Virus record (IMG/VR): IMGVR_UViG_3300022747_000017
DNA length: 64,000 nucleotides
Source of the DNA: a virus
Reading direction: 5' to 3' (one strand)
The notes beneath the pieces were generated by a model, which saw only the letters and a list, made by a program, of their open reading frames with translations, was not told where the DNA came from and ran no database searches. Below are positions 1 to 64,000 of the stretch, in pieces (position 1 is the first letter of the stretch; each line of letters opens with the position of its first letter). The position numbers were made by a program, and so were the translations under genes.

Positions 1-20
1 AAGGCTCTTCGGAGCCTTTT
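1..20 (+). terminator. Rho-independent terminator
   Basis: AAGGCTC-TTCG-GAGCCTT hairpin followed by a T tract; identical 20-mer recurs at 13777-13796. Confidence 0.8.
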
Positions 21-25
21 CTCGG

Positions 26-31
26 TAAATA
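26..31 (+). promoter_or_regulatory. Putative late promoter (TAAATA)
   Basis: TAAATA also precedes 409, 33046, 39563, 42512, 56626 and (on the - strand) phoH; resembles the T4 late promoter core TATAAATA. Confidence 0.5.
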
Positions 32-35
32 CAAG

Positions 36-370
36 TTATTGCTGTATGAAGCAAAGAGAAAAGTGTTCTGGACGCGGGTTCGACTCCCGCCAGGTCCACC
101 AAAAGTATACTAGGCTCCATAAGCAGAAGATTCTAGATAATCTGCTGAAAGATGACCGAGTTTTAAGACTCAAATAGTATGCTTTTGATGGGCCTGACAT
201 TGGTTTTCGACAGGGCAACAAGTAAACAAGTGGACAGCACGGCAAAGCAGAAGCCGTAGGGTTGGGGTTTCCCGGCCGTAGACGCAAAAAACGTAAACGC
301 AAACGACGAACAGTTCGCATTGGCAGCGTAAGCTGACTTGGGTAGTTATACCTCGAAACAGAAACTAACA
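36..370 (+). ncRNA. ssrA: Circularly permuted two-piece tmRNA
   Basis: Acceptor piece ends in T-arm GCGGG-TTCGACT-CCCGC and CAGGTCC-ACCA (101); intervening segment 102-189; coding piece starts GGGCCTG (190), pairing with CAGGTCC including the G3.U70 Ala determinant; tag frame 299-331 encodes ANDEQFALAA*. Outer ends approximate. Confidence 0.93.
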
Positions 371-394
371 AAAAGCCCACTCCGGTGGGCTTTT
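371..394 (+). terminator. Rho-independent terminator after tmRNA
   Basis: AAAAGCCCAC-TCCG-GTGGGCTTTT. Confidence 0.85.
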
Positions 395-408
395 CTCTTA
401 AATACAAT

Positions 409-1515
409 ATGATTTTCTATCAAGTTAATAACAAAATAATCTACAACATCTACCTGGCGCAGTATGAATCATATACATCAGGTCAGCCTATTACATTTCA
501 TTGCATGGATCAAGCCAATGATCAACTTGATTGGACCATTGAGCCCGAACTAAGTTTTGAAAGTTTAATGGATAGCCATGCAATACATCTCAGAAACAAA
601 TACGAACGCTTGATTCTAAACTGGTCAGGCGGAACGGATAGTCATACTATTTACAACGTGTTCAAAAGAAACAATATTCACATTGATGAAATTGTAATCA
701 AGTATGCAGAACCTGTGCATGGTATTACATGGTTTCCACGACAGCATTATGATTGGATGATGGTCAATCATTATGACCCGACTACTAAAATAACCGCAGT
801 TAATGCATACGATACTGATAAAAGAAAATTATTCATTGACAATGAAGATTGGATTCTTAAAAACAAAGGAAACTGGCTGGCTTTTAATTTAAGCCATGTT
901 GAGGACAGTTATAATCATTGTGCAGAATCTTATAGTGGACACAACTGGGGTATAATCTTTGGTTTCGAAAAGCCACAGGTCTATGCAGAAAATGGCACCT
1001 GGTACTATAGACAAGCTGATGTGCTAATGAGGTCAGTTATGGGTTACAGTAATGTTGAATGCTTTTATATGGATCCTCTAATTAACCTTAAACAAAGCCA
1101 TATGGCCAAACGTGCACTAAAGGCAATGAAGCGTGACGGGGTTGAACCAGGCAATCCTGCGTGGCATGCCGGTGGGAACTTAAAATATAAAATGTGGGCC
1201 CGTGCTATTGGAAGACATCACGAGCTGTCAGATGGCATTAGTAACAGCCAAAAAGAAAATAACGCTGTACGAGGAAATTCCACTGTTGATATACAACAAA
1301 AATTTGAAGACTTTGATCCAGTCAATGGAGAAATCTTTCTACGTGAAAAAATTCGAGATCAAGATCCAGTTGCAGTAAATTATCTGCGTGGCATATATAA
1401 TGTCATGTTGGATCGAAATTTTTACGAGCATTTAAATCAACATTCACTGAGAGAACCCGGTAAGTTCTTTAAAACCAAAACCATATGGTCTAAAAGTTAC
1501 TGCCTAGGCCAATAA
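409..1515 (+). CDS. PP-loop (adenine nucleotide alpha-hydrolase superfamily) protein
   Basis: LILNWSGGTDS PP-loop motif; paralog at 62994; ATG 409 preferred over the GTG that lies inside the terminator. Confidence 0.6.
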   Translation: MIFYQVNNKIIYNIYLAQYESYTSGQPITFHCMDQANDQLDWTIEPELSFESLMDSHAIHLRNKYERLILNWSGGTDSHTIYNVFKRNNIHIDEIVIKYAEPVHGITWFPRQHYDWMMVNHYDPTTKITAVNAYDTDKRKLFIDNEDWILKNKGNWLAFNLSHVEDSYNHCAESYSGHNWGIIFGFEKPQVYAENGTWYYRQADVLMRSVMGYSNVECFYMDPLINLKQSHMAKRALKAMKRDGVEPGNPAWHAGGNLKYKMWARAIGRHHELSDGISNSQKENNAVRGNSTVDIQQKFEDFDPVNGEIFLREKIRDQDPVAVNYLRGIYNVMLDRNFYEHLNQHSLREPGKFFKTKTIWSKSYCLGQ

Positions 1516-1522
1516 ATCAAAT

Positions 1523-1542
1523 TGTGCTACAATTAGCACATG
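1523..1542 (+). promoter_or_regulatory. Extended -10 promoter with palindrome, leaderless start
   Basis: TGTGCTACAATTAGCACATG: TGn-TACAAT, 6 nt, then ATG; identical 20-mer at 17099-17118. Confidence 0.6.
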
Positions 1543-1878
1543 TCAACTCTACTTCTTAACTATGCCGGCACAGGTGTGCCCATGCACACAGCACAAGCAC
1601 TAGAAGATTATCTGTTCCGCGGCTACCAGCCGGGCAAATTTCTTACATCAGTATTGTGCAACGATCTCTGCGGCGCAGTGTGGAGCAGCGATCATGTCAA
1701 TCGAGAAGCTATTGTTGATATTGTTAAATTTCTTGGACACGGCATTCCGAGTGCCGCGTGGGGACATCAATTGGCTGTTGGCCGCTGGCTTGAAGATATT
1801 GATGGTATACGCACAGAATATACCAAGCACATTGAACAAAAACGTATGTGGGAAACTTTACAGGAGCAGCATCAATGA
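1540..1878 (+). CDS. Hypothetical protein
   Basis: 112-aa ORF directly behind a promoter, coupled to the next small ORF by ATGA. Confidence 0.7.
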   Translation: MSTLLLNYAGTGVPMHTAQALEDYLFRGYQPGKFLTSVLCNDLCGAVWSSDHVNREAIVDIVKFLGHGIPSAAWGHQLAVGRWLEDIDGIRTEYTKHIEQKRMWETLQEQHQ

Positions 1879-2152
1879 AATTTTTTACAGTTGTCGGAAT
1901 ATGGTTTTGCTTGATGTTTGCATTGGGCACAATCGATGTAGTGGATTTTCACGTTTGCCTTAAATCACCGGGAGCCTGCTCAAAATGACAAAAGATAACA
2001 TGTGGTGTATTGTGCTTGGTTTCTTTTTGTGTTCTATTCTTAACACCATGCCGTTTGCTGACGCTGAAAAGTTTCGTCAAGCAAAACAGACATGTGAAAA
2101 GTCTCTGCCCCGTGATCAACACTGTAAAGTAGTTGGGGTTCCGGAATAAGAT

Positions 2153-2434
2153 ATGATCTCAGAAGTCACTGAGCTATCTGTAACCACACACGAATATCAT
2201 GTTACTTGGCACACATGGCAACACGGCAATCAAAGTGGTTTTTGGCGTAGTCATCTAGAGGAAAAATATCACACAGATAACGAACGTGAGCTGCACACCA
2301 TGATAGCTGCCCGACTTAACCAATCATTTCAGCACATGACTGTACGATGCACGTACACAAAAGTAGTACAAACTATTTACGCTCCGCAACAGCTTGGTCC
2401 CGAAGATCTTACTATTTTGCTGCTAAGGCAATAA
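2153..2434 (+). CDS. Hypothetical protein
   Basis: 93-aa ORF ending in a hydrophobic helix DLTILLLRQ reminiscent of the cassette C-termini. Confidence 0.6.
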   Translation: MISEVTELSVTTHEYHVTWHTWQHGNQSGFWRSHLEEKYHTDNERELHTMIAARLNQSFQHMTVRCTYTKVVQTIYAPQQLGPEDLTILLLRQ

Positions 2435-2531
2435 TATTCGTTGTATTAGTGCAACAAATGGCAATTATTTTGGGCAAATTGCCCAAAAGTGCTGTACAAT
2501 TAAGGCATTGTTAAACAAACAGGAGTTTTAA

Positions 2532-3005
2532 ATGCCTTTTCAAAAGTACACAGACGCACTGGCTTTGATGGATGCTACTATTGCAGTCAATGATGCAGTA
2601 ATTGCAGCCAACGGTGAGTACAGTACATGGTACTATAGTGAACAAGGCACAGAACTCAGTGCCCCTATTTGTACTGCATGGGACAATCTGTATACTTTTG
2701 TACATGATAATTTCCCGGTTCCAGTTAGCTTTGGAACTTCTCCTTACTCTGACCCAGATAAAGAAAAGTATGCAGCGGATGTAGATGAAATGGTTGCGAT
2801 GTTTGGTAAAGATCGTGCTACCTTGGAAGAAGAATTGCGTAAGATTCCTCCGGTTATTGCAGAAGTGGCTTTTCCGGTGTACATTGCACGTCACCTCTTG
2901 TGGACTCAACGAGTGGCAGTCAGCCCAAGTCACTTGACTACGTTTGACGAATTTCACAATCGTTATGGTTACATGATTATTTGCGGTGCCAGTAACCGCA
3001 AATAA
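2532..3005 (+). CDS. Hypothetical protein
   Basis: 157-aa ORF with AGGAG RBS. Confidence 0.75.
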   Translation: MPFQKYTDALALMDATIAVNDAVIAANGEYSTWYYSEQGTELSAPICTAWDNLYTFVHDNFPVPVSFGTSPYSDPDKEKYAADVDEMVAMFGKDRATLEEELRKIPPVIAEVAFPVYIARHLLWTQRVAVSPSHLTTFDEFHNRYGYMIICGASNRK

Positions 3006-3043
3006 TCCAAAACTGTGCTATAATATCACAAATGGAGAACACA

Positions 3044-4351
3044 ATGCAAAAACCCTGGAAAATTATTGCAGAGCTGGAGAGCGACAATAGCCGCTTGTTT
3101 AAAGAAGCAGTTATTGCTCGTGAGAGTGCTGCGGGCAATGATGAATTGTTCAAAGGATTCCGCCACGCATACGATGCAATGATTACCTTTGGTGTTAAGA
3201 AGGTTGAACCCAAGACAGGCGATGGCAAGGGTCTTAGCCCGGATACATTTTGGGAAACAGCACGTAAACTGATGGCCCGCGAACTTACCGGCAATGCTGC
3301 ACAGACAGCCATCAACTTCATGCGTATGAATGCAACCGAAGAAGAATGGAATGGATGGTATCGTCGCATCCTTATCAAAGACATGCGCTGCGGCGCCAGT
3401 GATACCATTGTAAACAAAATGGCCGATGCCAAGTATCACGTGCCTGTGTTTACTTGTCAGCTTGCACATGATGGTGCAAAGCATCCTGAAAAGATCAAAG
3501 GGAAACGTCTGATTGAAGTCAAGCTAGACGGTATGCGTGTCATCACTATCGTTTACCCAAATGGGCAAGTGGATCAGTACAGCCGCAATGGCAAGGAACT
3601 GATTAACTTTCCACACATTAAAGAACAGTTTGCTAAACATGCAAAACTGCTCAAAGCACCAATGGTGTTTGATGGCGAAATCATGAGCGCCAACTTCCAG
3701 GATCTGATGAAGCAAGCTCGCCGTAAGAGTGATGTGCAAACCGATGATGCAGTGCTTAACTTGTTTGATCTAGTTACACTGGACGAATTCCGCAAAGGCC
3801 GTTGCGATACTGCACAGGCTCTGCGTAGCTTTGCTCTTCGTTCATGGCTTACTCCAATTGCAGATCACATGCCTAACGTGGAAATCGTTGGACAAGAGCT
3901 TGTAGATCTCGATACAGCCGAAGGTTATGCTCGGTTCCGTGAAATTAATCAACAAGCAATTGATGGCGGCTACGAAGGCATTATGATCAAGGACCCAGAA
4001 GCTGCTTACGAGTGCAAGCGTACCGTAAGCTGGCTTAAAGAAAAGCCCTTCATTGAAGTGTCCCTAACTGCTGTTGCTATTGAAGAAGGCACCGGTAAGA
4101 ACGTGGGCCGCATGGGCGCAGTGCTGTTTGAAGGCGAAGATGACGGCAAGTTTATCCGTGTAAGCGTTGGTGGCGGCTGGAGCGACAAGGATCGCGATGA
4201 CATTTGGGCCAACAGAGATTCTATTCCTGGTCAGATTGGCGAAGTTCGTGCAGATGCTGCTACACTGAATCAAGACAGCACAGATGTCTACAGCCTGCGT
4301 TTCCCCCGATTCAAAACATGGCGCGGCTTTGCTGCTGGAGAAAAGTTGTGA
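3044..4351 (+). CDS. lig: ATP-dependent DNA ligase
   Basis: KxDG adenylation motif EVKLDGMR, VFDGEI, GYEGIMIK, WLKEKP, C-terminal SLRFPRF; GGAGA RBS before ATG 3044. Confidence 0.95.
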   Translation: MQKPWKIIAELESDNSRLFKEAVIARESAAGNDELFKGFRHAYDAMITFGVKKVEPKTGDGKGLSPDTFWETARKLMARELTGNAAQTAINFMRMNATEEEWNGWYRRILIKDMRCGASDTIVNKMADAKYHVPVFTCQLAHDGAKHPEKIKGKRLIEVKLDGMRVITIVYPNGQVDQYSRNGKELINFPHIKEQFAKHAKLLKAPMVFDGEIMSANFQDLMKQARRKSDVQTDDAVLNLFDLVTLDEFRKGRCDTAQALRSFALRSWLTPIADHMPNVEIVGQELVDLDTAEGYARFREINQQAIDGGYEGIMIKDPEAAYECKRTVSWLKEKPFIEVSLTAVAIEEGTGKNVGRMGAVLFEGEDDGKFIRVSVGGGWSDKDRDDIWANRDSIPGQIGEVRADAATLNQDSTDVYSLRFPRFKTWRGFAAGEKL

Positions 4352-5025
4352 AAATCAAATCACGTTTCAAAGATTATTACGATTACGTAGCACACGCCTA
4401 TGGCGGTGGTGACGAACGTGTAACCTATGTGCGTGAACCGTTACCTGATAATCTTACCAGCGTAACACTACCTGATTTTGCTGATCTTCCTACCCCACGC
4501 CTGTCTGGAGCCAGGGCATACACAAAGCACCTGGTTATCAATGGGCGAGTCTACACAGTTATTGCACCAATAGACCCGGTGACCTTGGTGGCTGGCCCGT
4601 ACCGACTGTTTCACCAAGACAATTTTGATGATGACGACGTCATCAATCTAAGCGTTCAATACCACTGGAGACCAAACGAAAGTTGGTCCTCACTAAAATG
4701 GGAACGATACTTTGGGCAAGAAAATGCCACAGCCCTGGCATTAAGTAAAGCCATCAAGCAACCAGTTTTCCTTGTCGACAGCTATCACAAGAATTGGACC
4801 AGTAAGTCTACTCATTTTGAAATCAATCCGCATATCCCAGTCTTGCGTGAATACGGTATCAATCACTACATACAGCCCGAACAACTGTATCAGGAAATTG
4901 CCTACTTCATGTCAAACAAGATGGTAGACAGTCCGGACTTGGTTGTACACAACAACATGACCGACAAAGAAAAAATTGTGCAACATGGGTTCGACCTCAA
5001 ACAAAGTTTTAGGCATAGAAAATAA
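4348..5025 (+). CDS. Hypothetical phage protein
   Basis: GTGA overlap with ligase stop; 225-aa ORF. Confidence 0.7.
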   Translation: MKIKSRFKDYYDYVAHAYGGGDERVTYVREPLPDNLTSVTLPDFADLPTPRLSGARAYTKHLVINGRVYTVIAPIDPVTLVAGPYRLFHQDNFDDDDVINLSVQYHWRPNESWSSLKWERYFGQENATALALSKAIKQPVFLVDSYHKNWTSKSTHFEINPHIPVLREYGINHYIQPEQLYQEIAYFMSNKMVDSPDLVVHNNMTDKEKIVQHGFDLKQSFRHRK

Positions 5026-6396
5026 TGTCAGTACGTAGTGCATGGACAGTGGTTGATACAGACTACACAAATAAGATATTTGTGATCGAAGACATTGCCA
5101 ATCACACCGGCGGAGTGACCATTACTAACGATGCTGAGAATGTGCTAATCTATGTTAGAGACCATTTTGGGTACAGCTGGAGAACAGTCTACAAAGACAC
5201 TGACAATGAATGGTGGGAACTATACTGGGACACAGATGGGATGTGTCCCACTGATTTTAAAGTGGGGTTCAAACCATGGGACGGTCTTGCATGGGATTTA
5301 TTAAAAAGGTAATTCAAAAACATTTTGGAGAAGAATTATGACATACAAACAAGCATACAAACGTCTAGACGACGAACACCTTGATTCAGTAGATGCTGCT
5401 GTGTTTAGTGGAGACATTTTTCACGATGAAGACAATCGCAAAGAGTTTCGCAAGCTGCTAGAGCGTTGGACACGCGAGATGGATGCACTTGATGCATCCG
5501 GATTTGGATTGAATCCATGAAAACTGAATGGGAAGAATTCAAACAGATTTGGGCCAAAGATGGGTTTGGTCAACCTCGTACTGCTGCCAGTAAAGTGGCA
5601 CTGATAATCTACTGTATTCCCGTTGCCATTGCTATTCTTTGTCTTGTGGCTTGGTACGGCTTGGTGGATATGTTTGGCAAACGATAATGTTTACCACACA
5701 TCAGTCTAACGTAAAGGAACTTCGTCAAGGCGAAGATGGATTCATGCTTGATGATGGCACGATTCGATATCCGCGGGCCATGTTGCGGGTGTCGCCGGAG
5801 TGTCCACACCACATTGCAGAAATGATTTCTTTAGCATCTATAAACGGCTGGCTCAAATGTGTAGCACACATCTACGAACATGAAGAAACTTTCAATATTA
5901 TCTCAAATAAAACGTAGACTTTATAGGCTTTTTCCTGTAAAATATCCGTTAAGTAAGGAACAGATTATGGCCAGAAGTCCATTTACAGAACGAGAGGCAA
6001 TGACAATGATTGCCGGTACTGTGCGCCAGATGATCAAAGATGCCACGTACTTTAACTACAGCAACGTTGGCCCACACTACTGTCAATTGACTGAATCGGG
6101 TAAAGATGCATTGTGTAAGCAAATGGATCTACTAATGGGACAGCTAGCTCATGCCATCAAACATGATGACGAAGAACGCAGTAAAAAAATAGTATTTGAA
6201 CAACTTAAAGGAAATTAAAATGACATGTAAAGGTTACGATCCAAAGGCAGTAAAAATCAGCAAGCCAGTAAAGACATTGGCAGCGACAATCATGGACAAA
6301 CACGTTCGTGGTGCATTTATTCGCAGCTATGTTAAGATTGCACAGGCCGAAGCAAGCCAACGTACAAGCCGCAATAGCCGCAAGGGTGACAAGTGA
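5025..6396 (+). other. Cluster of small hypothetical CDSs (5025-5312, 5338-5520, ~5517-5688, ~5685-5917, 5880-6218, ~6220-6396)
   Basis: Tightly packed + strand ORFs with overlapping stop/start codons; starts approximate. Confidence 0.6.
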
Positions 6397-6695
6397 GTCT
6401 AGATTATACCTTTGGACCAATTGGCGAGGGCGAGTTTGACTTGCCTACACGCCACAAAGAGATTCAAGAACTCTTGTGGAAGCATCAATGCGAAGTTACA
6501 TTTACCAAAGTAAATGGCGAAGCTCGCACTATGCCTTGCACTTTGATGGCCAACGCATTGCCTGCACGTGATGCAGCCAAGCTACACGAAACACGTATCT
6601 ACGATCCAAAGAGTATGAGTGTTTGGTGTTTGGATAAAAGTGAGTGGCGCAGTTTTCGTACTGCTAACGTAACACACATTCGAGTTATTGCATGA
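6393..6695 (+). CDS. WYL-like / SH3-fold phage protein
   Basis: CEVTFTKVNGEARTMPCTL ... SVWCLDKSEWRSFR pattern typical of small WYL-like proteins of large myoviruses. Confidence 0.55.
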   Translation: MSLDYTFGPIGEGEFDLPTRHKEIQELLWKHQCEVTFTKVNGEARTMPCTLMANALPARDAAKLHETRIYDPKSMSVWCLDKSEWRSFRTANVTHIRVIA

Positions 6696-7024
6696 CATGC
6701 CCTAGTCTAGAGCACGAATTAGAAGATTGCGATTGGATTGTTGCAAAGATTTGTGCAGACTATGATTATGCACAGAGAGTCTATGCCGCACTCTGCAATA
6801 TGCAATGGCAAAAGCGTGACGTTATGCCTATCCTTAAAGACGACACTTGGTCTTGTACCTGGCGCTATGCGGGAGGCATGATGGCACATATGGCCAGACG
6901 CAACGAAGACTACATGGACTATTACTGCTCAGGTAACGAAGGCCATGTTGCTGATGATGTTCGAGAAGACTTTCTAAAGCTAGGCTGGCAACCAGTCCCG
7001 TACGATGACAAAGATATGGTATAG
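6692..7024 (+). CDS. Hypothetical protein
   Basis: ATGA-coupled 110-aa ORF. Confidence 0.7.
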   Translation: MTCPSLEHELEDCDWIVAKICADYDYAQRVYAALCNMQWQKRDVMPILKDDTWSCTWRYAGGMMAHMARRNEDYMDYYCSGNEGHVADDVREDFLKLGWQPVPYDDKDMV

Positions 7025-7304
7025 TCTATTGCTTGTTCAACTAACTGGATGTGCTGTAGTTGCAGAATATCCAGTTACTACTGCAAGTGTTGCAGTATTA
7101 GCAGCAACAGGAAAAGGTCCCACAGACCATGCATTAAGTCATGTTGCTGAACGGGATTGCAGCACTCTAAGAGTGCTAGACAATGAAAAAATCTGCAAAG
7201 ATTATGTACTGGCAGACGTAGTTGATCGCACCAGCACAGAATACAAAACTACAATGGTGGCTGTTACGGACGATATTTTTGCTCAACGTGCCCGAAAAAG
7301 GTAA
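7005..7304 (+). CDS. Putative lipoprotein
   Basis: N-terminal hydrophobic stretch with lipobox-like LTGC. Confidence 0.5.
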   Translation: MTKIWYSLLLVQLTGCAVVAEYPVTTASVAVLAATGKGPTDHALSHVAERDCSTLRVLDNEKICKDYVLADVVDRTSTEYKTTMVAVTDDIFAQRARKR

Positions 7305-7503
7305 TGTTGTCAACGTAATATGTACCTAAAACGTTGTGTAATTGTTAGGAGACATCTATGAACAATGTCAAAGACAATTGCAGTAACAACGATAAGCCCG
7401 GTAAAACAGAAGTATTAGTTTATTTGCACAAGTGGTCCCGTGCAAAACAGTGTAATGGTTGCGATAAAAAGCGCACAGGACCGTGTAAAAACTCCAATTG
7501 TCA

Positions 7504-7531
7504 TTGACAATTATTGTTCTAGTGTTATACT
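7504..7531 (+). promoter_or_regulatory. Sigma70-like promoter, leaderless
   Basis: TTGACA-N16-TATACT with TGn extension; ATG 6 nt after the -10 box. Confidence 0.7.
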
Positions 7532-7537
7532 TGCAGT

Positions 7538-7987
7538 ATGAAAAAAGGCGAAATGCTCGACAAAATGTTGCTAATTGCAACTAATGCACATCACGGTCAA
7601 TTTGACAAAGGTGGTGCTCCTTACATTTTGCATCCACTGAAGGTGATGCACTACTTGAAAAGCGACGACGAAGAGCTAATGTGCATGGCATTGGGACACG
7701 ATGTCATTGAAGACACCAACGTAACTTACAAAGACTTACGCGATGAAGGCATTTCTGACCGTGTTATTGATGGTATCCGTGCTGTAACTAAACAACCTGG
7801 CCAAACTCTAGAAGAGTACAAGGCGGTTGTGTTTGCAAACCCCGACGCGATGCGGGTTAAAATGGCCGACTTGCGTCATAACAGCGACATTCGACGCCTT
7901 AAAGGTGTTACCGAAAAGGACATTGCACGTATAGCCAAATACCATCTGTTTTACATGGAAATTCAAGCAAAGCTGGTTGACAAATAA
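7538..7987 (+). CDS. HD-domain (p)ppGpp hydrolase-like protein (SpoT/Mesh1 type)
   Basis: HHGQFDKGGAPYILHP, LGHDVIED and VKMADLRHN motifs. Confidence 0.85.
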   Translation: MKKGEMLDKMLLIATNAHHGQFDKGGAPYILHPLKVMHYLKSDDEELMCMALGHDVIEDTNVTYKDLRDEGISDRVIDGIRAVTKQPGQTLEEYKAVVFANPDAMRVKMADLRHNSDIRRLKGVTEKDIARIAKYHLFYMEIQAKLVDK

Positions 7988-8021
7988 AAAAATCAGTGCT
8001 ATACTAAACATAAATAAAAAT

Positions 8022-8042
8022 ACAGCGAGATAGACTTGCTGT
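8022..8042 (+). promoter_or_regulatory. 5' UTR hairpin with GAGATAGACTT apex (copy 1)
   Basis: ACAGCGAG-ATAGA-CTTGCTGT, between -10 box (8000-8005) and RBS of the operon containing NadM-Nudix. Confidence 0.55.
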
Positions 8043-8067
8043 TACAACTTATACAAAGGATTTTTGT

Positions 8068-8427
8068 ATGTCTTCTAAAACATTCACCATCAGGAAAGCC
8101 TATGTGCTTTCAGCAATCAACAAAGCAGGTCAACGTGTCTACTACGACACAGACTCACACAGCGGCGGCTACCCTTACTGGAGTATCAGTGACTACGGTA
8201 TCAAACAGTTTGCCAACTTAGACCAAATTCCCACATTCAGCGGCACAGACTATATGCGCCGAGACGTTGTTAGCCTTGAAGTGCTTGAAGTTAAAATGCA
8301 AGCCACAGTCGTGCAAACAACTGAAATCGTCTCCGAAGCTCGAGCCAAAGCAATGGCAGAGATTGCAAAGATTGAAAAAGAATTGGCCCTCAAAGTGGCA
8401 GCATTGGAAGGGATGAAAAATGTCTAA
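8068..8427 (+). CDS. Hypothetical protein, first gene of the NadM-Nudix operon
   Basis: AAAGGA RBS; overlaps next gene. Confidence 0.75.
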   Translation: MSSKTFTIRKAYVLSAINKAGQRVYYDTDSHSGGYPYWSISDYGIKQFANLDQIPTFSGTDYMRRDVVSLEVLEVKMQATVVQTTEIVSEARAKAMAEIAKIEKELALKVAALEGMKNV

Positions 8428-9439
8428 GCAATACGATACACTGGTCCTTATTGGACGTTTCCAACCATTCCACAATGCTCACCTTGAGATCATCAAGCGT
8501 AGCACTGCATTGTGCAACAAACTGATCGTGATTACTGGTAGTGCAGCACAACCACGTACCTACAAAAACCCATTCACCAGCGAAGAACGTGCGGTTATGG
8601 TTCGTTATGCAACTATGGGGCTTGCACTTAACATTGTGATTGAATCCGACATTGATACCATCTACAATAACCAGGCCTGGGCTGTTCGTGTTCAGGGCAT
8701 TGTGCAACGTCACACCAACGCCGGAGAGAAGATTGCTATCATTGGACACAAGAAAGATGACAGCAGCTTTTACCTGGACATGTTCCCTCAATGGGGTTAC
8801 GAGAACGTGGAAGAAATTGAGCCCTTGAGTGCAGTTAACATTCGTGACCTGTACTTCAAGCGTGATGCCAATATGAACTTTATCAAGAATGTGGTTCCAC
8901 AGACTACTTTTGATTTCTTGACCAAGTTTAAAGAAACTCCTGAATACGAACAAATTATTCGTGAACGTGAGTTTTTGATTGAACACAACAAACAATATGC
9001 CAGCTTGAAGTATCCTCCAATCTTCAGCACTGCTGATGCTGTGGTGTTCTGCTCAGGGCATGTATTGATGATTCGTCGTCGTGCAGAGCCGGGCAAAGGC
9101 TTGTGGGCATTACCCGGTGGTTATGTCAACGCCAACACCGACAAGAGTGTAGAAGATGCTGCCATCCGTGAACTGCGTGAAGAAACAATGATTAAAGTAC
9201 CAGCGCCAGTATTGCGTGGCAGCATTGTTCGCAGTCGTGTATTTGATGCCATTGATCGCAGTCCACGTGGCCGTATTATTACTCACGCATTCCACATCCA
9301 GTTACCCGACGGTGAATTGCCTAAAGTAAAAGGCAGTGATGATGCTGAGAAGGCACGTTGGGTACCAATCGCTGAAGTACGTAGTGAAGAGTGTTTTGAA
9401 GATCACTATGAAATCTTGCAACACTTCTTAGGTGCTTAA
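8420..9439 (+). CDS. nadM: Bifunctional NMN adenylyltransferase / ADP-ribose pyrophosphatase (NadM-Nudix)
   Basis: IGRFQPFHNAH (HxGH-type) N-domain; Nudix box LPGGYV...AAIRELREET. Confidence 0.95.
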   Translation: MSKQYDTLVLIGRFQPFHNAHLEIIKRSTALCNKLIVITGSAAQPRTYKNPFTSEERAVMVRYATMGLALNIVIESDIDTIYNNQAWAVRVQGIVQRHTNAGEKIAIIGHKKDDSSFYLDMFPQWGYENVEEIEPLSAVNIRDLYFKRDANMNFIKNVVPQTTFDFLTKFKETPEYEQIIREREFLIEHNKQYASLKYPPIFSTADAVVFCSGHVLMIRRRAEPGKGLWALPGGYVNANTDKSVEDAAIRELREETMIKVPAPVLRGSIVRSRVFDAIDRSPRGRIITHAFHIQLPDGELPKVKGSDDAEKARWVPIAEVRSEECFEDHYEILQHFLGA

Positions 9440-9449
9440 ACCAAACAAG

Positions 9450-9478
9450 TTGACACAGAAATAGGTCTGCGTTATACT
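9450..9478 (+). promoter_or_regulatory. Sigma70-like promoter
   Basis: TTGACA-N17-TATACT. Confidence 0.75.
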
Positions 9479-9488
9479 GTAATCAAGT

Positions 9489-9507
9489 CCCAGAGATAGA
9501 CTTTGGG
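9489..9507 (+). promoter_or_regulatory. 5' UTR hairpin with GAGATAGACTT apex (copy 2)
   Basis: CCCAGAG-ATAGA-CTTTGGG upstream of the NAMPT RBS. Confidence 0.55.
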
Positions 9508-9533
9508 CAATTTAACTTTAAAGGAACTTTAAA

Positions 9534-11159
9534 ATGAAACTCGAAAATAAAACATACGTCAAAGTTATCAAGGGCGACCGAGATACCGTACTTTTTGACA
9601 ACCTCGGATATTTCACTGATGTGGGAGTAAACGGTGAGATTACCATTCGCTTACATTCATGTACATTCAAATCGTCAGTAAAATCTATCGGCGATGACTT
9701 GATGATTATCAGTAAAGACGAATACGACGGCAAAAGTCAGCCAAAGAAATCATCGTCTAATCTCACTCACAACATCATGCTCAACACCGACAGCTACAAA
9801 GTGTCGATGGCGCCACAATACCCATTGGGTACTACCAATGTATTCAGCTACATTGCAGCACGTGGTGGTAAATTCACATTCACACAGTTCGTTGGACTGC
9901 AAATGTTTATCAAGGAGTATTTGCTTGTACAAATCACCAAAGAAGACATCGACATTGCAGAAGAAATCCTCACAGCGCACGGCGAGCCATTCGACCGCAG
10001 CATGTGGGACTACATCGTTGAAGTCCACAACGGCTACTTGCCAGTGGTCATTAAAGCCGTACCAGAAGGCACTGTTGTGCCAGTTGGAAACGCATTGGTT
10101 ACAATCGAAAACACTGACCCCAAGTGTCACGGACTAACAACTTGGTTGGAAACTCCCTTGCTTCGTGCAGTGTGGTACCCAACTACTGTCTCAACACAGA
10201 GCAAGTACATTAAAAACATCTTGCAAGAATACTTGGAGAAATCAGGTGATCCTCTTTCTATTGGTTTTAAACTGCACGATTTCGGTGCTCGTGGTGTGTC
10301 GAGTATGGAGTCAGCCGGTATCGGTGGTTGCGCACACCTCGTTAATTTCATGGGTACTGACACGATTACTGGTGTTTTATACGCTCGTGAGTATTATGGC
10401 GCTGGTATTGCTGGCTTCTCCATCCCAGCAGCAGAACATAGCACGATTACTAGTTGGGGCCGTGCAGGCGAACTGAACGCCTACAAGAACATGATCACAC
10501 AGTTTGGTAAGCACGGTGCCACTGTTGCTGTTGTTAGCGACAGCTTCAACATCTACGAAGCATGTAAAATGTGGAGTACTGGTGACTTGAAACAACAAGT
10601 GATCGATTCAGGTGCAACTGTTGTTATCCGTCCTGACTCAGGTGATCCTGTTGAAGTTATGCCAAAGATGATTCAGATTCTGTCTGAAGGTTTTGGCTAC
10701 ACCACAAACGACAAGGGCTTCAAAGTACTGAACAATGTGCGCATGATTTGGGGTGATGGTATCAATCCATTGTCAATCCAAAGCATCTTGCGTACCATGG
10801 TAGACTTGTTGGGTTGGTCAGCAGACAACTTTGCGTTTGGTATGGGTGGCGCACTGTTGCAAGGCATTGACCGCGATACACAAAAGTGGGCAATGAAATG
10901 CTCAAGTGCATGTGTCAATGGTGAGTGGGTTGATGTTTACAAAGACCCAATTACTGACAGTGGCAAAACATCACTCAAAGGTCGTGTCAAGTTGTGGACC
11001 AACAGTGGTGGCGAGTTTGTGACAAGTGTGCAAGCCCCTACTGGTTGGAGCGACAAGGGCATTGGTGGTTGGACTGAAGCATTGCAAACTGTTTATCAGA
11101 ACGGTGCATTGTTTAACGAAATCACTTTTGACGAAGTTCGTGCCAACAGCATGAAATAA
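9534..11159 (+). CDS. nadV: Nicotinamide phosphoribosyltransferase (NAMPT) with N-terminal extension
   Basis: NTDSYK, LHDFGARG, SIPAAEHS, VVSDS, VIRPDSGDP, WGDGI, FGMGGALLQ motifs. Confidence 0.95.
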   Translation: MKLENKTYVKVIKGDRDTVLFDNLGYFTDVGVNGEITIRLHSCTFKSSVKSIGDDLMIISKDEYDGKSQPKKSSSNLTHNIMLNTDSYKVSMAPQYPLGTTNVFSYIAARGGKFTFTQFVGLQMFIKEYLLVQITKEDIDIAEEILTAHGEPFDRSMWDYIVEVHNGYLPVVIKAVPEGTVVPVGNALVTIENTDPKCHGLTTWLETPLLRAVWYPTTVSTQSKYIKNILQEYLEKSGDPLSIGFKLHDFGARGVSSMESAGIGGCAHLVNFMGTDTITGVLYAREYYGAGIAGFSIPAAEHSTITSWGRAGELNAYKNMITQFGKHGATVAVVSDSFNIYEACKMWSTGDLKQQVIDSGATVVIRPDSGDPVEVMPKMIQILSEGFGYTTNDKGFKVLNNVRMIWGDGINPLSIQSILRTMVDLLGWSADNFAFGMGGALLQGIDRDTQKWAMKCSSACVNGEWVDVYKDPITDSGKTSLKGRVKLWTNSGGEFVTSVQAPTGWSDKGIGGWTEALQTVYQNGALFNEITFDEVRANSMK

Positions 11160-11210
11160 AACACAACACGGGCATTAAATAAATTAGTGTCCGTGTTATA
11201 ATTAACACAT

Positions 11211-11284
11211 GCGCTAGAAACTGAATGGATAGTTGGAGCTTCTAAAACTCCGGGTAGCAGGTTCGATTCCTGTCTAGCGCACCA
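11211..11284 (+). tRNA. tRNA, best fit anticodon CUA (amber suppressor); Arg(UCU) is a poorer alternative
   Basis: GCGCTAG/CTAGCGC acceptor, encoded CCA, T-arm GCAGG-TTCGATT-CCTGT; anticodon stem GGAG/CTCC with C.A closing pair and loop TT-CTA-AA; 5-nt variable loop. Confidence 0.8.
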
Positions 11285-11404
11285 TAGTAGAGTACATTGT
11301 AAGCCGTTAGTGGTTGAGCCTGAACGAGCACACAGTATTCCTAGGATAGCTGGTCGCAGCCGAGGTAACGCTCATCGCCACATCCAATGTATTCTACTAT
11401 GGTG
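11280..11404 (+). ncRNA. Long-stem structured RNA in tRNA trailer (element 1)
   Basis: 20-bp inverted repeat CACCATAGTAGAGTACATTG / CAATGTATTCTACTATGGTG with internal stems. Confidence 0.55.
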
Positions 11405-11406
11405 AC

Positions 11407-11495
11407 TATATAGAAGTGCTTTGAAGGAGCAGACCGTCGCACAACTCCGCGGTAAGTGATAGTGGACTTAGCATGCAGCAGAGTACTTCAATATA
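11407..11495 (+). ncRNA. Long-stem structured RNA (element 2)
   Basis: TATATAGAAGTGCTTTG / CAGAGTACTTCAATATA arms enclosing two small hairpins. Confidence 0.5.
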
Positions 11496-11500
11496 ATCAA

Positions 11501-11748
11501 GCAGTAAAGGACAGCACGGTAAGGATGGCGCCCGTGGCGAAAGGAACTTGGTCTATAGGACCAAGGTAACGAGGAAACTCAAATTATCCCTAGCCTAAGT
11601 TACGATCATCCCTTCTGGTAGTCGGGAAAAAGTGCAAACGCGAAAGCGGTCAGTATAGGTTGGCAATGTATTGCATATTGAGTTATGCTTACGAAACCGT
11701 TGTAAAACTGGCGTGTAAGGAATGACCGGAACCCAAGACTGCCACTGC
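11501..11748 (+). ncRNA. Unassigned ~250-nt multi-hairpin RNA
   Basis: Closing stem GCAGT..GGACAG / CTGCC..ACTGC, GNRA hairpins GAG-GAAA-CTC and CGC-GAAA-GCG, CTTGGTC/GACCAAG stem, T tract after; no long ORF. Confidence 0.55.
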
Positions 11749-11758
11749 AATTTTTATT

Positions 11759-12040
11759 ATGGACTATCTACTACGCAATTCGTTAACAGAATCCGACATT
11801 GAGTTTCTGAATGAAACAACAATGGATTTTGAAATCGTTAACACCGACTGGTTCGCGCCCAAGGAAGGGTACGATAGTGGATGGTGCGATGGAGTAACAG
11901 GGCATCGTCTTATCACCCATCAAAATCGTGTAGTGTTCAGGAATGTTACTCCTGCACAGTACACATATCTTGAACTTCGATATCGTGAACGCCTAAATGA
12001 GTTGACAGACGGCCTTAAAGGCATATATAATATTACATAG
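11759..12040 (+). CDS. Hypothetical protein (distant cassette-like YLELRY motif)
   Basis: 93-aa ORF. Confidence 0.65.
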   Translation: MDYLLRNSLTESDIEFLNETTMDFEIVNTDWFAPKEGYDSGWCDGVTGHRLITHQNRVVFRNVTPAQYTYLELRYRERLNELTDGLKGIYNIT

Positions 12041-12062
12041 ACATTAACAAAGGAGAAATCAA

Positions 12063-12641
12063 ATGTCACTAACTCAATCCTAGATCAATTACCAATGTAA
12101 GGACTTAGTGTTCCATTTTAACAAAGGGCACCTTACAGATCCGACCATACCTATGTGGGTCATTAAAGCACATGGCGTGACGTTCTATGTGAACCACGTA
12201 ACAGCGGAAATTCCGTGGAGTACTAAGGAGACGCCAAACAACCCTAGTACCAAAGGTAGTATCAAATTCAAGCGATGTAAGCTGACTATTGATGCTGATA
12301 ACTGTGCAACGTTGTCAAAGTTGGGCATACTAGATCGTGGCTTGCCTACCCCGCACTTACCGTTTGATCGTATTATTGTTCCTGTATACAACGAGTTGGC
12401 TACAGCACTAGAAGACAATGAGTTCAAGCATAGCAAGATCAAGTATGTTGAGGGAGCATGTAGCAGCGAGTATTTAATTTGTGATATTACTGATCGAGAC
12501 GACATGCTGATGTTGGCACTCAAATATCCAAACAAATATCGCATACTGCAAGCCAATGAACCTTACTACAAGGATTACGACAGCAAACACAACAACCTTG
12601 TTATGCACGGCAACGAAGGATTCGACGATGACGACGAATAA
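12063..12641 (+). CDS. Hypothetical protein, possibly with in-frame TAG at codon 7 (alternative start GTG 12108)
   Basis: AAGGAG RBS + ATG 12063, TAG 12081-12083, then open in-frame into the 177-aa ORF. Confidence 0.6.
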
Positions 12642-12810
12642 GGTTCGTATATTTGTACCACATAAGGACTATGCATCTATATGGTCCTTTATCAGGGAAA
12701 ACAAAGTCAAACACTGGCCAATTGAACGAGGGTGGCAAGGTTACTTCTTTACAATTGAAGATGGGCCTGCTGCCACATTTTTATCACTCAAATACATACA
12801 CAATGAATAA
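12628..12810 (+). CDS. Small protein, LRW-cassette-like C-terminus (FLSLKY)
   Basis: YFFTIEDGPAATFLSLKY ending. Confidence 0.6.
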   Translation: MTTNKVRIFVPHKDYASIWSFIRENKVKHWPIERGWQGYFFTIEDGPAATFLSLKYIHNE

Positions 12811-13309
12811 AATTACAATTTATCTAGACATGGACGATGTCACAGCAGACTTTAAGGCCTATGCCAACAAGACTCTGGGCAAAAAGACCACAGACGAACG
12901 CTGGCCGCACGAGGACTGGATTCGTCTACGTGATAATCCTCATCTGTACAGGGACTTGGATAAAACTCCTGAAGCAGATGCACTGGTTGAATGCTGCCGT
13001 TATCTACGTACTAAACACGGATTCGATCTAAAGTTTCTAACTGCGGTGCCCCGGGGCAATGACTTTCATTGGGCATTCTACGACAAAGTAATGTGGGCTC
13101 AACAACACTTTCCCGACATTCCTGTTATGTTTGGACCGTTTAGTCATGATAAGCATGTGCACTGCTCGGATGGCGACATCTTAATTGATGACCGCACCAG
13201 CAACTGTGAAGAATGGCGCAAAGCCGGTGGCTTCGCAGTTCAACATCGCGGAGACTTGTCAAAGACTCTTAAAGAGTTAATGGACATATTGGACGAACAC
13301 TTCCAATAA
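12803..13309 (+). CDS. 5'(3')-deoxyribonucleotidase, HAD family
   Basis: IYLDMDDV motif I, FLTA, ILIDDR. Confidence 0.85.
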   Translation: MNKITIYLDMDDVTADFKAYANKTLGKKTTDERWPHEDWIRLRDNPHLYRDLDKTPEADALVECCRYLRTKHGFDLKFLTAVPRGNDFHWAFYDKVMWAQQHFPDIPVMFGPFSHDKHVHCSDGDILIDDRTSNCEEWRKAGGFAVQHRGDLSKTLKELMDILDEHFQ

Positions 13310-13481
13310 AATGTACCATAATAGTTGCTATTGTAGAACCCGTGGTGTTACAATTCAGCTACAGAGAATACAAGTGCTTTGCACTCGGGCAATTGGTAAA
13401 ATACGTTATTGACTTGCCTTGAACTGTATACTACAATTGATATAGCTGTAATTCAACTCAGCAATACTTAGGAGATTTTAA

Positions 13482-13748
13482 ATGTTTGATCTAAATACTA
13501 AAACTGGTAAGGCCTATAAGGCATTGGTTATCGACGGTGAGTCACTTACACAATCTGAAGCTAAAAAGCGTTTTGGCATCGGCAGCTTGAGCGCAGAAGC
13601 AACTCGCTTGCGTCAAGCAGGCTTTGCAATTTATGCAAACCAACGCAAGGCCAAGAATGGTGTTCATGTTACTGAATACCGCCATGGTAAGGCAAGCCGT
13701 AAGATCATCGCTGCTGGCTACAAAGCCATGGCAATGGGCTTGGCATAA
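13482..13748 (+). CDS. Small basic, probable winged-helix DNA-binding protein
   Basis: LTQSEAKKRFGIGSLSAEATRLRQAGF; strong promoter(s), AGGAG RBS and own terminator. Confidence 0.5.
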   Translation: MFDLNTKTGKAYKALVIDGESLTQSEAKKRFGIGSLSAEATRLRQAGFAIYANQRKAKNGVHVTEYRHGKASRKIIAAGYKAMAMGLA

Positions 13749-13776
13749 TTTTTTGGTTATATTTCTTTTAAAAGCT

Positions 13777-13796
13777 AAGGCTCTTCGGAGCCTTTT
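13777..13796 (+). terminator. Rho-independent terminator
   Basis: AAGGCTC-TTCG-GAGCCTTTT, same as 1-20. Confidence 0.85.
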
Positions 13797-13834
13797 CCTT
13801 TGACTTGTTAGCAGGTATAACGTATAATAATGGT

Positions 13835-14680
13835 ATGAGAGTAAACGTAATTTCCGACCTTCACCTAGAGTTTTCAGACTTAGAACTGCCGGGTGGAGAA
13901 GTATTAATATTGTCAGGTGACGTATGCGAAGTCAAGCACGTTAAAGCCGAGTACGATGTAAACAACATACTTAATGAAGGCGGCCCCAGCACAGGCAACT
14001 TCAAACGTATGGATCGTTGGACTCGTTTCTTCCACGAAGAGTGCAGCAAGTACGAAAAGGTATTTTACGTAGCAGGCAACCATGAGCACTACGGATATAC
14101 GTTTCATAAAACAGTGCCACACCTAAAAGACATGCTGCCCAAGAACATTACTGTTTTGGAAAAAGAAGCGTGTGAATACAATGGAGTATTGTTTCTAGGC
14201 GGTACGTTATGGACTGACATGAATAACTTTGATCAGTTGACACTGTATCATATGAAAGGCATGATGAATGACTATCGTCAAGTTACCATGTTAAATGAAG
14301 CCAAGAGTGTGTATCACAGACTGGTTCCTGAGCATACAACTACCGAACACGTTAAAACAAAAGAACTGTTTAAATTTTACCTAGCTGAAAACAGAAGTAA
14401 ACAAAATTTACCAGTTGTTGTGTTGACACATCATGCTCCAAGCAAGTTGAGTACACATCCACACTATGCAGATGACACCATTATGAATGGTGCATACAGC
14501 AGCGATCTCAGCGAGTTTATTCTGGATAATCCTGAGATTCGAGTATGGACACATGGTCATACACATCATACGTTTGACTATAACATTGGAGACACTCGTA
14601 TCATTTGCAACCCACGTGGCTATGCAGGACACGAGCAACGCTCAAACGAATTCGATCCAACCTATGGATTTGATATTTAA
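13835..14680 (+). CDS. Calcineurin-like metallophosphoesterase
   Basis: ISDLHLE, LSGD, VAGNHEHY, THHAP, HGHTH; promoter TTGACT-N17-TATAAT with ATG 6 nt later. Confidence 0.9.
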   Translation: MRVNVISDLHLEFSDLELPGGEVLILSGDVCEVKHVKAEYDVNNILNEGGPSTGNFKRMDRWTRFFHEECSKYEKVFYVAGNHEHYGYTFHKTVPHLKDMLPKNITVLEKEACEYNGVLFLGGTLWTDMNNFDQLTLYHMKGMMNDYRQVTMLNEAKSVYHRLVPEHTTTEHVKTKELFKFYLAENRSKQNLPVVVLTHHAPSKLSTHPHYADDTIMNGAYSSDLSEFILDNPEIRVWTHGHTHHTFDYNIGDTRIICNPRGYAGHEQRSNEFDPTYGFDI

Positions 14681-14722
14681 CTCGGGGTGAGTTATCTTAT
14701 TTTAAACTTTAAGGAAAATTAA

Positions 14723-15271
14723 ATGAAGAAAATTTTAGCAATTATGGCTCTGGCCCTTTCTGGTTCTGCTTTTGCAGTATCCTATGTTTCAGTTGACGTT
14801 GAAAACGTTTCAGGACGCCAAGGTACAGGCGATAGTACAGCACAATATATTCGTGCTGGAAAAGAAATCAGTGGAATCCAATATGGCTTACAAGGCCGTA
14901 CATCAAAGTTGCGAGACGGCACAGGCAGCTTTAGTTCAGTTGAAGTAACTGGTGCCAGCAATGCAGTTTCGGCATTTGGTGTCACTCCGTTTGTTGGTGC
15001 AGGCCATGACAATGGTAAAAATGGCGGACAAGGCTACAACTATGGCTTAGTTGGTGCAACAACTGGTGCTAAGATTGGCCCAGGTTTCTTGTTAGCTGGA
15101 GTTAAAACTCGCGTTGGCAGCACCGAGACTGTCAACACCAAGCAAACATTGGTATTCGGTACATATTCTATCCCAGTTACCAAGGACGTTTCCTTTAACT
15201 TGAATGCAAGCCGCTCAAGCCAAGACATTAAGGAAAAAGCAGTTGGCGTAGGCTTAGGCTTTAATTTCTAA
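14723..15271 (+). CDS. Outer-membrane beta-barrel protein
   Basis: Signal peptide MKKILAIMALALSGSAFA, alternating amphipathic strands, C-terminal GVGLGFNF. Confidence 0.75.
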   Translation: MKKILAIMALALSGSAFAVSYVSVDVENVSGRQGTGDSTAQYIRAGKEISGIQYGLQGRTSKLRDGTGSFSSVEVTGASNAVSAFGVTPFVGAGHDNGKNGGQGYNYGLVGATTGAKIGPGFLLAGVKTRVGSTETVNTKQTLVFGTYSIPVTKDVSFNLNASRSSQDIKEKAVGVGLGFNF

Positions 15272-15275
15272 ACTG

Positions 15276-15320
15276 TTGACTTTAGTTAACAAATTGCCTA
15301 TACTACGGTATAGGCTTTTT
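15276..15320 (+). terminator. Overlapping terminator and promoter
   Basis: GCCTATAC-TACG-GTATAGGC-TTTTT hairpin contains TATACT 17 nt after TTGACT. Confidence 0.6.
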
Positions 15321-15338
15321 TATGGCCAAGGAGATAAT

Positions 15339-15728
15339 ATGGCTACGTGGATAGGAAATACTTCAAATAATATCACAGTGAATGCAATTAGCGGAATATC
15401 GGGAATAGCACCATATGGTCCCGGCACCAGTAACAGTGCAACATGGACTAGTACTGCCGGGGGATATACTATTAATCCCACAACACATTCTACCAAGATT
15501 CACATCAATGAGAATGGAATTAGCATGGCAGAAGGCACAGACCTAATGATGGGCGCAACCAGTCTTAAAGACACATTAGCTGGTATTGAATCAAGATTAG
15601 CAATGCTAAAACCCAGTCCCGAAATCGAAGCAGAGTGGGAGGAATTAAAACGCCTCGGAGACGAATACCGTGCTTTGGAAAAAGAGATTCAGGACAAGAT
15701 GAAGTCGTGGGATATTTTGAAGAAATAA
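15339..15728 (+). CDS. Hypothetical protein with C-terminal coiled coil
   Basis: GGAG RBS; 129 aa. Confidence 0.7.
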   Translation: MATWIGNTSNNITVNAISGISGIAPYGPGTSNSATWTSTAGGYTINPTTHSTKIHINENGISMAEGTDLMMGATSLKDTLAGIESRLAMLKPSPEIEAEWEELKRLGDEYRALEKEIQDKMKSWDILKK

Positions 15729-17072
15729 CTTTAAGTTGTAAATTGCATTTCTGTTATAATACATACATATGAATAACACGGTATCCTTAAAGGGTGTAAA
15801 TCGGGCTCTTCTAGCGGCAACATGGTGTAACAACAACGTACCAACAGATGAATGGACAATGCAATTGTCCGCTACAATTTTTGCAGACGGAGATTATAAT
15901 TTTACATTTAGTAATCCAGATCATGCCAGTATGTTTGCTTTACGATGGCGATAATAAAACTAGTAGTACATGAGTTCACTATGGGTGATGTGGACGATCC
16001 CGAACTGTATGCAGCACAGCCACTATGGGAATGGCAACAAAGTGAAATAGGACAGTGGGTAATGGCCAATGCAGTAGAAACCCCGCAGTGGGGCCGATGC
16101 AATGACTATCATACATATCAACTTAAATTTAGAGTAACTGCACGTCTACAAGAACAAGATGCAACATTTTTCAAGTTAAAGTATGATAACTCTGTCAAAA
16201 AGTGAATGGGTTACAGTAAGTAACAAGCTCAAATCGGATTGGGCACACAAACCCAGTGTACTAATGATTCGAGAAGTTATGAAACGTGAACTAAGGTTTA
16301 CTACCCGAGAACATCGTTTTTGGAATCCGGGCATGTCCAACTATACCGAACTCATGTACTTGGATTTTTACGACGAACCGTCGGAGACCATGTTTAGACT
16401 TAGGTATCTATGATACCACGTGAAAGGTTTATGGTAGCCGAGATTCCCGGAGCAGGTGCCGAAATTTTGGTCATACTAATAGACTATCATTTCTGGTCAG
16501 ACAACATAGGTGAATTAATTGAGTGGTGCAGTCATCGTAATGCAACTACAGAGGGCATGACAGTTGTGCTCGGGGATGACTTAACGTTAACGGAATTCCT
16601 ATTGAGGTGGGCATGAAAGAATTTGATGGACACACATATGAAACTGTAGCAGACTGGCATCCTGTTATAATTCGTAACAAAGGTAATATGATGGATGATA
16701 TCATATTAAGGCCAGCGTGGCTCAGTGAGCATTGTCCCGATGCACACATGGATTACGATGCGTGGGTCTATGCCGACGATAATCTAATGGACAGCAACCA
16801 TCGCAGCATTTACTTCTTTCGCGATCCCCAAGTTGCGGTCATGTTTGCACTGCGTTGGTCATGAAATACAAACTTGAACGACTCAGGCGTAGGGTTAGAG
16901 TCAAGCATAATGTAGATGGATGGTCCCATGCACTAACCGAAGACGAAGCTGTAGAAATTACCAATTTGGTAACACAGCGCGAGCTCGGTACACGGATTGC
17001 ATACGATATCTGGCGCATGAAAGACAATGCTTGCGTTACATTGTTTATCCTGCACTGGGGTAATCAGTAAAA

Positions 17073-17118
17073 AGTACTACATTTAATAAAATCCAAAATG
17101 TGCTACAATTAGCACATG
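17073..17118 (+). promoter_or_regulatory. Internal array promoter, leaderless
   Basis: AGTACTACATTT...TGCTACAAT-N6-ATG; near-homologous promoter at 29104-29148. Confidence 0.6.
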
Positions 17119-18265
17119 AGTTATCGAATTGAACAAATCTGTCAGTCAAGATACTTTGAGCTGACTAAAAATCGCCATCGTAAAAGTAACAAGGTACACT
17201 ATCGTATCAATTTGATGGATTGGCCGTGGACAGGCATGCAGTCCTTTCAAGACCAAGTACGTGATACTGTAGATCCGACTCGTACCAAAAGTGGCCAATT
17301 TGGCTATCATTGGAAGTTTCGTAGTCGCAACGAAGCAGAGATGATGTACATGACTTTGATGTTGAAATTTGCATGACTTACGATGTTTGTATCAGCATTA
17401 AACGTGATCAGGTTCTCCCTGATGTTTTTACTTGGCTGCTGCATCAAGATTTATCCCAACACAAACACTGGGATTTCACTAAGCCAGACTATTTCAAAGA
17501 TGATTGGGATTACACATTTAAATTTGTGCGCGAAGCCGATGCTGCCTTGTTTGCGTTAAGGTGGGCATGATGACCGTAACTTATAAAACGAACCCGGGCT
17601 TTCCTGGTATTAACTTTCCCGTGTTGCATCGTGTGGTTTACGCACACACCATCGATGGTGTTCCGGCACAATGGCAAATCAGCTACAAGGATTATATAGT
17701 CAATTTGTGGTTAAAAGAAAACTGTCAGCATCCTTACTACCACAGCCCCGGGTATCTTAGAGAAAAGTTTATTGAGTTTGAAGACGATCAAGAGGCAATG
17801 CTATTTGCATTGAAGTGGGCATGAGTCATTTACCGCGCAATGGTCAATACGAGCTGTTTACCTATGCCGGGCGAACTCGTTGCTTTGACGACACAGACGA
17901 TGTTTGTGTTAAAGGATCACATGAAATGTTTGAGTGGTTACGTAAACAGCCCATTGAATTGTGCAAGCCAATGGACAATTCAAATACTGCGTTTTACCTT
18001 ACCCCTGAAATGTATCTAATTTGGAAGCTAAAATGGGCATGATTACACCCGGCGTTTTTGACACTTGGCATGTAATGACCGACCATCACCGTGCAGAAGT
18101 TCTAAGAGAAATCATCAGATGGTGCAAGGACAACGTTGCACTAAACGATCCTGCTGTGTCCTATCACTGCCGTAAGTGGGCATTTACATACGAGCGTTTT
18201 CCACGGCACACAAACTTTGTTTTTGATAGAGAGGCAGATGCATTAATTTTTGCACTGAAATGGGC

Positions 18266-18700
18266 ATGAAAAATAAAACAATTACCGTTGATCTCGAAAC
18301 ATGGGACGCCTTGACGCCAACGTTATTAAGTAATACTACTGGTGGGATCCATCCTGGTCAAATGATGATTTTCACTGCGGGCCGCCAAACTGGCAAGAGC
18401 AGCTTGTACATGAAAATGTTGAAAAATAAACTCTACAGTACCAACTTATGTAAAGAAATCTTTTTACCAATGCACCCCACGCCAAAGCCAAAGTACAAAT
18501 TCACACGTGCCAAGTGGTATGTTGCAGACTTGTGGAACTCAGACCACATAATGGACGAAGTTCGAGAGTGGTGTGTAGAACAGTTTGGGCCGCGAGTTCT
18601 TAATCCCGATGCATGGACACGTTGGATTAATCATATGAACAGTACATTTAGATTTCGTGATGAAGCAGACTATGTGTTGTTTATGCTGAAGTGGCTATAA
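18266..18700 (+). CDS. LRW cassette with N-terminal P-loop-like fragment
   Basis: GGIHPGQMMIFTAGRQTGKS (Walker A pattern) fused to PKYKFTRAKWY...FMLKWL. Confidence 0.7.
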   Translation: MKNKTITVDLETWDALTPTLLSNTTGGIHPGQMMIFTAGRQTGKSSLYMKMLKNKLYSTNLCKEIFLPMHPTPKPKYKFTRAKWYVADLWNSDHIMDEVREWCVEQFGPRVLNPDAWTRWINHMNSTFRFRDEADYVLFMLKWL

Positions 18701-21700
18701 TGCACATACATTCATATCTAATGACAAGTGCTTACCAGCCCAATGGTCCGCGTTGGATGGCTGCATTTACTAACAAAAACATAGATATTACTCAAGAGAT
18801 TCAACAGTGGTGCTATAATGCATTTGGTCCCCCGGGATTCAAAGTTAACACAGACGAAATACGTTGGACCGACAGTGCTGTACGCGGAGAAATCATATTT
18901 GGGCGAGAAGAAGATTTAATGCTTTTTATGTTAAAATGGCAAACATGACCAACATTCTAATAGACGCCCAAAACAACACACGCTTAGTTGCCATATTAAA
19001 GTGGTGCAACGATAAAGTGGGAGATTATTATCTCCACAATGGTCTATGGGACTGGGACTTTCAAAAATTTGAATCCGGCGATACGTCAAATTGGGGAATC
19101 GTTGTTAAGTTTAAAGACAAGAAACACGCTACCATGTTTGCATTGGTATGGACATGAATGATCAAGCATTAACTGCAATTCAACACGCTTGGGCTGAATG
19201 GCCCGCAATCAAGCACACAGTAGTTGACTTTGGATTCAAGGACTGGTGCAAGCGTGTGCATGGATTTGAGTATCGCCACTTCAACAGTGGGCAGGCAGTT
19301 ATTACCACTGTACTTGATGAGAAAAAGTATGCGTGGTTCTTGTTGAGGTGGTCATAATGTGGTATCCTGTAGTAACTGTTGCATGTCGTAATATCATTGA
19401 AGTGTCAGAGCGTCAGGAATGGGCAGAAGAGCATGGCATGATGCTGCTTAATCGCACTTGGGAAGTCATTGATAAACGACAGTATGTTACATTCAGCTTT
19501 CGACATGAAAAAGATGCTACAATGTTTGCATTGAGGTGGGCATGATTAAAGAAAACCGCGCAGTGCAAATTAATTCGATCTACCATACGATCCACGAACG
19601 CCTGCGGGAGTTCGTGGCAGAGACTCCTTGCCTGTACGTAAATGACGCAGATGCAGTTAACGTGGTGTGTCATTATTTCCCCTGCTGGCAGTATAATGGT
19701 GCTGCCCCGTTTGAAGAAGTCATGCTGTGGTGTGAAGAACATTTTGGGCGCGACTGGATTTGGAGATTTGAAACAATCTTTTTTAAGCACGAACGTGATC
19801 GTGCAGTATTCTTGTTGAGGTGGTCATGATTAAAGTAAACGTGGACGCAAAGTCTGATGACAGATTGACACAACAGTTGTATTGGTGTTTTGAAACTTTT
19901 GGTGACGATGCTCGCACATGGGATTGGGGTTTTGCTAAGTTTGACCGACGTTCCGGTACTAAAGAGCAATATCTTGAATTTAATCAGTGGGCTGTATATT
20001 TTAAGTTCGATGATGATGCCAAGGCATCTGCATTTTTATTGAGGTGGTCATGACAGTTAAACTTGAATTAAAACCAAGGACAAAGCGACCTTATTGGATT
20101 GATGTTTGTCCTCCACATAATTGGAGTAAGTCTGATGCATGGCATTGGTGCATTGCAAACTTTGGACACAGAAACAAAAAGTACGACAATCCTCGTTGGA
20201 CTGCAAAAATGAAATATAGTTGGGATGGTGAATTCAAGTTTCTCAACGAACAAGATGCTATGCTGTTTATGTTGAGGTGGAGTTGATGTATTACACAGTG
20301 GCTTTGTTTGATCCCAACGATCCCACAGAGGGGTCTCCACGTTGGTGGAAAAACTTCATACGTGCCAATCCTCCAGGAACCCGATTCAACATCAGTGTCA
20401 CTAACGATCGATTGATGGAATACTCAGCAAACTATGTAGTCACAGGCGGTCAGGGCGGTGACGTGCAGCGATATCTTGACTTTTATGATCAGCGAGCTTA
20501 TACTTGGTTCTTGTTGAGGTGGGCATGACAACTCTTTACATTTCTGAGAATTACGATCAAAGTCCGCAGGTGTACAAAAACTTCTATAAAGCAGTGATAG
20601 AACCCAAGTTGTTGGGCGGACGTGGTAAATTACTTAGTAGCAGTGTGTTTCTTGACGAGTATAATGCACGTTGGGATAACCCATCTAAGAGCATTGTGTT
20701 TGATACTGAGCAAGATTTAACTTACTTTATGTTGAAGTGGTCATGACCTATGTTAGAGACGGCAAGTGGTATGTGTTTAAGTATCAAGTATACCCTGGAG
20801 CAAAACGCCGATGGTGTATTCAAACTTTTGGCAGCACTACCTGGGCCGATACTTGGTACTGTTATGACGGCAATTTCTTTTTCGAAAATGAACAAGATGC
20901 TACAATGTTTACATTGAGGTGGGCATGATGATACCCGAGTATCGTAATCGAGTAGCTGTTGATGATATATTTGCCGACGATGGCGGCGAGCCAACATGGA
21001 CGAAGGTGATTATTCCAGAAGGAAGATATAACCAGAGTTCCAAAGAACGCCTCCATAGTGTAAGAACATGGTGTAGTGAGAATACTACACAGAAGTGGAG
21101 TAGTTATATTAGGGTGTTTTTCTTTGAGAATGAAAAAGATGCTACAATATTTACATTGAGGTGGGCATGATTAGAGTAATGATTTCCGACCATGGTAATG
21201 AGTCACCGTACATGTGGTGGTACAAGTTTATTGCGAGTGTCAAGCACGGCAAGTATGGCCAAACTGTGGAAGAGCGCATAGATGTTCTTAACACTGAACT
21301 AATGAATTGGTCTGCACAATTATGGCAAAATGAACCAGTACCTCATGAACTGGGTACTACTATCAGCAAATATCGTAACGTATATCTTGACTTTTATGAC
21401 GAGCAGGCGCATACTTGGTTTGTATTGAGGTGGGCATGATTGTAAAAGAGTATTATCAAAATATCAACTGTAACCAACCCAAGGACTACTTTGAGCGTTG
21501 GTATGCAGATGTGTGGGCACGCCGAATTGGAACAAAGATCGCACAGCCCGGAGTGTTGGCCCGTATTCTTGATGAAGAACTTGAATTGGTCGGTGCCACT
21601 TATGAAAATACACAGCGTGGGTATAGATTTGAAGTAACGTTCAATGACGAGCACGACTATACCATGTTTGTATTGAGGTGGTCATAATGATTGATTGGTT

Positions 21701-23464
21701 ACAAGAACCCACAGCACCAACTGCCGAAGAACAGGCCTTTGACAACATGTTTCATTACTTTCTTTTCAATAAAACTGGCGCCAAGAATGTAGCTGAATTC
21801 TATAGACAGAATGGAATAAAGGTCAAAGATAGTCAGGTAGTTTTTGACTCACCACAACATAGAACAATGTTCTTATTGAGGTGGTCATGAGTAAATTTAT
21901 TATTAATCCTAGTTACAAACGCATCGGAATTGACTTTAATTTTAATGCCGATGAATGGGATGAAATTTACCATTGGTGCGAGGATAAACCTGAATACGAA
22001 ACATATTCAACTGGCATATACTATCAGACTGAGTCAGATTTAACAGCATTTTTGTTGAGGTGGTCATGAATATCCAAGTAGAGCATCTTATAGACGGTTA
22101 CTACATTGCCGAGCTTGACGAGCCACCATATGGGCTTGGCAGTGACATGTATTACTCCAAGGATTTCCCGGACACAGACAATTGGTGTACTGAAACTTTT
22201 GGCTCGCAAGACATGTGGGGCGAAACTCCAGTGTCTGGATGGAAGCGCATGCGTAACAAATATTACTTTGTTACAGAATCTGCATGTGAATTGTTTGTGC
22301 TGAGGTGGTCATGAAACTACGTGTCGACATCCGCCCATACTTCCAGAAGATTGCAGATTACTATTGGGACAACATTGGGCATACCATACACCACACTGAG
22401 TCGCACATAACCATTTGGGATTGGTTACAACGCGACTATTCTGCGGTTAAGGTTGGACCAGTGGGTAGTAAACCCTCGCTATGGGTTTCATTCCCAGATG
22501 AACAACACATGACTATGTTTATGTTGAGATGGGCATGATTGAACTAGATGTAGTTAATTCCGGTTATGAGTGGGAGCCATGGTGGGAAAATTTTCATAAC
22601 TATTATTCTGAGCAAGGGTATAATATGAATTCCAATGAAGAAATCGCCCGGGCATTGTCTGAATGGAATGCCATTGACCCGGACCCCGAGTCCACTAAGT
22701 TCTATTTTGAAAACGAGCATGACTGCTTGTTATTCATGTTAAGGTGGGTATAATGGCAACAGAAGCGTGGATATTCATTGACGGTCAAAAGGTTCGTATT
22801 CCATTCACTCCGAACGAAGCTCCGGAGTTTGGCTGGTACTTGGGTGCAGAGTATAAGAGTGCCTTATATTGGGATGAACATGATTTTGAATCAATCAATA
22901 CATGGTGCAGACAGACTTTTGATCCGCACACATATAAAATGTTTATGAGAAGTGTGTGGTTCCTGCGTGAGCAAGATGCCTTGTTGTGCAAGTTGAGGTG
23001 GACGTAATGGCCGTTTCGATGACCAAGAAAATATTGAAAAAGTTTCCTGCAACTAAATGGGAGTTTGAATACAATCCTGCCCGTGAGCGTTGGGAAACTT
23101 ATCGCACGCCAATGGATTGGCCGTTTGGTCTGTATGGATGGTTATGGGCAATTGGTAACCCACTTAGTGATCTAGCAGGTACAGAATCCAGTGGGTGGGA
23201 CTATCATGGTGGTTGGATTTTCATCTATGATGAGAAGTTGGTTACAGCGTTTTTGTTGAGGTGGTCATGAAGATAACATTCAGACTACGTGGCGATGGTG
23301 TAGTTAACAGAACATTCACTAGAGCATGGGATCACGCCCTTGAGAAATACGTAAGGATTCATCCAGTAACCACATCATACGAGTGGAATTTGATTTGGTC
23401 CACTACACATCCCGGAAAATTGATTGGACCGCAACGGCGTGGGACGTACCAAGTTGAGATGGAA

Positions 23465-23887
23465 GAAAAAGATTACATGATGTTTTTGTTGAGGTGGTCA
23501 TGACACACCACCATAACCCCAACCTAGCAGCCAATGTAACTTACACTGGCCAGCAGATACTCATGCCCATGATCAAACAACTTACGCCCGCATTACTGGC
23601 ACATAGTATCTTGGGAGTACAACCCATGACGGGCCCGGTGGGTGAAATCTTTACTATGAAGGCTAACTATGGATACCAACCCAAATACAAGTTCAGCCGT
23701 GCCAAGTGGTATGAAGCAGACCATCGTTACGATGATTATGATGAAGTCATAGCATGGTGTACTGAACAGTTTGGGCCACGGCCTCGACGACCGGATGCAT
23801 GGACACGCTGGTGTGACATACACATTGACCGTATCAGATTCCGCGATGAAAAAGATTACATGATGTTTTTGTTGAGGTGGTCATGAC
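23465..23887 (+). repeat. 40-nt exact direct repeat at two consecutive cassette junctions
   Basis: GAAAAAGATTACATGATGTTTTTGTTGAGGTGGTCATGAC at 23465-23504 and 23848-23887. Confidence 0.9.
23500..23886 (+). CDS. LRW cassette with N-terminal major-capsid-protein-like fragment
   Basis: ILMPMIKQLTPALLAHSILGVQPMTGPVGEIFTMKANY resembles the conserved GVQPMTGP segment of T4 gp23-family capsid proteins. Confidence 0.75.
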   Translation: MTHHHNPNLAANVTYTGQQILMPMIKQLTPALLAHSILGVQPMTGPVGEIFTMKANYGYQPKYKFSRAKWYEADHRYDDYDEVIAWCTEQFGPRPRRPDAWTRWCDIHIDRIRFRDEKDYMMFLLRWS

Positions 23888-25363
23888 GTTCTTTCGTAAA
23901 GTAAAGATTCCCGAAGCATACGCCAGAGTGGAGTGGTGTCGTGCCACATTAGGCAAAGACGTCACTGGCGGCAACTGGTGGAGACATCGCGGACATCTGT
24001 ACTTTAAAGACGAACAGTGTTACACTATGTATGTGCTAAAATGGAGTTAAAGTTCTAATGGAATGCACTGAATATAGTCAAATTCGTAATGTAAAACATC
24101 TTATGAGAGTATTAAACAAGAAATATTGGCCCTATCACGTGACAGTCAACAACAACACCGGAGAACTGGAACGTTGGTGCTACGAAAACCTCAAGAGTGC
24201 AAACTGGCGCAACGTTGGTCAGTACTTTGCGTTTAAGCGTGGTGCAGATGCTACTATGTTTTCATTGAAGTGGTCATGAAACAGTACGGCATAGTCACTG
24301 AGCGTTGGCATTGGGAGAAGAAGTGGGAAGTTAAGTTGTGGCTTGTTGAAAACTTCGGAGTCAATGGCGACCGGTGGGGTGAAGAATTTGACTATGGACT
24401 TGAGAACTTGTGGATGAACGAAGATGTTTATTCTGCATACCTACTGAAATGGGGAACATAATGGTTTTCTGCGAAAAGGACCCTTACTACAAAAACTCAA
24501 ATGAATATTTTCGTAACAACATTGATCACTTTAAAACAGCCTATTGGACATGGATGATTGATAACTATAAAACTGTTCTATTAGACAAACAGGGCAGTTT
24601 TAACTCAGGCCCTGACCAACACTGGGCATTCAATACAGAAGAAGATAGAACATTTTTTATGCTGAAGTGGGGATAATGGAACAAGAACTCATTGAAATAA
24701 CTGTAGGAGCAAACTATAATAAACGTGCTGAGATATTTGCTTGGGCCAGAGAAACATTTGGAGACCAAGTGGAGCAGCATGCAGATTTTCCTATATTGTA
24801 CTTTCGCAACAAAGCAGATGCAGAATTTTTTATGTTGAGGTGGTCATGAACTCAAAGCAACGAAGACAAGACAGACGCAAATGGCAATACCATGTTTTAG
24901 TTTCTCCTGAAACACGTTACGCCAATGGGTACGATACCATGTGGGACTGGTGTCTTAAGAACTTTGGTAACAGCAAAAAGCAAAAGCACCACTGGAGAGA
25001 AAAGTGGGGACATATTGGCACACACTGGCAATTTACGTCAGCCGAAAGTGCTGTGTTGTTTACACTTACATGGTCATGACAAAATATACAAGAGATACTC
25101 TAATGAAAAAGGCACGAATTAGCGACGAGCAACTAAATGCAATATACAAGAAGTGGATCTCTCCTCAGTTACAAACTGGGTACCGCAGCCTTTACACTGA
25201 CGATATTAATCGTGTGAGTTTTCGCTATGGGCCCGGAAAGCAATTTGAGGACTATGTCTGGTCATGCGGGGGACGTATTGGAAAAGAGCATGGCAAGCGA
25301 TATGCTGAATTCTTTGAAGAAGAGGATTTAATTATGTTTACACTGAAACATATGTAATCTTGT

Positions 25364-25573
25364 ATGGAAATCACACAACGAATACATAATGGTTGCGATT
25401 GCTACCCATGGACTAAAACGTTTGCATTGTGGCCAGTTAAAACAATTGGCGGAAGATATGTGTGGCTACGTACAGTTTATAAGCAACGTTTTTGGGTAGT
25501 ATGGGGCATTAGCTTTCACATGGAGCCACACGTAGAATACGCAGAATTATTTGAAATATTAGCAAATGACTAA
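25364..25573 (+). CDS. Small protein, W-x-x-x-FA-W-x-PV family (copy 1)
   Basis: PWTKTFALWPVKTIGGRYVWLRTVY. Confidence 0.65.
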   Translation: MEITQRIHNGCDCYPWTKTFALWPVKTIGGRYVWLRTVYKQRFWVVWGISFHMEPHVEYAELFEILAND

Positions 25574-25856
25574 CAAAGTATTAGATTGGCGTCATTTGTT
25601 CTTGCCAATTAGACATGCCAAAGACGACTTTGAAGCAGAACATAACCGCAGTTATTTAGATCCTGATGCAAAAACATTCATTGAATGGCTAGATGTAAAC
25701 TATGGTATTACATTGTTCTTGTCTGACGATTTTCAGCATTTAGAAGACAGACTGGAAATCTCAGATGAGAAAAAGTATTTGCTTTTTATGCTAAAATACT
25801 CTACATGAACACCATTAACTTACTGGGGTGTCCTTAAGGACATCAATCCTGTTTAC

Positions 25857-26081
25857 ATGCAATTCATTGTATCAACACCATCGTCTATTAAAAAAGGCAA
25901 CACTGAGTTTCCGGAACTTCCGTGGACTGCGTGGTTTGCATGGTATCCCGTTAAAGTGCACGAACAGTACAAATGGCTAACCACAGTTGTACGGCGTCCT
26001 AATAACCGTGTGGGAGTTACTCACAAGGATTTTATGAAGTGGGAATATGGAGACATGTTTGATTTGCTAAAGGTGCAGTAA
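25857..26081 (+). CDS. Small protein, FAWxPV family (copy 2)
   Basis: PWTAWFAWYPVKV...KWLTTVVRR...EYGDMFDLLK. Confidence 0.65.
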   Translation: MQFIVSTPSSIKKGNTEFPELPWTAWFAWYPVKVHEQYKWLTTVVRRPNNRVGVTHKDFMKWEYGDMFDLLKVQ

Positions 26082-27205
26082 TGCAGGTGATCAAAACATG
26101 GATTGTACACCAGTGGTTACCTGATGACGCAGAGTGGTTTGTCCAACAGGGCATTCGTTACCACATTTCATCAAAACGCATACCTATTCATTCCGCAGGA
26201 GGATCACTACACTACGCCCAAGGACCCACAGAACTACGTGTGCAAACTAATACCGAACATCAAGAAACAGTTCTGCGTTTAAAGTTTGAACCTGGGTTGA
26301 CTCTTATGCAAATAGCAACAGTACCTGCTGAATGGGCATGATTGAATGGATCAAAGACCGCTGGCTTACTTGGCGTACAGGCAAGCCCAAGGCCCAACGA
26401 GAGTGGGAAGCATGGTACGAGGTTAATGTCGTCTATCGTGCTAGCACTATCAACAATATGTTCATGCACTTTAAGCATGTCATTATAGTTAGTCCCAACA
26501 AATTCTTTGATCTTTGTGAGCCATTTGCCTATGTACCATGCGAAGATGCTCGGCAATACTTCTGGCCTGCTCGTCCACTAGGTGAGAATGCCGTTTGGAG
26601 ATTTGAACGAGTTATGTGGAACCAATGGCAAAAGTGTTGGGACATTAATGGGCTAGGCGATAGAGATAAAGTGTTTGTGGCCACCAATAATGACGACGAT
26701 GCTATAATGATTTCATTGAAATACGCATAATGATGGAATACGAAATTGTTTTAAACACCGAGAAACAGCATGTCTATCGTGAGAGGTACGGTATAATGGC
26801 AGCGTTTGCTTGGGCCCTGGATAACTTTGGTTTACCGGGCCAAGCGGGTAATGACCATTGGATTATGACCGACCTAGGCCGGTTTAAATTTGCAAGTAAA
26901 GCAGATGCTACAATGTTTGCTTTAGTATGGGTATAAAAGGTATATGTAATGGAACTGTTTTATGGTGGTGGGGGAAATCAATTTCCTGACTTTAGATACA
27001 AGGTGCGTATCAAGCGAGGCTCGCCCGAAGTTAATGAGATGATGAAGTGGTGCGACGATTACCCAACTGGTGATAAGGGCTATTTTAAACGCTACTACAT
27101 TGACTGGCGTGGTGGCGAAAAGAAATACGGCGACAGTGAATATACCATATTCCAATTTGAATGGGAAGAAGCTGCTATAATGTTTGCATTGAAGTTTGGA
27201 GCACA

Positions 27206-27562
27206 ATGATGATGAGTGACACTGAATTTGCTGATTACCAAAGTCGTTACAATGACGACCCAGTTGTTCAACGGCTTTGCAAAATGATTTTCAATGATCA
27301 TCGCATTGAAGATTTAGAATACGAACTTGACCAGGCCAAGGACGAACTTGGCTATTGCGAACGTGAGCTAAAAGAAGCCCGTTACGAAATCAAGCAGCTA
27401 GAATCCCGTACAATCGAGGACATGGCAGCAGATTTAGTTAATCAGGTAGCAGCCGCAGAGAGACGTAGCCAAATGTATCGTGAAGAGAAAGATAACATAC
27501 TGGCCAAGAACAAAGAACTGCAAGAAAAAATCAACGTATGGACAGTAATGGAAAGAACATAG
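27206..27562 (+). CDS. Coiled-coil hypothetical protein inside the array
   Basis: Heptad-rich, lacks the LRW ending. Confidence 0.65.
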   Translation: MMMSDTEFADYQSRYNDDPVVQRLCKMIFNDHRIEDLEYELDQAKDELGYCERELKEARYEIKQLESRTIEDMAADLVNQVAAAERRSQMYREEKDNILAKNKELQEKINVWTVMERT

Positions 27563-29948
27563 CCCTGGGCGAAGGGCGTGTATATGGCGCAAGGTATCTA
27601 ACTGTGCGTCCGGAAATCTGTTGGGATCTTGAAAGCGGTGATTGGGGCAATTTAGAAACTTGGCCTAAAATGATTAAATGGTGTGGTGAAACCTTTGGAC
27701 CAACGCCCGAGGACGGCGTATGGACACCCAATGCACGGTGGTATGTCAATGATTCAAAGTTTTGGTTTCGCAGTCAACTAGATCTTACGTTGTTTCTTTT
27801 AATGTGGGCATGAGACCTGTAAAATATTGGTGTACAATTCCTGTCAGTGTACCATGGCGTAGCACCGGGCACTTTAGAGACCTGCGTATATGGTTGTTAG
27901 ACAATGTACCAAATCATGGTGACTATGAGTTTGCTGGAGTGGACTCGGATCTTCTCCCAAATAAAGACAATCGTGTATACTACTTTGCACACGAAGAAGA
28001 TGCTATAATGTTCTCATTGAGGTGGTCATGATACGTTTGGACATTATTAAAGGCTATGGACCTATTCACGTGTGGAACAAATTTATTGCACATCTGCAAA
28101 ATCAATTGGGAGACTTTGCAGTAATGTACACCGATGTTAATACCGCACTAGCCGAGTATCGTGCAGTTTATCACATGGAAGAGGTGGGCAACATATTTGA
28201 AAGTGATGTTCTACATTGGGTTGATTTCGAAGATGAAGAATTGTACGCTTGGTTTATGTTGAGGTGGTCATGACTAAAATCTATGCAGACATCTATCCCT
28301 ACTTCAAGAAGGTTGCTAACCACTATTGGGATGATCTATACAAGTCCAATATTAGTGTCTGGGATTGGCTTGGCCGTGAGTACGGTATTAGCCACACCTT
28401 TGGCAGTGCAGCCAGCCAGCAGATAGTGGTGTCGTTTCCTGATGAGAAAACACTCAATTGGTTCGTACTGAGGTGGTCATGATTGAAATTAAAATCAGCA
28501 AGAAACTTCGTAATGTATACGGAGAAAGTGGTACACAGGTCGCTTGGAAGTGGTGCTTGGATAACTTCGGGCCACCAGAACCAAACGGCAAGCGTTGGGC
28601 ATGGGACACTATGCGTACATTTTGGTTTCATAAAGAAGAAGATGCTACACTGTTTGCACTGAGGTGGATATGAGTAACACAGCATATCCTTATCGCGTAC
28701 GCTACCAACGTACTAGTCAATGGTATCCTAACTATGCAACCTACGGCGATGGCGATTGGATGAAAATTAGTCACTGGTGTGACCACTGCATCGGTAAGGG
28801 CAAGTGGGATTACTATTGGAGTGAATTTGTATTTGAACGCGAAGAAGACTACATGTTATTTAAATTGAAATGGTTGTGATATGATACGATGGGACGAAGA
28901 AACAAATCTATATTTACTGACTCTAGAAGAGTACAATCAATTGCCCGATGGCGTTGAACTTACTAGTATAGGTAACAACCGTTTGATCAAGGGCCGTGAC
29001 GTCATTGACACGGATCAACGTTGGGGATACCTTGCATACGGAATAGTTGATCCATGGAATCACCCGCTCAAAGATTTGTTTCTGTTGTTTAAACTAAAAC
29101 AATAGTACTACATTTTAAAAATTCAAAAAGTGTTACAATACAGCTATGACAACACAAATTAAACTTGATCGCAAACATCACGATCGTCTCGAAGAGATTG
29201 AAACTTGGGCCCGAGAAAGCATTGGGCTCGGCAGTCGTCGTTTTGTTAAAAATACCTGGATGGGCATTGAGGATTGGTATTACTTTGAAGAACGGGTAGA
29301 GCATGTTCCCGATCTTTCCGAAGAAGAAAAGACTGAAGGTGTAGTCCAGCACGTTGATGCAAGCGACGACGAGGACAGCGATTTGATCTTTGTATTTCGT
29401 CGCGAAAGCGATGCTATGATGTTTAGTCTTCGGTGGCAATGACCACCACTGTGTCATTTGGTAAACGCAAATACCATTTGCAAAACGAAATGATACGATG
29501 GTGCGAAGAAGCGTTTGGTATGAATCCAACCTACACTAATTGGGTGTTTGGCGAACCAGTGGACTGGACAGATCTAGGAAATTGGTGCGTGGCAAGTATG
29601 TTTGGTGAAACTCATTTTTATTTTAAGAATGACGCGGAGGCTAGTGCATTTATTCTAAGGTGGAAATAATGTCAACAGTTTGGAATGGTCCTTATAAACC
29701 AAACAATCCACGCACCATACATGGCGCACAAAAACGTGGCTGGCACGTAGTCCAAGTGCCACGCAATTATATGGATCGTTACGATATCACCTGGCTTGGC
29801 ATTGGACTGTGGGCATCAAGACACAGTAATGGTTACTTTCTTGATAATTTTTTACTTAGGCAATTTGCCTTCGAGCGGGACGAAGATGCAAGCAAATTCA
29901 TCTTTCAATTTGCACTTTGAAATAAGTGTGTTTTTACAAAAGGCACAT

Positions 29949-30143
29949 ATGGCAACAAAAGACAAAAGTCATATTACCTACAGCAATTGGGAACCATGGT
30001 TTGCATGGCACCCCGTAACAACAGTCAATGGCAATCGCATTTGGCTCAAAACAGTCTACAGACGATATCGTATGATATTTGGCATAGAAGACGACATGGG
30101 CTATTATTATGGCGACGAGTTTGACGTCCTTAAGACTACTTGA
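29949..30143 (+). CDS. Small protein, FAWxPV family (copy 3)
   Basis: NWEPWFAWHPVTT...IWLKTVYRR...YYGDEFDVLK. Confidence 0.65.
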   Translation: MATKDKSHITYSNWEPWFAWHPVTTVNGNRIWLKTVYRRYRMIFGIEDDMGYYYGDEFDVLKTT

Positions 30144-30174
30144 CATAGAATTGTATTAAATATACAATAGGATT

Positions 30175-30846
30175 ATGAAAGTCTACATCTCTAAATATCG
30201 TTACCATTGGACCAGTCCATACACTATTCTCAAGGCCATTTGCTTCTGGGAAAAAGATGATGACGTCTTTTACAATCACGAAGGGAAACCCGGGCACAAA
30301 TACACCAAGTGGGTTGAGTTTTTAAATCCAATCTGTGGCGCTATTATGCGTTTTCTAGACATTGTGCACCCAAAGATCGACTATGTAAAGATTGATAGAT
30401 GGGACACATGGGGCATGAATACCACATTGGGCATGATTGCATTGCCCATGCTCAAACAATTGCGGCAGCACAAACAGGGTGCGCCACTTGTTGCAGACGA
30501 GGATGTACCTGTAGAATTACGCAGCACATCCGCACCAGCTAGAGCAAATGAGTGGGACACAGATGACAATCACTTCAAGCGTTGGGATTGGGTCCTAGAC
30601 GAAATGATTTTTGCTTTTGAGCATACTCAAGACGACAGTTGGGAAGATAACTATCGCACAGGCGAATCCGACTGGAAATCCGAACCATGCGAATGGGACG
30701 AAAATGGCAAAGTTAAGATGTATAAAATGATTGATGGACCTAATCATACATACAAGTACGACTACGAAGGTGCCAAGCTAGTGCATGATCGTATTCAGCG
30801 TGGCTTTGAACTGTTTGGAAAGTATTATCAGAACCTCTGGGATTAA
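30175..30846 (+). CDS. Hypothetical phage protein
   Basis: 223 aa; promoter TTGACA-N17-TACAAT with ATG 6 nt later. Confidence 0.8.
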   Translation: MKVYISKYRYHWTSPYTILKAICFWEKDDDVFYNHEGKPGHKYTKWVEFLNPICGAIMRFLDIVHPKIDYVKIDRWDTWGMNTTLGMIALPMLKQLRQHKQGAPLVADEDVPVELRSTSAPARANEWDTDDNHFKRWDWVLDEMIFAFEHTQDDSWEDNYRTGESDWKSEPCEWDENGKVKMYKMIDGPNHTYKYDYEGAKLVHDRIQRGFELFGKYYQNLWD

Positions 30847-30847
30847 T

Positions 30848-31240
30848 ATGGACTTTGTTGCACTTCTTTCTGAGTTTGTGGGATTTTTATTTGAAATCCT
30901 AATGTGGATTATTTTCTGGTTTATCCTGTTTAGACTAGCGGACCGTTTTGTGTCAAACAAAATCAACTCTGCCGAAAAGGATGAACTCATTAACTATGTT
31001 GCAAATAGACTACATCGCATCAAGCAAGAAAAGCATGGCGAAGTCTATTACTGGTTTGATGCAGACACTGATGCCTTCTTAGGGCAAGGTAAGACTGACG
31101 ATGAAGTAAAAGAGCATCTCAAACAGCGTTTTAAAGGGCACGTATTCCTGTTAGATGATGACCGTGCACTTGCGGGCCCAGATTTAAAATTGACCCCAAT
31201 TAAAGAGCTAAAAATGCTCGACAAACACACAATCGCTTAA
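30848..31240 (+). CDS. Membrane-anchored hypothetical protein
   Basis: N-terminal transmembrane segment. Confidence 0.65.
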   Translation: MDFVALLSEFVGFLFEILMWIIFWFILFRLADRFVSNKINSAEKDELINYVANRLHRIKQEKHGEVYYWFDADTDAFLGQGKTDDEVKEHLKQRFKGHVFLLDDDRALAGPDLKLTPIKELKMLDKHTIA

Positions 31241-31260
31241 TTTTTTGCTATAATGTCCAT

Positions 31261-31653
31261 ATGACAATGCACCTAGCACATCCTTCACTTAGCTTGACTG
31301 GCAAAAAGAAGGGCAAAATCAAATTCAAGTCCGCAGAAGCAAAAGCAGCACACGAACGTCTCAATGACGAATGGCGTGCTATCAAAGAACGACACGGAGT
31401 CGAAGAGCATGAACGCAAGCGCCAACGTGCAATGACAGCAGAGCCGTTGACCTATAAGTTGTCTGCTCCTCCGGGTCGAGGCGCAACTGCACATATTCCC
31501 AGCCGTGACACAGGCGGTAATGCTACATTAGCGGCACCAAAAGTCTACACAGGCACTAAAGTAAAAGGCATTGCTACCATGCACAAGTCAAATGCTGTAC
31601 CTGTGTTTAGTGACGAAGAAGCTGTGGAAATCAGCCGTATGCGCCGTGGGTGA
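31261..31653 (+). CDS. Basic hypothetical phage protein
   Basis: 130 aa, leaderless promoter TATAAT-N6-ATG. Confidence 0.75.
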   Translation: MTMHLAHPSLSLTGKKKGKIKFKSAEAKAAHERLNDEWRAIKERHGVEEHERKRQRAMTAEPLTYKLSAPPGRGATAHIPSRDTGGNATLAAPKVYTGTKVKGIATMHKSNAVPVFSDEEAVEISRMRRG

Positions 31654-31900
31654 TTACTACTTTGAACTTGCTGATTGTGTAGTAGACCACTACAGTGGCA
31701 AATACTTTACAGTAACAAACAAAGACATTCTCGAACAGTTGGGTAGCAAAGACCTGATGCTGGTCCAGAACAGTGAACGAGTGTGGTGTGAAGAAGGTGC
31801 TGGGGTTCGTTATGTCAAGCATAGATACGGGAATATGTTTGCACCCGTTGATTTAAAAGAATTCATGTGGATAAAACTTAAAGCAAAGGAAATAAAATGA
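31646..31900 (+). CDS. Small protein, paralog of 32423-32716
   Basis: SERVW..G..GVR.VK ... FMWIKLKAKEI. Confidence 0.6.
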   Translation: MGDYYFELADCVVDHYSGKYFTVTNKDILEQLGSKDLMLVQNSERVWCEEGAGVRYVKHRYGNMFAPVDLKEFMWIKLKAKEIK

Positions 31901-32421
31901 AAACAACTAAACAATGGCTAGCAGAAGTCAAAGCAGATCCTGCAAAATTAACACAGTGGCTTGAGCGCCAATATATCGGAGAAGCACTTGCTGCCGACCG
32001 TATCAAGACCCTGGCTGCAACCAAACAAAATTCTCGACACGGTAAGCTACTTGACCGCATTGCCGCAGACGAATTTAAGCATGCCAGTTGGGTTGCCAAG
32101 TTGTTAGTGGATCGCGGTATTGCTATTCCTACACCCACAATGGAAGACACTCGTTACTGGGAACCTATCTTAGATAACTTGCACACCTTTGAAGAAATTG
32201 CAGGTGCAGGACATCATGCAGAAGTCATGCGATTAATGCGTATCACTGAATTGGCCAACGATGTTGAAATCGATGCAGATATCCGTCAAGTATTCAAACA
32301 GATTCTGCCCGACGAACAGTTTCATGCTAAAGCATTTGAAGCAATGAGCACCAAAGATGCCATTGACTCAACTCGCGAATTGCACAATATGGGACTCGAA
32401 ATGTTGGGATTAGAGGTCTAA
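31897..32421 (+). CDS. Ferritin-like di-iron protein
   Basis: Paired E...DExxH motifs: GEALAA / DEFKH and AEVMR / DEQFH. Confidence 0.75.
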   Translation: MKTTKQWLAEVKADPAKLTQWLERQYIGEALAADRIKTLAATKQNSRHGKLLDRIAADEFKHASWVAKLLVDRGIAIPTPTMEDTRYWEPILDNLHTFEEIAGAGHHAEVMRLMRITELANDVEIDADIRQVFKQILPDEQFHAKAFEAMSTKDAIDSTRELHNMGLEMLGLEV

Positions 32422-32422
32422 C

Positions 32423-32716
32423 TTGGGTTATTATACTTACTACTGCGAAGTTACGGCCGAGGATACTGGGTATAAACAGGGGGTCTATACTGTTACTACC
32501 CAGGATCATCTCTATGCCGAACGGCGTACAATGGGCTATCCATATTCTATAATTGGGTCTAGCAATAGAGTGTGGCGCCAAGGCCCCAAGGGCGGCGTAA
32601 AGATTGTCAAGGATCGAAATCATCATGCACCATATGTTTCTAGATATGTTACCAACGACAAACAGAAAATGGAACAGTTTATATGGATCAAACTGGTTGC
32701 AAAAGAATTATCATAA
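32423..32716 (+). CDS. Small protein, paralog of 31646-31900
   Basis: SNRVWRQGPKGGVKIVK ... FIWIKLVAKEL; TTG start after GAGGT. Confidence 0.6.
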   Translation: MGYYTYYCEVTAEDTGYKQGVYTVTTQDHLYAERRTMGYPYSIIGSSNRVWRQGPKGGVKIVKDRNHHAPYVSRYVTNDKQKMEQFIWIKLVAKELS

Positions 32717-32756
32717 GTAAACAGCGTAGATAAAGAAAGGAAAACGCAGTAACCCA

Positions 32757-32975
32757 ATGGCTAAAGAAGACCTAATTCGCATGGCAGGCAAAGTTGATGA
32801 AGTCCTACCGAGTGCGATGTTCCGAGTTAAACTCGAAAACGATCATATAATTACCGCTACTCTAGGCGGAAAATTACGTCAACACAATATCCGCATTCTA
32901 CTCGGAGATAAAGTAGAAGTTGAAATGAGCCCATATGACCTAAACAGGGGTCGTGTAGTGTATCGTAGCAAATAA
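32757..32975 (+). CDS. infA: Translation initiation factor IF-1
   Basis: [28 protein letters not shown]...[26 protein letters not shown]. Confidence 0.97.
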
Positions 32976-33045
32976 TATACCCACATAACTGCCAAAACCC
33001 TGCTTTACTTAAATCCGCTAAATAAGCATATAAAGGATTTGAGAT

Positions 33046-35535
33046 ATGGCATTGTGGGAAGGCAACAAGATAACAAACATTGACATTGGGGTACAACCCA
33101 ATGACGGAACCGGCGATAACATTCGTGCTGCTTTTACAAAAGCTGACGATAATTTTGCCAATATATCCAATTTTCTATCAGGTACATCGGTAGGGTTTTT
33201 AAACACTAATGTTAGCTATACCTTAAATTCAACGGTTGCTAACTTTACGTTTACCAATACCATTTATGCAACTGGTACAAATCTATCATTTACAGCAAAC
33301 ACAACCAGTGGCAATTTGATTGCCAATACTTCACTGTATGTAAATGGTCCAACTAATTTAAACAGCAATTTAAACATTGCGGGCAGTGTTATTCCTACCA
33401 ATGGGGGACAATATGACATTGGTAGCGTTACAAATCCTTTTAGAAACTTCTATCTCAGCGGATCATTGATCCAGGGTGCAACTAGCCAAACAGTTGACGC
33501 AGGTCTTTTAGTAGTTCATGCCAATGCCGCAATAGGCGATACAAAAGACGTGGGTATTTTTGGTAACGTTTCGCATCACTACAGCAGCAATACATATGCT
33601 TTCTTTGGTTATCAATACCAAACAAACAACTTCGTTTACAAGCTAACACCAACCAATGCCAGTACTGGCAACAGTGTAGTTTATGACGGTATCTACGGCG
33701 GCGCACAATTTGGTAGTGCACTGTTAAGCAATAGCACAACTTCAACTAGTACAACATCCGGTGCATTGGTTGTAACTGGCGGCACAGGCATAGGTGGCAA
33801 CATCAACGTAGGTGGCCAGGCAATGGTAACAGGCAACACCTATGTGGCCGGCAACACAATGGTAACAGGCAATATCTACACCAGTGGATATCAAGTCTTG
33901 AGTACAAACAACATTGGGTACTTTGGAACTCCGTTAACTGGCGGTATTGTTACAGGTAGTGCTAGATTCACATCAGGCGAAGGTTCGACTGCGTACAATA
34001 ACGGTGCCATTGCTATTACCAACGGTGGATTGGGAGTATTTGGAAACGTAAACAGTGCAGGTGGCTTCTACGGTAACCTAACAGGTACATTACTGACTCC
34101 AACTCAAAGTTTAATTACCAAGGTAGGTACACTACAAGGTCTAACAATTGCTGCCAACACATCAATTAGTACACCAGATTTGCAAGCAACCACAATTGGT
34201 GTAACCAGCATTACTGCTACAACACTAAACGTAACTGGATCATTAACTGGGTTAACATCATTAAACGTTAGTGCCAACATTACCGCAGCAGGTTTCCTGG
34301 GATCGTTATACGGCACAGTACAGCAACCGGCACAGCCACAGATTACCAGCTTGGGTACACTGACTGGATTGGTAGTAAACGGTGCTGTTGGCCTTGGGCC
34401 AACTGTTGCAAGTAGTCTAAGCACAGGCAATGCTGTTATCACTGGTGGCTATATCCAGAATCTAGCTAACCTTACAACTACAACAGCTTACATTACCAAC
34501 AACAACGTGACCAATGGCAACGTAATGACCATGGTAGTTGGTAATATCAGCTCCGGTAATGTGAGATTTAGTGGTGGTTACATCACTGGCTTGGCCAACG
34601 TAGGTGCAACCAACGGTAGCATTACTACACTAGTATCAACTAACATCAGCGTAAGTAACATTGTTGCCACTGGTGGCTATATCCAGAATCTAGCCAACGT
34701 AACTGCTGTAAACGCCTACATTGTCAACAACAATGTGACCAACAGTAACGTTTCTACATTAGCAGCGGCCAACATCAGCACAGGCAATCTTGTTGCATCA
34801 GGTGGCTATTTGTCTGGTTTGGCCAATGCCAAAGTTGTTGGTACTATAGTGGCAAACGAATTAAATGCAGCGACCATTGGTAATGCAAGTGCTGTACTTT
34901 ACGGTACATTGAATGCATCTAGTGCAAGTCAAACTAACATTACATCAGTCGGTACGCTAACTGGATTGGTAGTAAACAACACCACCGTGGGATCTAATGT
35001 ATCTGTTACAGCCAACGCTAACATTATTCTCAGTGCCAACACAAACAATGGCTTTGGAATCGTTGTAACTGGTAACATATTACCAACATCAAACGTAACT
35101 TACAATGTTGGATCTAGTAGCAAGTGGTTTAACACATTCTACGGTGTATCAAGTCAAGCACAATATGCTGACTTGGCTGAAGTTTATACATCCGATGCAG
35201 AATACCCAGCTGGTACTGTGTTGGTATTTGGTGGAGAACAAGAAGTAACAGTTACATCAGTTCATGCAGATGCTCGGGTAGCAGGTGCTGTGTCAACTGA
35301 TCCAGCCTACTTGATGAATGCCATGAGTGATGGTGTAGCAGTTGCATTACGTGGGCGAGTTCCAGTTAAGGTAATCGGCGCAGTACGCAAAGGTGATGGC
35401 CTTGTTACTTCAACTACTCCTGGTTATGCAACCAGCATTGGAGTAGATACACAATTTGGGCAGGCAGTGTTTGCTAAATCAATTGAAACCGACCTGGACC
35501 CAGGCGAGAAAGTAATTACAGCGGTGATTTTATAA
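33046..35535 (+). CDS. Tail fibre / baseplate virion protein
   Basis: N-terminal IDIGVQPNDGTGDNIRAAF (baseplate-attachment-like), T/N/G-rich repeats, C-terminal ADLAEVY..D..Y..GTV domain; late promoter upstream. Confidence 0.75.
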   Translation: MALWEGNKITNIDIGVQPNDGTGDNIRAAFTKADDNFANISNFLSGTSVGFLNTNVSYTLNSTVANFTFTNTIYATGTNLSFTANTTSGNLIANTSLYVNGPTNLNSNLNIAGSVIPTNGGQYDIGSVTNPFRNFYLSGSLIQGATSQTVDAGLLVVHANAAIGDTKDVGIFGNVSHHYSSNTYAFFGYQYQTNNFVYKLTPTNASTGNSVVYDGIYGGAQFGSALLSNSTTSTSTTSGALVVTGGTGIGGNINVGGQAMVTGNTYVAGNTMVTGNIYTSGYQVLSTNNIGYFGTPLTGGIVTGSARFTSGEGSTAYNNGAIAITNGGLGVFGNVNSAGGFYGNLTGTLLTPTQSLITKVGTLQGLTIAANTSISTPDLQATTIGVTSITATTLNVTGSLTGLTSLNVSANITAAGFLGSLYGTVQQPAQPQITSLGTLTGLVVNGAVGLGPTVASSLSTGNAVITGGYIQNLANLTTTTAYITNNNVTNGNVMTMVVGNISSGNVRFSGGYITGLANVGATNGSITTLVSTNISVSNIVATGGYIQNLANVTAVNAYIVNNNVTNSNVSTLAAANISTGNLVASGGYLSGLANAKVVGTIVANELNAATIGNASAVLYGTLNASSASQTNITSVGTLTGLVVNNTTVGSNVSVTANANIILSANTNNGFGIVVTGNILPTSNVTYNVGSSSKWFNTFYGVSSQAQYADLAEVYTSDAEYPAGTVLVFGGEQEVTVTSVHADARVAGAVSTDPAYLMNAMSDGVAVALRGRVPVKVIGAVRKGDGLVTSTTPGYATSIGVDTQFGQAVFAKSIETDLDPGEKVITAVIL

Positions 35536-35536
35536 T

Positions 35537-38500
35537 ATGGCCAAACTAAGTTGGATAACAACGCCCAATAACTCAATTGCTAACTTTTTAATTGGACTTC
35601 CAGGTGAAGTCCAAGTGTTAGCCACAGACCTCGATAATCCGGGCGAAACTTTTACATACTCTAAGATATTCGGCGACTTGCCGCCGGGTATGTCACTATC
35701 AAGTGCCGGAGTTATATCGGGCACACCTGAGTATTTGCAAGCATCTAACAATTATTTCACAACATTAGATTACACTTTTATTATTCGTGCACGTAACAGC
35801 ACAGGCAAGGCCATTGACGCCCAGTTTAAAATTATTGTAACCAACAACGTTAACTCAGACTTTTACTGGGTAACTCCTGCGGGATTGTTGGGTACTGTAT
35901 CAAACAGTGAATACTACAGCCTGCGATTAAATGCTGCAAGTACATCTGGATCACCTATTACGTATAGCTTTGTGTCAGGCGAATTACCAGCTGGTATGCA
36001 GATGCTGTCTAGTGGATACTTACAAGGTGTACCTACATTCTTAAATCCAGTTGTAGTTAACCAAAGCCAAGTATATCGCTTTACCATTAGAGCAACAAAC
36101 AATTTAAATCACATTATTGATCGTTCATTCAGTCTCAACGTAACCAACGTTTACGGACCTATTGTTGAACCGACAACTAAATTCCTAGGAACACACTTCG
36201 ACGGTAGTTTCTTTAGTCAGCAATTGACTGTGCTTGAATCTAATCCGGTGGTGTCAGTACAATGGAAAGTGGTATCAGGTTCGTTGCCAGAAGGTGTAAC
36301 CCTGGATGCCAACGGATTACTAAGTGGATACATTCAACCATTACAGTTAGTGGGACAATGGGGCCCGGGCGGATACGACGGTGACACTACACAAGGCGAA
36401 ATTATTGTTGAGCAACAGCAGTATGCCAATGGCCCATACGACTTTAACCAGCTGAATCAAAGCAAAGGTTATTCATTTACGGTTCAGGCATTCGATGGCG
36501 CCAATTACGATCTACAAGATTACGAAATTGACGTAATAAGTCGTGGTGGATTTACTGCGGACAGTACAAACTTGATTAACGATAGCTACATTACTATCGA
36601 TTCATTGAACAATTACATTCCAGTTCTATTAAATTCTGGTACAACTTTGCCAGTTGCTAGACAAGACAGTTACTATGCATTTAAGTTTCAGGGTTACGAC
36701 TTCTTAAACGACCCAATTACATACAGTTTGGCCATTACTGCTGGTACGTTTGACGACAACATCGGCTTTGATCCATTAGACCGCAATGATTCAAACAACG
36801 GATTAGCGGGTAGCTTTGACAGCTTTGATCCAAACGGGTCAGCTACCAACAACTTGCCCGGTCTATTGCTAGATGCAAACTCGGGTTGGTTGTACGGAAA
36901 AGTTGGCACTCAGGCCGAAGCATACAAGACCTATACATTCGGGGTAGTAGTATATAAGATGGTTGATACTGTGAAGTTTGCAAGCCAGCCAATCTACTTT
37001 ACTTTGCCAGTACTGGGTGACGTAAACAACGTAATTGAATGGATTACCCCAAGCAACCTAGGACTTGTTAACAACGGTATTGTTAGCGAACTAAATGTCA
37101 AGGCAAAAAGCATCGTGGGTAAACCGTTGACCTACACAATATACGACCAAGTTGGTATTCCTGCTGCATTACCGCAAGGTCTGCGTTTGTTACCATCGGG
37201 GGACATCAGTGGTCGTGTTAGCTTTGAAGCATTTAACATCGATGACTATGCCACTACATTTGATGGTAGCTCAACTACCATCGACAGAGTATTTAAGTTT
37301 ACAGTAAAAGCAGAAACATCAGATGGTACAGCCAGCTCATTGAGAGAATTCACAATCAAGTTGAATGTAATTAACACTGAGCCATACGAAAACTTGTACC
37401 TACGTGCTATGCCAGCACATGATCAAAGACAAATATATAACAGCATTGTATCCGATACAGAAATATTTGATCCAGCTGTAATATATCGCCCAACTGATCC
37501 ATGGTTTGGTGTGCGTAAGAACATCGAAATGCTATTTGTATCTGGGTTGACTTCTAAGACCTTAGAAGATTATCAAACAGCTATTATTAAAAACCATTGG
37601 AGAAAGACCTATAACTTTGCCGATGTTAAAACTGCGGTAGTATTAGATGACTTCTACAATGTAAAGTACGAAGTTGTTTATATCGACATGGTTGATCCTG
37701 CAATGAATGCAAACAATCACGGTGCTCCAATAGAACTGGATCTATCCAACACCATTACTAATCCATACATTGACGAAAATGGAGTGTCTCATAACGTAGT
37801 TTATCCAAACAGCACAGAGAATATGATCAAGCGTTTGGAATCAAGTATTGGATACACAGATCAAAGTAGTTTGCCACCATGGATGGCCAGCAATCAACCT
37901 GACCCAACTGCTCCAAACAAATTCAAAACACCACTTGGATATACCAAGGCTGTAGTTTTGGCATATACTATTCCCGGAGCGAGCAAGTTAATTGCCTACA
38001 GATTAAAGAACTCTGGTATTAGTTTCAACAATGTTGATTTCACTGTTGATCGTTATATCACCGACAATTATTACAGCACCTACTACAATCCTGCTACACA
38101 CACTTACCTTAAAGGTGTGGAAACTACATTCGATTCATTGCCTACTAAGAACATCGGGGCCATTGTTGCCAAGGTCAACTATGCAGTTACAGTACCTTAC
38201 AATCAAATCAACGGTCGCCCAGTAAGTTACATTGCAGCCAATGGCGGCATTGATGGCAGAAACGACTTTGAGCAAGGTCAAACTATAGTGTTTGTTCAAC
38301 AAGAAGGTTGGTCAAATGCCGGACCATACGATGGATGGGTTAACTATACCAGCTCATTCATTGGCGACAACATTCTAACACAATCAATTGAAGGGTATGA
38401 TTCGGGATCGTATGATACCTACTCCGTTGTTCCGGGTTATTTAGAAATGATACAGAACATTGCACCAACAAATCAACGAGGTGGTGTGTGGTCAATTAAC

Positions 38501-38794
38501 ATTATCAATGATGTGGTGTTCTTGACTCCGGTATTTGAAGTTGCAGTGGGACAGCGTGTACAGGTTTTCAGCGGAAAGAACTTTACTGGCTCAGTACTTT
38601 ATTACGATGCCAAGGTTGCACCGGGCAAAACAGTACCGGCCTATTCAGTATACGACTTGACAGCGGTTGCGATATCTGACCCAACTACATTTAATGCAGG
38701 AACTACTAAGTTTATTTCGAGAAGAGATCAATATTACGTGCCATCAAGTCAAGATAAATACCTAAGTTTCCCACAATACGGAGTATTTAAATAA
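35537..38794 (+). CDS. Large virion structural protein with Ig-like (He_PIG-type) repeats
   Basis: Repeated G.LP.G..L...G.ISG.P motifs; 1085 aa in the structural cluster. Confidence 0.7.
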   Translation: MAKLSWITTPNNSIANFLIGLPGEVQVLATDLDNPGETFTYSKIFGDLPPGMSLSSAGVISGTPEYLQASNNYFTTLDYTFIIRARNSTGKAIDAQFKIIVTNNVNSDFYWVTPAGLLGTVSNSEYYSLRLNAASTSGSPITYSFVSGELPAGMQMLSSGYLQGVPTFLNPVVVNQSQVYRFTIRATNNLNHIIDRSFSLNVTNVYGPIVEPTTKFLGTHFDGSFFSQQLTVLESNPVVSVQWKVVSGSLPEGVTLDANGLLSGYIQPLQLVGQWGPGGYDGDTTQGEIIVEQQQYANGPYDFNQLNQSKGYSFTVQAFDGANYDLQDYEIDVISRGGFTADSTNLINDSYITIDSLNNYIPVLLNSGTTLPVARQDSYYAFKFQGYDFLNDPITYSLAITAGTFDDNIGFDPLDRNDSNNGLAGSFDSFDPNGSATNNLPGLLLDANSGWLYGKVGTQAEAYKTYTFGVVVYKMVDTVKFASQPIYFTLPVLGDVNNVIEWITPSNLGLVNNGIVSELNVKAKSIVGKPLTYTIYDQVGIPAALPQGLRLLPSGDISGRVSFEAFNIDDYATTFDGSSTTIDRVFKFTVKAETSDGTASSLREFTIKLNVINTEPYENLYLRAMPAHDQRQIYNSIVSDTEIFDPAVIYRPTDPWFGVRKNIEMLFVSGLTSKTLEDYQTAIIKNHWRKTYNFADVKTAVVLDDFYNVKYEVVYIDMVDPAMNANNHGAPIELDLSNTITNPYIDENGVSHNVVYPNSTENMIKRLESSIGYTDQSSLPPWMASNQPDPTAPNKFKTPLGYTKAVVLAYTIPGASKLIAYRLKNSGISFNNVDFTVDRYITDNYYSTYYNPATHTYLKGVETTFDSLPTKNIGAIVAKVNYAVTVPYNQINGRPVSYIAANGGIDGRNDFEQGQTIVFVQQEGWSNAGPYDGWVNYTSSFIGDNILTQSIEGYDSGSYDTYSVVPGYLEMIQNIAPTNQRGGVWSINIINDVVFLTPVFEVAVGQRVQVFSGKNFTGSVLYYDAKVAPGKTVPAYSVYDLTAVAISDPTTFNAGTTKFISRRDQYYVPSSQDKYLSFPQYGVFK

Positions 38795-39531
38795 TGGCAT
38801 CAAACATTAATCCAACAAACATCGATGTAACCTACCCAATTGCTGGTCAGGACAACGATACACAAGGATTCAGAGATAATTTCAGTAATATCAAGAATAA
38901 CTTAAACGTTGCCAAAGGCGAGATCAGCGCAATTCAAGATGTTTTAGACACAACACCACTAATCAAAGTAACTGTACCAGCTAGTGCAACAGACGTTGGT
39001 ACTAGAGGGCAAATTGCTTTTGACAGCAACTACCTTTATGTGTGCATTGCAACCAATACTTGGGTGCGTACAGGGTTGATCAATTGGCCAAGTTCGTTGC
39101 CTATGTTCTACGGTAACAGCAACGTGGCAGCATATTTGTCGTCAACTACTATACCAGCACTGACTGTAACTACCGAAAACGTCACAGACATAAATGTAAG
39201 TGGTACATTGACCACATCGGGCCCAAGAGTTGATGCAGCATATCAATATTCTGCTCCAACCACTAACTTTACCTATACTATGCAAAGCACTGCTAGTAGA
39301 TTTATCATGGATCCTACCGGTCCAATTACAAACGGTAACATTTTGCTACCAAGTGGCAACGTTGAAGCCCGTGTTGTAACTATAAGTTCTACACAAACCG
39401 TGACAAACTTTAAAGTAACTCCTAATTTAGGAACAACGTTGGTACCTAGTGCAAACGTAACATTGTCCGCAGGCACAAGTGTTTCATACTTCTTCCATGC
39501 AGCGGAATCAAAATGGTACAAAATTGCCTAA
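38794..39531 (+). CDS. Virion structural / fibre protein
   Basis: N-terminus MASNINP.NID..YP.AGQDN..QGFRDNF.NIKNN shared with the next gene. Confidence 0.7.
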   Translation: MASNINPTNIDVTYPIAGQDNDTQGFRDNFSNIKNNLNVAKGEISAIQDVLDTTPLIKVTVPASATDVGTRGQIAFDSNYLYVCIATNTWVRTGLINWPSSLPMFYGNSNVAAYLSSTTIPALTVTTENVTDINVSGTLTTSGPRVDAAYQYSAPTTNFTYTMQSTASRFIMDPTGPITNGNILLPSGNVEARVVTISSTQTVTNFKVTPNLGTTLVPSANVTLSAGTSVSYFFHAAESKWYKIA

Positions 39532-39562
39532 GGTAAATACGTAATAACTGAGATAAAAACAA

Positions 39563-41017
39563 ATGGCATCAAACATTAATCCATATAATATTGACGGTAC
39601 ATTTCCGGTCGCTGGACAAGATAACAGCAGCCAAGGATTCCGCGATAATTTCACTAACATTAAGAATAACTTTATCTTTACCCAGAGCGAAATTAATGAT
39701 TTGCAAGGTAAAGTAATTTTATCTGGTGCACTCAACGGTCAAACTGTCAACAACGATATGGCCGGCACACAACTAATCCGTCCACAACTAAAAGCATGGA
39801 CAGAAGCATTAGTTGACCATAATGTTATTAGTACAAACGTTGTGTTGGATTTCAACGCGGCCAACTTTCATAAGATCACAACTGGTAGTAGCGTTACTAT
39901 CAGCTTTGACAACTGGCCTGCCAGCAGTGGCGTAGGTGCATTAGGCTATGGTCTACTTAGACTATGGGTGGTTGTAAGTGATGCAAGTCACACTCTAACA
40001 CTACCAGCTGAGGTAACAGTTGGGGTCGGCGACATTGCAGGATACAATTCTGCAAATAACAGCATCCAATTTGACCAAGCTGGCAATTATATCTTCGACT
40101 TCAGCAGCATCGACGGTGGCAACAACTTCTTGATTTTTGATCTTACTAGAGATCGCGCAAGTTTCCGTGACCACAGCATTTATTTCAATCCAGATGTTAA
40201 TTCTACGTTCTTGATCAACTATCCAGACTACAGTAGTTTAAACACAGTCAAGGGACTAGAACAAGGTCAAGATGCAATCAGTACATTTGGCAGCTACAAC
40301 TCTGTCAACGCAGGTAACTTAACACTTGCTAACGTTAGTTATTATCAAACTGACACCGGCGGCCTAGCAGGCTACACAATAACAGCGGCACGTGGCAATT
40401 TACAAGCCATGTCTTATATTCAGCCAGTTAGCAGCAATGACTTGTTGGGCTACTTTAACGCACTGGCCTTTACTGGTAACGGTACAGGAAACTCATTCCA
40501 ACAAACTGCCAGTATTGACTTCTTTGCAACTGGCTCCAACGTAGCATATGGCCTAGGTGGCAACATTGCATTCTTTGTGGCACCAGACGGTGTATCAACT
40601 GAGCAATTCAAGCAACAGGCAATGAGTATCAACAACGACAAGAGTGTTAGTGCTCTTGGTAACTTGACTGTTGCTGGCAACTTTACCACATCTGGTGCCA
40701 GAATTGATACTGCCACAATGGTTAAATCCTTTAACACAGTTGGTAATAACACCTTTGTTGCCAACGCTAGCGTGGATGGCGTTATTATTACTAGTTCAGC
40801 TTCTGCAACAGTGGCTATTGCAAACATTACATTGCCACCAAACCCAACACAGGGTCAGCTATTCCGCATCAGTACAACTAGTCCAATTACATTGGCCAAC
40901 GTAAACACATCGGACAGCACAGCTATTCTTTGGATTCCTACCAACAAGTTTACTGCCGGAAATACATCAGTTGAATTGATGTACAACAGTCCAAACAGTA
41001 CCTGGTACTTGCGTTAA
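39563..41017 (+). CDS. Virion structural / fibre protein
   Basis: Same N-terminus as 38794; similar C-terminal WY motif; TAAATA upstream. Confidence 0.7.
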   Translation: MASNINPYNIDGTFPVAGQDNSSQGFRDNFTNIKNNFIFTQSEINDLQGKVILSGALNGQTVNNDMAGTQLIRPQLKAWTEALVDHNVISTNVVLDFNAANFHKITTGSSVTISFDNWPASSGVGALGYGLLRLWVVVSDASHTLTLPAEVTVGVGDIAGYNSANNSIQFDQAGNYIFDFSSIDGGNNFLIFDLTRDRASFRDHSIYFNPDVNSTFLINYPDYSSLNTVKGLEQGQDAISTFGSYNSVNAGNLTLANVSYYQTDTGGLAGYTITAARGNLQAMSYIQPVSSNDLLGYFNALAFTGNGTGNSFQQTASIDFFATGSNVAYGLGGNIAFFVAPDGVSTEQFKQQAMSINNDKSVSALGNLTVAGNFTTSGARIDTATMVKSFNTVGNNTFVANASVDGVIITSSASATVAIANITLPPNPTQGQLFRISTTSPITLANVNTSDSTAILWIPTNKFTAGNTSVELMYNSPNSTWYLR

Positions 41018-41076
41018 TTCAAAATATTTGACTCCTAGTCAGCAGAAGTTTATACTACTGTTACTAGGAGTTTCTT

Positions 41077-41490
41077 ATGAGCAATCAAATTGATTTAAAC
41101 AAATATACCAAATTCGTTGATGCTGTAACCAGCCGCGAATCAAACAACTTTGACGACTTACTTCGTCGTATTAACGAACTACGCAATACAACCAACGTTA
41201 ACATTAGTTTACTAATGACTGCGGGCTACGGGTTATCTAGCGAGGGCGGCGAGTTCAATGAGATTGTTAAAAAGATCTTGTTCCAAGGTAAACCATTGAC
41301 TGAAGCAGAACGCTTTCACATGAAGCGTGAACTAGGTGACATCTTTTGGTATTGGACCAATGCTTGCCGTAGTTTGGGACTAGAGCCCAATGACGTTATC
41401 CAAGAGAACGTTAAGAAATTGGAAAGCCGTTACCCAGGTGGCAGCTTTGATGCATACTACAGCGAAAACCGCAAAGACGGAGATCTGTAA
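41077..41490 (+). CDS. MazG-like nucleoside triphosphate pyrophosphohydrolase
   Basis: SEGGEFNEIVKK ... RELGDIFWY all-alpha NTP-PPase motif. Confidence 0.85.
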   Translation: MSNQIDLNKYTKFVDAVTSRESNNFDDLLRRINELRNTTNVNISLLMTAGYGLSSEGGEFNEIVKKILFQGKPLTEAERFHMKRELGDIFWYWTNACRSLGLEPNDVIQENVKKLESRYPGGSFDAYYSENRKDGDL

Positions 41491-41738
41491 TGGGATTGGG
41501 CCCATCAGTGTGTCAACACTGTCAAGTTCTGGCAGAATACAGCGAGGAACCTATCCCCGTTGTACGCAATTCTACTACCACAACTTGCAGTAAATTCACA
41601 CACTGGTACTGCCCTATCTGCGGTGAAACGGATCCAAATGATCATGCAGGGTTTGGTGACTGGGATAAGTACGAAAAGAATCTAAAGTTCTATAAATTTG
41701 TAAAAGGAAAAGATCCAAATGCACCCACTACAACCTAG
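41490..41738 (+). CDS. Zn-ribbon hypothetical protein
   Basis: CQHC and CPIC pairs. Confidence 0.6.
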   Translation: MGLGPSVCQHCQVLAEYSEEPIPVVRNSTTTTCSKFTHWYCPICGETDPNDHAGFGDWDKYEKNLKFYKFVKGKDPNAPTTT

Positions 41739-41955
41739 CTTATCAGAATTAACTGACGACGAATTGCACAAAAAGTATGGCGATCTAATGGCACGTATGT
41801 CCAAGGCATACCAATGGGGCCGTGCTGATATGGTTGCCCAATTGAATATGTTGTCAGAAGGATACAAGTCAGAAATTGATCGCCGTAATGCCCTTGCACT
41901 TGAAGAGATGCAAAAACACTCAAAACAATTTAAGAACATTATTGACATACAATGA
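41719..41955 (+). CDS. Hypothetical protein
   Basis: 78-aa helical ORF coupled to the DnaE fragment. Confidence 0.7.
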   Translation: MHPLQPSLSELTDDELHKKYGDLMARMSKAYQWGRADMVAQLNMLSEGYKSEIDRRNALALEEMQKHSKQFKNIIDIQ

Positions 41956-42470
41956 TGTACGACAAGTTTGGCAGAGCACACACTGATACCAGTGAACTAA
42001 CCCATATGCTTTACCAGAATCCAGAATTAGACCTTGGCAGATTCTTTGTGGACGACCCCGAAGAATACAATAGTCACGTTCGTAGATTATTTTTGGACAT
42101 TGACAAACTGAAAAAGTATGAGGACATGGGCTCTGAATTAACCATTGAGCAGTTTGATCAATCCATGCAAGGACAATGGTTGATGCCAGATCAATACGCA
42201 GAGTTAGATATTGCACAATGGGCATTGGATCAATGTAAAAGCGATGTTGAGTTACAACGTGTTGGGCAAGAATTATTACTATACCACGAACGAGATGCGT
42301 TTAATTTGCTACGTTATATGAAATATATGATTGATACATTTCGTGCCAATGGTATTGTATGGGGGTTGGGTCGAGGATCCAGCGTAGCAAGTTATATACT
42401 GTACTTGATGGGAGTACACAAAATTGACAGCATCTATTACGATCTGCCAATTGAAGAGTTTTTAAAATAA
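41952..42470 (+). CDS. dnaE: DNA polymerase III alpha subunit fragment (stand-alone, 172 aa)
   Basis: RVGQELLLY...LLRYMKYMID...GIVWGLGRGSSVASYILYLMGVHKID matches the DnaE GRGS region; ends IEEFLK*. Confidence 0.8.
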   Translation: MMYDKFGRAHTDTSELTHMLYQNPELDLGRFFVDDPEEYNSHVRRLFLDIDKLKKYEDMGSELTIEQFDQSMQGQWLMPDQYAELDIAQWALDQCKSDVELQRVGQELLLYHERDAFNLLRYMKYMIDTFRANGIVWGLGRGSSVASYILYLMGVHKIDSIYYDLPIEEFLK

Positions 42471-42511
42471 TATGGGTATTTAATAATAAATATCTAGCAT
42501 AAGGAGACTAA

Positions 42512-42958
42512 ATGTCTAAAATTTATAAATCAGCAAAAGGTAAAATGATCGACATTGACAAAGTTAAGTTGGCCAATGAAGATACACAAGCTGTAGGTAA
42601 TATGAGAGTTAACGCCCGTGGCGATCTACTCGGGGACGGCGGAGCGGTTGCTACTCCACGTAATCAATTAATGGATAGAGTATATGCTGTTGAAGCATCA
42701 CAGTATGTGCCGCCGGCATATAGCCCAAATGATCCGGGGCAATACGAGGAAGCTCAAGCAATTATGGATAGCAACAAAGCAAAGCAGTTACACGATTTAG
42801 CAAACAACCTTATCAAGGACACAGCCGAAGAGCCAGTGGTGGAAAAGACTCCACAAGCTGCACGTGGTAGTTTGGCAAGCTCGGTAGCAAAATCACAAAC
42901 TGTTACACAACAACCATTACCAAATCCCAAAAAATCAACAGGACCTTCAAGAATTTAA
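42512..42958 (+). CDS. Hypothetical protein
   Basis: TAAATA promoter and AAGGAG RBS. Confidence 0.75.
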   Translation: MSKIYKSAKGKMIDIDKVKLANEDTQAVGNMRVNARGDLLGDGGAVATPRNQLMDRVYAVEASQYVPPAYSPNDPGQYEEAQAIMDSNKAKQLHDLANNLIKDTAEEPVVEKTPQAARGSLASSVAKSQTVTQQPLPNPKKSTGPSRI

Positions 42959-42959
42959 T

Positions 42960-43331
42960 ATGTACGATTCAATTAAAGTTAATGAACTTCAAGCATTGCA
43001 CGACCATGTGCTAGTAGCAGACATGAACTTTGGTCAACGCCAAACCAGTGCAGGCGTTATCTTATTAGGTGATGACATGCGAACTGTTGGCATCCGGCCA
43101 CGTTGGGCACAGGTATATGCCATTGGCCCAAAGCAAAAAGATATCAAAGTAGGCGAATGGGTATTAGTAACACACGGTCGCTGGACTCGTGGTGTTAAGA
43201 TTGAAGATGGCACCGGCGAAAAAACAGTGCGCCGTATTGACACAAATGATATCCTGTTAGTAACAGCCGAAGAACCAATCGACGACAACATGAGCGGAGC
43301 AGTGCTGTCTGACGCAAAAGACCGCTGGTAA
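42960..43331 (+). CDS. groES: Co-chaperonin GroES-like
   Basis: LQALHDHVLV...TSAGVILL...AQVYAIGP...IKVGEWVL. Confidence 0.8.
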   Translation: MYDSIKVNELQALHDHVLVADMNFGQRQTSAGVILLGDDMRTVGIRPRWAQVYAIGPKQKDIKVGEWVLVTHGRWTRGVKIEDGTGEKTVRRIDTNDILLVTAEEPIDDNMSGAVLSDAKDRW

Positions 43332-43332
43332 T

Positions 43333-43749
43333 ATGAAAAAGCTAATCGATAACAGTGGCGAAATACACACTTATGCGGAACTCAAACCCTTAGAGAATCC
43401 GCAACACCAGGGCTGGTATCACTTTAGGATATCTACAGTATACGATGCCGCTAGGAATCCCAACGACGAACAAGTTAAACTATCCATGATGCTGAACCCA
43501 GAGGCGTATCAGCAAATGAAAAGTTTATTCAACAATTAATTCAAGAGGTATAGTATGGAAGTCCAACCCAAGGACCCTAGTCAAGGGCATTTCTACGTCA
43601 GTATGGTTAAGAGTTTTATCCGCATTGCAGCAGGCGTGTGCCTTATCCTAGTCAATGTAGAACCAGAAAACGTTTTCTCCTTTATCAAAACAGCGGGTGC
43701 ACTGCTGATCTTTGCAGAAGTACTTGGTATTGTTGAAGAATTAGTATGA
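43333..43749 (+). other. Two small hypothetical CDSs (43333-43539; 43555-43749 membrane)
   Basis: Compact + strand ORFs with RBS. Confidence 0.65.
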
Positions 43750-44840
43750 CCTTTAAATGCCTTGAGGCAGCTATCGATCCATCTAATAAATTGACCTTTT
43801 TATTAGATTGGGAGCTAACACTTAAATGTAACCTTGACTGTAGTTATTGCCCTACAGGCATTTATGGTGGGCACGATAACACCCTTGAGCATCCACAGGT
43901 AGAAGATTGCCTACGTACATTGGATTTCATGTATGAATACGTAGACATTTATATGTCAAAGAGACCCAAGCACAGCAGGCACGTGATACTAAACGTTTAC
44001 GGCGGAGAAAGTTTATTTCATCCCAATATTGTTGAATTATTGGTTGCTGCCAGGGAAAAGCACAGTGCATATGCAGACCGTTGGTCGTTGACCATTACCA
44101 CTACTACCAATGGTGTTGTGGGAGAAAATCATTTGGGTCGCATAGTTGATCTAATAGATGAATTTACAGTCAGTTACCATACTGAGAGTTTGCCTAAACA
44201 AAAAGATCAAGTACGTAACACTATACTGGCAATCAAACAACGGGGCCGCAGATTAAAGTGTATTATATTAATGCACCCTGCTCATTTCCAAGATAATTTG
44301 GATATGATCGAATTCTGCAAGCAACATGACATCAAACATTTACCAAGACAGTTAGACCGCGGCAAGGATCAAACTCAGTTCGATTACAAACCTGAACAGG
44401 TCATATGGTTTGACAAGTTGTATGCAGGTAAAGTCAAAACCAATGTTATTCCAATTCTGGCATCTGCTACCGGAAACCTAACAGAAGAAGGTAGAGCTTG
44501 CTGTGGTGGCCGCCAATTGGTAAAGGATCAAAACTTTAGACAACGACATTTTTATGTGGACAATAGGTTTGAAGGATGGATGTGCAGCGTCAATCATTTT
44601 TTCTTATTTGTTAAACAGGTCAACGGAGAAGTTTTTGTCAACAAAGATTGTAAAATGAATTACAACGGCGAAGTTGGTCCAATTGGGCACCTAAGTGATA
44701 CCCAAAGTATATTAGATCAAGCAAAGCAAGACATTCCTGCTATACAGTGCAAAAAGCCAACCTGTTGGTGCGGCCTATGTGCGCCGAAAGCCAAAGACCT
44801 TGACACGTACACCACGATTATGTCAAAATACACATTATGA
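43746..44840 (+). CDS. Radical SAM protein
   Basis: WELTLKCNLDCSYC (CxxxCxxC), YGGE, TTTNG; Cys-rich C-terminus. Confidence 0.9.
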   Translation: MTFKCLEAAIDPSNKLTFLLDWELTLKCNLDCSYCPTGIYGGHDNTLEHPQVEDCLRTLDFMYEYVDIYMSKRPKHSRHVILNVYGGESLFHPNIVELLVAAREKHSAYADRWSLTITTTTNGVVGENHLGRIVDLIDEFTVSYHTESLPKQKDQVRNTILAIKQRGRRLKCIILMHPAHFQDNLDMIEFCKQHDIKHLPRQLDRGKDQTQFDYKPEQVIWFDKLYAGKVKTNVIPILASATGNLTEEGRACCGGRQLVKDQNFRQRHFYVDNRFEGWMCSVNHFFLFVKQVNGEVFVNKDCKMNYNGEVGPIGHLSDTQSILDQAKQDIPAIQCKKPTCWCGLCAPKAKDLDTYTTIMSKYTL

Positions 44841-45034
44841 CAAACAAGTATAAATGTGCATGTTATAACTGTTTGAGTCGCCTTCGTGACCCCAACACAT
44901 TACTGCCCATAAATGTGAATAGATTTATTGTGTGTCCGCATTGCGGTAACAAACGATGCCCTCATGCAACAGATCATAGTCTAGAGTGCACTAACAGCAA
45001 CGAACCGGGACAAAAAGGAAGCAGATATGAGTGA
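44837..45034 (+). CDS. Small Cys-rich protein
   Basis: CACYNC, CPHCGNKRCPHA. Confidence 0.65.
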   Translation: MTNKYKCACYNCLSRLRDPNTLLPINVNRFIVCPHCGNKRCPHATDHSLECTNSNEPGQKGSRYE

Positions 45035-45205
45035 TAGTTATTTTGATGCTGCTAGAGCTGCTGGCGAATATCCACGCAAGGGCTACGGATGGCAAACTGA
45101 TGCAGAGAAGCGTGAAGAAATTGAACGCAAAGTTGCCAAAGGATACCGCGAGCCTTGGGTGCTTAAAGAAGCAACAAAGTTTGGAATTAAAGTTAAAGGA
45201 ATTAA

Positions 45206-46132
45206 ATGAAAGAAATTTGGACAGAAAAATATAGACCAAAAACAGTATCAGAGTATGTGTTCACTGATCCAGACCAACGTCAAATTGTTGAAGGTTGGAT
45301 TAAGAATGGTAGCATTCCTCACTTGTTGTTAAGTGGTACGCCGGGCACAGGCAAAACCACATTGGCCAAGATTCTAATCAACGAACTAGGTATTGCGGAA
45401 TATGATGTACTGTATTCCAATGGTAGTAAGGATGCTAGAAAGATTGAGTGGATTGACAAGCTGATCAACTTTTGCCAAACAATGCCATTTGGTGAATTTA
45501 AAGTTGTATTGATTGACGAAGCCGACTATATGAACATTGTATCTGTGCAGCCTGCGTTACGTAACTTAATGGAAGACTATGCGTCTAACGTTAGGTTTAT
45601 CATGACTTGTAATTTTCCAAGAAAGATTATGGATGCTATTCATAGTCGTTGCCAAGGATTCCATATTGATAAAACTGACCGAACAGAATTTACAGCCCGT
45701 GCCGCAACAGTGTTGGTAACAGAAGGTGTGGATTTTGACCTAGACACCTTGGACATGTTTGTCAAAGCCACGTACCCAGACTTACGCAAGTGTTTAAACA
45801 GTTTGCAAAAGAATTCAGTAACTGGCAAACTGTTGCCACCTAGCGAACACGATAAAGGCATTAAGGACTGGAAAATTGAAGCAGTTACATTAATGCAACA
45901 AGGACGCATTAGAGATGCCCGCAGTGTAATTGTCGGACAGGCTAACCTAGACGACATTGACGATATCTTTACATGGCTCTACAACAACTTGGATCTTTGG
46001 AGCAGCACAGAAGAAGGTCAAGACGAAGCAATCTTGTCTATACGCAAAGGCATGATTAACATTAACCAAGTTGCAGATCAAGAGATTAACTTGAGTGCAA
46101 CAATGGTAGAACTAACACAGATTGGAAAATAA
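45206..46132 (+). CDS. Clamp loader small subunit (RFC / T4 gp44-like AAA+ ATPase)
   Basis: WTEKYRPKT, GTPGTGKTT, VLIDEADYM, FIMTCN, IHSRC. Confidence 0.95.
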   Translation: MKEIWTEKYRPKTVSEYVFTDPDQRQIVEGWIKNGSIPHLLLSGTPGTGKTTLAKILINELGIAEYDVLYSNGSKDARKIEWIDKLINFCQTMPFGEFKVVLIDEADYMNIVSVQPALRNLMEDYASNVRFIMTCNFPRKIMDAIHSRCQGFHIDKTDRTEFTARAATVLVTEGVDFDLDTLDMFVKATYPDLRKCLNSLQKNSVTGKLLPPSEHDKGIKDWKIEAVTLMQQGRIRDARSVIVGQANLDDIDDIFTWLYNNLDLWSSTEEGQDEAILSIRKGMININQVADQEINLSATMVELTQIGK

Positions 46133-46524
46133 TGACAAAAGTAAAAGACCTACACCTATTGGCGTTCTATGTAATTAAACCCAAGGACCCTTCTAAGACC
46201 GGCACCAAGGGCTACATGAAAGACCCTGCCAACCATCGCTACGACGAACGTATCGAGTTTACTCGTGGACTCAATCCCAAGGACTCTCAGTACGCAGGTG
46301 TTATTTTAAACTTAAACAAAAAGACTGTTATCTCTAATCGTTACGGTGCATTAGATGGCAACTTTGACAAGATGTTTAAATACTTTCTTGAAGGATACCC
46401 CGAGTACGTAATTCAAGTCATGGCACAGTTAGATCTACCATATCTTGAGCAGTTTATCCCCAAAGATGAAGTTGTAGACGAACAAGTGACAGACGTAGAT
46501 GCCAAAGAAGTTCCTACTGAGTGA
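46132..46524 (+). CDS. Hypothetical phage protein
   Basis: TAATG-coupled to the clamp loader gene. Confidence 0.75.
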   Translation: MTKVKDLHLLAFYVIKPKDPSKTGTKGYMKDPANHRYDERIEFTRGLNPKDSQYAGVILNLNKKTVISNRYGALDGNFDKMFKYFLEGYPEYVIQVMAQLDLPYLEQFIPKDEVVDEQVTDVDAKEVPTE

Positions 46525-46825
46525 AACCGGTGAGCGTGGTTGGTTTGTCGGTGGGTTCGATCGTGCTGCGTATGCAACTACGGACCTTGAAGCTGCGTAT
46601 CAAATTAATTATGCAGGCGAAGTCAGTCAAGCACACTATCACAAAATTTCTACGGAAATCAATCTCATTACAAGAGGTCTTGTTAAAATAAATGACGAAA
46701 CCTACTCCGGTGGTATGGGCATAATCTTTTACCCCGGGGATGTTTGTAAGTGCGAGTACATTGAAGACACAGAGACTATGGTCATTAAAGTACCGGGTCC
46801 GTTAAACGATAAATACAAGCTATGA
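46499..46825 (+). CDS. Cupin-like protein
   Basis: HYHKISTEINLITRGLVKIN...GDV..P pattern. Confidence 0.6.
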   Translation: MPKKFLLSETGERGWFVGGFDRAAYATTDLEAAYQINYAGEVSQAHYHKISTEINLITRGLVKINDETYSGGMGIIFYPGDVCKCEYIEDTETMVIKVPGPLNDKYKL

Positions 46826-47058
46826 GTATGTTTGACATGTACAAAACCAAGCAGAAGCGTCCGGTTGATCCGAATGCTCCGCCGCGCCCTAACTTGATGA
46901 GTCACGATAAAGTTATTCGTGACCAAAAAGCAACCATTGAGCATATGGAAAATAACATACGTATGCTGACCAATCGCGTAGTTGAGCTAGAGCGCAAAGT
47001 TATTAATCAAACTGCATACCTGAATGCAGTTCATCAACAACTAAGCAGAAAAAAGTAA
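46822..47058 (+). CDS. Coiled-coil hypothetical protein
   Basis: 78 aa. Confidence 0.65.
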   Translation: MSMFDMYKTKQKRPVDPNAPPRPNLMSHDKVIRDQKATIEHMENNIRMLTNRVVELERKVINQTAYLNAVHQQLSRKK

Positions 47059-47124
47059 CACTTTCTGCTTATATTGCAAAGTTTCTAAAAAGAGCGTACA
47101 ATTGCACTGTTCAAAGGACATGCA

Positions 47125-47766
47125 ATGCCAAGTTACCCCAAGTTTACAGTTGATACTATTACTGCACTCGCAGTGGCCGCGGTATTGTATAAACAAAACA
47201 ACAACAAAGTAAAACGTTTTGCCAGCGTCGATCGGCCTGGTAGTAAAGAGAAGCTGTTTGATCACTTTCTCGGACAAGATGTAGTTACTGATATTGACTT
47301 GGATGCTGCTGCTGCAATCAAGGACAATATTGTTCACTGTGTGACTATGGCATCAATCACCGGAGATTCGATTCCTAGTTTTACAGAAAAAATATTCAAA
47401 CTACTGGGAGAAGACACAGTTTCTTCAACCAAATTTGGTTGGGTTGTATGGGCACCCAAACTCTCTGATGATATTAACAAGCAGAACCATATCAAAGAGC
47501 AGATGTACAGATTTAAACTTACCAGTAACTTTATTGACAAAGTGGGTAGCACTGTCAAGTTGACTTTTAATGTGTTGAGTTGCAAGTACCTGATGTCTTA
47601 TCAATCCTGGGCTCACACCGGGGATGACGGAAATGGTAATCTAATCACGTTCTTTTGTAAAAAAGAAATTCCATCTGGTACTAAAATTACAGCTAGAGTA
47701 AAAAGCCATGATGCAAAGTCATCTCACAGGTATACAAGACTCCACTACGTCAAGGAAGCAAAATGA
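47125..47766 (+). CDS. Hypothetical protein, possible C-terminal OB fold
   Basis: 213 aa with promoter and RBS. Confidence 0.65.
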   Translation: MPSYPKFTVDTITALAVAAVLYKQNNNKVKRFASVDRPGSKEKLFDHFLGQDVVTDIDLDAAAAIKDNIVHCVTMASITGDSIPSFTEKIFKLLGEDTVSSTKFGWVVWAPKLSDDINKQNHIKEQMYRFKLTSNFIDKVGSTVKLTFNVLSCKYLMSYQSWAHTGDDGNGNLITFFCKKEIPSGTKITARVKSHDAKSSHRYTRLHYVKEAK

Positions 47767-48882
47767 AACGAGAATGCACCAACTGCGGATGTTCAGAAGA
47801 ATCCAGCAGCAACACACGTGGATTTTGGAGCCTTCAAGGTTACTATAACATCAGCGGCTACTTCTGCGGTCCGTGCTATGACAAAGTAAGCCACAACAGC
47901 TACGGCAAGCCGGACCAGCCTGGTGAGTACATTGCAATTTTACTAAAACAACAGTTTGCGGCATGATGGCACTATTTGGTTGGATTTGTTTGGTGATCAT
48001 GATGTTGGCCATAACAGCATCATGGTTTATCATGTGGCTTAACTACAGTGGGCAATACACCATTGGCGGCGCAGAGAACTCAGTAATGGCCCGCATTTAC
48101 ATAAACCTCATTGGTGGTGGAATCTTTTACACATGGTACTTGGTGTTTACTGAAGTGCCTTTTACAGTGAGCATTAAATGAACGAACGAATTAAACAACT
48201 TGCTCTACAGGCCGGTATGACAGATGACAAGTTCGGTATGTTCTTTGCCACGGATTTTGACAGCCATTGTGCTGACGGGGTTGATTTGGAAAAGTTCACC
48301 GAGTTGCTGGTACAAGAATGTTTTTATTGTGTGGAAATAATGGAAAAGATTGCTCATGCCAGTAATGCGGATATTCCTCCAGATTATGACCGACAAACAT
48401 ACTTAAAAACATTGGAAGCCGTAACAGGCTTGATGAAGGCACATTTCGGAGTTGAAAAATGAATACAATGTTAGTTTGGATATTGCTGATTGCACCGTAT
48501 GACGGTAGATCTATTCATGTCTTTTCTCCACCCGTGGCCACACTCCAAGACTGTCAGCGTATGCAGGCATTCGTCAAGGGGTCATCAGGTAGAGCATCAC
48601 AATGTGTTCAGGTAAAAGTTCCTAGCAACTACAGATATCAGGAAGAATTGAAATGAACGAACGAATTAAAGAACTTAAAAAACAGGCTTGGGAGTATGCA
48701 ATGGCAGTTCATGACGGTCTTGTAGTGCCACCGCTCAACAAAGAAGTATGGCCCATTGACAAAGTACTCGATGAAAAGTTCGCCGAGTTGATTGTGGAAG
48801 AATGTGCTGATATTGCCCGACTGAATACAAGAGTGGATAGCAAAGTGTATCTAATGATCCAAGAACATTTCGGAGTTGAAGA

Positions 48883-49290
48883 ATGATTCCCGAAGAACAC
48901 AAAGTAGCTATTATCAGCAATGGCTTGCATTTTATGCGGGCCATTACAGAAGCCTACGGCGCAGACGAAGGTCTTAAACTGTGGGAACAGATTGCTAACG
49001 TGCTTGATGAGGACGTTAAAGGCCAAATCTTCTTTGCAATGATCACTGGTCAGTACAATGATCGAATCTTGTTGAAAGGCCTCACACACTATGCAACTAA
49101 CAATGCAGTGGCCTGCATCAAAGAGATTCGCACCTGGTCGGGCATGGGTCTTAAAGACAGCAAAGACATGTACGACCGCTTGCGTAATCGCACATATGAA
49201 AGCAACCCTAGCCAAGAGTTCATCAAGGTTGGGCCCGAGCAGTACAGTCAAGCAGTTGCAGGTCTTCGTAATGCAGGGTTCACAATATGA
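48883..49290 (+). CDS. Protein with ribosomal L7/L12 C-terminal-like domain
   Basis: NAVACIKEIRTWSGMGLKDSKD resembles KI.VIK.VR..TGLGLKEAKD. Confidence 0.6.
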   Translation: MIPEEHKVAIISNGLHFMRAITEAYGADEGLKLWEQIANVLDEDVKGQIFFAMITGQYNDRILLKGLTHYATNNAVACIKEIRTWSGMGLKDSKDMYDRLRNRTYESNPSQEFIKVGPEQYSQAVAGLRNAGFTI

Positions 49291-50716
49291 CAACTAACAT
49301 TAACATTAAGGAATAACATGGCAGAACAAGAAGAATTTGAAATCATCGTTGAAGTACCGAAAAACTTTCACTTCAACGGTGTGGTCCCATACGACATGCA
49401 GATTATTGCAGGACAAGCGTTTGTCAGCGTACCTGCTATGAACATGGAAGAAGCATATAAAAAAGCAATGGAATTTTTCCATGGCTAAAGAATCTCCCCA
49501 ACACAAAGATAAACTAGGTCAAGATCTCCTAGTGGACGACTGTGTTACATTCCCAGTTAGTAACGACTTGATTATTGGAAAGGTTACTAAACTCAACAAC
49601 AAAATGGTCAAGGTTAGTAAAGTTCCATCCGGTAAATGGGCCAGTGAATGGAACAAGTACCCAGAAGATCTTATCAAACTGGACTCGAGTCTAATAACCC
49701 TTTATCTACTAAAGAACAGTTAATATGCCAGAAATTAAATTAAAAACAGCCTACAAGGTCATCATCATTGAAAGCGAGCGCGGTTGGGGTACCAAGATTG
49801 ACGAAGTAAAATACTTTGATAACGAAACCGAAGCTCGCCGCTTTGTAGACGAGTACAATCGAGACCTGCCTGCACATGTACCGGATTGGTACATGATGGC
49901 ACGTTACGAAGGCCGTGTTCAATAATTCAATTTTAGTTATAATGCAGCATGGAATACGAAGTTTATTTACTAGACGATACTATGCAGCTTTGTCACAAAG
50001 GCAATGCTATCCTTGCAACTGATAATCTAGCTGTTGCATGCTCGTATTGCTACGATTACTACAACAAACACAAGATTCCGATTTGTGTTTATCAACCGCG
50101 ACACGGCAGTTATAGAGAGCACTATGCACCGTGGCTTAACTCTGACCTGGAAGAAGATATGGCTTTACCAAAACAAATTACCATGACACGAGATGGTGGC
50201 AACTGGTGGCGTGCAATGGCATTTAGACAACTCATCACCTACTTGGCCATTGTGCCAATTATAGTGGGGTTAATTATTGCGATCATTAATCCATTATGGT
50301 TTAGGGACAGCATGTTTAACTGGGTTGAAAAAACAGTGAACAAATTTACACAATGGCGTAACTATCGCGTGTATGCCATCTATCTGGGTGCCGATCCTGA
50401 GATGTGGCATACCTTAAAGGACTAGCATGCGAGTGTTTAAAAGCGATCATCGGTATAAACACTACCGCGCTGGATACCATTACATTGCTGAGTTTGCCCG
50501 CGCTGGCAGGACTGACCATCCATTGTTTGTAGCTATGGTGACAGAGCTGAGAGCACTACATGGGCATAATATAGTTACTTTCGCAGACAAAGACGGATGG
50601 CCCAACAAGAGACTTAACGAACATTACATCATTGAGCAAAGACAAGGCCATAGCCATAAACGTATCTATGTTAAAAACGAGTCTGACCTTTCACTTATCT
50701 TATTGAAACTAAACCA

Positions 50717-51376
50717 ATGACAAAAGACAAACTAGAACTAATGGAAAAGTGGCTAACAGTGGCCACGTTAATGGGATTGACCTTAGAAAACATCTATGAT
50801 GATTGGGACGACGATCGATATTTCTTTGGGTTGTTTGAAGAGCACGAACGTCATCTTGCACGATTAGCAGACCCAAACGATACTATGAAAATTGTGCTGC
50901 AAACAGTTGAGATGGGTGTTACCACAACCGATGTGGACAATTATATAAGCTATCGCGACGATATGGATCGCAAGAAAGAAGCTGAGGAACAAGCGGCAAG
51001 GATTTTCAATAACCCTGCATTAACAAAGCTGCGTAACGACAACGGATTTGTGTTAGAGGATTCTGCTACCAAGCGGTACAAAAAGCACACTTATTTTTCT
51101 TTTAAAGACGATAAAGGAAATCAGTTTAACGGTCGCATATTCCGCAAAAATTGGGGAACCTATCGCGTTTGGCTAACGTGGAAAGATGCCAAAAATAAAA
51201 ATGCCAAATGGATGTACGATGCACCCAATGGTTCCGTACCAGTGCCTGCGGCTTTCCCTAGTGAATGGAAAACCTGGGGATATACATCTGAGATTCCACA
51301 TATGGCACATGTTATTGCCTACAATGTCATTAATCGTAAGATGCCCAAAGTAACAAAATTCAAGTATCCAAAATGA
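50717..51376 (+). CDS. Hypothetical protein
   Basis: 219-aa ORF. Confidence 0.7.
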   Translation: MTKDKLELMEKWLTVATLMGLTLENIYDDWDDDRYFFGLFEEHERHLARLADPNDTMKIVLQTVEMGVTTTDVDNYISYRDDMDRKKEAEEQAARIFNNPALTKLRNDNGFVLEDSATKRYKKHTYFSFKDDKGNQFNGRIFRKNWGTYRVWLTWKDAKNKNAKWMYDAPNGSVPVPAAFPSEWKTWGYTSEIPHMAHVIAYNVINRKMPKVTKFKYPK

Positions 51377-51522
51377 ACAACAACAGTGACATCCTTGCAA
51401 TGATTCGCCGCCGTAGTGAAAACTACGTGCCGGCCAAGCGTGAGTCTGATCCTGCACTAGCGTACTTCTTGTTGGGTGTGTTTGTTGCATGTGCATTTTT
51501 GGCAAAGCTGTTCGGTTAAAGA

Positions 51523-51840
51523 ATGTCAACTTTGTTCCATATAACCCCTAGAAAAAATCTTGAATCTATCAAGATGCTAGGTATTAAACCTGCGTATGCC
51601 AAAGGGTTATATTGCGGCAATGACAGAAAACCAGTGGTGTGGTTAACTGACAATCCCAAGCATATTTTGACTACACAAGCAGGTGAAGATTGGATTAAGA
51701 AAAATGATCCAGTTGTTCTTGAAGTTGAATGTAATGGTCTTGACGTTAAACCATATGTCAGTTATATTACAGGTAAAGTAGCCCTGCACGAGTTTTATTT
51801 TGAAGGCACAATTAAACAGCAGTTTGGAGTTGAACTATGA
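51523..51840 (+). CDS. ADP-ribosyltransferase / Tpt1(KptA)-like fold protein
   Basis: LFHITPRKNLESIKMLGIKP ... VWLT ... VLEV pattern. Confidence 0.6.
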   Translation: MSTLFHITPRKNLESIKMLGIKPAYAKGLYCGNDRKPVVWLTDNPKHILTTQAGEDWIKKNDPVVLEVECNGLDVKPYVSYITGKVALHEFYFEGTIKQQFGVEL

Positions 51841-52504
51841 ACGAACGAATTAAGAAACTTTTGGCACAGGCTCACTTGGATTGTGGGCCGGACACAAACA
51901 AGGTTGCGGAACGATACGCTGAGTTGATTGTTCGAGAATGTGCAGATATTGCTGATAATCAAGAGGATTACTTGACTGCAAAGATTATCAAACAACAGTT
52001 TGGAGTTGAAGAATGATGAAGAAAACTCAGGCGATGTTGGAGAATTTTAGCGACAAGGAAATTCGCTATATGCTACAATATGCTAAAACACATTTGGAGC
52101 GTAACGAGTATAAACCTGATGACGGGACTCTCCAGGGAGATATACTCAAACGCCTTTATAAAGTTATCAGTGAAAGCATGAAATGAACATCCAAACCGTA
52201 GCAGAAAATCTGCGTAACACAATCGCCGGCAAGGAAAAATTGTTGGAAGCACACCGAAAGGTCCTTTGTCTTGGTACCATGGCCGAGGATGCGGCATTGT
52301 ATGCTACAGTTTCTTTCCTTGCAGTTAACATTGACGAACTCAAGCGTATTCTGCAGGATGTGGAAGTGTGTTGCGAAAAAGCCACAGCAGATAGTTGGGC
52401 AATAAATCCCGACCGAACCGGCGGGGCATTTACACAAGAAGAAATTGATAGAAGTTCTAATTGGTAATTCCAAAAGTGCTATAATACGCACAAGGAGTTA
52501 ACGT

Positions 52505-53233
52505 ATGAGCCAAGTTCTTGTTTGGAAAAGTGATGCAGACGGAAAGTTATTTGAAGACCGAACCAAGTATCAAAACCACCTGCGTAAACTTGCAGCAGCC
52601 CGTCGCGAAGTCAAGAAACAAGAACTCCATGTATTGCAGCGAGAAAATTTCTTAGATCAAATGGGACAGGTTGCATCATTTGATGAGCTGCAACAGTTTG
52701 TCGTTGATCATTGGGATTTCTTTCGCTATAATATGCTCGAACGCAATAGTTGGCGCAAACGCAAAACCCTTCCTAAGAAAGACGATCAGCTGATTAGCTT
52801 GACATTGTCTGACCTACATTTTGTCAGAGATCTAAGCAACAGTCATAGTTCTCCGCGTAAAGGCGTTCGTAACTTTGATCGCAGTAGTGAGCACAACAAA
52901 GGTAAACCCACTAGTTATCCTGGCTGGCGCGGTCGTATCACTTACAGTGTTACCAGCTCAACTGGCTTTGGTAGCGACTACTTTGACAGCACTCCCATTT
53001 GCACAGGCAGCGGCGGCGGTGGCGACAAACAGTTGTCTTATGATTTGAAACTGTGGGCTGCTGACTTTCCTGTCATGTGGGAACAGCAGGCCAAACAGAA
53101 TTGGATTGAAAAAGAAAATCGAGATCGTTCTTATGCCTGGAACCAACTTGGCGGAGCAACTGCTGGCTTAGTTGAAGTTACTGATATTCCAGCAGGGTGG
53201 ACTGTGCCCGATGCGTTGCAATCAATGGAGTAA
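52505..53233 (+). CDS. Hypothetical phage protein
   Basis: 242 aa with promoter and AAGGAG RBS. Confidence 0.75.
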   Translation: MSQVLVWKSDADGKLFEDRTKYQNHLRKLAAARREVKKQELHVLQRENFLDQMGQVASFDELQQFVVDHWDFFRYNMLERNSWRKRKTLPKKDDQLISLTLSDLHFVRDLSNSHSSPRKGVRNFDRSSEHNKGKPTSYPGWRGRITYSVTSSTGFGSDYFDSTPICTGSGGGGDKQLSYDLKLWAADFPVMWEQQAKQNWIEKENRDRSYAWNQLGGATAGLVEVTDIPAGWTVPDALQSME

Positions 53234-53238
53234 ACAAC

Positions 53239-53556
53239 ATGAACTACGAGCATATTCTTTGGTGTCACGAAGATAACCACGACAAAGTGTGGGGCATGAT
53301 TCGAATTGCAGATGTGGATATAGTCTACAGTGGTAGCAGAGTTAATACTTACAAGTACGTGACTTTTTGGGGCCGACGTGGTAAGAAACTCCAGACAAAG
53401 ATCGCTGATGCTTTCTTTATGGATGCAGAACATCAACGGGATAAAAAGCTCAAGAAGGGCTACAAGATCGTTTCTAAATCAGAACTGGATGCAGTGTATC
53501 CTGAGTTTGAACAAGACTTAGAAGCCACAGCAGTTTGGGCATTATTGAGTGCATAA
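53239..53556 (+). CDS. WGR-domain-like protein
   Basis: NHDKVW...VTFWGRRGKKLQTK...KLKKGYK. Confidence 0.6.
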   Translation: MNYEHILWCHEDNHDKVWGMIRIADVDIVYSGSRVNTYKYVTFWGRRGKKLQTKIADAFFMDAEHQRDKKLKKGYKIVSKSELDAVYPEFEQDLEATAVWALLSA

Positions 53557-53557
53557 T

Positions 53558-53980
53558 ATGACAGAAAAGAAAAAAGAGTTACTGTTTAGTGTGACTGCCA
53601 AGGACTGTGATTGGTCCTATACCAAAGGCACAGGGGCAGGTGGACAGAAGCGTAATAAGACCAGCAGCGCAGTGCATTGTCACCATCGCCCTAGTGGCGG
53701 GTATGGTTACAGCGAAGCAAGTCGTAGTCAAGCAGATAACAAGCGCGATGCCTTTGTTAAAATGGCAAACACCAAAGAATTCCAATCTTGGAATCGCATG
53801 GAAGCCATGCGCCGTATGGGAGTACTAGCAGACATTGACCGCAAGGTTGAAGAAAGCATGCGACACATTAAGATCGAAATTCGGGTAGATGGCAAGTGGA
53901 CTGAAGTAAAAGAACACATGTTGGTCAACGACCCGGATGATTTTCGAATTGAATGGTTGAAGGAAATGCAGAATGAATAA
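53558..53980 (+). CDS. Peptidyl-tRNA hydrolase / release factor RF-1 domain protein (ArfB/PrfH-like)
   Basis: KGTGAGGQKRNKTSSAV..H.PSG...SRSQ..NKR.AF; GGQ motif, lacks codon-recognition domains. Confidence 0.85.
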   Translation: MTEKKKELLFSVTAKDCDWSYTKGTGAGGQKRNKTSSAVHCHHRPSGGYGYSEASRSQADNKRDAFVKMANTKEFQSWNRMEAMRRMGVLADIDRKVEESMRHIKIEIRVDGKWTEVKEHMLVNDPDDFRIEWLKEMQNE

Positions 53981-56625
53981 ACAAATTAAGCTACTCGCAG
54001 AGAAGGCCGGTCTTCAACCCTATTACGAAGCACAAGAAGGGCAAATGGAAAATTTTGCCAAACTGATTGTGCTTGAATGTGCTGACTTTGTTCAGTTTTA
54101 TTACCAGGATCATGCATGCGAAGGCATTGCACATGACATGAAAACGCATTTTGGAGTTGACGAATGTCAATCGAAGAAGTAAAAATTGTAGAAATTTTGC
54201 CCACTAAAATATGGCAAGAAAAAGATTTCATGGGCACAGTCAGCATTAAGATGCAACATCAAGGCATGCCCGAGTTCACTATTTGCAAAATTAATTACGA
54301 TTACGCATATACTAGCAACAGTCATCAACATTGGTTGGCAAACGAAATCATGAAACTACTGGGTGCAGAGAATGGCAACGAGTCCTGAAGCGACCTGGCG
54401 AACAGCCGATGGTCGCAGTATTGCAGTTAAGGAAATGAAGGACAGCCATCTAGTTAATGTGATTAACTGGATACTGGATAATCCGGATTCGTATCCTTTG
54501 TCCTCGCTTAACACAATGATTACTGAAGCCAATTATCGAAAAACTCTGCTGTTTGCAGAAGGCAAAGCGTACCCACAACAAGTAGGCAAGCGTTGGCGTC
54601 TAATAGATCCAGTAACTGGTGAAGGACACATTGTTAAACCACCTAAAGAATATATCGAAGCAGTAAAAGACAACTTTGGATATCAATCAATGAGTAAACG
54701 TACTCAAGACAAACGTAAGAAAGAAAATCAATGAGAATTTATTTCCAATTTTTAGCATGGCTATTGCGGAAGGTTACGTTCAGAACACCAAGATTTTTTC
54801 GTGACCTAATCGAAGATTACCGGCGGGCGTTTCTTAGAACGTGGGCGTTGGCTTTAGCCATGTCGGCCATGGCTTATCTAGTATTGGCATTATTTGTATT
54901 AGTCGGCTGTGCAATGGCAGAAACTACCAAGCAACAACTGATAGATAATGAATTCTATGCCATGATTTTCATGGGCGTGGTTGTTGTGTACAATTGGTTG
55001 GCCGCATGGTATGGGGTATTTAAGCAAGAACGCCAGGATCTGTTGGATATATTGGCCGAGGGTTAACATGAACGAAGTTGAGAACACTTACAGAGCATTA
55101 AAGGACGACGATCTGTTGTCAACCGGGCGTTGGTGCTGGTTGGGCCTTCACAAATGGACTAAATGGAGCAAGCCCATGCATCGCAACGAAGGTGGATACG
55201 ATATCGACTATCAAACAAGATACTGCGGCCACTGTGGTGTGCTAAAGGTTAATCAATTACGGAGATATTAATGACATATCCAATTACTGATGTTATTGAT
55301 CTTGAACTCAATGTAGATGATTTTGTTGTGTTTTACAGCAATATCTACAAGATCAAAGCTGTAGGTACTACCAAGTATGAAAACGGCAGTGGCCAGGTAC
55401 GTCTGAAGATTGTAGACAATCCTAACGCAAAGACTGTGGTCAAACACAGTAAGGACATTGCCAAGTTAGATCAACAACAAGTATTACTCTGGATGCTAAA
55501 GAAAGGTTACAAATGATTCATTTTAGTGTTGGGTTACGAAACCCGTTCTCGGACCGTTGGGACAACGTCTACAACCGTAGTGCTGTAGTTGATAAATTTC
55601 ACAAGGCTGTGGAGATCGAAGTCTATCGTGATACAACGATCGTCAGTTTTGCATTCCGTTGGACCATTAGACAAGACCACGCTGGCATGAACTTGGAACT
55701 TGGATTATTTGGATATACTGTGTCAGCACAGTACTACGACACACGTCATTGGAATGAAGAAGCGGGTCGTTTTAATCGCTACGACAGCGCAGGAAATGCA
55801 TCGTAATGGCCAACTACGCAGAATATTTTGCTGCACGAGATGCAGACTTGCCCAAGCCCAAGTACAATTATGGCGACCGTGTGTTTGGGCACTGGAATAA
55901 GATTCCTTTCATTGCCAGTGTGATCCGTGAAGAACACAAAACAGTGTTGGTGCAAACTGACTTGCCTGTCATGTACGAAGAACAAAACCACAACATTTTA
56001 AAGTTGTCACGGGCAGACGTTAACCTATTAAAGAACTATGACTAAGAAACTGCTCTGCTATGATGAAGACCTACTTGAAGTAGACGGCGAATACGACTAT
56101 TACTCGCGGTCCTTTAAGTTTAGGCCTGTATACGAAACAGATACCCGCGGGCTTGTTCTTACTGCTGCATTTCGCTTGTGCAGAGAATGCCATGCAGCTA
56201 TCAGCTCAATGGGCGGTGGCGGCAGCAGATATGTTTGTCTAAGCTGCTACCCAACATTAAAACTCAGAGATTTTGCCGAAGGGCATACGCACACAATAGT
56301 AGGAGAATAACATGAATAATTTAGAATTACGTTGGTTAGAATACGAGGAAGAAGAAACAATTGTTCCTCCTGTGCATGACATTAAATTTGGTGAGCCATT
56401 TCAAAAAGGCATGGTTACAAAGCGTAAATTGCAGTACAGAGCGTATCAAAATGTCGCAGTGTATGCAGGCATGCCCGATCAGGATTTTGTTAATAAAACT
56501 GCTAAAATGCAATGGAGCAGTTGGACTGATATTCCTGTAGTAAAAGCCTAATACGTTAGTATTACCTTGCTCTAAAATGGTTTTGGGCATATAATAGATA
56601 TATCATAACACTGATAAATATTGCT

Positions 56626-56808
56626 ATGCAAATTAACGAAATCACAAAACCAAGCACAAAGGCCATCTTTGAATGTTTGTCTACTGACAAAGACCACACG
56701 TTTGGCACCGAATCTTTGCAGGAAATCGCTGAAAGCGTTAGCAAGTTTAACGAAAACGATCCTGGCATGAGCTCCGCTGATTTCCTGAAAATGCTGAATG
56801 AAGCATAA
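56626..56808 (+). CDS. Small acidic protein, possible antitoxin
   Basis: TAAATA-N5-ATG; 60 aa directly upstream of the YafQ-like gene. Confidence 0.5.
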   Translation: MQINEITKPSTKAIFECLSTDKDHTFGTESLQEIAESVSKFNENDPGMSSADFLKMLNEA

Positions 56809-56822
56809 GGAATCAGGAGACT

Positions 56823-57581
56823 ATGGATTTACGAGTAATCGGAGCAGGACACGACAGCGAGTTTATAAGAACACTAAACAAGTACGCTGATCAAAAAGAT
56901 CGTCTAAAAAAACAAGTTGCAGCATTTATTGAGTGGAAAAATCAATATCCATTCAATGGATACTTGCCCGGTCAGTATCCAGGCTTTGGCAACAGCGATA
57001 CAAAATTCAAGCCCACCGGAAACTTTACATTAAAGATTCCCGGAATTGCACACGCACACCTAACACCGGACCTAAGTATTGTTTACTTTGTTGACCGGGA
57101 AACCAGTACCATTCGTTTGTACGGTATTTACAGCCATGATGCAATAGGTACCGGACAACCTGCTAATCCAAATCGTCAACAACAAATGGCCTCTCGTTGG
57201 GCCAACATGACTTTTGATGCCAGCGTTGAACCGGCATTTGACCAAGACGACTCCAAGCCTAAGTTTACTCAAGGCAAGACCGGCAAGGTTGACTACACAC
57301 CTAAACCAAAGGCCCAGACTCCATCACAGGCTGCACAAGAAAAGATACGTGATCCGTTCTTTGGATTTGTAAAAATGGTTGACAGTACTTGGCCCGAACG
57401 TAACTTATTCAAACAGATGCAGGCCACCAAAGACGTCTATGAGCGCATTACACTAATTAACAAAGAGGCACAATACCTGGCATTAATTAGACAAAAGAAT
57501 AGACTGTACCCAAATCAAGCAGAGTATTTAAAGGGCCTTGAAGGGCTGATTAATTACCTAAAATCGCAACAAAAGCGATAA
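56823..57581 (+). CDS. RelE/YafQ-like mRNA interferase domain with C-terminal extension
   Basis: FIRTLNKY...AHAHLTPDLSIVYFV...IRLYGIYSHD resembles the YafQ HxHI.PD.LLIY...L...GSH pattern. Confidence 0.65.
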   Translation: MDLRVIGAGHDSEFIRTLNKYADQKDRLKKQVAAFIEWKNQYPFNGYLPGQYPGFGNSDTKFKPTGNFTLKIPGIAHAHLTPDLSIVYFVDRETSTIRLYGIYSHDAIGTGQPANPNRQQQMASRWANMTFDASVEPAFDQDDSKPKFTQGKTGKVDYTPKPKAQTPSQAAQEKIRDPFFGFVKMVDSTWPERNLFKQMQATKDVYERITLINKEAQYLALIRQKNRLYPNQAEYLKGLEGLINYLKSQQKR

Positions 57582-57585
57582 AACT

Positions 57586-57603
57586 GCCCCGAAAGGGGCT
57601 TTT
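57586..57603 (+). terminator. Rho-independent terminator
   Basis: GCCCC-GAAA-GGGGC-TTTT. Confidence 0.85.
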
Positions 57604-60600
57604 ATTTGACTTGAAATTGCCCTAGTTGTATAATGCACTATGAGCAGTTCAATTGACGCCGGTTACCATGCTGAAAAGCAGCGCAAAGGCACAAACGCTA
57701 AATGTAAGAAGAGTCCGGACGGCAAACACAAATGGAAACTGTTTGGTTCTTATCCTTCAACTTGGCGTGAATGTCTTTACTGTAAAGAAAATTTGTATTC
57801 AAAATGAAAAAATTCAAACTAATCGCACAGCACTACGACATGGCGCCGGGCACCATTGTGTACAAGTTGTGGATCAGCATTGGCAACGATGTTTATACTG
57901 TGAACCCAGACGTACCGGGTGAGCCGTATCTGCGTATTATCCCTGCTGACAAGCTGGAAGAAATCCAATGAGCGACACTCAAATCTATTACAAAATACGA
58001 CACAAGGATACACTTCGTTGGAGCAAGGGCGGAGTATACGTTCCTGCCGACGGCTACGGCACCTTGTGGGTTGAAAAAGGTGGTAAAGTTTGGGACACAG
58101 TAGGCAAGTTGCGATCTCACATTACATCACACATGAGCAAATATTCAGGCGATATTGGCACTGACATGAGTAAATGGGAAGTGGTAGAGTACCGTATGGT
58201 GTACCAAAATACCAAAGGCATTCACGAAATTGTAAAACCGGAGAAGCTGATCAAGCTGCTAACTCAATGAACGAACAACTAAAACCGTTTTTAGCAGGGT
58301 TTGACCTTGCTGGCAAGCGTTTACCAAATGGAAAACTACAATCATATGGACTACAAGAAGGTCTAATGGATGACTGGCCAGAAGAAGTCAAGTTGTTTGG
58401 TAATACTTACACTCTGGAAGAAGTTGTCAAAGGTGTAGAAGGATACGAGTCGGGAGTATATGTATGAACAAGCGAATTAACGAACTTGCAGTACAAGCTG
58501 GTGGAATTTGGCGCGGTGGTCATGTTGAACAGGCTAACGGAGATAGCGTATGGTCTGAACGAGCCAGTGTAGATCCTGTTGACATTGATTTGCAAAAGTT
58601 CGCCATGCTGGTGATTCAGGACTACGAAAACGATGTTCGTGAAAGTCGCCGTGAAGTTAAATCACAGTTAGGTTACAGTCGCATTGGATTGGGTAATGTA
58701 TGAACGAACGTATTAAACAACTTTACGAACAGGCTCACGAGCAAATGCCAATTATCGTTGTAGATCCAGAGACTTGTGAACCCACACATAAAGTTGGCCA
58801 TAATGGCAAGCCAATGTATTATCGAGGGCTAAATTCTGAAAAGTTTGCTGAGTTGATTGTGCGAGAATGTGGTCAATACCTTAACTCCCCTGAGTTTATT
58901 GGGCGCAGTGATTTGGATTGGGCAATGGTGTTGGACGAACATTTTGGAGTTGAATGATGGCAAGACGTTACGGTAAACAGTTAAAAGCACATGTAGCCGA
59001 GATTGATAAAAATCCTGCATTAGTGTTAAAAATAACGCAAGCGGAATATGGAATTTTCCGTGAACGAGTTCACAAAACTCCCAAACTTTATAATAAGTTG
59101 CCTAAGACCGTTATTGATGGATGGACAGGTGAACGTCACTTGAGAGACTGCACATGCTGAACGAACGAATTCAAAAACTTAAAAAGCAGGCTATTGCAGA
59201 AGTTGCAACTGAATATGGAACTGAAATTAAGTATTTCACCGATAAACTAGACACAAGATGCCGAGAAAAAGTTGATGAAAAGTTCGCCGAGTTAATTGTT
59301 CGAGAATGTATTGAGCGTGTTCGCAGTCAGTATATACCTGTTCGGGATTCAACTGTTGAAGGACGAACAAATCCATTTCACCCACAACTCACGGTTCGCA
59401 CTGAGCGTGAAGAAGGCGTTATTGAATGCGGTGTCAATAGTGTTATCGCATTGGAAGAACTTATTCAGGAACAAACTGATAAGTGGTATAAAGAAAACAT
59501 TCTCGGAGTTGAAGAATGAACCAAGAACTTATTGCACTGTTCAAAACAGAATGTCACGACCGTGCCAGTGAGGTTGACCCAGACAATTGTCAAGATTGGT
59601 TTTGCATCACACTTGGTTGGGCCATTGCTAAAGGTCTAAGTCCCGATGATGCTTACGATTTTGCCTCATACATTAGATACAAAACGGATTTGGCATGAAC
59701 GAACGAATTAAAGAACTTTACCAAAAGGCGCATGAACCACAGCCTCCGACTAGAGGAACAGGAACGCTGACCAAAGACATTTTATGGGAGCAACCTGATA
59801 AGTTTAATCCTGAAAAGTTTGCCTTGTTAATTGTCAAAGAATGTATGAATGCCGTTGGCAATGGCCCAATGGAACGAGCTTCAATCCAAGCTATCAAGGC
59901 TGCATTTGGTGTTGAGTATTACGAACCGATTGAAAAAGGATTTGGAGTTGAACTATGACAAACTATCAAGTATATTACCTTGCTAATGCAGAAGGTATTC
60001 ACGCAGGACCATTCCCTACAGTTGAAGCCGCAGTTGAAGGTAAGAAAAAGTTTCACCCATTGTATGCTACATTACTCAGGGTAGTTAAGGGCAACATTCA
60101 AGTGGAGCCTGTATGAACGACCAAATCGAAAAACTTCTTGGTATGAACGACCGAATCGAAAAACTTTTGGAACATGTCCGAGTAAATGAGCAGATTGAAC
60201 GAATTGCTGAACAAGCTGGTTGTACAATTGACCGACTGGGATATGGTGAAGGTAATCTAGAAAAGTTCGCCGAGTTGCTCGTTCGGGAATGTATGTTAAT
60301 TTGTGGCGCAATACAAGGCGCAGGTGAACTTAGAAACATGCACGAGTTTGCATCTGGTGCAGCACAATGTAGGGCAATTATCAAAAGAGACTTTGGAGTT
60401 GAAGAATGAACGATGAATATAAACTTACTACAGACGTTGATATGAACAACGAACTGGCCCGTGCTACAGTGGATGACATTCGTTATTTTGAGGATAAAGT
60501 AAAACTCCGTCCTTGGGATAAAAAGGCTCAGATGCAATTGGCACTGATTAAAAAACATTTCGGAGTCGAAGAGTGAGTTGCTCACATCAACGAGAACGTG

Positions 60601-60951
60601 GGTATTATGTCGATGACGAAGAAGACGGCTGGGGTGGAATAACCCCGGGTCATTGGGAATACACTACGGAACAAACAACCGTTGACATTGACTTACACCG
60701 TTACAAGTGTACTCAATGTGGACTAGTTATGTACTATTCAGGTAGAGCTAGACAGTATCACGAAGAAGGTACTAAGTTTGATTGGATTAAAGGACTAGAC
60801 AAATGAACTTTCGATTCTGGTGTCAACTAAAGTGGTACGAGCACATTGACGAAATGATTATGATGAGTGGTCGAGAACCATCATATACCAGCAGACAGTA
60901 TTTTAACAAGTACCGATGGTGGCTACGGCGTGAATACAAACATCAAATAAA

Positions 60952-61410
60952 ATGACCAGCAAAACATTCTACGAAAAGGTGGGACGGAGATATGTTCCTG
61001 TCCGCGAATACGACAGTGACCTAATGGACGCAATGCCAGAAGGTGCACACTTAGTATTAGTACATCCCGGGGGGAAAAGTACACGCTACAACGTTGACCC
61101 TAATTATGCGGCTATGATTGCTGCTGGCAGGATTGCAGAGGATACTATCAGCCGTGCTGTTATGAAAGCCAGCGACCTGCGGCCAAGGAGTGCTCCTATT
61201 ACTGAAGAACAAAAGGCAGCGTGGGAACACCTGGTTGCAGTATTTGGGGAAAGTGCTAAAACACTAGAGTGGCCTAGTGCACGTGAAACAGCAGAAGCTG
61301 CGGTTGCTGCAATGGTGCAAGAAGCAGAACAGCTAATGCAGCATCCCACTGTAAAAGAGGCCTACGACCATTTTCAATTGGTTTGCAATTTAACAAAGGA
61401 TCATCAATAA
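60952..61410 (+). CDS. Hypothetical protein
   Basis: 152-aa ORF. Confidence 0.7.
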   Translation: MTSKTFYEKVGRRYVPVREYDSDLMDAMPEGAHLVLVHPGGKSTRYNVDPNYAAMIAAGRIAEDTISRAVMKASDLRPRSAPITEEQKAAWEHLVAVFGESAKTLEWPSARETAEAAVAAMVQEAEQLMQHPTVKEAYDHFQLVCNLTKDHQ

Positions 61411-61502
61411 TGGCGTTCGGTGCTGCTATATTTTATCTATTCATTTCAGGGCATTGGCTTGCACTGTTCTTTATTCTACTACTAAAACTCCTTGAGGATT
61501 AA

Positions 61503-62087
61503 ATGAAAAATTCTGTTATCTTAGTTGATTGTGATGGCGTATTGCTTAACTGGGAATATGCATTTGATATCTGGATGGAGCAACATGGATTTAAAAAAGT
61601 CCCGGGCGCAGAGTTCAATTACGACATTGCCAAAAACTATAATATTGACCGAGATCAGGGCAAGAAGTTAATTAAGATCTTTAACGAAAGTGCTGCCATT
61701 GGATTCTTGCCACCATTACGTGATGCCATGTATTACGTTAAACGTCTACACGAAGAGTTTGGATTTGTGTTCCATTGCATTACCAGTCTAAGTCTTGATC
61801 CAAATGCAAAGAAACTACGCGAAATGAACCTTGCTAAACTGTTTGGCGAGACTGCATTTGAGAAAGTAGTATGCCTTGACACAGGTGCAGATAAAGATCA
61901 AGCACTGTTGCCGTACAAGGACACGTATTGCTGGTGGGTAGAAGACAAGTTTGAAAACGCTGAAGTGGGATTACAGTTAGGACTAAAATCAATCCTCATG
62001 GAGCACGGCCATAATATGCATCACTACCATGAGGATATTCGTAAAGTTACGAACTGGAAAGAGGCTTTTGAAATTATTACTGCTTAA
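61503..62087 (+). CDS. HAD-family 5' nucleotidase-like protein
   Basis: ILVDCDGVLLNW, CITS, WWVEDK motifs. Confidence 0.8.
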   Translation: MKNSVILVDCDGVLLNWEYAFDIWMEQHGFKKVPGAEFNYDIAKNYNIDRDQGKKLIKIFNESAAIGFLPPLRDAMYYVKRLHEEFGFVFHCITSLSLDPNAKKLREMNLAKLFGETAFEKVVCLDTGADKDQALLPYKDTYCWWVEDKFENAEVGLQLGLKSILMEHGHNMHHYHEDIRKVTNWKEAFEIITA

Positions 62088-62827
62088 ACCTCCTTGTAGA
62101 TTTTGAGAATTTCTAGCACAGCAGGGTGACGTTGAATGTCCTTATGGTCGAATTCAATGCCTGCCACGTACTTACAATTACGGTAATTGTCCACCAAACG
62201 CATAAAGTTTAACAGACCGTTGTCTGCTTCTTTACGATCCGCTTGTCGGGTGTCACCAGTGACTATCATTTTAGAGCCTTCGCCTAATCGCGTGAGTAAC
62301 ATTTTCATCTGACTTGGTGTCGCGTTTTGCATTTCATCTGCAATAATCCACGAGTTTTTAAATGTTCTTCCTCTCATATATGCTAGTGGAGAGATCTCAA
62401 TAGTATTTTCGTCTAGCATTTTTGCGATGTCGCTTTGTCTATAATGTTCGCCAATGATGTCAAAGATAGGTCTAGTCCAAGGCGCCATTTTTTCATTTAG
62501 CGTTCCTGGTAAAAAGCCATGGTCCTCGTCATCAACTCCAACTGCTGGTCTCGTAACAACAATACGCTCAACTTCACCTGCCTGATATGCTTTGAGTGCG
62601 GCTAATACTGCGAGCATGGTTTTACCTGTGCCTGCTGGGCCTGATGCAAAGACTATCAATTTGCCTGGATTAGTTAAAAGTTCAATGTACGATTCTTGTG
62701 TTAGACTTTTTGGGATTAACGAGATATGACGTGGGCTTTTTCGATAAGAGTCCATTCGGACTGTGTTATTACTACTAAAACTACTTTCAGTTGCGAGAGC
62801 TTCTGCTCTACGTTGACGTTTTGACAA
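62084..62827 (-). CDS. phoH: PhoH-like ATPase
   Basis: GPAGTGKT, IVVTRP, GFLPG, LAYMRGRTF, IIADEMQN, TRLGEGSKM, GDTRQ; AGGAGG RBS before TTG. Confidence 0.95.
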   Translation of the reverse strand: MSKRQRRAEALATESSFSSNNTVRMDSYRKSPRHISLIPKSLTQESYIELLTNPGKLIVFASGPAGTGKTMLAVLAALKAYQAGEVERIVVTRPAVGVDDEDHGFLPGTLNEKMAPWTRPIFDIIGEHYRQSDIAKMLDENTIEISPLAYMRGRTFKNSWIIADEMQNATPSQMKMLLTRLGEGSKMIVTGDTRQADRKEADNGLLNFMRLVDNYRNCKYVAGIEFDHKDIQRHPAVLEILKIYKEV

Positions 62828-62993
62828 ATGTACCTCCTAGTTGTCAGTAAACAATTGCTGTCTACAAGAATATTTACGGTACAGTGGTCCAGGGTTTTAA
62901 CAGGGTATTTAACTATTGCAAAACGGACTAAGTATTATGCTTACCCCAGTCACTATTGACATATCTCAAATATTGTAATACAATCTATTACAC

Positions 62994-64000
62994 ATGGAAA
63001 ATCACGAACATAACCCCAAGCTAGGTTACTACACAGTTGGGGACAATATTTTTTACCTCAAACCACAGGCTCTAATAGAAGCAACTAAAACCAATCAGTT
63101 CCCTGAATGGAATTTTAATCGATCTGTATTTGATCAAGTCAATTGGGTAGTTGAGCCCGAGACTAGCCTAAAAGAACTTTACAAGATTAGAGCACAACAA
63201 TTACGTGACAAATACGATTGGATCCGTGTCGAGGCCAGCGGCGGTGGCGACAGCACTACAGCTATCTTTAGTTTCTTACACAACGATATTCACCTAGACG
63301 AAGTTGTATTTCGTTATCCCAAAACAGGCGAAAAGGATGTGCACAACGATCCCTTTAATACCAAGTGCGAAAACACTTTGAGTGAATGGGAATTTGCGGC
63401 CAAGCCATTGCTAGACTGGATTTCAACACACTATCCCAAAGTTAAAATTACTGTACACGACTATAGCGAAAACATGTTGCAGGGTGAGCAAGACGAGACC
63501 TGGGTGTTAAAGACCAAGGACTACTTTCAACCCGGGCATGCATTCAAACACGATAACATCGGATTTGTTGATCACCGGCGTGCAGCTGATTCGGGCAAAA
63601 ACATCTGTGTACTCTACGGCATAGACAAACCCAAGATGTGTATCAAAGATGGAAAATGGTATGTGTATTTTATGGATCTACAGGCCAACCATAGTAACAG
63701 CATTGTTTACGAATACACAAACATTACCAATGAATACTTTTATTGGACACCAGACTGCCCGGAGATAGTCCATAAGCAAGCGCATATAATCAAAACATGG
63801 TTTAGTTTGCCGCAAAACAAATTCCTGCAATATCTAGTACGATGGCCCAACTATTCAATTGCACACAGAACAGCATATGAACAGATGGTCAAACCCTTAA
63901 TCTATCCGGACTATAATCCAGCAACATTCCAGGTGGCTAAACCGTCTAACAGTTTCTACAACGAAATGGACTTTTGGTTTTATACTAACTTTAAAGACAC
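62994..64000 (+). CDS. PP-loop family protein (partial, runs off window), paralog of 409-1515
   Basis: Manual translation MENHEHNPKLGYY...RAQQLRDKYDWIRVEASGGGDS...IHLDE; TTGACA-N17-TACAAT promoter; missing from the ORF track because no stop falls in the window. Confidence 0.7.
   Translation, partial: MENHEHNPKLGYYTVGDNIFYLKPQALIEATKTNQFPEWNFNRSVFDQVNWVVEPETSLKELYKIRAQQLRDKYDWIRVEASGGGDSTTAIFSFLHNDIHLDEVVFRYPKTGEKDVHNDPFNTKCENTLSEWEFAAKPLLDWISTHYPKVKITVHDYSENMLQGEQDETWVLKTKDYFQPGHAFKHDNIGFVDHRRAADSGKNICVLYGIDKPKMCIKDGKWYVYFMDLQANHSNSIVYEYTNITNEYFYWTPDCPEIVHKQAHIIKTWFSLPQNKFLQYLVRWPNYSIAHRTAYEQMVKPLIYPDYNPATFQVAKPSNSFYNEMDFWFYTNFKD

What the first reader, a model, noticed from the sequence alone, without database searches (positions are those of the whole stretch)
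12045..12641. Gene with a single in-frame TAG about 800 nt downstream of the suppressor tRNA
Seen: AAGGAG-N7-ATG (12063) reads MSLTQS-TAG-INYQCKDL and continues in frame into the 177-aa ORF annotated from GTG 12108 (VFHFNKGHL...). No ATG lies between the TAG and the GTG. Inference: full-length expression may depend on the phage's own suppressor tRNA, a built-in timing switch or lock. Caveat: AAGGA also lies 4 nt before GTG 12108, so an independent GTG start is possible.
Basis: partly seen in the sequence, partly recalled or inferred. Interest (0 to 1): 0.7.

Follow-up and report, generated by a model that had tools for sequence, protein, structure and literature searches.

The report
Phage gene gated by own amber tRNA
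A large phage that otherwise uses the normal genetic code keeps a UAG stop as the seventh codon of one conserved gene and carries its own UAG-reading tRNA 800 bases upstream; well over a hundred related phages keep the same pairing, so the protein is very probably made only when that tRNA overrides the stop.

Summary
In detail: AAGGAG-N7-ATG (12063), five codons, TAG (12081-12083), then an open frame to TAA 12641, with a tRNA(CUA) at 11211-11284.

The TAG is not an error. At this alignment position it is TAG, never TAA or TGA, in 77 of 78 related IMG/VR loci and in 75 of 76 loci of a second sample. It is also there in an unannotated ORF of the cultured Rhizobium phage RHph_I1_18.

- The nine codons after the TAG are conserved as protein with synonymous wobble, and form the first beta-strand of a confidently predicted domain.
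- The GTG at 12108 is GTG in only 30 of 52 unique sequences.
- 26 of 79 loci have no canonical start before Met31.
- A covarying tRNA(CUA) lies upstream on the same strand in almost every locus that can be judged, often 23-55 nt away.
- The phages are not recoded: capsid, terminase and tail-fibre genes have no internal stops, and TAG ends other genes.

Best reading: the phage's own suppressor tRNA gates translation of this gene (inferred, no experiment). The protein's function and the amino acid inserted are unknown. I found no published description. This scan has reported the same module before on other genomes.

The parts
11211..11284 (+). tRNA with anticodon CUA (amber suppressor), CCA encoded, discriminator A73
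   Evidence: ARAGORN and Rfam RF00005 at 49.9 bits. In an alignment of 56 family members, 15 of 18 stem pairs show compensatory changes. CTA is present in 56 of 56, and G1-C72, C2-G71 and A73 are invariant.
12002..12031 (+). Perfect sigma-70-type promoter match (TTGACA, 18 nt, TATAAT) just upstream of the gene's ribosome-binding site
   Evidence: 12 of 12 matches in the scan. The same 12/12 site is present in relative L003, 10/12 in L001 and 9/12 in L004. This is a consensus match only; function is not shown.
12050..12055 (+). Shine-Dalgarno AAGGAG, 7 nt before the ATG
   Evidence: Read from the sequence. An SD with a 5-8 nt spacer to the leader ATG is present in 56 of 62 unique relatives.
12063..12080 (+). 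Leader: ATG plus five sense codons (M-S-L-T-Q-S), variable in length and sequence among relatives
   Evidence: Leader length, counting the ATG, is 1-9 codons among relatives and its residues are poorly conserved.
12081..12083 (+). Conserved in-frame TAG (codon 7), always followed by A
   Evidence: TAG in 52 of 52 unique contexts, in 79 of 79 entries and again. It is never TAA or TGA. The next codon is ATT, ATC or ATA in 78 of 79 entries.
12084..12362 (+). N-terminal beta-rich domain; its first strand begins at the codon after the TAG
   Evidence: AlphaFold2 on a 62-sequence alignment gives pLDDT 92.7 and pTM 0.81. The strand covers residues 2-12 of this segment, and the first 10 residues have pLDDT 96. 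Codons +1 to +9 are conserved as amino acids with synonymous wobble.
12108..12110 (+). GTG that table-11 gene callers use as the start; not a conserved start codon
   Evidence: This Val codon is GTG in 30, GTC in 14, GTT in 5 and GTA in 3 of 52 unique sequences. Starting here would remove most of the first beta-strand.
12363..12641 (+). C-terminal alpha/beta (ferredoxin-like) domain, acidic tail and TAA terminator
   Evidence: The full-length model has pLDDT 83.8. PDB fold matches are weak, Z 4.7 or lower, and are RRM/ACT-like. The gene's own terminator is TAA or TGA in 79 of 79 entries, never TAG.

Best explanation
The gene at 12063-12641 is one reading frame interrupted at codon 7 by a UAG that is kept on purpose.

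Proposed mechanism: ribosomes start at the SD-ATG at 12063. After a few codons they either terminate at the UAG, releasing a harmless 6-residue peptide, or are carried through it by the phage's own tRNA(CUA) encoded at 11211-11284. Only the second outcome makes the 192-residue protein. Protein output therefore needs both the mRNA and enough charged suppressor tRNA to compete with release factor 1. That is a one-codon translational AND-gate, which could act as a delay timer or as a read-out of how well UAG is being suppressed.

Shown by comparison: the conserved TAG, the conserved coding sequence directly after it, the conserved SD-ATG before it, the linked and covarying tRNA(CUA), and the use of the standard code elsewhere.

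Inferred: that the tRNA is expressed, charged and actually decodes this UAG, and that the purpose is regulatory.

Unknown: the amino acid inserted and what the protein does. It has a novel beta-rich N-domain, a ferredoxin-like C-domain and an acidic tail.
For: 1. TAG, never TAA or TGA, sits at one fixed alignment position in 77 of 78 IMG/VR loci plus the window. It does so in 52 of 52 unique no-indel contexts, in 75 of 76 loci of a second sample, and in two of three MAG fragments. The same gene always ends in TAA or TGA.
2. Codons +1 to +9 after the TAG keep their amino acids while third positions vary: Tyr TAT 33 / TAC 16, Lys AAA 26 / AAG 18, Asp GAC 27 / GAT 20. They form the first strand of a domain predicted at pLDDT 92.7.
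3. An SD with a 5-8 nt spacer and an in-frame ATG precede the TAG in all 62 unique relatives, while the leader length varies from 1 to 9 codons.
4. A tRNA(CUA) lies on the same strand near the gene: 58 found by ARAGORN and 9 more by Infernal. It ends 23-55 nt before the TAG in 14 unique loci, which leaves no room for a promoter. In complete relatives it lies about 105 kb or more from the main tRNA array. It shows compensatory changes in 15 of 18 stem pairs.
5. The phages are not recoded. Coding fraction in the window is the same under either code. Tail-fibre-like genes of 829 and 1085 aa are intact. Gp23-type capsid and large terminase genes in five near-complete relatives have no internal stops. 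TAG ends several other genes.
6. An independent, distant case exists in the cultured Rhizobium phage RHph_I1_18. It has an unannotated ORF reading M-S-E-F-M-TAG-N-E-S-C-R-E-V-I-F-H-F-N-K, followed 12 nt after its stop by the annotated tRNA(cta).
7. In relatives without the TAG, either the leader runs straight into the body through a sense codon (for example M-S-A-I-N-Y, including an NCBI table-11 call), or an ATG start sits exactly at the TAG position. On the tree the TAG state lies on both sides of the midpoint root and the exceptions cluster.
Against: - There is no experimental evidence of any kind: no expression data for the tRNA, no aminoacylation data, no peptide spanning the UAG.
- The tRNA's amino-acid identity could not be assigned. 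Its best paralogues in the same genomes are only about 73% identical (Arg-UCU, Arg-ACG, a CAT tRNA). Position 31-39 of the anticodon stem is mismatched in the window's tRNA.
- In this window a GTG with a weak SD exists 9 codons downstream, so some N-truncated product could be made without suppression.
- The window's gene has its own consensus promoter, so here it need not be co-transcribed with the tRNA.
- A strong suppressor would also extend the phage's own TAG-terminated genes by 2-41 codons, which is a cost.
- A few loci with 4 kb of upstream flank show no tRNA(CUA) (L018, L179, L187, L198).
- The regulatory purpose is a design argument, not a measurement.
Confidence: 0.78

Rival explanations
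1. Termination-reinitiation. The ATG-to-TAG stretch is a separate mini-ORF. Ribosomes that terminate at the UAG restart at the adjacent AUU/AUC/AUA (Ile) codon, so the protein begins at Ile8 without any suppression.
For: The stop is always directly followed by an Ile codon: ATT 60, ATC 15, ATA 3 of 79. AUU is a known weak bacterial start codon (established knowledge, infC). The leader is short and poorly conserved. In one group of relatives an ATG start sits exactly at the TAG position, so the leader residues are dispensable.
Against: - It gives no reason for the stop to be TAG every time when these genes otherwise end in TAA or TGA.
- It gives no reason for the tight linkage to a tRNA(CUA).
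- In RHph_I1_18 the codon after the TAG is AAC, which cannot start translation.
- AUC and AUA are very poor starts.
- Relatives without the TAG read the leader straight into the body through a sense codon.
Confidence: 0.08
2. Independent GTG start. In this window the real gene is the 177-aa ORF from GTG 12108, as table-11 callers annotate it. The upstream ATG-TAG stretch is then an irrelevant or decaying remnant.
For: AAGGA lies 4 nt before GTG 12108. 42 of 121 database homologues are annotated from this or a later start.
Against: - The Val codon is not GTG in 22 of 52 unique sequences.
- 26 of 79 loci have no canonical start before Met31.
- The segment between the TAG and the GTG is under protein-level selection. 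It is the first strand of the predicted fold, with pLDDT 96 for its first 10 residues.
- The upstream SD-ATG is universally conserved.
- The truncated database entries are interleaved on the tree with TAG-bearing ones. They therefore reflect gene-calling choices, not a different gene structure.
Confidence: 0.04
3. Homeostat rather than timer. The UAG is read through as in the best explanation, but the gene product itself acts on the suppression system (on the tRNA, on release factor 1 or on the ribosome). The early UAG would then be a sensor in a feedback loop, like the in-frame UGA of prfB.
For: - The sensor codon is placed at the very start of the gene, as in prfB (established knowledge).
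- The gene is physically coupled to the tRNA across wide divergence.
- Its neighbours are often translation-rescue genes. A permuted tmRNA lies within 3 kb in 9 loci and in the window at 9-422. A PTH2 peptidyl-tRNA hydrolase lies two genes upstream of the homologous domain in phage Phosso.
- The N-domain's weak fold matches are mostly OB-type nucleic-acid binders, at Z 3.2 or lower.
Against: No functional assignment at all could be made for the protein. The fold matches are at noise level. tmRNA adjacency holds in only a minority of loci. Versions of the domain exist without a TAG and without a nearby tRNA(CUA) (Atu_ph07 and Phosso).
Confidence: 0.15
4. Partial genome recoding. The phage uses TAG as a sense codon in many genes elsewhere in its roughly 350-kb genome (code-15 style), and this gene is just one of them.
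For: Phage-encoded tRNA(CUA) is typical of TAG-recoded phages (PMC9523058, PMC13037316). Gene callers chose code 15 for many contigs that carry this gene. Only 64 kb of this genome could be examined.
Against: - No other credible TAG-interrupted ORF exists in the 64-kb window.
- Late genes are intact under table 11 in the window and in five near-complete relatives.
- TAG terminates other genes.
- In the flanks of 80 loci, early TAGs outside this family (4) are no more common than early TGA (6) or TAA (3).
- In the complete RHph_I1_18 genome the amber ORF is the only credible case.
- A randomly recoded codon would not stay at one position while being absent from the other 185 codons of the gene in every relative.
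Confidence: 0.05

Closest known systems
Stop-codon-recoded phages ('code 15', TAG read as Gln) with phage-encoded suppressor tRNAs (crAss-like, Lak and other phages; PMC9523058, PMC7886860, PMC13037316)
   Same: A phage carries its own tRNA(CUA), and phage proteins need UAG readthrough to be made. A timing role for such readthrough has been proposed for lytic genes.
   Different: Recoded phages have many in-frame TAGs spread over many, mostly late, genes, and they avoid TAG as a terminator. Here the code is standard. Capsid, terminase and tail-fibre genes have no internal TAG, TAG still ends genes, and a single codon at one fixed position of one gene family is conserved as TAG.
Orphan suppressor tRNAs of standard-code jumbo phages (Xanthomonas phage XacN1, PMC5852040; Ralstonia phage RsoM2USA, PMC8504454; Cronobacter phage GAP32 'Sup-tRNA')
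   Same: Large phages with big tRNA sets and one or two tRNA(CUA) genes, but no genome-wide recoding.
   Different: The XacN1 authors read through the 18 TAG terminators in silico and state that they could not identify target genes. Here a conserved target is identified, and it is an N-terminal in-frame TAG rather than a terminator. XacN1 itself has no homologue of this gene.
bldA tRNA-Leu(UAA) and TTA-codon-containing regulatory genes of Streptomyces (from my own knowledge)
   Same: Expression of particular genes is gated by the availability of one dedicated tRNA that reads a codon almost absent from other genes.
   Different: bldA reads a rare sense codon and belongs to a bacterium's developmental programme. 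Here the gated codon is a stop codon, so the competitor is a release factor and failure gives termination rather than stalling.
prfB (RF2) autoregulation through an early in-frame UGA (from my own knowledge)
   Same: An early in-frame stop codon in a conserved gene reports the balance between termination and an alternative decoding event.
   Different: prfB escapes by +1 frameshifting, and its product is the release factor that reads that stop. Here escape would be by a cognate suppressor tRNA, and no link between the product and termination has been shown.
Synthetic suppressor-tRNA gates ('leak dampener' feed-forward loop, PMC7969014; suppressor-tRNA AND logic, PMC11669171; PMC13276491)
   Same: The circuit logic is the same: the target gene carries an early amber codon and is translated only when a co-expressed suppressor tRNA is present.
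   Different: Those circuits are engineered. This would be a natural counterpart, conserved across a wide phage clade.

Membership tests
Stop-codon-recoded (code 15) phage | Many in-frame TAG codons across genes, especially late or structural genes | tested here: not met
   Coding fraction is the same under table 11 and under TAG-as-sense. This gene is the only early-TAG ORF in 64 kb. Tail-fibre-like genes are intact. Gp23-type capsid and TerL genes in five relatives have no stops inside.
Stop-codon-recoded (code 15) phage | TAG not used as a terminator | tested here: not met
   TAG ends 11 of 121 crude ORF calls in the window, including about 6-7 plausible plus-strand genes.
Stop-codon-recoded (code 15) phage | Phage-encoded suppressor tRNA with anticodon CUA | tested here: met
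   tRNA(CUA) at 11211-11284, and in nearly all related loci.
Functional tRNA | Cloverleaf that scores above the Rfam tRNA threshold and is maintained by compensatory changes | tested here: met
   49.9 bits against a gathering score of 29. 15 of 18 pairs have both-side changes among 56 sequences, and the anticodon CTA is invariant.
Functional tRNA | Expressed, processed and aminoacylated; identity of the amino acid | not testable with these tools
   Paralogue comparison was inconclusive: about 73% identity to Arg and CAT tRNAs. G1-C72, C2-G71 and A73 are invariant.
Pyrrolysine system (ARAGORN labels the tRNA 'tRNA-Pyl') | tRNA-Pyl architecture (3-nt variable loop, 6-bp anticodon stem, very short D-loop) together with pylS/pylBCD genes | tested here: inconclusive
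   The Rfam alignment shows an ordinary cloverleaf with a 5-nt variable region and a 5-position anticodon stem. The ARAGORN label follows from the anticodon alone. The pyl genes were not searched for.
Programmed stop-codon readthrough gene | In-frame stop conserved among diverged homologues, with protein-level conservation continuing directly after it | tested here: met
   TAG in 52 of 52 unique contexts, with codons +1 to +9 conserved as amino acids with synonymous changes. Protein identities to the query go down to about 48%.
Programmed stop-codon readthrough gene | Direct detection of the readthrough product | not testable with these tools
   Needs proteomics, ribosome profiling or reporter assays.
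Termination-reinitiation (coupled restart) | A usable start codon at or overlapping the stop | tested here: not met
   The next codon is ATT, ATC or ATA, never ATG, GTG or TTG. In RHph_I1_18 it is AAC.

The most novel reading that the evidence does not exclude
A widespread clade of T4-like jumbo phages, and at least one cultured Rhizobium phage, carries a self-contained natural 'amber gate'. It consists of a dedicated suppressor tRNA(CUA) whose main conserved client is one early UAG in an adjacent gene, often on the same transcript. In the boldest form, the gated protein itself acts on the termination, suppression or ribosome-rescue machinery. The pair would then form a feedback circuit that lets the phage sense or tune UAG decoding in the infected cell.
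Probability: 0.2. Interest if true: 0.9.

Novelty: new variant of a known kind. Interest (0 to 1): 0.8.

Why it matters
Suppressor tRNAs are repeatedly reported in large phages that do not use an alternative code, and their targets have been an open question. The XacN1 paper says explicitly that none could be found.

This finding gives such a tRNA a concrete, conserved client, and shows where to look: an early in-frame TAG rather than a terminator. It is a candidate natural example of the amber-codon/suppressor-tRNA gate that synthetic biologists build by hand. It is directly testable in a cultured system, Rhizobium phage RHph_I1_18, where the gene is currently unannotated.

It also has a practical consequence for annotation. 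Of 121 database homologues, 42 are truncated at a downstream start and 52 are called under code 15, which wrongly suggests recoded genomes.

Tried and rejected
- **No whole genome** is held for the window.
- **DNA search.** blastn of the region against cultured phages found nothing.
- **Protein function.**
  - Pfam and PHROGs gave no hit.
  - A PDB sequence profile gave none.
  - Foldseek and VIA-align against the PDB gave only noise-level rows for the whole protein and for the N-domain.
  - BFVD returned only uncharacterised small phage proteins.
  - Domain fusions among 141 distant relatives gave no informative partner.
- **tRNA identity.** Comparison with 80 other tRNAs of three related genomes gave no clear paralogue.
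- **Second target rejected.** The upstream 93-aa gene also ends in TAG, but its relatives end in TAA or TGA.
- **Other early-TAG candidates rejected.** Those in the window and in RHph_I1_18 were rejected: out-of-frame overlaps in the window, junk-like translations in RHph_I1_18.
- **Co-loss test not possible.** I wanted to ask whether relatives that lost the TAG also lost the tRNA. The sense-codon clade is not among the IMG/VR loci returned. The genome collection gave only three MAG fragments, one of them without the TAG and with no tRNA in 1.9 kb. One case decides nothing.
- **L023 ORF.** The second amber-led ORF in L023 could not be assigned to PTH2.
- **XacN1** has no homologue of the gene.

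Full report
**1. The observation**

AAGGAG lies at 12050-12055, followed by seven bases and ATG at 12063. Then come five sense codons, TAG at 12081-12083, eight more codons and GTG at 12108. All are in one frame that stays open to TAA at 12639-12641. Reading the TAG through gives 192 residues.

A tRNA with anticodon CUA lies at 11211-11284, ending 797 nt before the TAG. Its CCA end is encoded. ARAGORN's label 'tRNA-Pyl' follows from the anticodon only.

**2. What kind of genome this is**

The window encodes:
- NAD-salvage enzymes, an ATP-dependent DNA ligase, a T4-type clamp loader and tail-fibre-like proteins;
- a permuted, beta-type tmRNA at 9-422.

The gene's relatives lie on IMG/VR contigs of up to 374 kb. 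Several are rated 92-100% complete, and they carry gp23-type capsid genes and 16-46 tRNAs. It is therefore a T4-like jumbo phage. It has no DNA-level match among cultured phages, and no whole genome is held for it.

**3. The TAG is conserved as a codon**

The protein belongs to a family with 849 database hits and no Pfam or PHROG assignment.

I first saw 'Q' at the TAG position in many homologues. The DNA says otherwise.
- In 80 IMG/VR loci fetched with the family alignment, 78 contain the F-H-F-N-K motif.
- In 77 of those the frame carries TAG at the same alignment position. It is usually nine codons before F-H-F-N-K, and is preceded by an in-frame ATG one to nine codons upstream.
- The stop is TAG in every case, never TAA or TGA. 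The gene's real terminator is TAA or TGA in all 79 entries.
- The N-termini of the 'Q' database proteins match these loci codon for codon, for example M-L-Q-I-E-Y against ATG TTA TAG ATT GAA TAT. Those Q residues are therefore TAG read under code 15 by a gene caller, not independent evidence.
- A second, partly overlapping sample of 78 loci gave the same picture: 75 of 76 with the motif.
- Two of three MAG fragments from the genome collection carry the TAG as well.

**4. The sequence after the TAG is translated, and the GTG is not the family's start**

Among 52 unique contexts without indels, the codons after the TAG keep their amino acids (I, E/N, Y, x, C, K/R, D/E, L/V, V) while third positions vary freely:
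- Tyr TAT 33 / TAC 16
- Cys TGT 45 / TGC 5
- Lys AAA 26 / AAG 18
- Asp GAC 27 / GAT 20

The Val codon that is GTG in the window is GTC, GTT or GTA in 22 of the 52. In 26 of 79 loci no ATG, GTG or TTG exists between the TAG and the nearly invariant Met31.

AlphaFold2 on the post-TAG 93 residues with 62 homologues gives pLDDT 92.7 and pTM 0.81. The residues directly after the TAG form the first beta-strand, with pLDDT 96 for the first ten. Starting at the GTG would remove most of that strand.

Upstream of the TAG the picture reverses. An SD with a 5-8 nt spacer and an ATG are always present, but the leader's length and residues vary.

**5. Link to the tRNA**

- ARAGORN finds a tRNA(CUA) near the gene on the same strand in 58 loci.
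- Infernal finds it in nine more where ARAGORN failed, and all nine carry the YTCTAAA anticodon loop.
- The second sample agrees.
- Only a few loci with full upstream flanks lack it: L018, L179, L187 and L198.
- In 14 unique loci the tRNA ends 23-55 nt before the TAG. That leaves room only for the SD and leader, and no promoter-like site is found, so tRNA and mRNA must share a transcript.
- In the window's own subclade the distance is 0.8-1.8 kb. The gene there has a perfect TTGACA-18-TATAAT match at 12002-12031, also 12/12 in L003.
- In complete relatives the other tRNAs sit in one array more than 100 kb away, and the suppressor sits apart beside this gene.
- The 56 tRNA(CUA) sequences covary in all four stems, with 15 of 18 pairs showing double changes. 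Anticodon, G1-C72, C2-G71 and A73 are invariant. This is a selected, functional-looking tRNA.

**6. These phages are not recoded**

- Coding fraction in the window is 0.836 under either code. Long genes have no internal TAG, and TAG ends several genes.
- A pattern scan for SD-ATG-(up to 12 codons)-stop-long ORF finds this gene as the only TAG case in 64 kb.
- Capsid and terminase genes of five related near-complete genomes have no internal stops.
- In the flanks of the 80 loci, early TAGs outside this family (4) are no more frequent than early TGA (6) or TAA (3), against 72 unique family cases.

**7. An independent cultured case**

tblastn finds the N-terminal domain in three cultured rhizobial phages: Rhizobium phage RHph_I1_18, Sinorhizobium phage Phosso and Agrobacterium phage Atu_ph07.

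In RHph_I1_18 (171 kb, T4-like) the match lies in an unannotated gap. The ORF reads M-S-E-F-M-TAG-N-E-S-C-R-E-V-I-F-H-F-N-K and is 82 codons long. The TAG is at the same position relative to the motif. The annotated 'tRNA-Pyl(cta)' starts 12 nt after the ORF's stop.

The codon after this TAG is AAC, which cannot serve as a restart codon. A scan of the whole genome found no other credible case.

In Atu_ph07 and Phosso the domain forms the C-terminal half of a 173-176-residue protein. Their annotated ORFs are continuous under table 11, so there is no in-frame TAG, and no tRNA is annotated within 2.5 kb.

**8. Losses of the TAG**

The 121 database proteins fall into four groups:

| State at the TAG position | Number |
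|---|---|
| Called with Q | 52 |
| Truncated at a later start | 42 |
| Start with M-L exactly at the TAG position | 14 |
| Sense residue (A, T or N) after a short leader | 13 |

The last group includes one NCBI table-11 call. On a quick maximum-likelihood tree built from the region after the N-terminus:
- the Q and truncated entries are interleaved, because they are the same state called differently;
- the TAG state lies on both sides of the midpoint root;
- 12 of the 13 sense variants lie in one well-supported clade of 16, which also holds four ATG-start variants;
- the ATG-at-position-0 variants need at least three origins.

The variety of replacements argues that no particular amino acid is needed at that position. 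The codon is kept because it is TAG.

**9. Mechanism**

Taken together, the best reading is that ribosomes start at the leader ATG and need the phage tRNA(CUA) to pass codon 7.

The rivals fare worse:
- Restarting at the adjacent Ile codon explains neither the exclusive use of TAG, nor the tRNA linkage, nor the AAC codon in RHph_I1_18.
- A GTG start fails on conservation and on structure.
- Genome-wide recoding fails on the intact late genes.

Placing the stop at the very start means that failure costs only a tiny peptide. That is the arrangement expected of a gate or sensor.

Whether it works as a delay timer, a leak filter or a feedback sensor cannot be decided here. Co-transcription with the tRNA would make protein output depend on both the mRNA and the tRNA made from one transcript.

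**10. The protein**

The model has three parts:
- an N-terminal beta-rich domain;
- a ferredoxin-like C-terminal domain;
- an acidic tail.

No solved structure matches convincingly:
- N-domain: Z 3.2 or lower, mostly OB-type nucleic-acid binders;
- C-domain: Z 4.7 or lower, RRM/ACT-like.

BFVD returns only uncharacterised small phage proteins. A search of 1.84 billion representative proteins finds 141 relatives in three architectures: N-domain plus C-domain, stand-alone domain, and domain at the C-terminus of a longer protein. None has an informative fusion partner.

Neighbours hint at translation rescue but do not establish a function:
- tmRNA within 3 kb in 9 loci;
- a PTH2 hydrolase two genes upstream in Phosso.

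**11. Literature and earlier notes**

Full-text searches found nothing describing a conserved amber-interrupted gene paired with a suppressor tRNA in a standard-code phage. The XacN1 paper reports two CUA tRNAs and states that no targets could be identified. A 2026 survey of jumbo phages treats suppressor tRNAs only in the context of recoded genomes.

This scan's own notebook shows that other agents reached the same reading for this gene family on other genomes. It also records a second amber-led family (PTH2-like) next to CUA tRNAs. I treated these as leads.

Consistent with them, locus L023 is the one locus where the family gene has lost its TAG. It has two ATG-TTA-TAG-ATT-AAT starts right after its tRNA(CUA), ahead of a 122-residue ORF of unknown function.

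**12. Verdict**

I score it as a new variant of a known kind: suppressor-tRNA-dependent translation in phages, here reduced to one dedicated codon in a standard-code genome.

Noticed in passing
window 9-422 (+): Phage-encoded permuted (two-piece) tmRNA of the betaproteobacterial type, tag peptide ANDEQFALAA (ARAGORN; Rfam RF01850 112 bits, RF04321 112 bits). Similar tmRNAs lie within 3 kb of the amber gene in 9 related loci.
   Followed up: partly
window 11285-11750 (+): About 470 nt without a credible ORF between the tRNA and the next gene. It starts with a long inverted repeat that includes the tRNA's 3' end. Earlier notes of this scan describe tandem long-stem elements and a ~250-nt structured RNA here. 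No Rfam family reaches its threshold.
   Followed up: no
window 12002-12031 (+): Perfect sigma-70 consensus (TTGACA, 18 nt, TATAAT) inside the 3' end of the upstream 93-aa ORF, about 20 nt before the amber gene's SD. It is conserved in the closest relatives (L003 12/12, L001 10/12, L004 9/12).
   Followed up: partly
L023 2014-2707 (+): In the one locus where the family gene has an ATG in place of the TAG, the tRNA(CUA) at 2014-2091 is followed by two ATG-TTA-TAG-ATT-AAT starts, at 2234 and 2330. They lead into a 122-residue ORF (phrog_34073, unknown function; no Pfam hit; no similarity to PTH2 by BLASTP). This may be a second amber-gated gene.
   Followed up: partly
L111 2483-2731 (+) = MN988519.1 11248-11000 (-): Unannotated 82-codon ORF with an in-frame TAG at codon 6 in the cultured Rhizobium phage RHph_I1_18. 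It lies in the gap between a methyltransferase gene and the annotated tRNA-Pyl(cta).
   Followed up: yes
L024 2570-2648, L027 241-319, L054 2481-2561, L056 2479-2559 (all - strand): Rfam 'freshwater-2' RNA motif (RF02980, 68-78 bits) on the opposite strand, about 60 nt upstream of the tRNA(CUA) in four related loci.
   Followed up: no
L002 2698-3040 (+): In this close relative the upstream 93-aa gene ends in TAG and is in the same frame as the amber gene. Two readthrough events would fuse the two proteins. Atu_ph07 and Phosso carry the family domain at the C-terminus of a single 173-176-residue protein whose N-terminal half is unidentified.
   Followed up: partly
Database proteins P0002-P0121: Annotation artefact. 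Of 121 homologues, 42 are truncated at a downstream GTG or ATG (often Met31), and 52 were called under code 15 with Q at the TAG, although the genomes use the standard code.
   Followed up: yes
window 12625-12810 (+): The next gene probably starts at ATG 12625 and overlaps the amber gene's acidic tail by 17 nt. It is followed by an NT5C-type 5'-deoxyribonucleotidase (12803-13309) and a metallophosphoesterase (13805-14680). A metallophosphatase also follows the homologous gene in Atu_ph07 and Phosso.
   Followed up: no
L122 1476-1550 (+) = JN882285.1 293273-293347: The annotated 'Sup-tRNA' of Cronobacter jumbo phage GAP32 is the best cultured-phage match to the window's tRNA(CUA): 83% identity over 48 nt. 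I did not check whether GAP32 has an amber-led gene.
   Followed up: no

Follow-up and report, generated by a model that had tools for sequence, protein, structure and literature searches.

Within the window (the whole 64,000-nt stretch of viral DNA that was analysed), a mechanical gene chain reveals 59 small head-to-tail genes with a coding density of 0.997, lying among nucleotide-metabolism and NAD-salvage genes rather than in a structural module (Table 1). Of these genes, 47 are solid members and approximately seven are degenerate members of a single family defined by a domain of ~60 aa. In particular, a search of the window with the family HMM returned 47 ORFs at E ≤ 0.01 and approximately seven marginal ORFs, all on the plus strand and all within the array, with none on the minus strand. 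The initial annotation had described about 55 head-to-tail mini-genes; the array itself is real, but it includes five or six genes that do not belong to the family (25364, 25857, 26081, 27206, 28881, and perhaps 29669). The genuine member at 25566–25808 is flanked by two such interlopers. Member lengths (median 75 aa, range 49–146 aa) bear out the 55–100 aa initially proposed, and the PYFxKxAxxYWD pair singled out at the same time is also present. Two genes at 11759 and 12628, proposed as outlying members, were dropped, as the family HMM gives them E ≥ 5 or no match.

The most prominent feature of the members is their C-terminal tail. Among window ORFs of at least 40 aa on either strand, the strict tail [FLMIVY]-x-L-[RK]-W-x0-2-stop is present in 39 of 336 plus-strand ORFs, which all fall within 15760–29669, and in none of 416 minus-strand ORFs; a looser version of the motif matches 50 array genes. 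The 58 junctions between array genes comprise 30 ATGA overlaps, 11 TAATG or TGATG junctions, eight other overlaps, and nine gaps, five of which exceed 15 nt. The coupling-type overlaps reported earlier are therefore present, at 41 of the 58 junctions.

Table 1. Features of the array and its surroundings (positions in the window)
Feature	Position	Strand	Description and basis
Array	15769..29920	+	59 small genes; gene chain, tail motif, family HMM
Block-1 start	15755..15771	+	TATAAT box 8 nt before ATG 15769; sequence motif only
Block-2 start	17096..17118	+	Extended −10 TGTGCTACAAT 6 nt before ATG 17116; sequence motif
Closest paralog of the gp23-fusion member	18260..18700	+	N-terminal extension with AGRQTGKS; Walker-A-like fragment
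Consensus junction (example)	19814..19829	+	TTG AGG TGG TCA TGA; Leu-Arg-Trp-Ser-stop, GAGGTGG, next gene's ATG
PYFxKxAxxYWD pair	22311..22538 and 28270..28482	+	Partners 19 genes apart
40-nt exact direct repeat, copy 1	23465..23504	+	Gene tail and junction
gp23-fusion member	23500..23886	+	~60-aa N-terminal gp23-like extension; phmmer, Pfam Gp23
40-nt exact direct repeat, copy 2	23848..23887	+	Gene tail and junction
Interlopers, W-F-A-W-x-P-V family	25364..25573 and 25857..26081	+	Third copy at 29910..30143
Interloper	27206..27562	+	118-aa coiled-coil-like protein, outside the family
Modelled compact member	28479..28673	+	64 aa; strand 2–5, helix 18–30, strands 40–43 and 47–50, helix 53–63
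Block-3 start	29126..29148	+	GTGTTACAAT 6 nt before ATG 29146; sequence motif

The array genes encode one small domain

The AlphaFold2 model of one member reveals a compact beta-alpha-beta-beta-alpha domain of ~60 aa (pLDDT 86), and the same core is recovered at pLDDT 86–92 in the model of a 128-aa fusion member. In the modelled fold, the F-x-L-[RK]-W stretch forms the second of the two helices. The members share a core of ~55 aa, in which the conserved residues W25, C26, W40, F50, F59, L61, and W63 are spread throughout, and the N-termini are the most variable part. The motif pattern, together with the compact and confident model, suggests that the F, L, and W of the tail are buried in the core. 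Natural tandem fusions retain the tail motif at internal positions, indicating that a free C-terminus is not required. The members are soluble proteins with no TM-like stretches and with pI values spread from 4.1 to 10.0 (half are acidic), and they are unusually rich in Trp (5.8%) and in aromatic residues (17%).

The initial annotation had taken the helix to be constant, a tag for docking or targeting that is joined to unrelated variable domains and directs effectors to one scaffold, membrane site, or virion. The tail is the most conserved stretch, and some pairs carry near-identical tails on unrelated bodies, as noted in favour of a tag. However, the helix is integral to a single confidently modelled domain, conservation extends beyond the tail to W25, C26, W40, and F50, tandem fusions hold the motif internally, TM-like stretches are absent, and the conservation of the last codons is explained by codon-level selection for a Shine-Dalgarno (SD) sequence (see below). 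We consider a docking tag unlikely. The common ending is genuine, but what the members share is the whole core and more than the ending. They are predicted to fold as one domain, but not as one that is already characterised.

Specifically, Pfam-A and PHROGs v4 gave no match to the core, first with 10 window members and then with the 108 members of alignment A2; matches were limited to the Gp23 N-terminal fragment in fusion members and to chance-level singles. Foldseek searches of the PDB gave nothing at E ≤ 0.001, the family profile gave nothing below E 0.5 against PDB sequences, and searches of AFDB clusters and BFVD with Foldseek, of the ESM Atlas, and with VIA-align wide returned unnamed viral proteins or generic folds only. 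The initial annotation had recognised no named system of this architecture, and no named family emerged from Pfam, PHROGs, the PDB, AFDB, BFVD, or the ESM Atlas; no anti-defence family appears among the Pfam, PHROG, or structure-search results, and a literature search found no prior description of such arrays. The array consists of ~50 copies of one small, phage-only, previously undescribed domain of 55–65 aa.

The best VIA-align wide match had a Z score of 5.4, with ferredoxin-like, RRM, and ACT domains at Z 4.8–5.4, a range that is background for small alpha/beta sandwiches and that de novo designs equal. Compared with the ferredoxin-like beta-alpha-beta-beta-alpha-beta fold, to which the similarity is in this background range, the model has no sixth element, and the protein ends at the second helix. 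Because only generic two-layer alpha/beta sandwiches were matched, the fold is uninformative on activity. These neighbours, together with the high Trp and aromatic content, would fit small nucleic-acid-binding or regulatory proteins of ferredoxin-like, RRM-like, or ACT-like fold, such as RNA-binding modulators of translation or mRNA stability. We regard this as quite improbable: the Z scores do not rise above background, no RNP motifs were found in the members, half of the members are acidic, and sequence searches matched none of these families.

The conserved tail carries a predicted initiation signal for the next gene

The consensus tail codons, TTG AGG TGG KCA TGA, encode Leu-Arg-Trp-Ser/Ala-stop and at the same time contain the SD-like site GAGGTGG as well as the start codon (ATG) of the gene that follows. 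Each ATG is preceded at 5 nt by a GAGG-type SD that lies within the coding sequence of the gene before. Codon choice at the tail is strongly biased: AGG accounts for 27 of 31 Arg codons at array tails and for 7 of 203 elsewhere (p = 8e-25). The same bias is seen in 66 independent viral loci with 530 members (262 of 369 at the tail, 198 of 2,456 elsewhere), where 63% of junctions are ATGA. In these 66 phage loci, AGG stands at 65% with a coupled start and at 22% without one (p = 6e-12), while the amino-acid motif is retained both with and without a coupled downstream gene. A second family in the same phages, ending in HFGVE-stop encoded by TTCGGAGTTGAAnATGA, has the same design.

Codon usage shows that the tail is dual-coded, with the predicted second helix at the protein level and a putative ribosome-binding signal overlaid on codon choice. 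Conservation is extreme over the last four codons, and much of it is probably at the nucleotide level, in the embedded SD and the ATGA start; conserved C-terminal tags in other phage gene arrays may likewise be, in part, footprints of ribosome-binding sites. The protein motif and the initiation signal share 15 nucleotides and are inherited together, and the array provides a statistically strong example of such sharing.

Judged by its overlaps, by SD sequences within the upstream gene, and by a codon bias that depends on the next gene, the array has the predicted properties of a translationally coupled operon. Coupled phage operons in general have ATGA or TAATG junctions with the SD in the 3′ end of the upstream gene, as here. 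In contrast to ordinary coupled operons, the SD and start in the array are fused to an inherited protein motif, L-R-W-S/A. Because they are fused to the domain's own tail, each cassette carries the initiation region for the next gene, making each gene a plug-and-play cassette. Every gene after the first of a block would be translated by coupling to the tail of the preceding gene.

Operon blocks and transcription

The array appears to be organized as a few very long operons, each block starting with a candidate extended −10 box 6–8 nt before its first ATG. The block-1 element is a putative promoter whose first gene would be leaderless or near-leaderless. Block 2 is a run of ~40 genes to ~25808, in which the only breaks are gaps of 6–7 nt at 24051–24057 and 25358–25363. 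The 40 nt upstream of the block-3 start closely resemble those of the 17104 site. A generic sigma-70 promoter scan gave 48 hits, versus 47.8 in shuffled sequences, showing no enrichment. In keeping with real genes, the array is covered at uneven depth by contigs from three metatranscriptomes, while DNA depth is flat; the RNA data are at contig level and are silent on starts, strand, and level.

Distribution of the family

An exhaustive profile search identified 4,712 metagenomic clusters (clustered at 50% identity) that match the family, and a word-indexed protein search with the family alignment returned a single match. A search for related loci based on the KYKFSR subfamily revealed family arrays of 2–25 members in 66 viral loci, always on one strand. 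These results define a large phage-only family that is not covered by curated resources, with arrays in at least 66 viral contigs. Whole-array megablast against 50,697 phage records gave no match, and neither did tblastn of a typical member against phage records.

Cultured carriers are solely jumbo phages related to PA5oct (three copies), Atu_ph07 (four copies), and Sinorhizobium phage Phosso (27 copies), identified by profile search at E values from 4e-8 to 1e-3; three other large phages have zero members. The window comes from a jumbo phage of fresh water that belongs to the PA5oct/Atu_ph07/Phosso clade, with the array in a fixed slot. The homologs in the cultured phages belong to the same domain family, but there they are few or in small scattered clusters, whereas the window has one contiguous block of ~50 copies. 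The array is a lineage-specific expansion of paralogs in a jumbo phage. It occupies ~7% of a phage genome of more than 200 kb, and at ~50 copies it equals or exceeds the largest expansions of paralogs that have been reported from phages.

The three PA5oct homologs (EST35_0247, EST35_0274, and EST35_0275) are annotated as hypothetical. Virion delivery is without support, because none of the three carries an ESI-MS/MS virion note in a record whose virion proteins carry one; this also counts against a docking tag that leads to the virion. The three genes lie among nucleotide-metabolism genes, outside the early region defined in the paper on that phage, a location that counts against the binder repertoire proposed below.

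Turnover and selection

The closest relative (L010) has its array in the corresponding slot, flanked by the orthologs of 15276 and 30175, with ~25 members versus ~54 in the window. Only the first four members are collinear between the two phages; identities are 38–85%, and each phage has private members. A second relative (L001) shows the same pattern of turnover. The array was initially proposed to be an expandable cassette library with fast turnover, and the relatives agree with this: gene content and order are not identical, counts differ, and order is scrambled. Many orthologs are nonetheless kept at 60–85% identity between phages whose ligase is 69% identical, all ~54 member ORFs are intact, and dN/dS is ~0.3 in three unsaturated ortholog pairs. 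The paralogs are thus old, diverged, and under purifying selection, and are gained, lost, and reshuffled between related phages. A dN/dS of ~0.3 indicates purifying rather than the diversifying selection that an arms-race effector library might show.

Paralog bodies are no more alike when they lie close together in the array (Spearman −0.03 between similarity and distance), and the most similar pairs are ~20 genes apart; recent tandem duplication was rejected as the origin on this basis. Some tails are 84–91% identical in nucleotides on unrelated bodies. The two copies of a 40-nt exact direct repeat bracket exactly one cassette (Table 1), and one metatranscriptome contig joins 23464 to 23848 with that cassette deleted; this joint could reflect either true recombination or an artefact of assembly at k=31. 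We propose that near-identical tails and junctions of 15–40 nt would serve as crossover points for shuffling.

A copy number that ranges from 3 to ~54 between relatives, scrambled gene order, junction repeats of up to 40 nt, and the possible deletion variant could also reflect a largely neutral or selfish genomic accordion, in which cassettes multiply and shuffle by junction recombination and most copies do little or nothing. We judge this to have only a small chance of being correct, given the intact ORFs with coupled starts, the dN/dS, the retention of orthologs at identities like that of the ligase, the ancient paralogs whose similarity is independent of array distance, and the persistence of the family in 4,712 clusters.

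A subfamily is fused to a capsid-protein segment

The member at 23500–23886 has an N-terminal extension related to the T4 major head gene product gp23. Residues 13–63 align with gp23 residues 88–137 (phmmer, E 2.6e-6), the Pfam Gp23 match is at 1.2e-12, and the homology includes the GVQPM block; the extension itself is modelled at low confidence (pLDDT ~52). The fusion is conserved in ~14 orthologs and several metagenomic clusters, and a single 113-member cluster of the Atlas has Gp23 in 13% of its members. In tblastn against phage records, the fusion member matched capsid genes only, through the N-terminal fragment.

The GVQPM block is described as the most conserved part of gp23 and as the Gol region, which activates the Lit protease through EF-Tu (PMC3014915). 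The extension thus aligns with the same part of gp23 as the Gol region, but here the ~50 aa stand free of any capsid protein and are joined to a small domain that is unrelated to them. We take the Gol region to span gp23 residues 93–122. A conserved fusion to a capsid segment that is known to be sensed by defence systems offers a concrete counter-defence hypothesis.

The conserved fusion and the Atlas cluster would also be expected if members were morphogenesis helpers, with capsid or packaging proteins as their binding partners and roles in chaperoning, assembly regulation, or decoration. This is highly improbable in our estimation, as the segment is confined to one subfamily, the genomic surroundings contain no structural module, the PA5oct homologs have no record of virion detection, and a stoichiometric role in assembly would hardly call for fifty paralogs.

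The closest paralog of the fusion member carries a Walker-A-like fragment in its N-terminal extension. This fragment may derive from a terminase, but its matches are weak and divided among DnaB-type helicases (E 0.008–0.016), terminases (E 0.026–0.079), and ABC ATPases (E 0.18).

Proposed function and relation to known systems

Overall, the array is probably best explained as an expansion of an undescribed domain in coupled operons, with shuffled cassettes that constitute a repertoire of intracellular binders. The domain may act as a stable scaffold in which the surface varies and, together with the N-terminal extensions, directs each copy to a separate target; the array would therefore be a repertoire of small soluble binders acting on host or phage proteins during infection. 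Our best guess at function is intracellular binding by a diversified set of small proteins. That these binders serve host takeover or counter-defence is plausible, at somewhat below an even chance. Since Phosso, Atu_ph07, and PA5oct are cultured carriers, the function is directly testable.

A more specific proposal is that the mini-domain is the display element of a presentation library, in which variable surfaces and, in conserved subfamilies, peptides copied from the phage's most conserved hallmark proteins (the Gol segment and the P-loop fragment) would tie up or blunt the host immune sensors, or host factors such as EF-Tu, by which those segments are recognised. The self-contained tail, with its SD and start, would then keep expression intact as cassettes are shuffled, gained, or lost. 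We give this proposal a low probability.

Among the internal proteins of T4 are some that counter host defence, and their N-terminal capsid targeting sequence, which is cleaved by the prohead protease, directs packaging. The hypervariable T4 internal-protein locus resembles the array in that each encodes a set of small phage proteins that evolve fast and have a short conserved peptide in common. However, the conserved element of the array proteins is C-terminal and part of the fold, the N-termini are the most variable part, and there is no sign of packaging; we rejected assignment to T4-type internal proteins with an N-terminal targeting peptide.

Another close parallel is the ~35-copy zinc ribbon of Bacillus phage G, a lineage-specific expansion of a small domain (Iyer et al. 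2021, PMC7824862). Both multiply one small domain tens of times in one jumbo-phage genome, and both are presumed to act in phage–host conflict or regulation. In contrast to the zinc ribbon, the array comprises 47–54 copies of a different alpha/beta domain in a contiguous, 14-kb, operon-like block, whose tails are dual-coded and whose genes reshuffle rapidly within a slot that stays fixed.

A tandem array of small genes with a common ending

A mechanical gene chain resolves 59 + strand genes at 15769–29920 with a coding density of 0.997. The 58 junctions comprise 30 ATGA overlaps, 11 TAATG/TGATG overlaps, 8 other overlaps, and 9 gaps, and only 5 junctions have gaps of >15 nt. We scanned ORFs of ≥40 aa in the window for a strict tail ([FLMIVY]-x-L-[RK]-W with 0–2 residues before the stop). 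It occurs in 39 of the 336 + strand ORFs, every one within 15760–29669, and in 0 of 416 − strand ORFs. A looser tail pattern matches 50 genes, and a family HMM detects 47 ORFs at E ≤ 0.01 and ~7 marginal ones, each of them on the + strand and within the array. These counts bear out the array of small genes with a shared ending that the initial annotation had reported at these coordinates; two outliers that it placed at 11759 and 12628 find no support, having family HMM E values ≥ 5 or no score.

Five or six genes within the interval come from other families. The W-F-A-W-x-P-V...W-L-x-T-V family has orthologs in L010, the viral contig most closely related to the window (81%), and in L001, another related contig with an array (50%); the single paralog searched gave no PHROG match.

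Members of other gene families in the window, and array-family homologs in phage PA5oct
Feature	Position or locus	Remark
W-F-A-W-x-P-V...W-L-x-T-V paralog	25364-25573	different family; in or abutting array
W-F-A-W-x-P-V...W-L-x-T-V paralog	25857-26081	different family; in or abutting array
W-F-A-W-x-P-V...W-L-x-T-V paralog	29910-30143	different family; in or abutting array
Coiled-coil protein	27206	other family, inside interval
Gene of another family	26081	inside interval
Gene of another family	28881	inside interval
HFGVE-stop family copy	48178-48462
HFGVE-stop family copy	48626-48886
HFGVE-stop family copy	58697-58957
HFGVE-stop family copy	60403-60576
PA5oct homolog	EST35_0247	annotated hypothetical
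PA5oct homolog	EST35_0274	annotated hypothetical
PA5oct homolog	EST35_0275	annotated hypothetical

Phage context and distribution of the family

The source of the window is a large phage. The window encodes an ATP-dependent DNA ligase, NadM-Nudix and NadV (NAD salvage), a deoxyribonucleotidase, a metallophosphoesterase, a radical SAM protein, and a gp44-type clamp loader, the last being 49% identical to that of the Pseudomonas jumbo phage PA5oct and 38–42% identical to those of Phosso, SCTP-2, and Atu_ph07. Megablast of the array against 50,697 phage records found no near-identical deposited phage; the window sequence was located in freshwater metagenomes among public runs.

Neither Pfam nor PHROGs has a model that matches the family core, sequence and structure searches found no PDB relative, and BFVD, AFDB, and ESM Atlas returned unnamed viral proteins only. 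An exhaustive profile search retrieved 4,712 clusters (50% identity) at E ≤ 0.001, nearly all of them small proteins with the alignment reaching the C-terminus. A subfamily probe identified 66 loci on viral contigs, several of which are 214–364 kb long; the loci hold 610 HMM hits (2–25 per locus of ≤20 kb), all on the probe strand. Among cultured jumbo phages, Phosso (a Sinorhizobium phage) has 27 profile matches, Atu_ph07 has 4, and PA5oct has 3; there is no match in SCTP-2, Pelagibacter phage Mosig, or SP27. The window array exceeds in size the zinc-ribbon expansion of phage G, which has ~35 copies and was termed unprecedented by Iyer et al. (PMC7824862).

The conserved ending is predicted to be part of a compact domain

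Alignment of 54 window members reveals a common core of ~55 aa extending beyond the ending, comprising, in order, a W-[C]-x-E-x-F-G helix, a Trp-containing loop, an x-F-x-F strand, and E-x-D-A-x-x-F-x-L-[RK]-W. Seven positions (W25, C26, W40, F50, F59, L61, and W63) are ≥90% conserved across window members and 86 metagenomic homologs. AlphaFold2 on this alignment predicts one confident domain (mean pLDDT 86, pTM 0.69), with a strand at residues 2–5, a helix at 18–30, strands at 40–43 and 47–50, and a helix at 53–63. In this single-domain model, the F-x-L-[RK]-W helix is an integral element, the second of two helices in a compact beta-alpha-beta-beta-alpha fold. In the natural tandem fusions P0001, P0029, P0134, P0144, and P0146, the motif lies internally, so a free C-terminus is not required. 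The initial annotation had proposed a constant docking helix appended to variable domains; neither the model nor the fusions agree with that proposal, and a common docking tag is unlikely.

The family proteins contain no TM-like stretches in a sequence survey. Their pI ranges from 4.1 to 10.0 (median 5.9), with 5.8% Trp, and nucleic-acid binding is a rather improbable common function.

A ribosome-binding signal overlaid on the tail codons

The junctions between array genes carry the near-stereotyped sequence TTG AGG TGG (T/G)CA TGA, which encodes Leu-Arg-Trp-Ser/Ala-stop and holds GAGGTGG 5 nt upstream of the stop-overlapping ATG. Window members use AGG for 27 of 31 tail Arg codons, as compared with 7 of the 203 other Arg codons in these genes (Fisher p = 8e-25), and TTG for 28 of 50 tail Leu codons, as compared with 49 of 197 elsewhere (p = 6e-5). 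Among 530 distinct members from the 66 independent IMG/VR loci, where ATGA overlaps make up 63% of junctions, AGG accounts for 262 of 369 tail Arg codons and for 198 of 2,456 elsewhere. As an internal control, members were split by the presence or absence of a start ≤12 nt from the Trp codon: AGG use is 65% with such a start and 22% without (p = 6e-12), and L-[RK]-W is kept in both groups. Because AGG use falls where no start follows and L-[RK]-W persists, the motif is conserved at the protein level, with a ribosome-binding signal overlaid on codon choice.

Another paralog family of small genes has the ending (K/E)HFGVE(E)-stop, and its last codons, TTCGGAGTTGAAnATGA, embed a GGAG Shine-Dalgarno (SD) sequence and an ATGA for the next gene. 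This family has at least 10 copies in L001, at 6247–14215. Judged from these sequences, a tail that carries the SD and ATGA appears to be a general design in this phage lineage.

Block starts and RNA coverage

Blocks of the array start after the few gaps. A TAYAAT box lies 6–8 nt before the first ATG at 15755, 17104, and 29134, preceded at two of the three by TGTGC or GTGT, and the 40-nt stretches ahead of 17104 and 29134 closely resemble each other. The same TAYAAT-ATG arrangement precedes genes at 1528, 3019, and 31249. This spacing suggests that the first genes of blocks may be leaderless or near-leaderless and later genes SD-coupled, and implies that leaderless transcripts could be a general feature of the phage. 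A generic sigma-70 promoter scan of the window gave no enrichment over shuffles. The recurrent promoter-like motif (A-rich stretch, TGTGC, TAYAAT, 6–8 nt ahead of ATG) also occurs at 11197, ahead of the tRNA region.

Metatranscriptome contigs (three data sets, from three studies) tile the array. RNA depth over the array is uneven (in run X3, 157, then 8, then 54), whereas depth in a DNA run is flat (5–8.5); the unevenness is consistent with transcription, but contig data do not prove it and are blind to strand and 5′ ends. Over 12001–32000, the metatranscriptome runs X3, X6, and X7 all peak at 12–15.3 kb (nucleotidase, metallophosphoesterase, and a porin-like gene), are lower at 17.3–28 kb, and rise past ~28.3–29.3 kb, with DNA depth flat. 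An X3 contig omits 107 nt between 12054 and 12162, where other runs show loose ends at both places, which suggests a replaced or variable population segment just upstream of the GTG-started gene 12108.

Array content turns over within a fixed slot

The L010 array lies between syntenic flanks, with orthologs of 13482, 13805 (87% identity), 14723, and 15276 upstream and of 30175 and 30848 downstream. The slot holds ~25 members in 10.3 kb in L010 versus ~54 in 14.4 kb in the window. Collinearity extends over the first four genes, beyond which the order is scrambled, and identities are 38–85%; five L010 members have no window counterpart, and ~30 window members have no L010 counterpart. The same turnover pattern is seen in L001, where the array adjoins the ligase gene. 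The cassette library with turnover that had been postulated from the sequence is thus upheld by both relatives, with its scrambled order and private members. The ligase (69% identity) lies directly downstream of the array in L001 (8572–9930) and 11 kb upstream in the window (3032–4351), so the array neighbourhood has been rearranged between them.

The window paralogs are old. How similar two paralog bodies are is unrelated to how far apart their genes lie in the array, and ~20 genes separate the partners in each of the two most similar pairs (18260/23500 and 22311/28270). All array copies are intact; family orthologs in L001 are 44–73% identical, and the three unsaturated window/L001 ortholog pairs have dN/dS of 0.29–0.32. 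Certain tails are 84–91% nucleotide-identical despite unrelated bodies, and a 40-nt exact repeat (23465–23504 and 23848–23887) flanks exactly one cassette. One RNA-library contig joins 23464 to 23848, dropping exactly that capsid-fusion cassette; because the repeat is longer than the assembler's 31-mer, the joint may reflect either true recombination or an artefact of assembly at k=31. A mostly neutral accordion of copies is a doubtful explanation that we rate at about one chance in ten.

N-terminal fusions and possible functions

The N-terminal extension (~60 aa) of the member at 23500–23886 matches Pfam Gp23 (1.2e-12) and aligns with T4 gp23 residues 88–137 (E 2.6e-6). The Gol region of gp23 corresponds to residues 93–122. 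Described as 29 residues long and located within the first quarter of gp23, of which it is the most conserved part, that region binds EF-Tu and activates the Lit protease (PMC3014915). Some 14 orthologs on independent contigs retain the fusion, as do L001 and several metagenomic clusters. In its model, the core has pLDDT 86–92 and the capsid-like part ~52, a low confidence that suggests a flexible extension. A Walker-A-like AGRQTGKS fragment, which could derive from a helicase, terminase, or ABC ATPase, is present in paralog 18260–18700 and in the homolog P0106. An unlikely reading is that the scaffold displays conserved hallmark segments, copied from the phage itself, to sensors or factors of the host. 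A role as morphogenesis helpers is very improbable; none of the three PA5oct homolog records carries an ESI-MS/MS note.

These observations are consistent with the lineage-specific expansion of one stable mini-domain, arranged as self-contained expression cassettes, each supplying the ribosome-binding site and start of its successor. The cassettes are under purifying selection and are quickly reshuffled inside the fixed slot. Tentatively, at somewhat under even odds, we read the array as a repertoire of small intracellular binders for host takeover or counter-defence. Jumbo-phage paralog expansions and translationally coupled operons are known kinds; in this array they are built on an undescribed domain family.

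Phosso is a tractable cultured carrier of the family. In its 469-kb genome (PV764938.1), members form small clusters near 3–14, 95–99, and 113–117 kb, and near 175, 370, and 408 kb.

Follow-up and report, generated by a model that had tools for sequence, protein, structure and literature searches.

A capsid protein segment fused to an LRW module in a mini-gene family of uncultured freshwater jumbo phages

The gene at 23500..23886 (+) of the window, by which we mean the whole 64,000-nucleotide stretch of DNA analysed here, encodes a 128-aa protein whose N-terminal head shows homology to mature gp23-type major capsid proteins (MCPs), in their N-terminal segment, and whose C-terminal part, the LRW module, is shared with the surrounding mini-genes. 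It is a real gene under purifying selection, and the family to which it belongs is widespread in uncultured freshwater jumbo phages. As to its function, the reading that we favour, although with limited conviction and judging from sequence, is that the protein may be a mimic of unassembled or nascent capsid protein, occupying the partner of the corresponding capsid segment.

The gene call follows from the ORF listing and its translation (stop codon TGA at 23884-23886), and public contigs carry the same 128-aa call together with a precomputed PF07068 match. A GTG located two codons 5' of the ATG at 23500 is an alternative start, which is used by no homologue. The product falls into three parts, all encoded on the + strand: the capsid-derived head (residues 10-58, including GVQPMTGP; 23527..23673), a linker with a near-invariant KYKFSRAK motif that marks the module subtype (23674..23706; K64 Y65 K66 F67 S68 R69 A70 in an 83-sequence alignment), and the LRW module itself (23707..23883), delimited by AlphaFold2 and by homology to other cassettes, with a beta-alpha-beta-beta-alpha order and the motifs WC.EQFGP, PDAW.RW and FRDEKDY..F.LRWS.

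The earlier note had read a capsid peptide in the N-terminal part of this protein, and had made that reading depend on a profile match to gp23-type capsid proteins. The peptide is found at residues 20-57, and so is the match: the 128-aa protein scores 48.4 bits against Pfam PF07068 (Gp23), for which the gathering cut-off is 24.4 (E 1.2e-12), with residues 19-78 aligned on profile positions 4-58 of 376 only, and it also matches phrog_138, the major head protein family, with an E value of 1.3e-12. In a tblastn search, 2375 phage records were matched and, among the matches listed, all fall in the major capsid gene or its unannotated equivalent. With phmmer, residues 14-65 of the query align to residues 87-137 of the solved T4 gp23 (E 2.6e-6), at 43% identity and with the GVQPM core intact. 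Residues 10-58 are thus equivalent to about 87-137 of T4 gp23 and to about 48-98 of Rak2/121Q-type MCPs. Homology is confined to about these residues, and alignments to capsid proteins that reach farther are filler. Over residues 14-65 the protein is thereby homologous to gp23's Gol region, the Gol peptide being placed, as we take it, at gp23 93-122. The head appears to cover the segment running from near the mature MCP N-terminus to the start of the T4 insertion-domain linker. In T4 gp23 this linker spans residues 132-160 (PMC9546572). The GVQPM region, to which the head corresponds, is in the T4 literature the Gol/EF-Tu-binding region, described as having the highest conservation in gp23 (PMC3014915).

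This homology does not make the product a capsid protein, and the 128-aa protein is unable to be a capsid subunit. It lacks the full HK97-type fold, with its A domain and its P domain with spine helix, and the head is unable to form one, since it retains only some 50 of the approximately 400 MCP residues, the rest of the protein being a different, confidently modelled fold. AlphaFold2, run with the 83-sequence alignment, gives residues 70-130 a pLDDT of 87-94, in a beta-alpha-beta-beta-alpha arrangement, and models the head as helices with moderate confidence (pLDDT 53-76). Database names for the family are either hypothetical or 'Gp23 domain-containing', and as the protein is not a capsid subunit, the label 'Gp23 domain-containing protein' is misleading. 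Automatic labelling of family proteins of 110-135 aa as 'Gp23 domain' could confuse capsid-based annotation of metagenomes, since they share the GVQPM region, which is presumably the annealing site of the g23 marker-gene primers.

The second half of the fusion described in the earlier note, a KYKF...WC.EQFGP...LRWS module, is likewise present, fused in frame, modelled with a pLDDT of about 90 and homologous to the neighbouring cassettes, to which it is connected by blastp. The protein ends ...FRDEKDYMMFLLRWS, that is, with the C-terminal F.F..E.D...F.L(R/K)W motif which, together with a position in the coupled array, characterizes members of the LRW family. About 50 neighbouring mini-genes, lying at 15.8-29.7 kb and all co-oriented and translationally coupled, have this same module as their C-terminal end, and the resulting array (15769..29669, +; delimited from the ORF listing and homology) holds the capsid-head gene. 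At the upstream junction of the gene (23491..23503, +), direct reading of the sequence reveals a Shine-Dalgarno-like GAGGTGG at 23491-23497 followed by an ATGA start/stop overlap. Both ends of the gene have ATGA overlaps with GAGGTGG three bases 5' of each ATG, and the same junction recurs throughout the LRW array, with an equal arrangement in a relative (L005/G001). As GAGGTGG lies within the end of the upstream cassette, the LRWS codons of that cassette double as a ribosome-binding site.

The LRW module itself is absent from Pfam and PHROGs. A Foldseek search of the module against PDB gave no match at E <= 0.001, a wide VIA-align search reached a Z of 5.1 at best, for generic alpha/beta sandwiches, and an Atlas fold search returned viral hypothetical clusters and weak secretin/YajQ rows only; the module was placed in no fold family. 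No match to a typical headless cassette was obtained by tblastn among 50,697 phage records, and a search for longer fused forms yielded one 240-aa protein, covering the module half only. The array was seen in three metatranscriptome libraries, although RNA-library contigs are only a hint here, as transcription, its strand and its level are not provable from them. Over positions 14001-34000 of the window, contig depth in RNA library X3 was 58.7 at 14.4-17.9 kb, 8-16 at 17.8-28.3 kb and 54 at 28.3-34 kb, while depth in DNA run X2 was even (64-79) over the same interval. The uneven depth in X3 hints that transcripts are truly less abundant across the greater part of the array, contig depth being unable to rank genes. 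A promoter/terminator scan returned 39 promoter-like sites versus 43.6 expected, and 0 matches to the T4 late-promoter TATAAATA.

Homologues carrying both halves of the protein are numerous, with at least 257 proteins recovered in a length-restricted search (71-228 aa) at identities down to about 41%. Many of them show 92-98% query cover, 41-83% identity and a precomputed PF07068 match, on contigs of up to 364 kb. In IMG/VR we confirmed 217 loci, and the exact 128-aa protein occurs on 9 contigs from several samples. In the 83-sequence alignment, the columns conserved in at least 90% of sequences are P32, A36, I39 and G41-M45 in the head and, outside it, the KYKFSRA linker and the WC..FGP, PDAW.RW and FRDEKDY..F.LRW motifs of the module. 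Pairwise dN/dS against twelve relatives, where dS could be estimated, ranges from 0.07 to 0.26 for the head and from 0.08 to 0.16 for the module; dS is high (0.9-3.6), so that these figures are approximate, yet they are far from 1. Neutral decay among relatives, which the earlier note would have taken as evidence against its reading, is therefore not observed. By contrast, its term 'grafted', understood as a recent local event, is not supported, as the breadth of the family indicates that the fusion is old and widespread.

The same data bear on another explanation, namely that the gene is a non-functional scar, a chance chimera generated by illegitimate recombination in a hyperplastic region. 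Two copies of a 43-nt direct repeat (repeat search, family D1) flank the gene exactly, one at the 3' end of the preceding cassette (23462..23504, +) and the other at the 3' end of the capsid-head gene (23845..23887, +). As these copies bracket the gene and are identical at 42 of 43 positions, they show that cassette ends recombine. One 346-nt contig of a metatranscriptome library connects 23464 with 23848 over the repeats, and the capsid-head gene is precisely absent from it; the contig may reflect a deletion variant that exists in nature or an assembly path (k=31) running through the exact 40-nt repeat. The flanking repeats, the recombination-prone cassette ends and one contig lacking the gene precisely between the repeats speak for a scar. 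However, a chance chimera would not leave full-length homologues in such numbers, their divergence excludes assembly duplicates of one sequence, and both halves show low dN/dS. In addition, the frame is intact, the gene is translationally coupled and it is better conserved than most neighbouring cassettes. We thus consider a scar extremely improbable and effectively refuted by conservation and dN/dS.

The phage has no close cultured relative: megablast of window positions 22000-26000 against 50,697 phage records gave no match, while the sequence was found in several freshwater metagenomes. The window codes for a DNA ligase, NAD-salvage enzymes and tail-fibre-like proteins. ARAGORN also reports, at 11211-11284 (+), a tRNA that it labels tRNA-Pyl and whose anticodon is CUA (amber-reading), and a tmRNA-like gene at 9-422 (+) with the tag peptide ANDEQFALAA. 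Complete relatives are G001 (364 kb, with terminal repeats) and G003 (382 kb), both of which have a protease-scaffold-MCP block resembling that of Escherichia phage 121Q and Vibrio phage 2.275.O. The capsid-head gene is 79% identical in DNA to its counterpart in G001 and is one of only three cassettes still alignable between the two phages. Extra Gp23-like small ORFs were nevertheless found in only two of the five large relatives searched; at the fetched loci, the remaining three (one 99% and two 74-81% complete) carry a KYKF-type module without the capsid head. The capsid-head gene is thus accessory among relatives. The LRW cassettes of G001 are distributed in two opposite-strand arrays (G001:C1 51.4-57.5 kb, +, and 200.3-204.3 kb, -), versus a single 14-kb array in the window, so that array organisation is fluid between relatives. 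G001 has a second capsid-head mini-gene (L089 1471-1842, corresponding to G001:C1 13480-13851, +), which lies outside both LRW arrays and is directly followed by an overlapping 366-aa ORF.

No second capsid-like sequence was found within the 64-kb window, the phage's own capsid gene being located outside it, and capsid genes were compared using relatives G001-G005. The full MCPs of relatives are 391-398 aa long, and the MCP segment matching the head is near-invariant across 121Q, the Vibrio phage and G001-G005. The head is 41-45% identical to the MCPs of related jumbo phages over 42-49 aa, and in G001 the orthologue of the capsid-head gene and the phage's own MCP share only 41% identity across a stretch of 46 residues. 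When heads are compared in a fixed 38-residue register, their identity is 42-66% to Rak2/121Q-type MCPs, against 29-42% to T4 gp23. Being closer to Rak2/121Q-type MCPs, the heads therefore derive from the resident capsid lineage and not from a T4-type competitor. The head has since been evolving under constraints of its own.

This origin has consequences for another explanation, in which the head would insert into, or cap, the capsomers of a co-infecting phage's gp23-type MCP and thereby poison assembly as a dominant-negative. The conservation of the segment across the whole gp23 superfamily would give such an agent a broad reach, and its unlikeness to the resident MCP could spare the phage itself. 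In expanded T4 heads, the segment also takes part in contacts within and between capsomers, as N-arm/N-fist (PMC9546572). Yet the heads resemble T4-type MCPs less closely than they do the resident MCP type, a piece of about 50 residues is devoid of the P and A domains needed for joining a capsomer, and poisoning hundreds to thousands of MCP copies needs very high expression. A dominant-negative role accordingly appears highly unlikely to us.

The capsid segment is not restricted to one type of module. At the fetched loci it heads, in equal register, at least five LRW module subtypes, and for several of them the window contains a headless counterpart. The KYKF subtype with a capsid head is represented by the gene at 23500-23886. 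The YWPY subtype has a capsid head in L054 and L069 (headless window counterpart at 24058-24279, +, E 7e-18), the HFLK subtype in L078, which is G003, and L079 (counterpart at 22753-23007, +, E 3e-10), and the HMWK subtype in L073 and L089, the latter being G001 13480-13851 (counterpart at 17821-18042, +, E 2e-4). An unnamed subtype bears it in L076, for which a headless counterpart was not found in the window. As headless cassettes of the window have capsid-headed homologues in other phages, the head is combinatorially tied to module subtypes, and its recurrence on different modules argues that the segment itself is selected. The heads of the KYKF and YWPY subtypes share derived residues missing from the MCP, for example AHSI before GVQPM, which point to head shuffling after capture, whereas the L076 and HFLK heads are nearer to the MCP and may be later captures. 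Moreover, hybrids (P0162, P0184 and P0045) combine a capsid head with the module variant of a window paralogue located at 18260-18700. Since its capture, recombination at conserved ends of cassettes has carried the head from one module subtype to another.

One may ask whether the capsid origin of the head still matters. It could have been exapted without any mimicry, and now serve only as the N-terminal helix or partner-binding surface of its subfamily. Its divergence to about 42% identity from the resident MCP, its modelling by AlphaFold2 as helices, versus a strand-rich conformation in the MCP, and the unrelated or degenerate heads borne by sister proteins of the same module subtype are all consistent with this possibility. 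On the other hand, the positions that are invariant in the head are largely those that are invariant in capsids (GVQPM, P, A, I-R), and the segment recurs on at least five module subtypes. Finally, other cassettes bear hyper-conserved motifs of essential proteins, which is hard to explain if origin is irrelevant. On balance, we hold exaptation without mimicry to be unlikely.

Two such cassettes provide examples. The first, in the 382-kb relative, carries a piece of the capsid spine helix (L088 1390-1725, -, corresponding to G003:C1 about 351050-351385): its first 48 residues match MCP residues 153-208 at 39% identity, and Pfam Gp23 profile positions 136-219 with an E value of 5.5e-9. The second is the KYKF-subtype paralogue at 18260..18700 (+) of the window, identified by alignment, whose head consists of a P-loop piece and a ribonucleotide reductase (RNR)-like 'NLC.EI.LP', without the capsid segment. 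It belongs to its own conserved family of 89 proteins, with the head motif IY.SNLC.EI.LPTK. The best match of the family profile among 198 ORFs of G001 is to residues 437-455 of the RNR large subunit (E 0.0017), and phrog_3987 (RNR large subunit) gives an E value of 0.0021. The motif is probably, although this is not proven, the RNR active-site loop. The P-loop piece gave a DnaB_C match at E 0.012, below the cut-off. A terminase origin of this P-loop head, also considered, is unsupported, the only matches being sub-threshold ones to DnaB_C/AAA.

The earlier note had proposed that the array captures pieces of essential virion genes. The capsid segment on at least five subtypes, the spine helix and the RNR loop/P-loop agree with the capture of pieces of essential genes. 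However, only one of the 51 cassettes in the window, the capsid-head gene, has a significant Pfam or PHROG family match, so carrying pieces of virion genes is not a general property of the array. A more ambitious version, which we regard as decidedly unlikely, is that LRW arrays are display libraries, in which a common scaffold would present hyper-conserved peptides of essential phage proteins (capsid N-arm/Gol segment, capsid spine helix, RNR active-site loop and P-loop) as trigger mimics. Such mimics would saturate, mislead or inhibit host immunity that senses phage proteins via short motifs. The capsid-head gene would be their founding and best-conserved example, and recombination at self-similar junctions of cassettes would exchange heads between modules.

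What the segment does in an assembling capsid suggests a further possibility. In T4, residues 66-105 of gp23 are disordered in the unexpanded head, where they point inward and probably contact the scaffold, and they form the N-arm and N-fist after expansion; gp23 substitutions A94V and G97S alter head length, and Met98 contacts the portal whisker (PMC9546572). The capsid-derived head might thus bring the LRW module into proheads, where the protein would be internal or ejected; alternatively, it might adjust how the capsid is assembled or how large it becomes. The flexible location of this region inside the unexpanded shell with its probable scaffold contact, the length mutations and the portal-contacting residue lying in the segment (PMC9546572), and a head that begins near what we expect to be the mature MCP N-terminus would all fit. 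Several observations nonetheless make this reading unlikely. The head lacks the propeptide proper, on which scaffold binding mainly depends. In the first 45 residues there is no T4-type L/I-x-E cleavage motif, and glutamate is absent from the first 48. Nor is there a T4-type targeting peptide (about 10 residues ending in L/I-x-E), which is a weak negative as the specificity of the phage's own protease may differ. In G001 the gene lies far from the capsid module (about 201 kb versus 283 kb), in an accessory array, and about 50 other cassettes have no such head.

We return to the reading that we tentatively favour, mimicry of unassembled or nascent capsid protein. Capsid proteins are major triggers of bacterial immunity (Lit, CapRel and several Avs families), and Lit cleaves EF-Tu at Gly59-Ile60. 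Both Lit and CapRel detect the MCP via short motifs (bioRxiv 10.64898/2026.01.04.697583). The head, displayed on a soluble scaffold outside the HK97 fold, keeps the residues conserved in capsids. This retention, together with purifying selection and repeated placement on scaffolds, suggests that it may still bind the partner of the authentic segment. The likeliest partner would be a host factor, or an immune sensor monitoring it, with EF-Tu and a Lit-type protease, or another capsid-sensing system, as candidates. Once this partner is occupied, capsid-triggered abortive infection would be blunted or pre-empted, and both inhibition and activation are conceivable.

Several facts run counter to mimicry. 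In T4, the isolated Gol peptide activates Lit and does not block it, so that in a host with a Lit-type system a Gol-like head could be detrimental to the phage, except if its binding did not bring about activation. In addition, the head and the resident MCP have different residues at about 55-60% of positions, and the head is thus not an exact mimic. Furthermore, the gene is accessory among relatives, and the pLDDT of the head is only 53-76. A complex prediction for E. coli EF-Tu with head residues 3-68, run without controls, gave a score of 0.00, which counts neither way.

Whichever partner is involved, the family constitutes a natural experiment, in which a linear capsid segment is under purifying selection outside any capsid fold. 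If phages keep a capsid look-alike peptide on purpose, it possibly occupies whatever normally recognises new capsid protein. We know of no phage-encoded counter-measure made from a piece of capsid protein, and our literature search found neither such a counter-measure nor anything relevant on capsid-fragment fusion proteins or capsid-fragment decoys in phages. The capsid-head family may best be described as mosaic accessory mini-genes combined with molecular mimicry, with a smaller chance that it represents a display library of trigger mimics, which would be categorically new.

Among known systems, a close counterpart of the head is Gol, which spans 29 residues of the gp23 region with the highest conservation, binds EF-Tu domains II-III and licenses Lit cleavage (PMC3014915). 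The likeness consists of the alignment to gp23 87-137 with the GVQPM core kept. Gol, however, sits inside a capsid protein, whereas here the segment is part of a separately encoded, free-standing protein and is fused to an unrelated domain. Similarly, the gp23/gp24-type capsid and vertex proteins (PF07068, HK97 fold) are homologous over profile positions 4-58, but the 128-aa protein has no P-domain sheet, spine helix or A domain.

To our knowledge, none of the anti-defence proteins directed against sensors of structural proteins is derived from the trigger protein. The proposed logic is shared with DSAD1, a small phage protein that reportedly counteracts DSR2, a recogniser of the tail tube protein (PMC11087589): in both cases, a small phage protein would hinder a host sensor of a conserved virion protein. 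The candidate decoy described here differs in being a literal copy of part of the trigger.

A dominant-negative rival would have functional analogues in P4 Sid, SaPI CpmB and PLE TcaP, small proteins that disturb capsid assembly of another element. Their binding sites are on the outside of the helper's capsid or on its scaffold; they are not capsid fragments, and no similarity was found between them and the 128-aa protein. As for genomic setting, T4-like phages have hyperplastic regions with small accessory ORFs, which resemble the LRW array in consisting of dense, co-oriented and coupled mini-genes that vary between relatives. The LRW array differs from them in that its approximately 50 paralogues share a C-terminal module that also encodes the ribosome-binding site of the next gene, and in that some of their heads are recognisable pieces of essential phage proteins.
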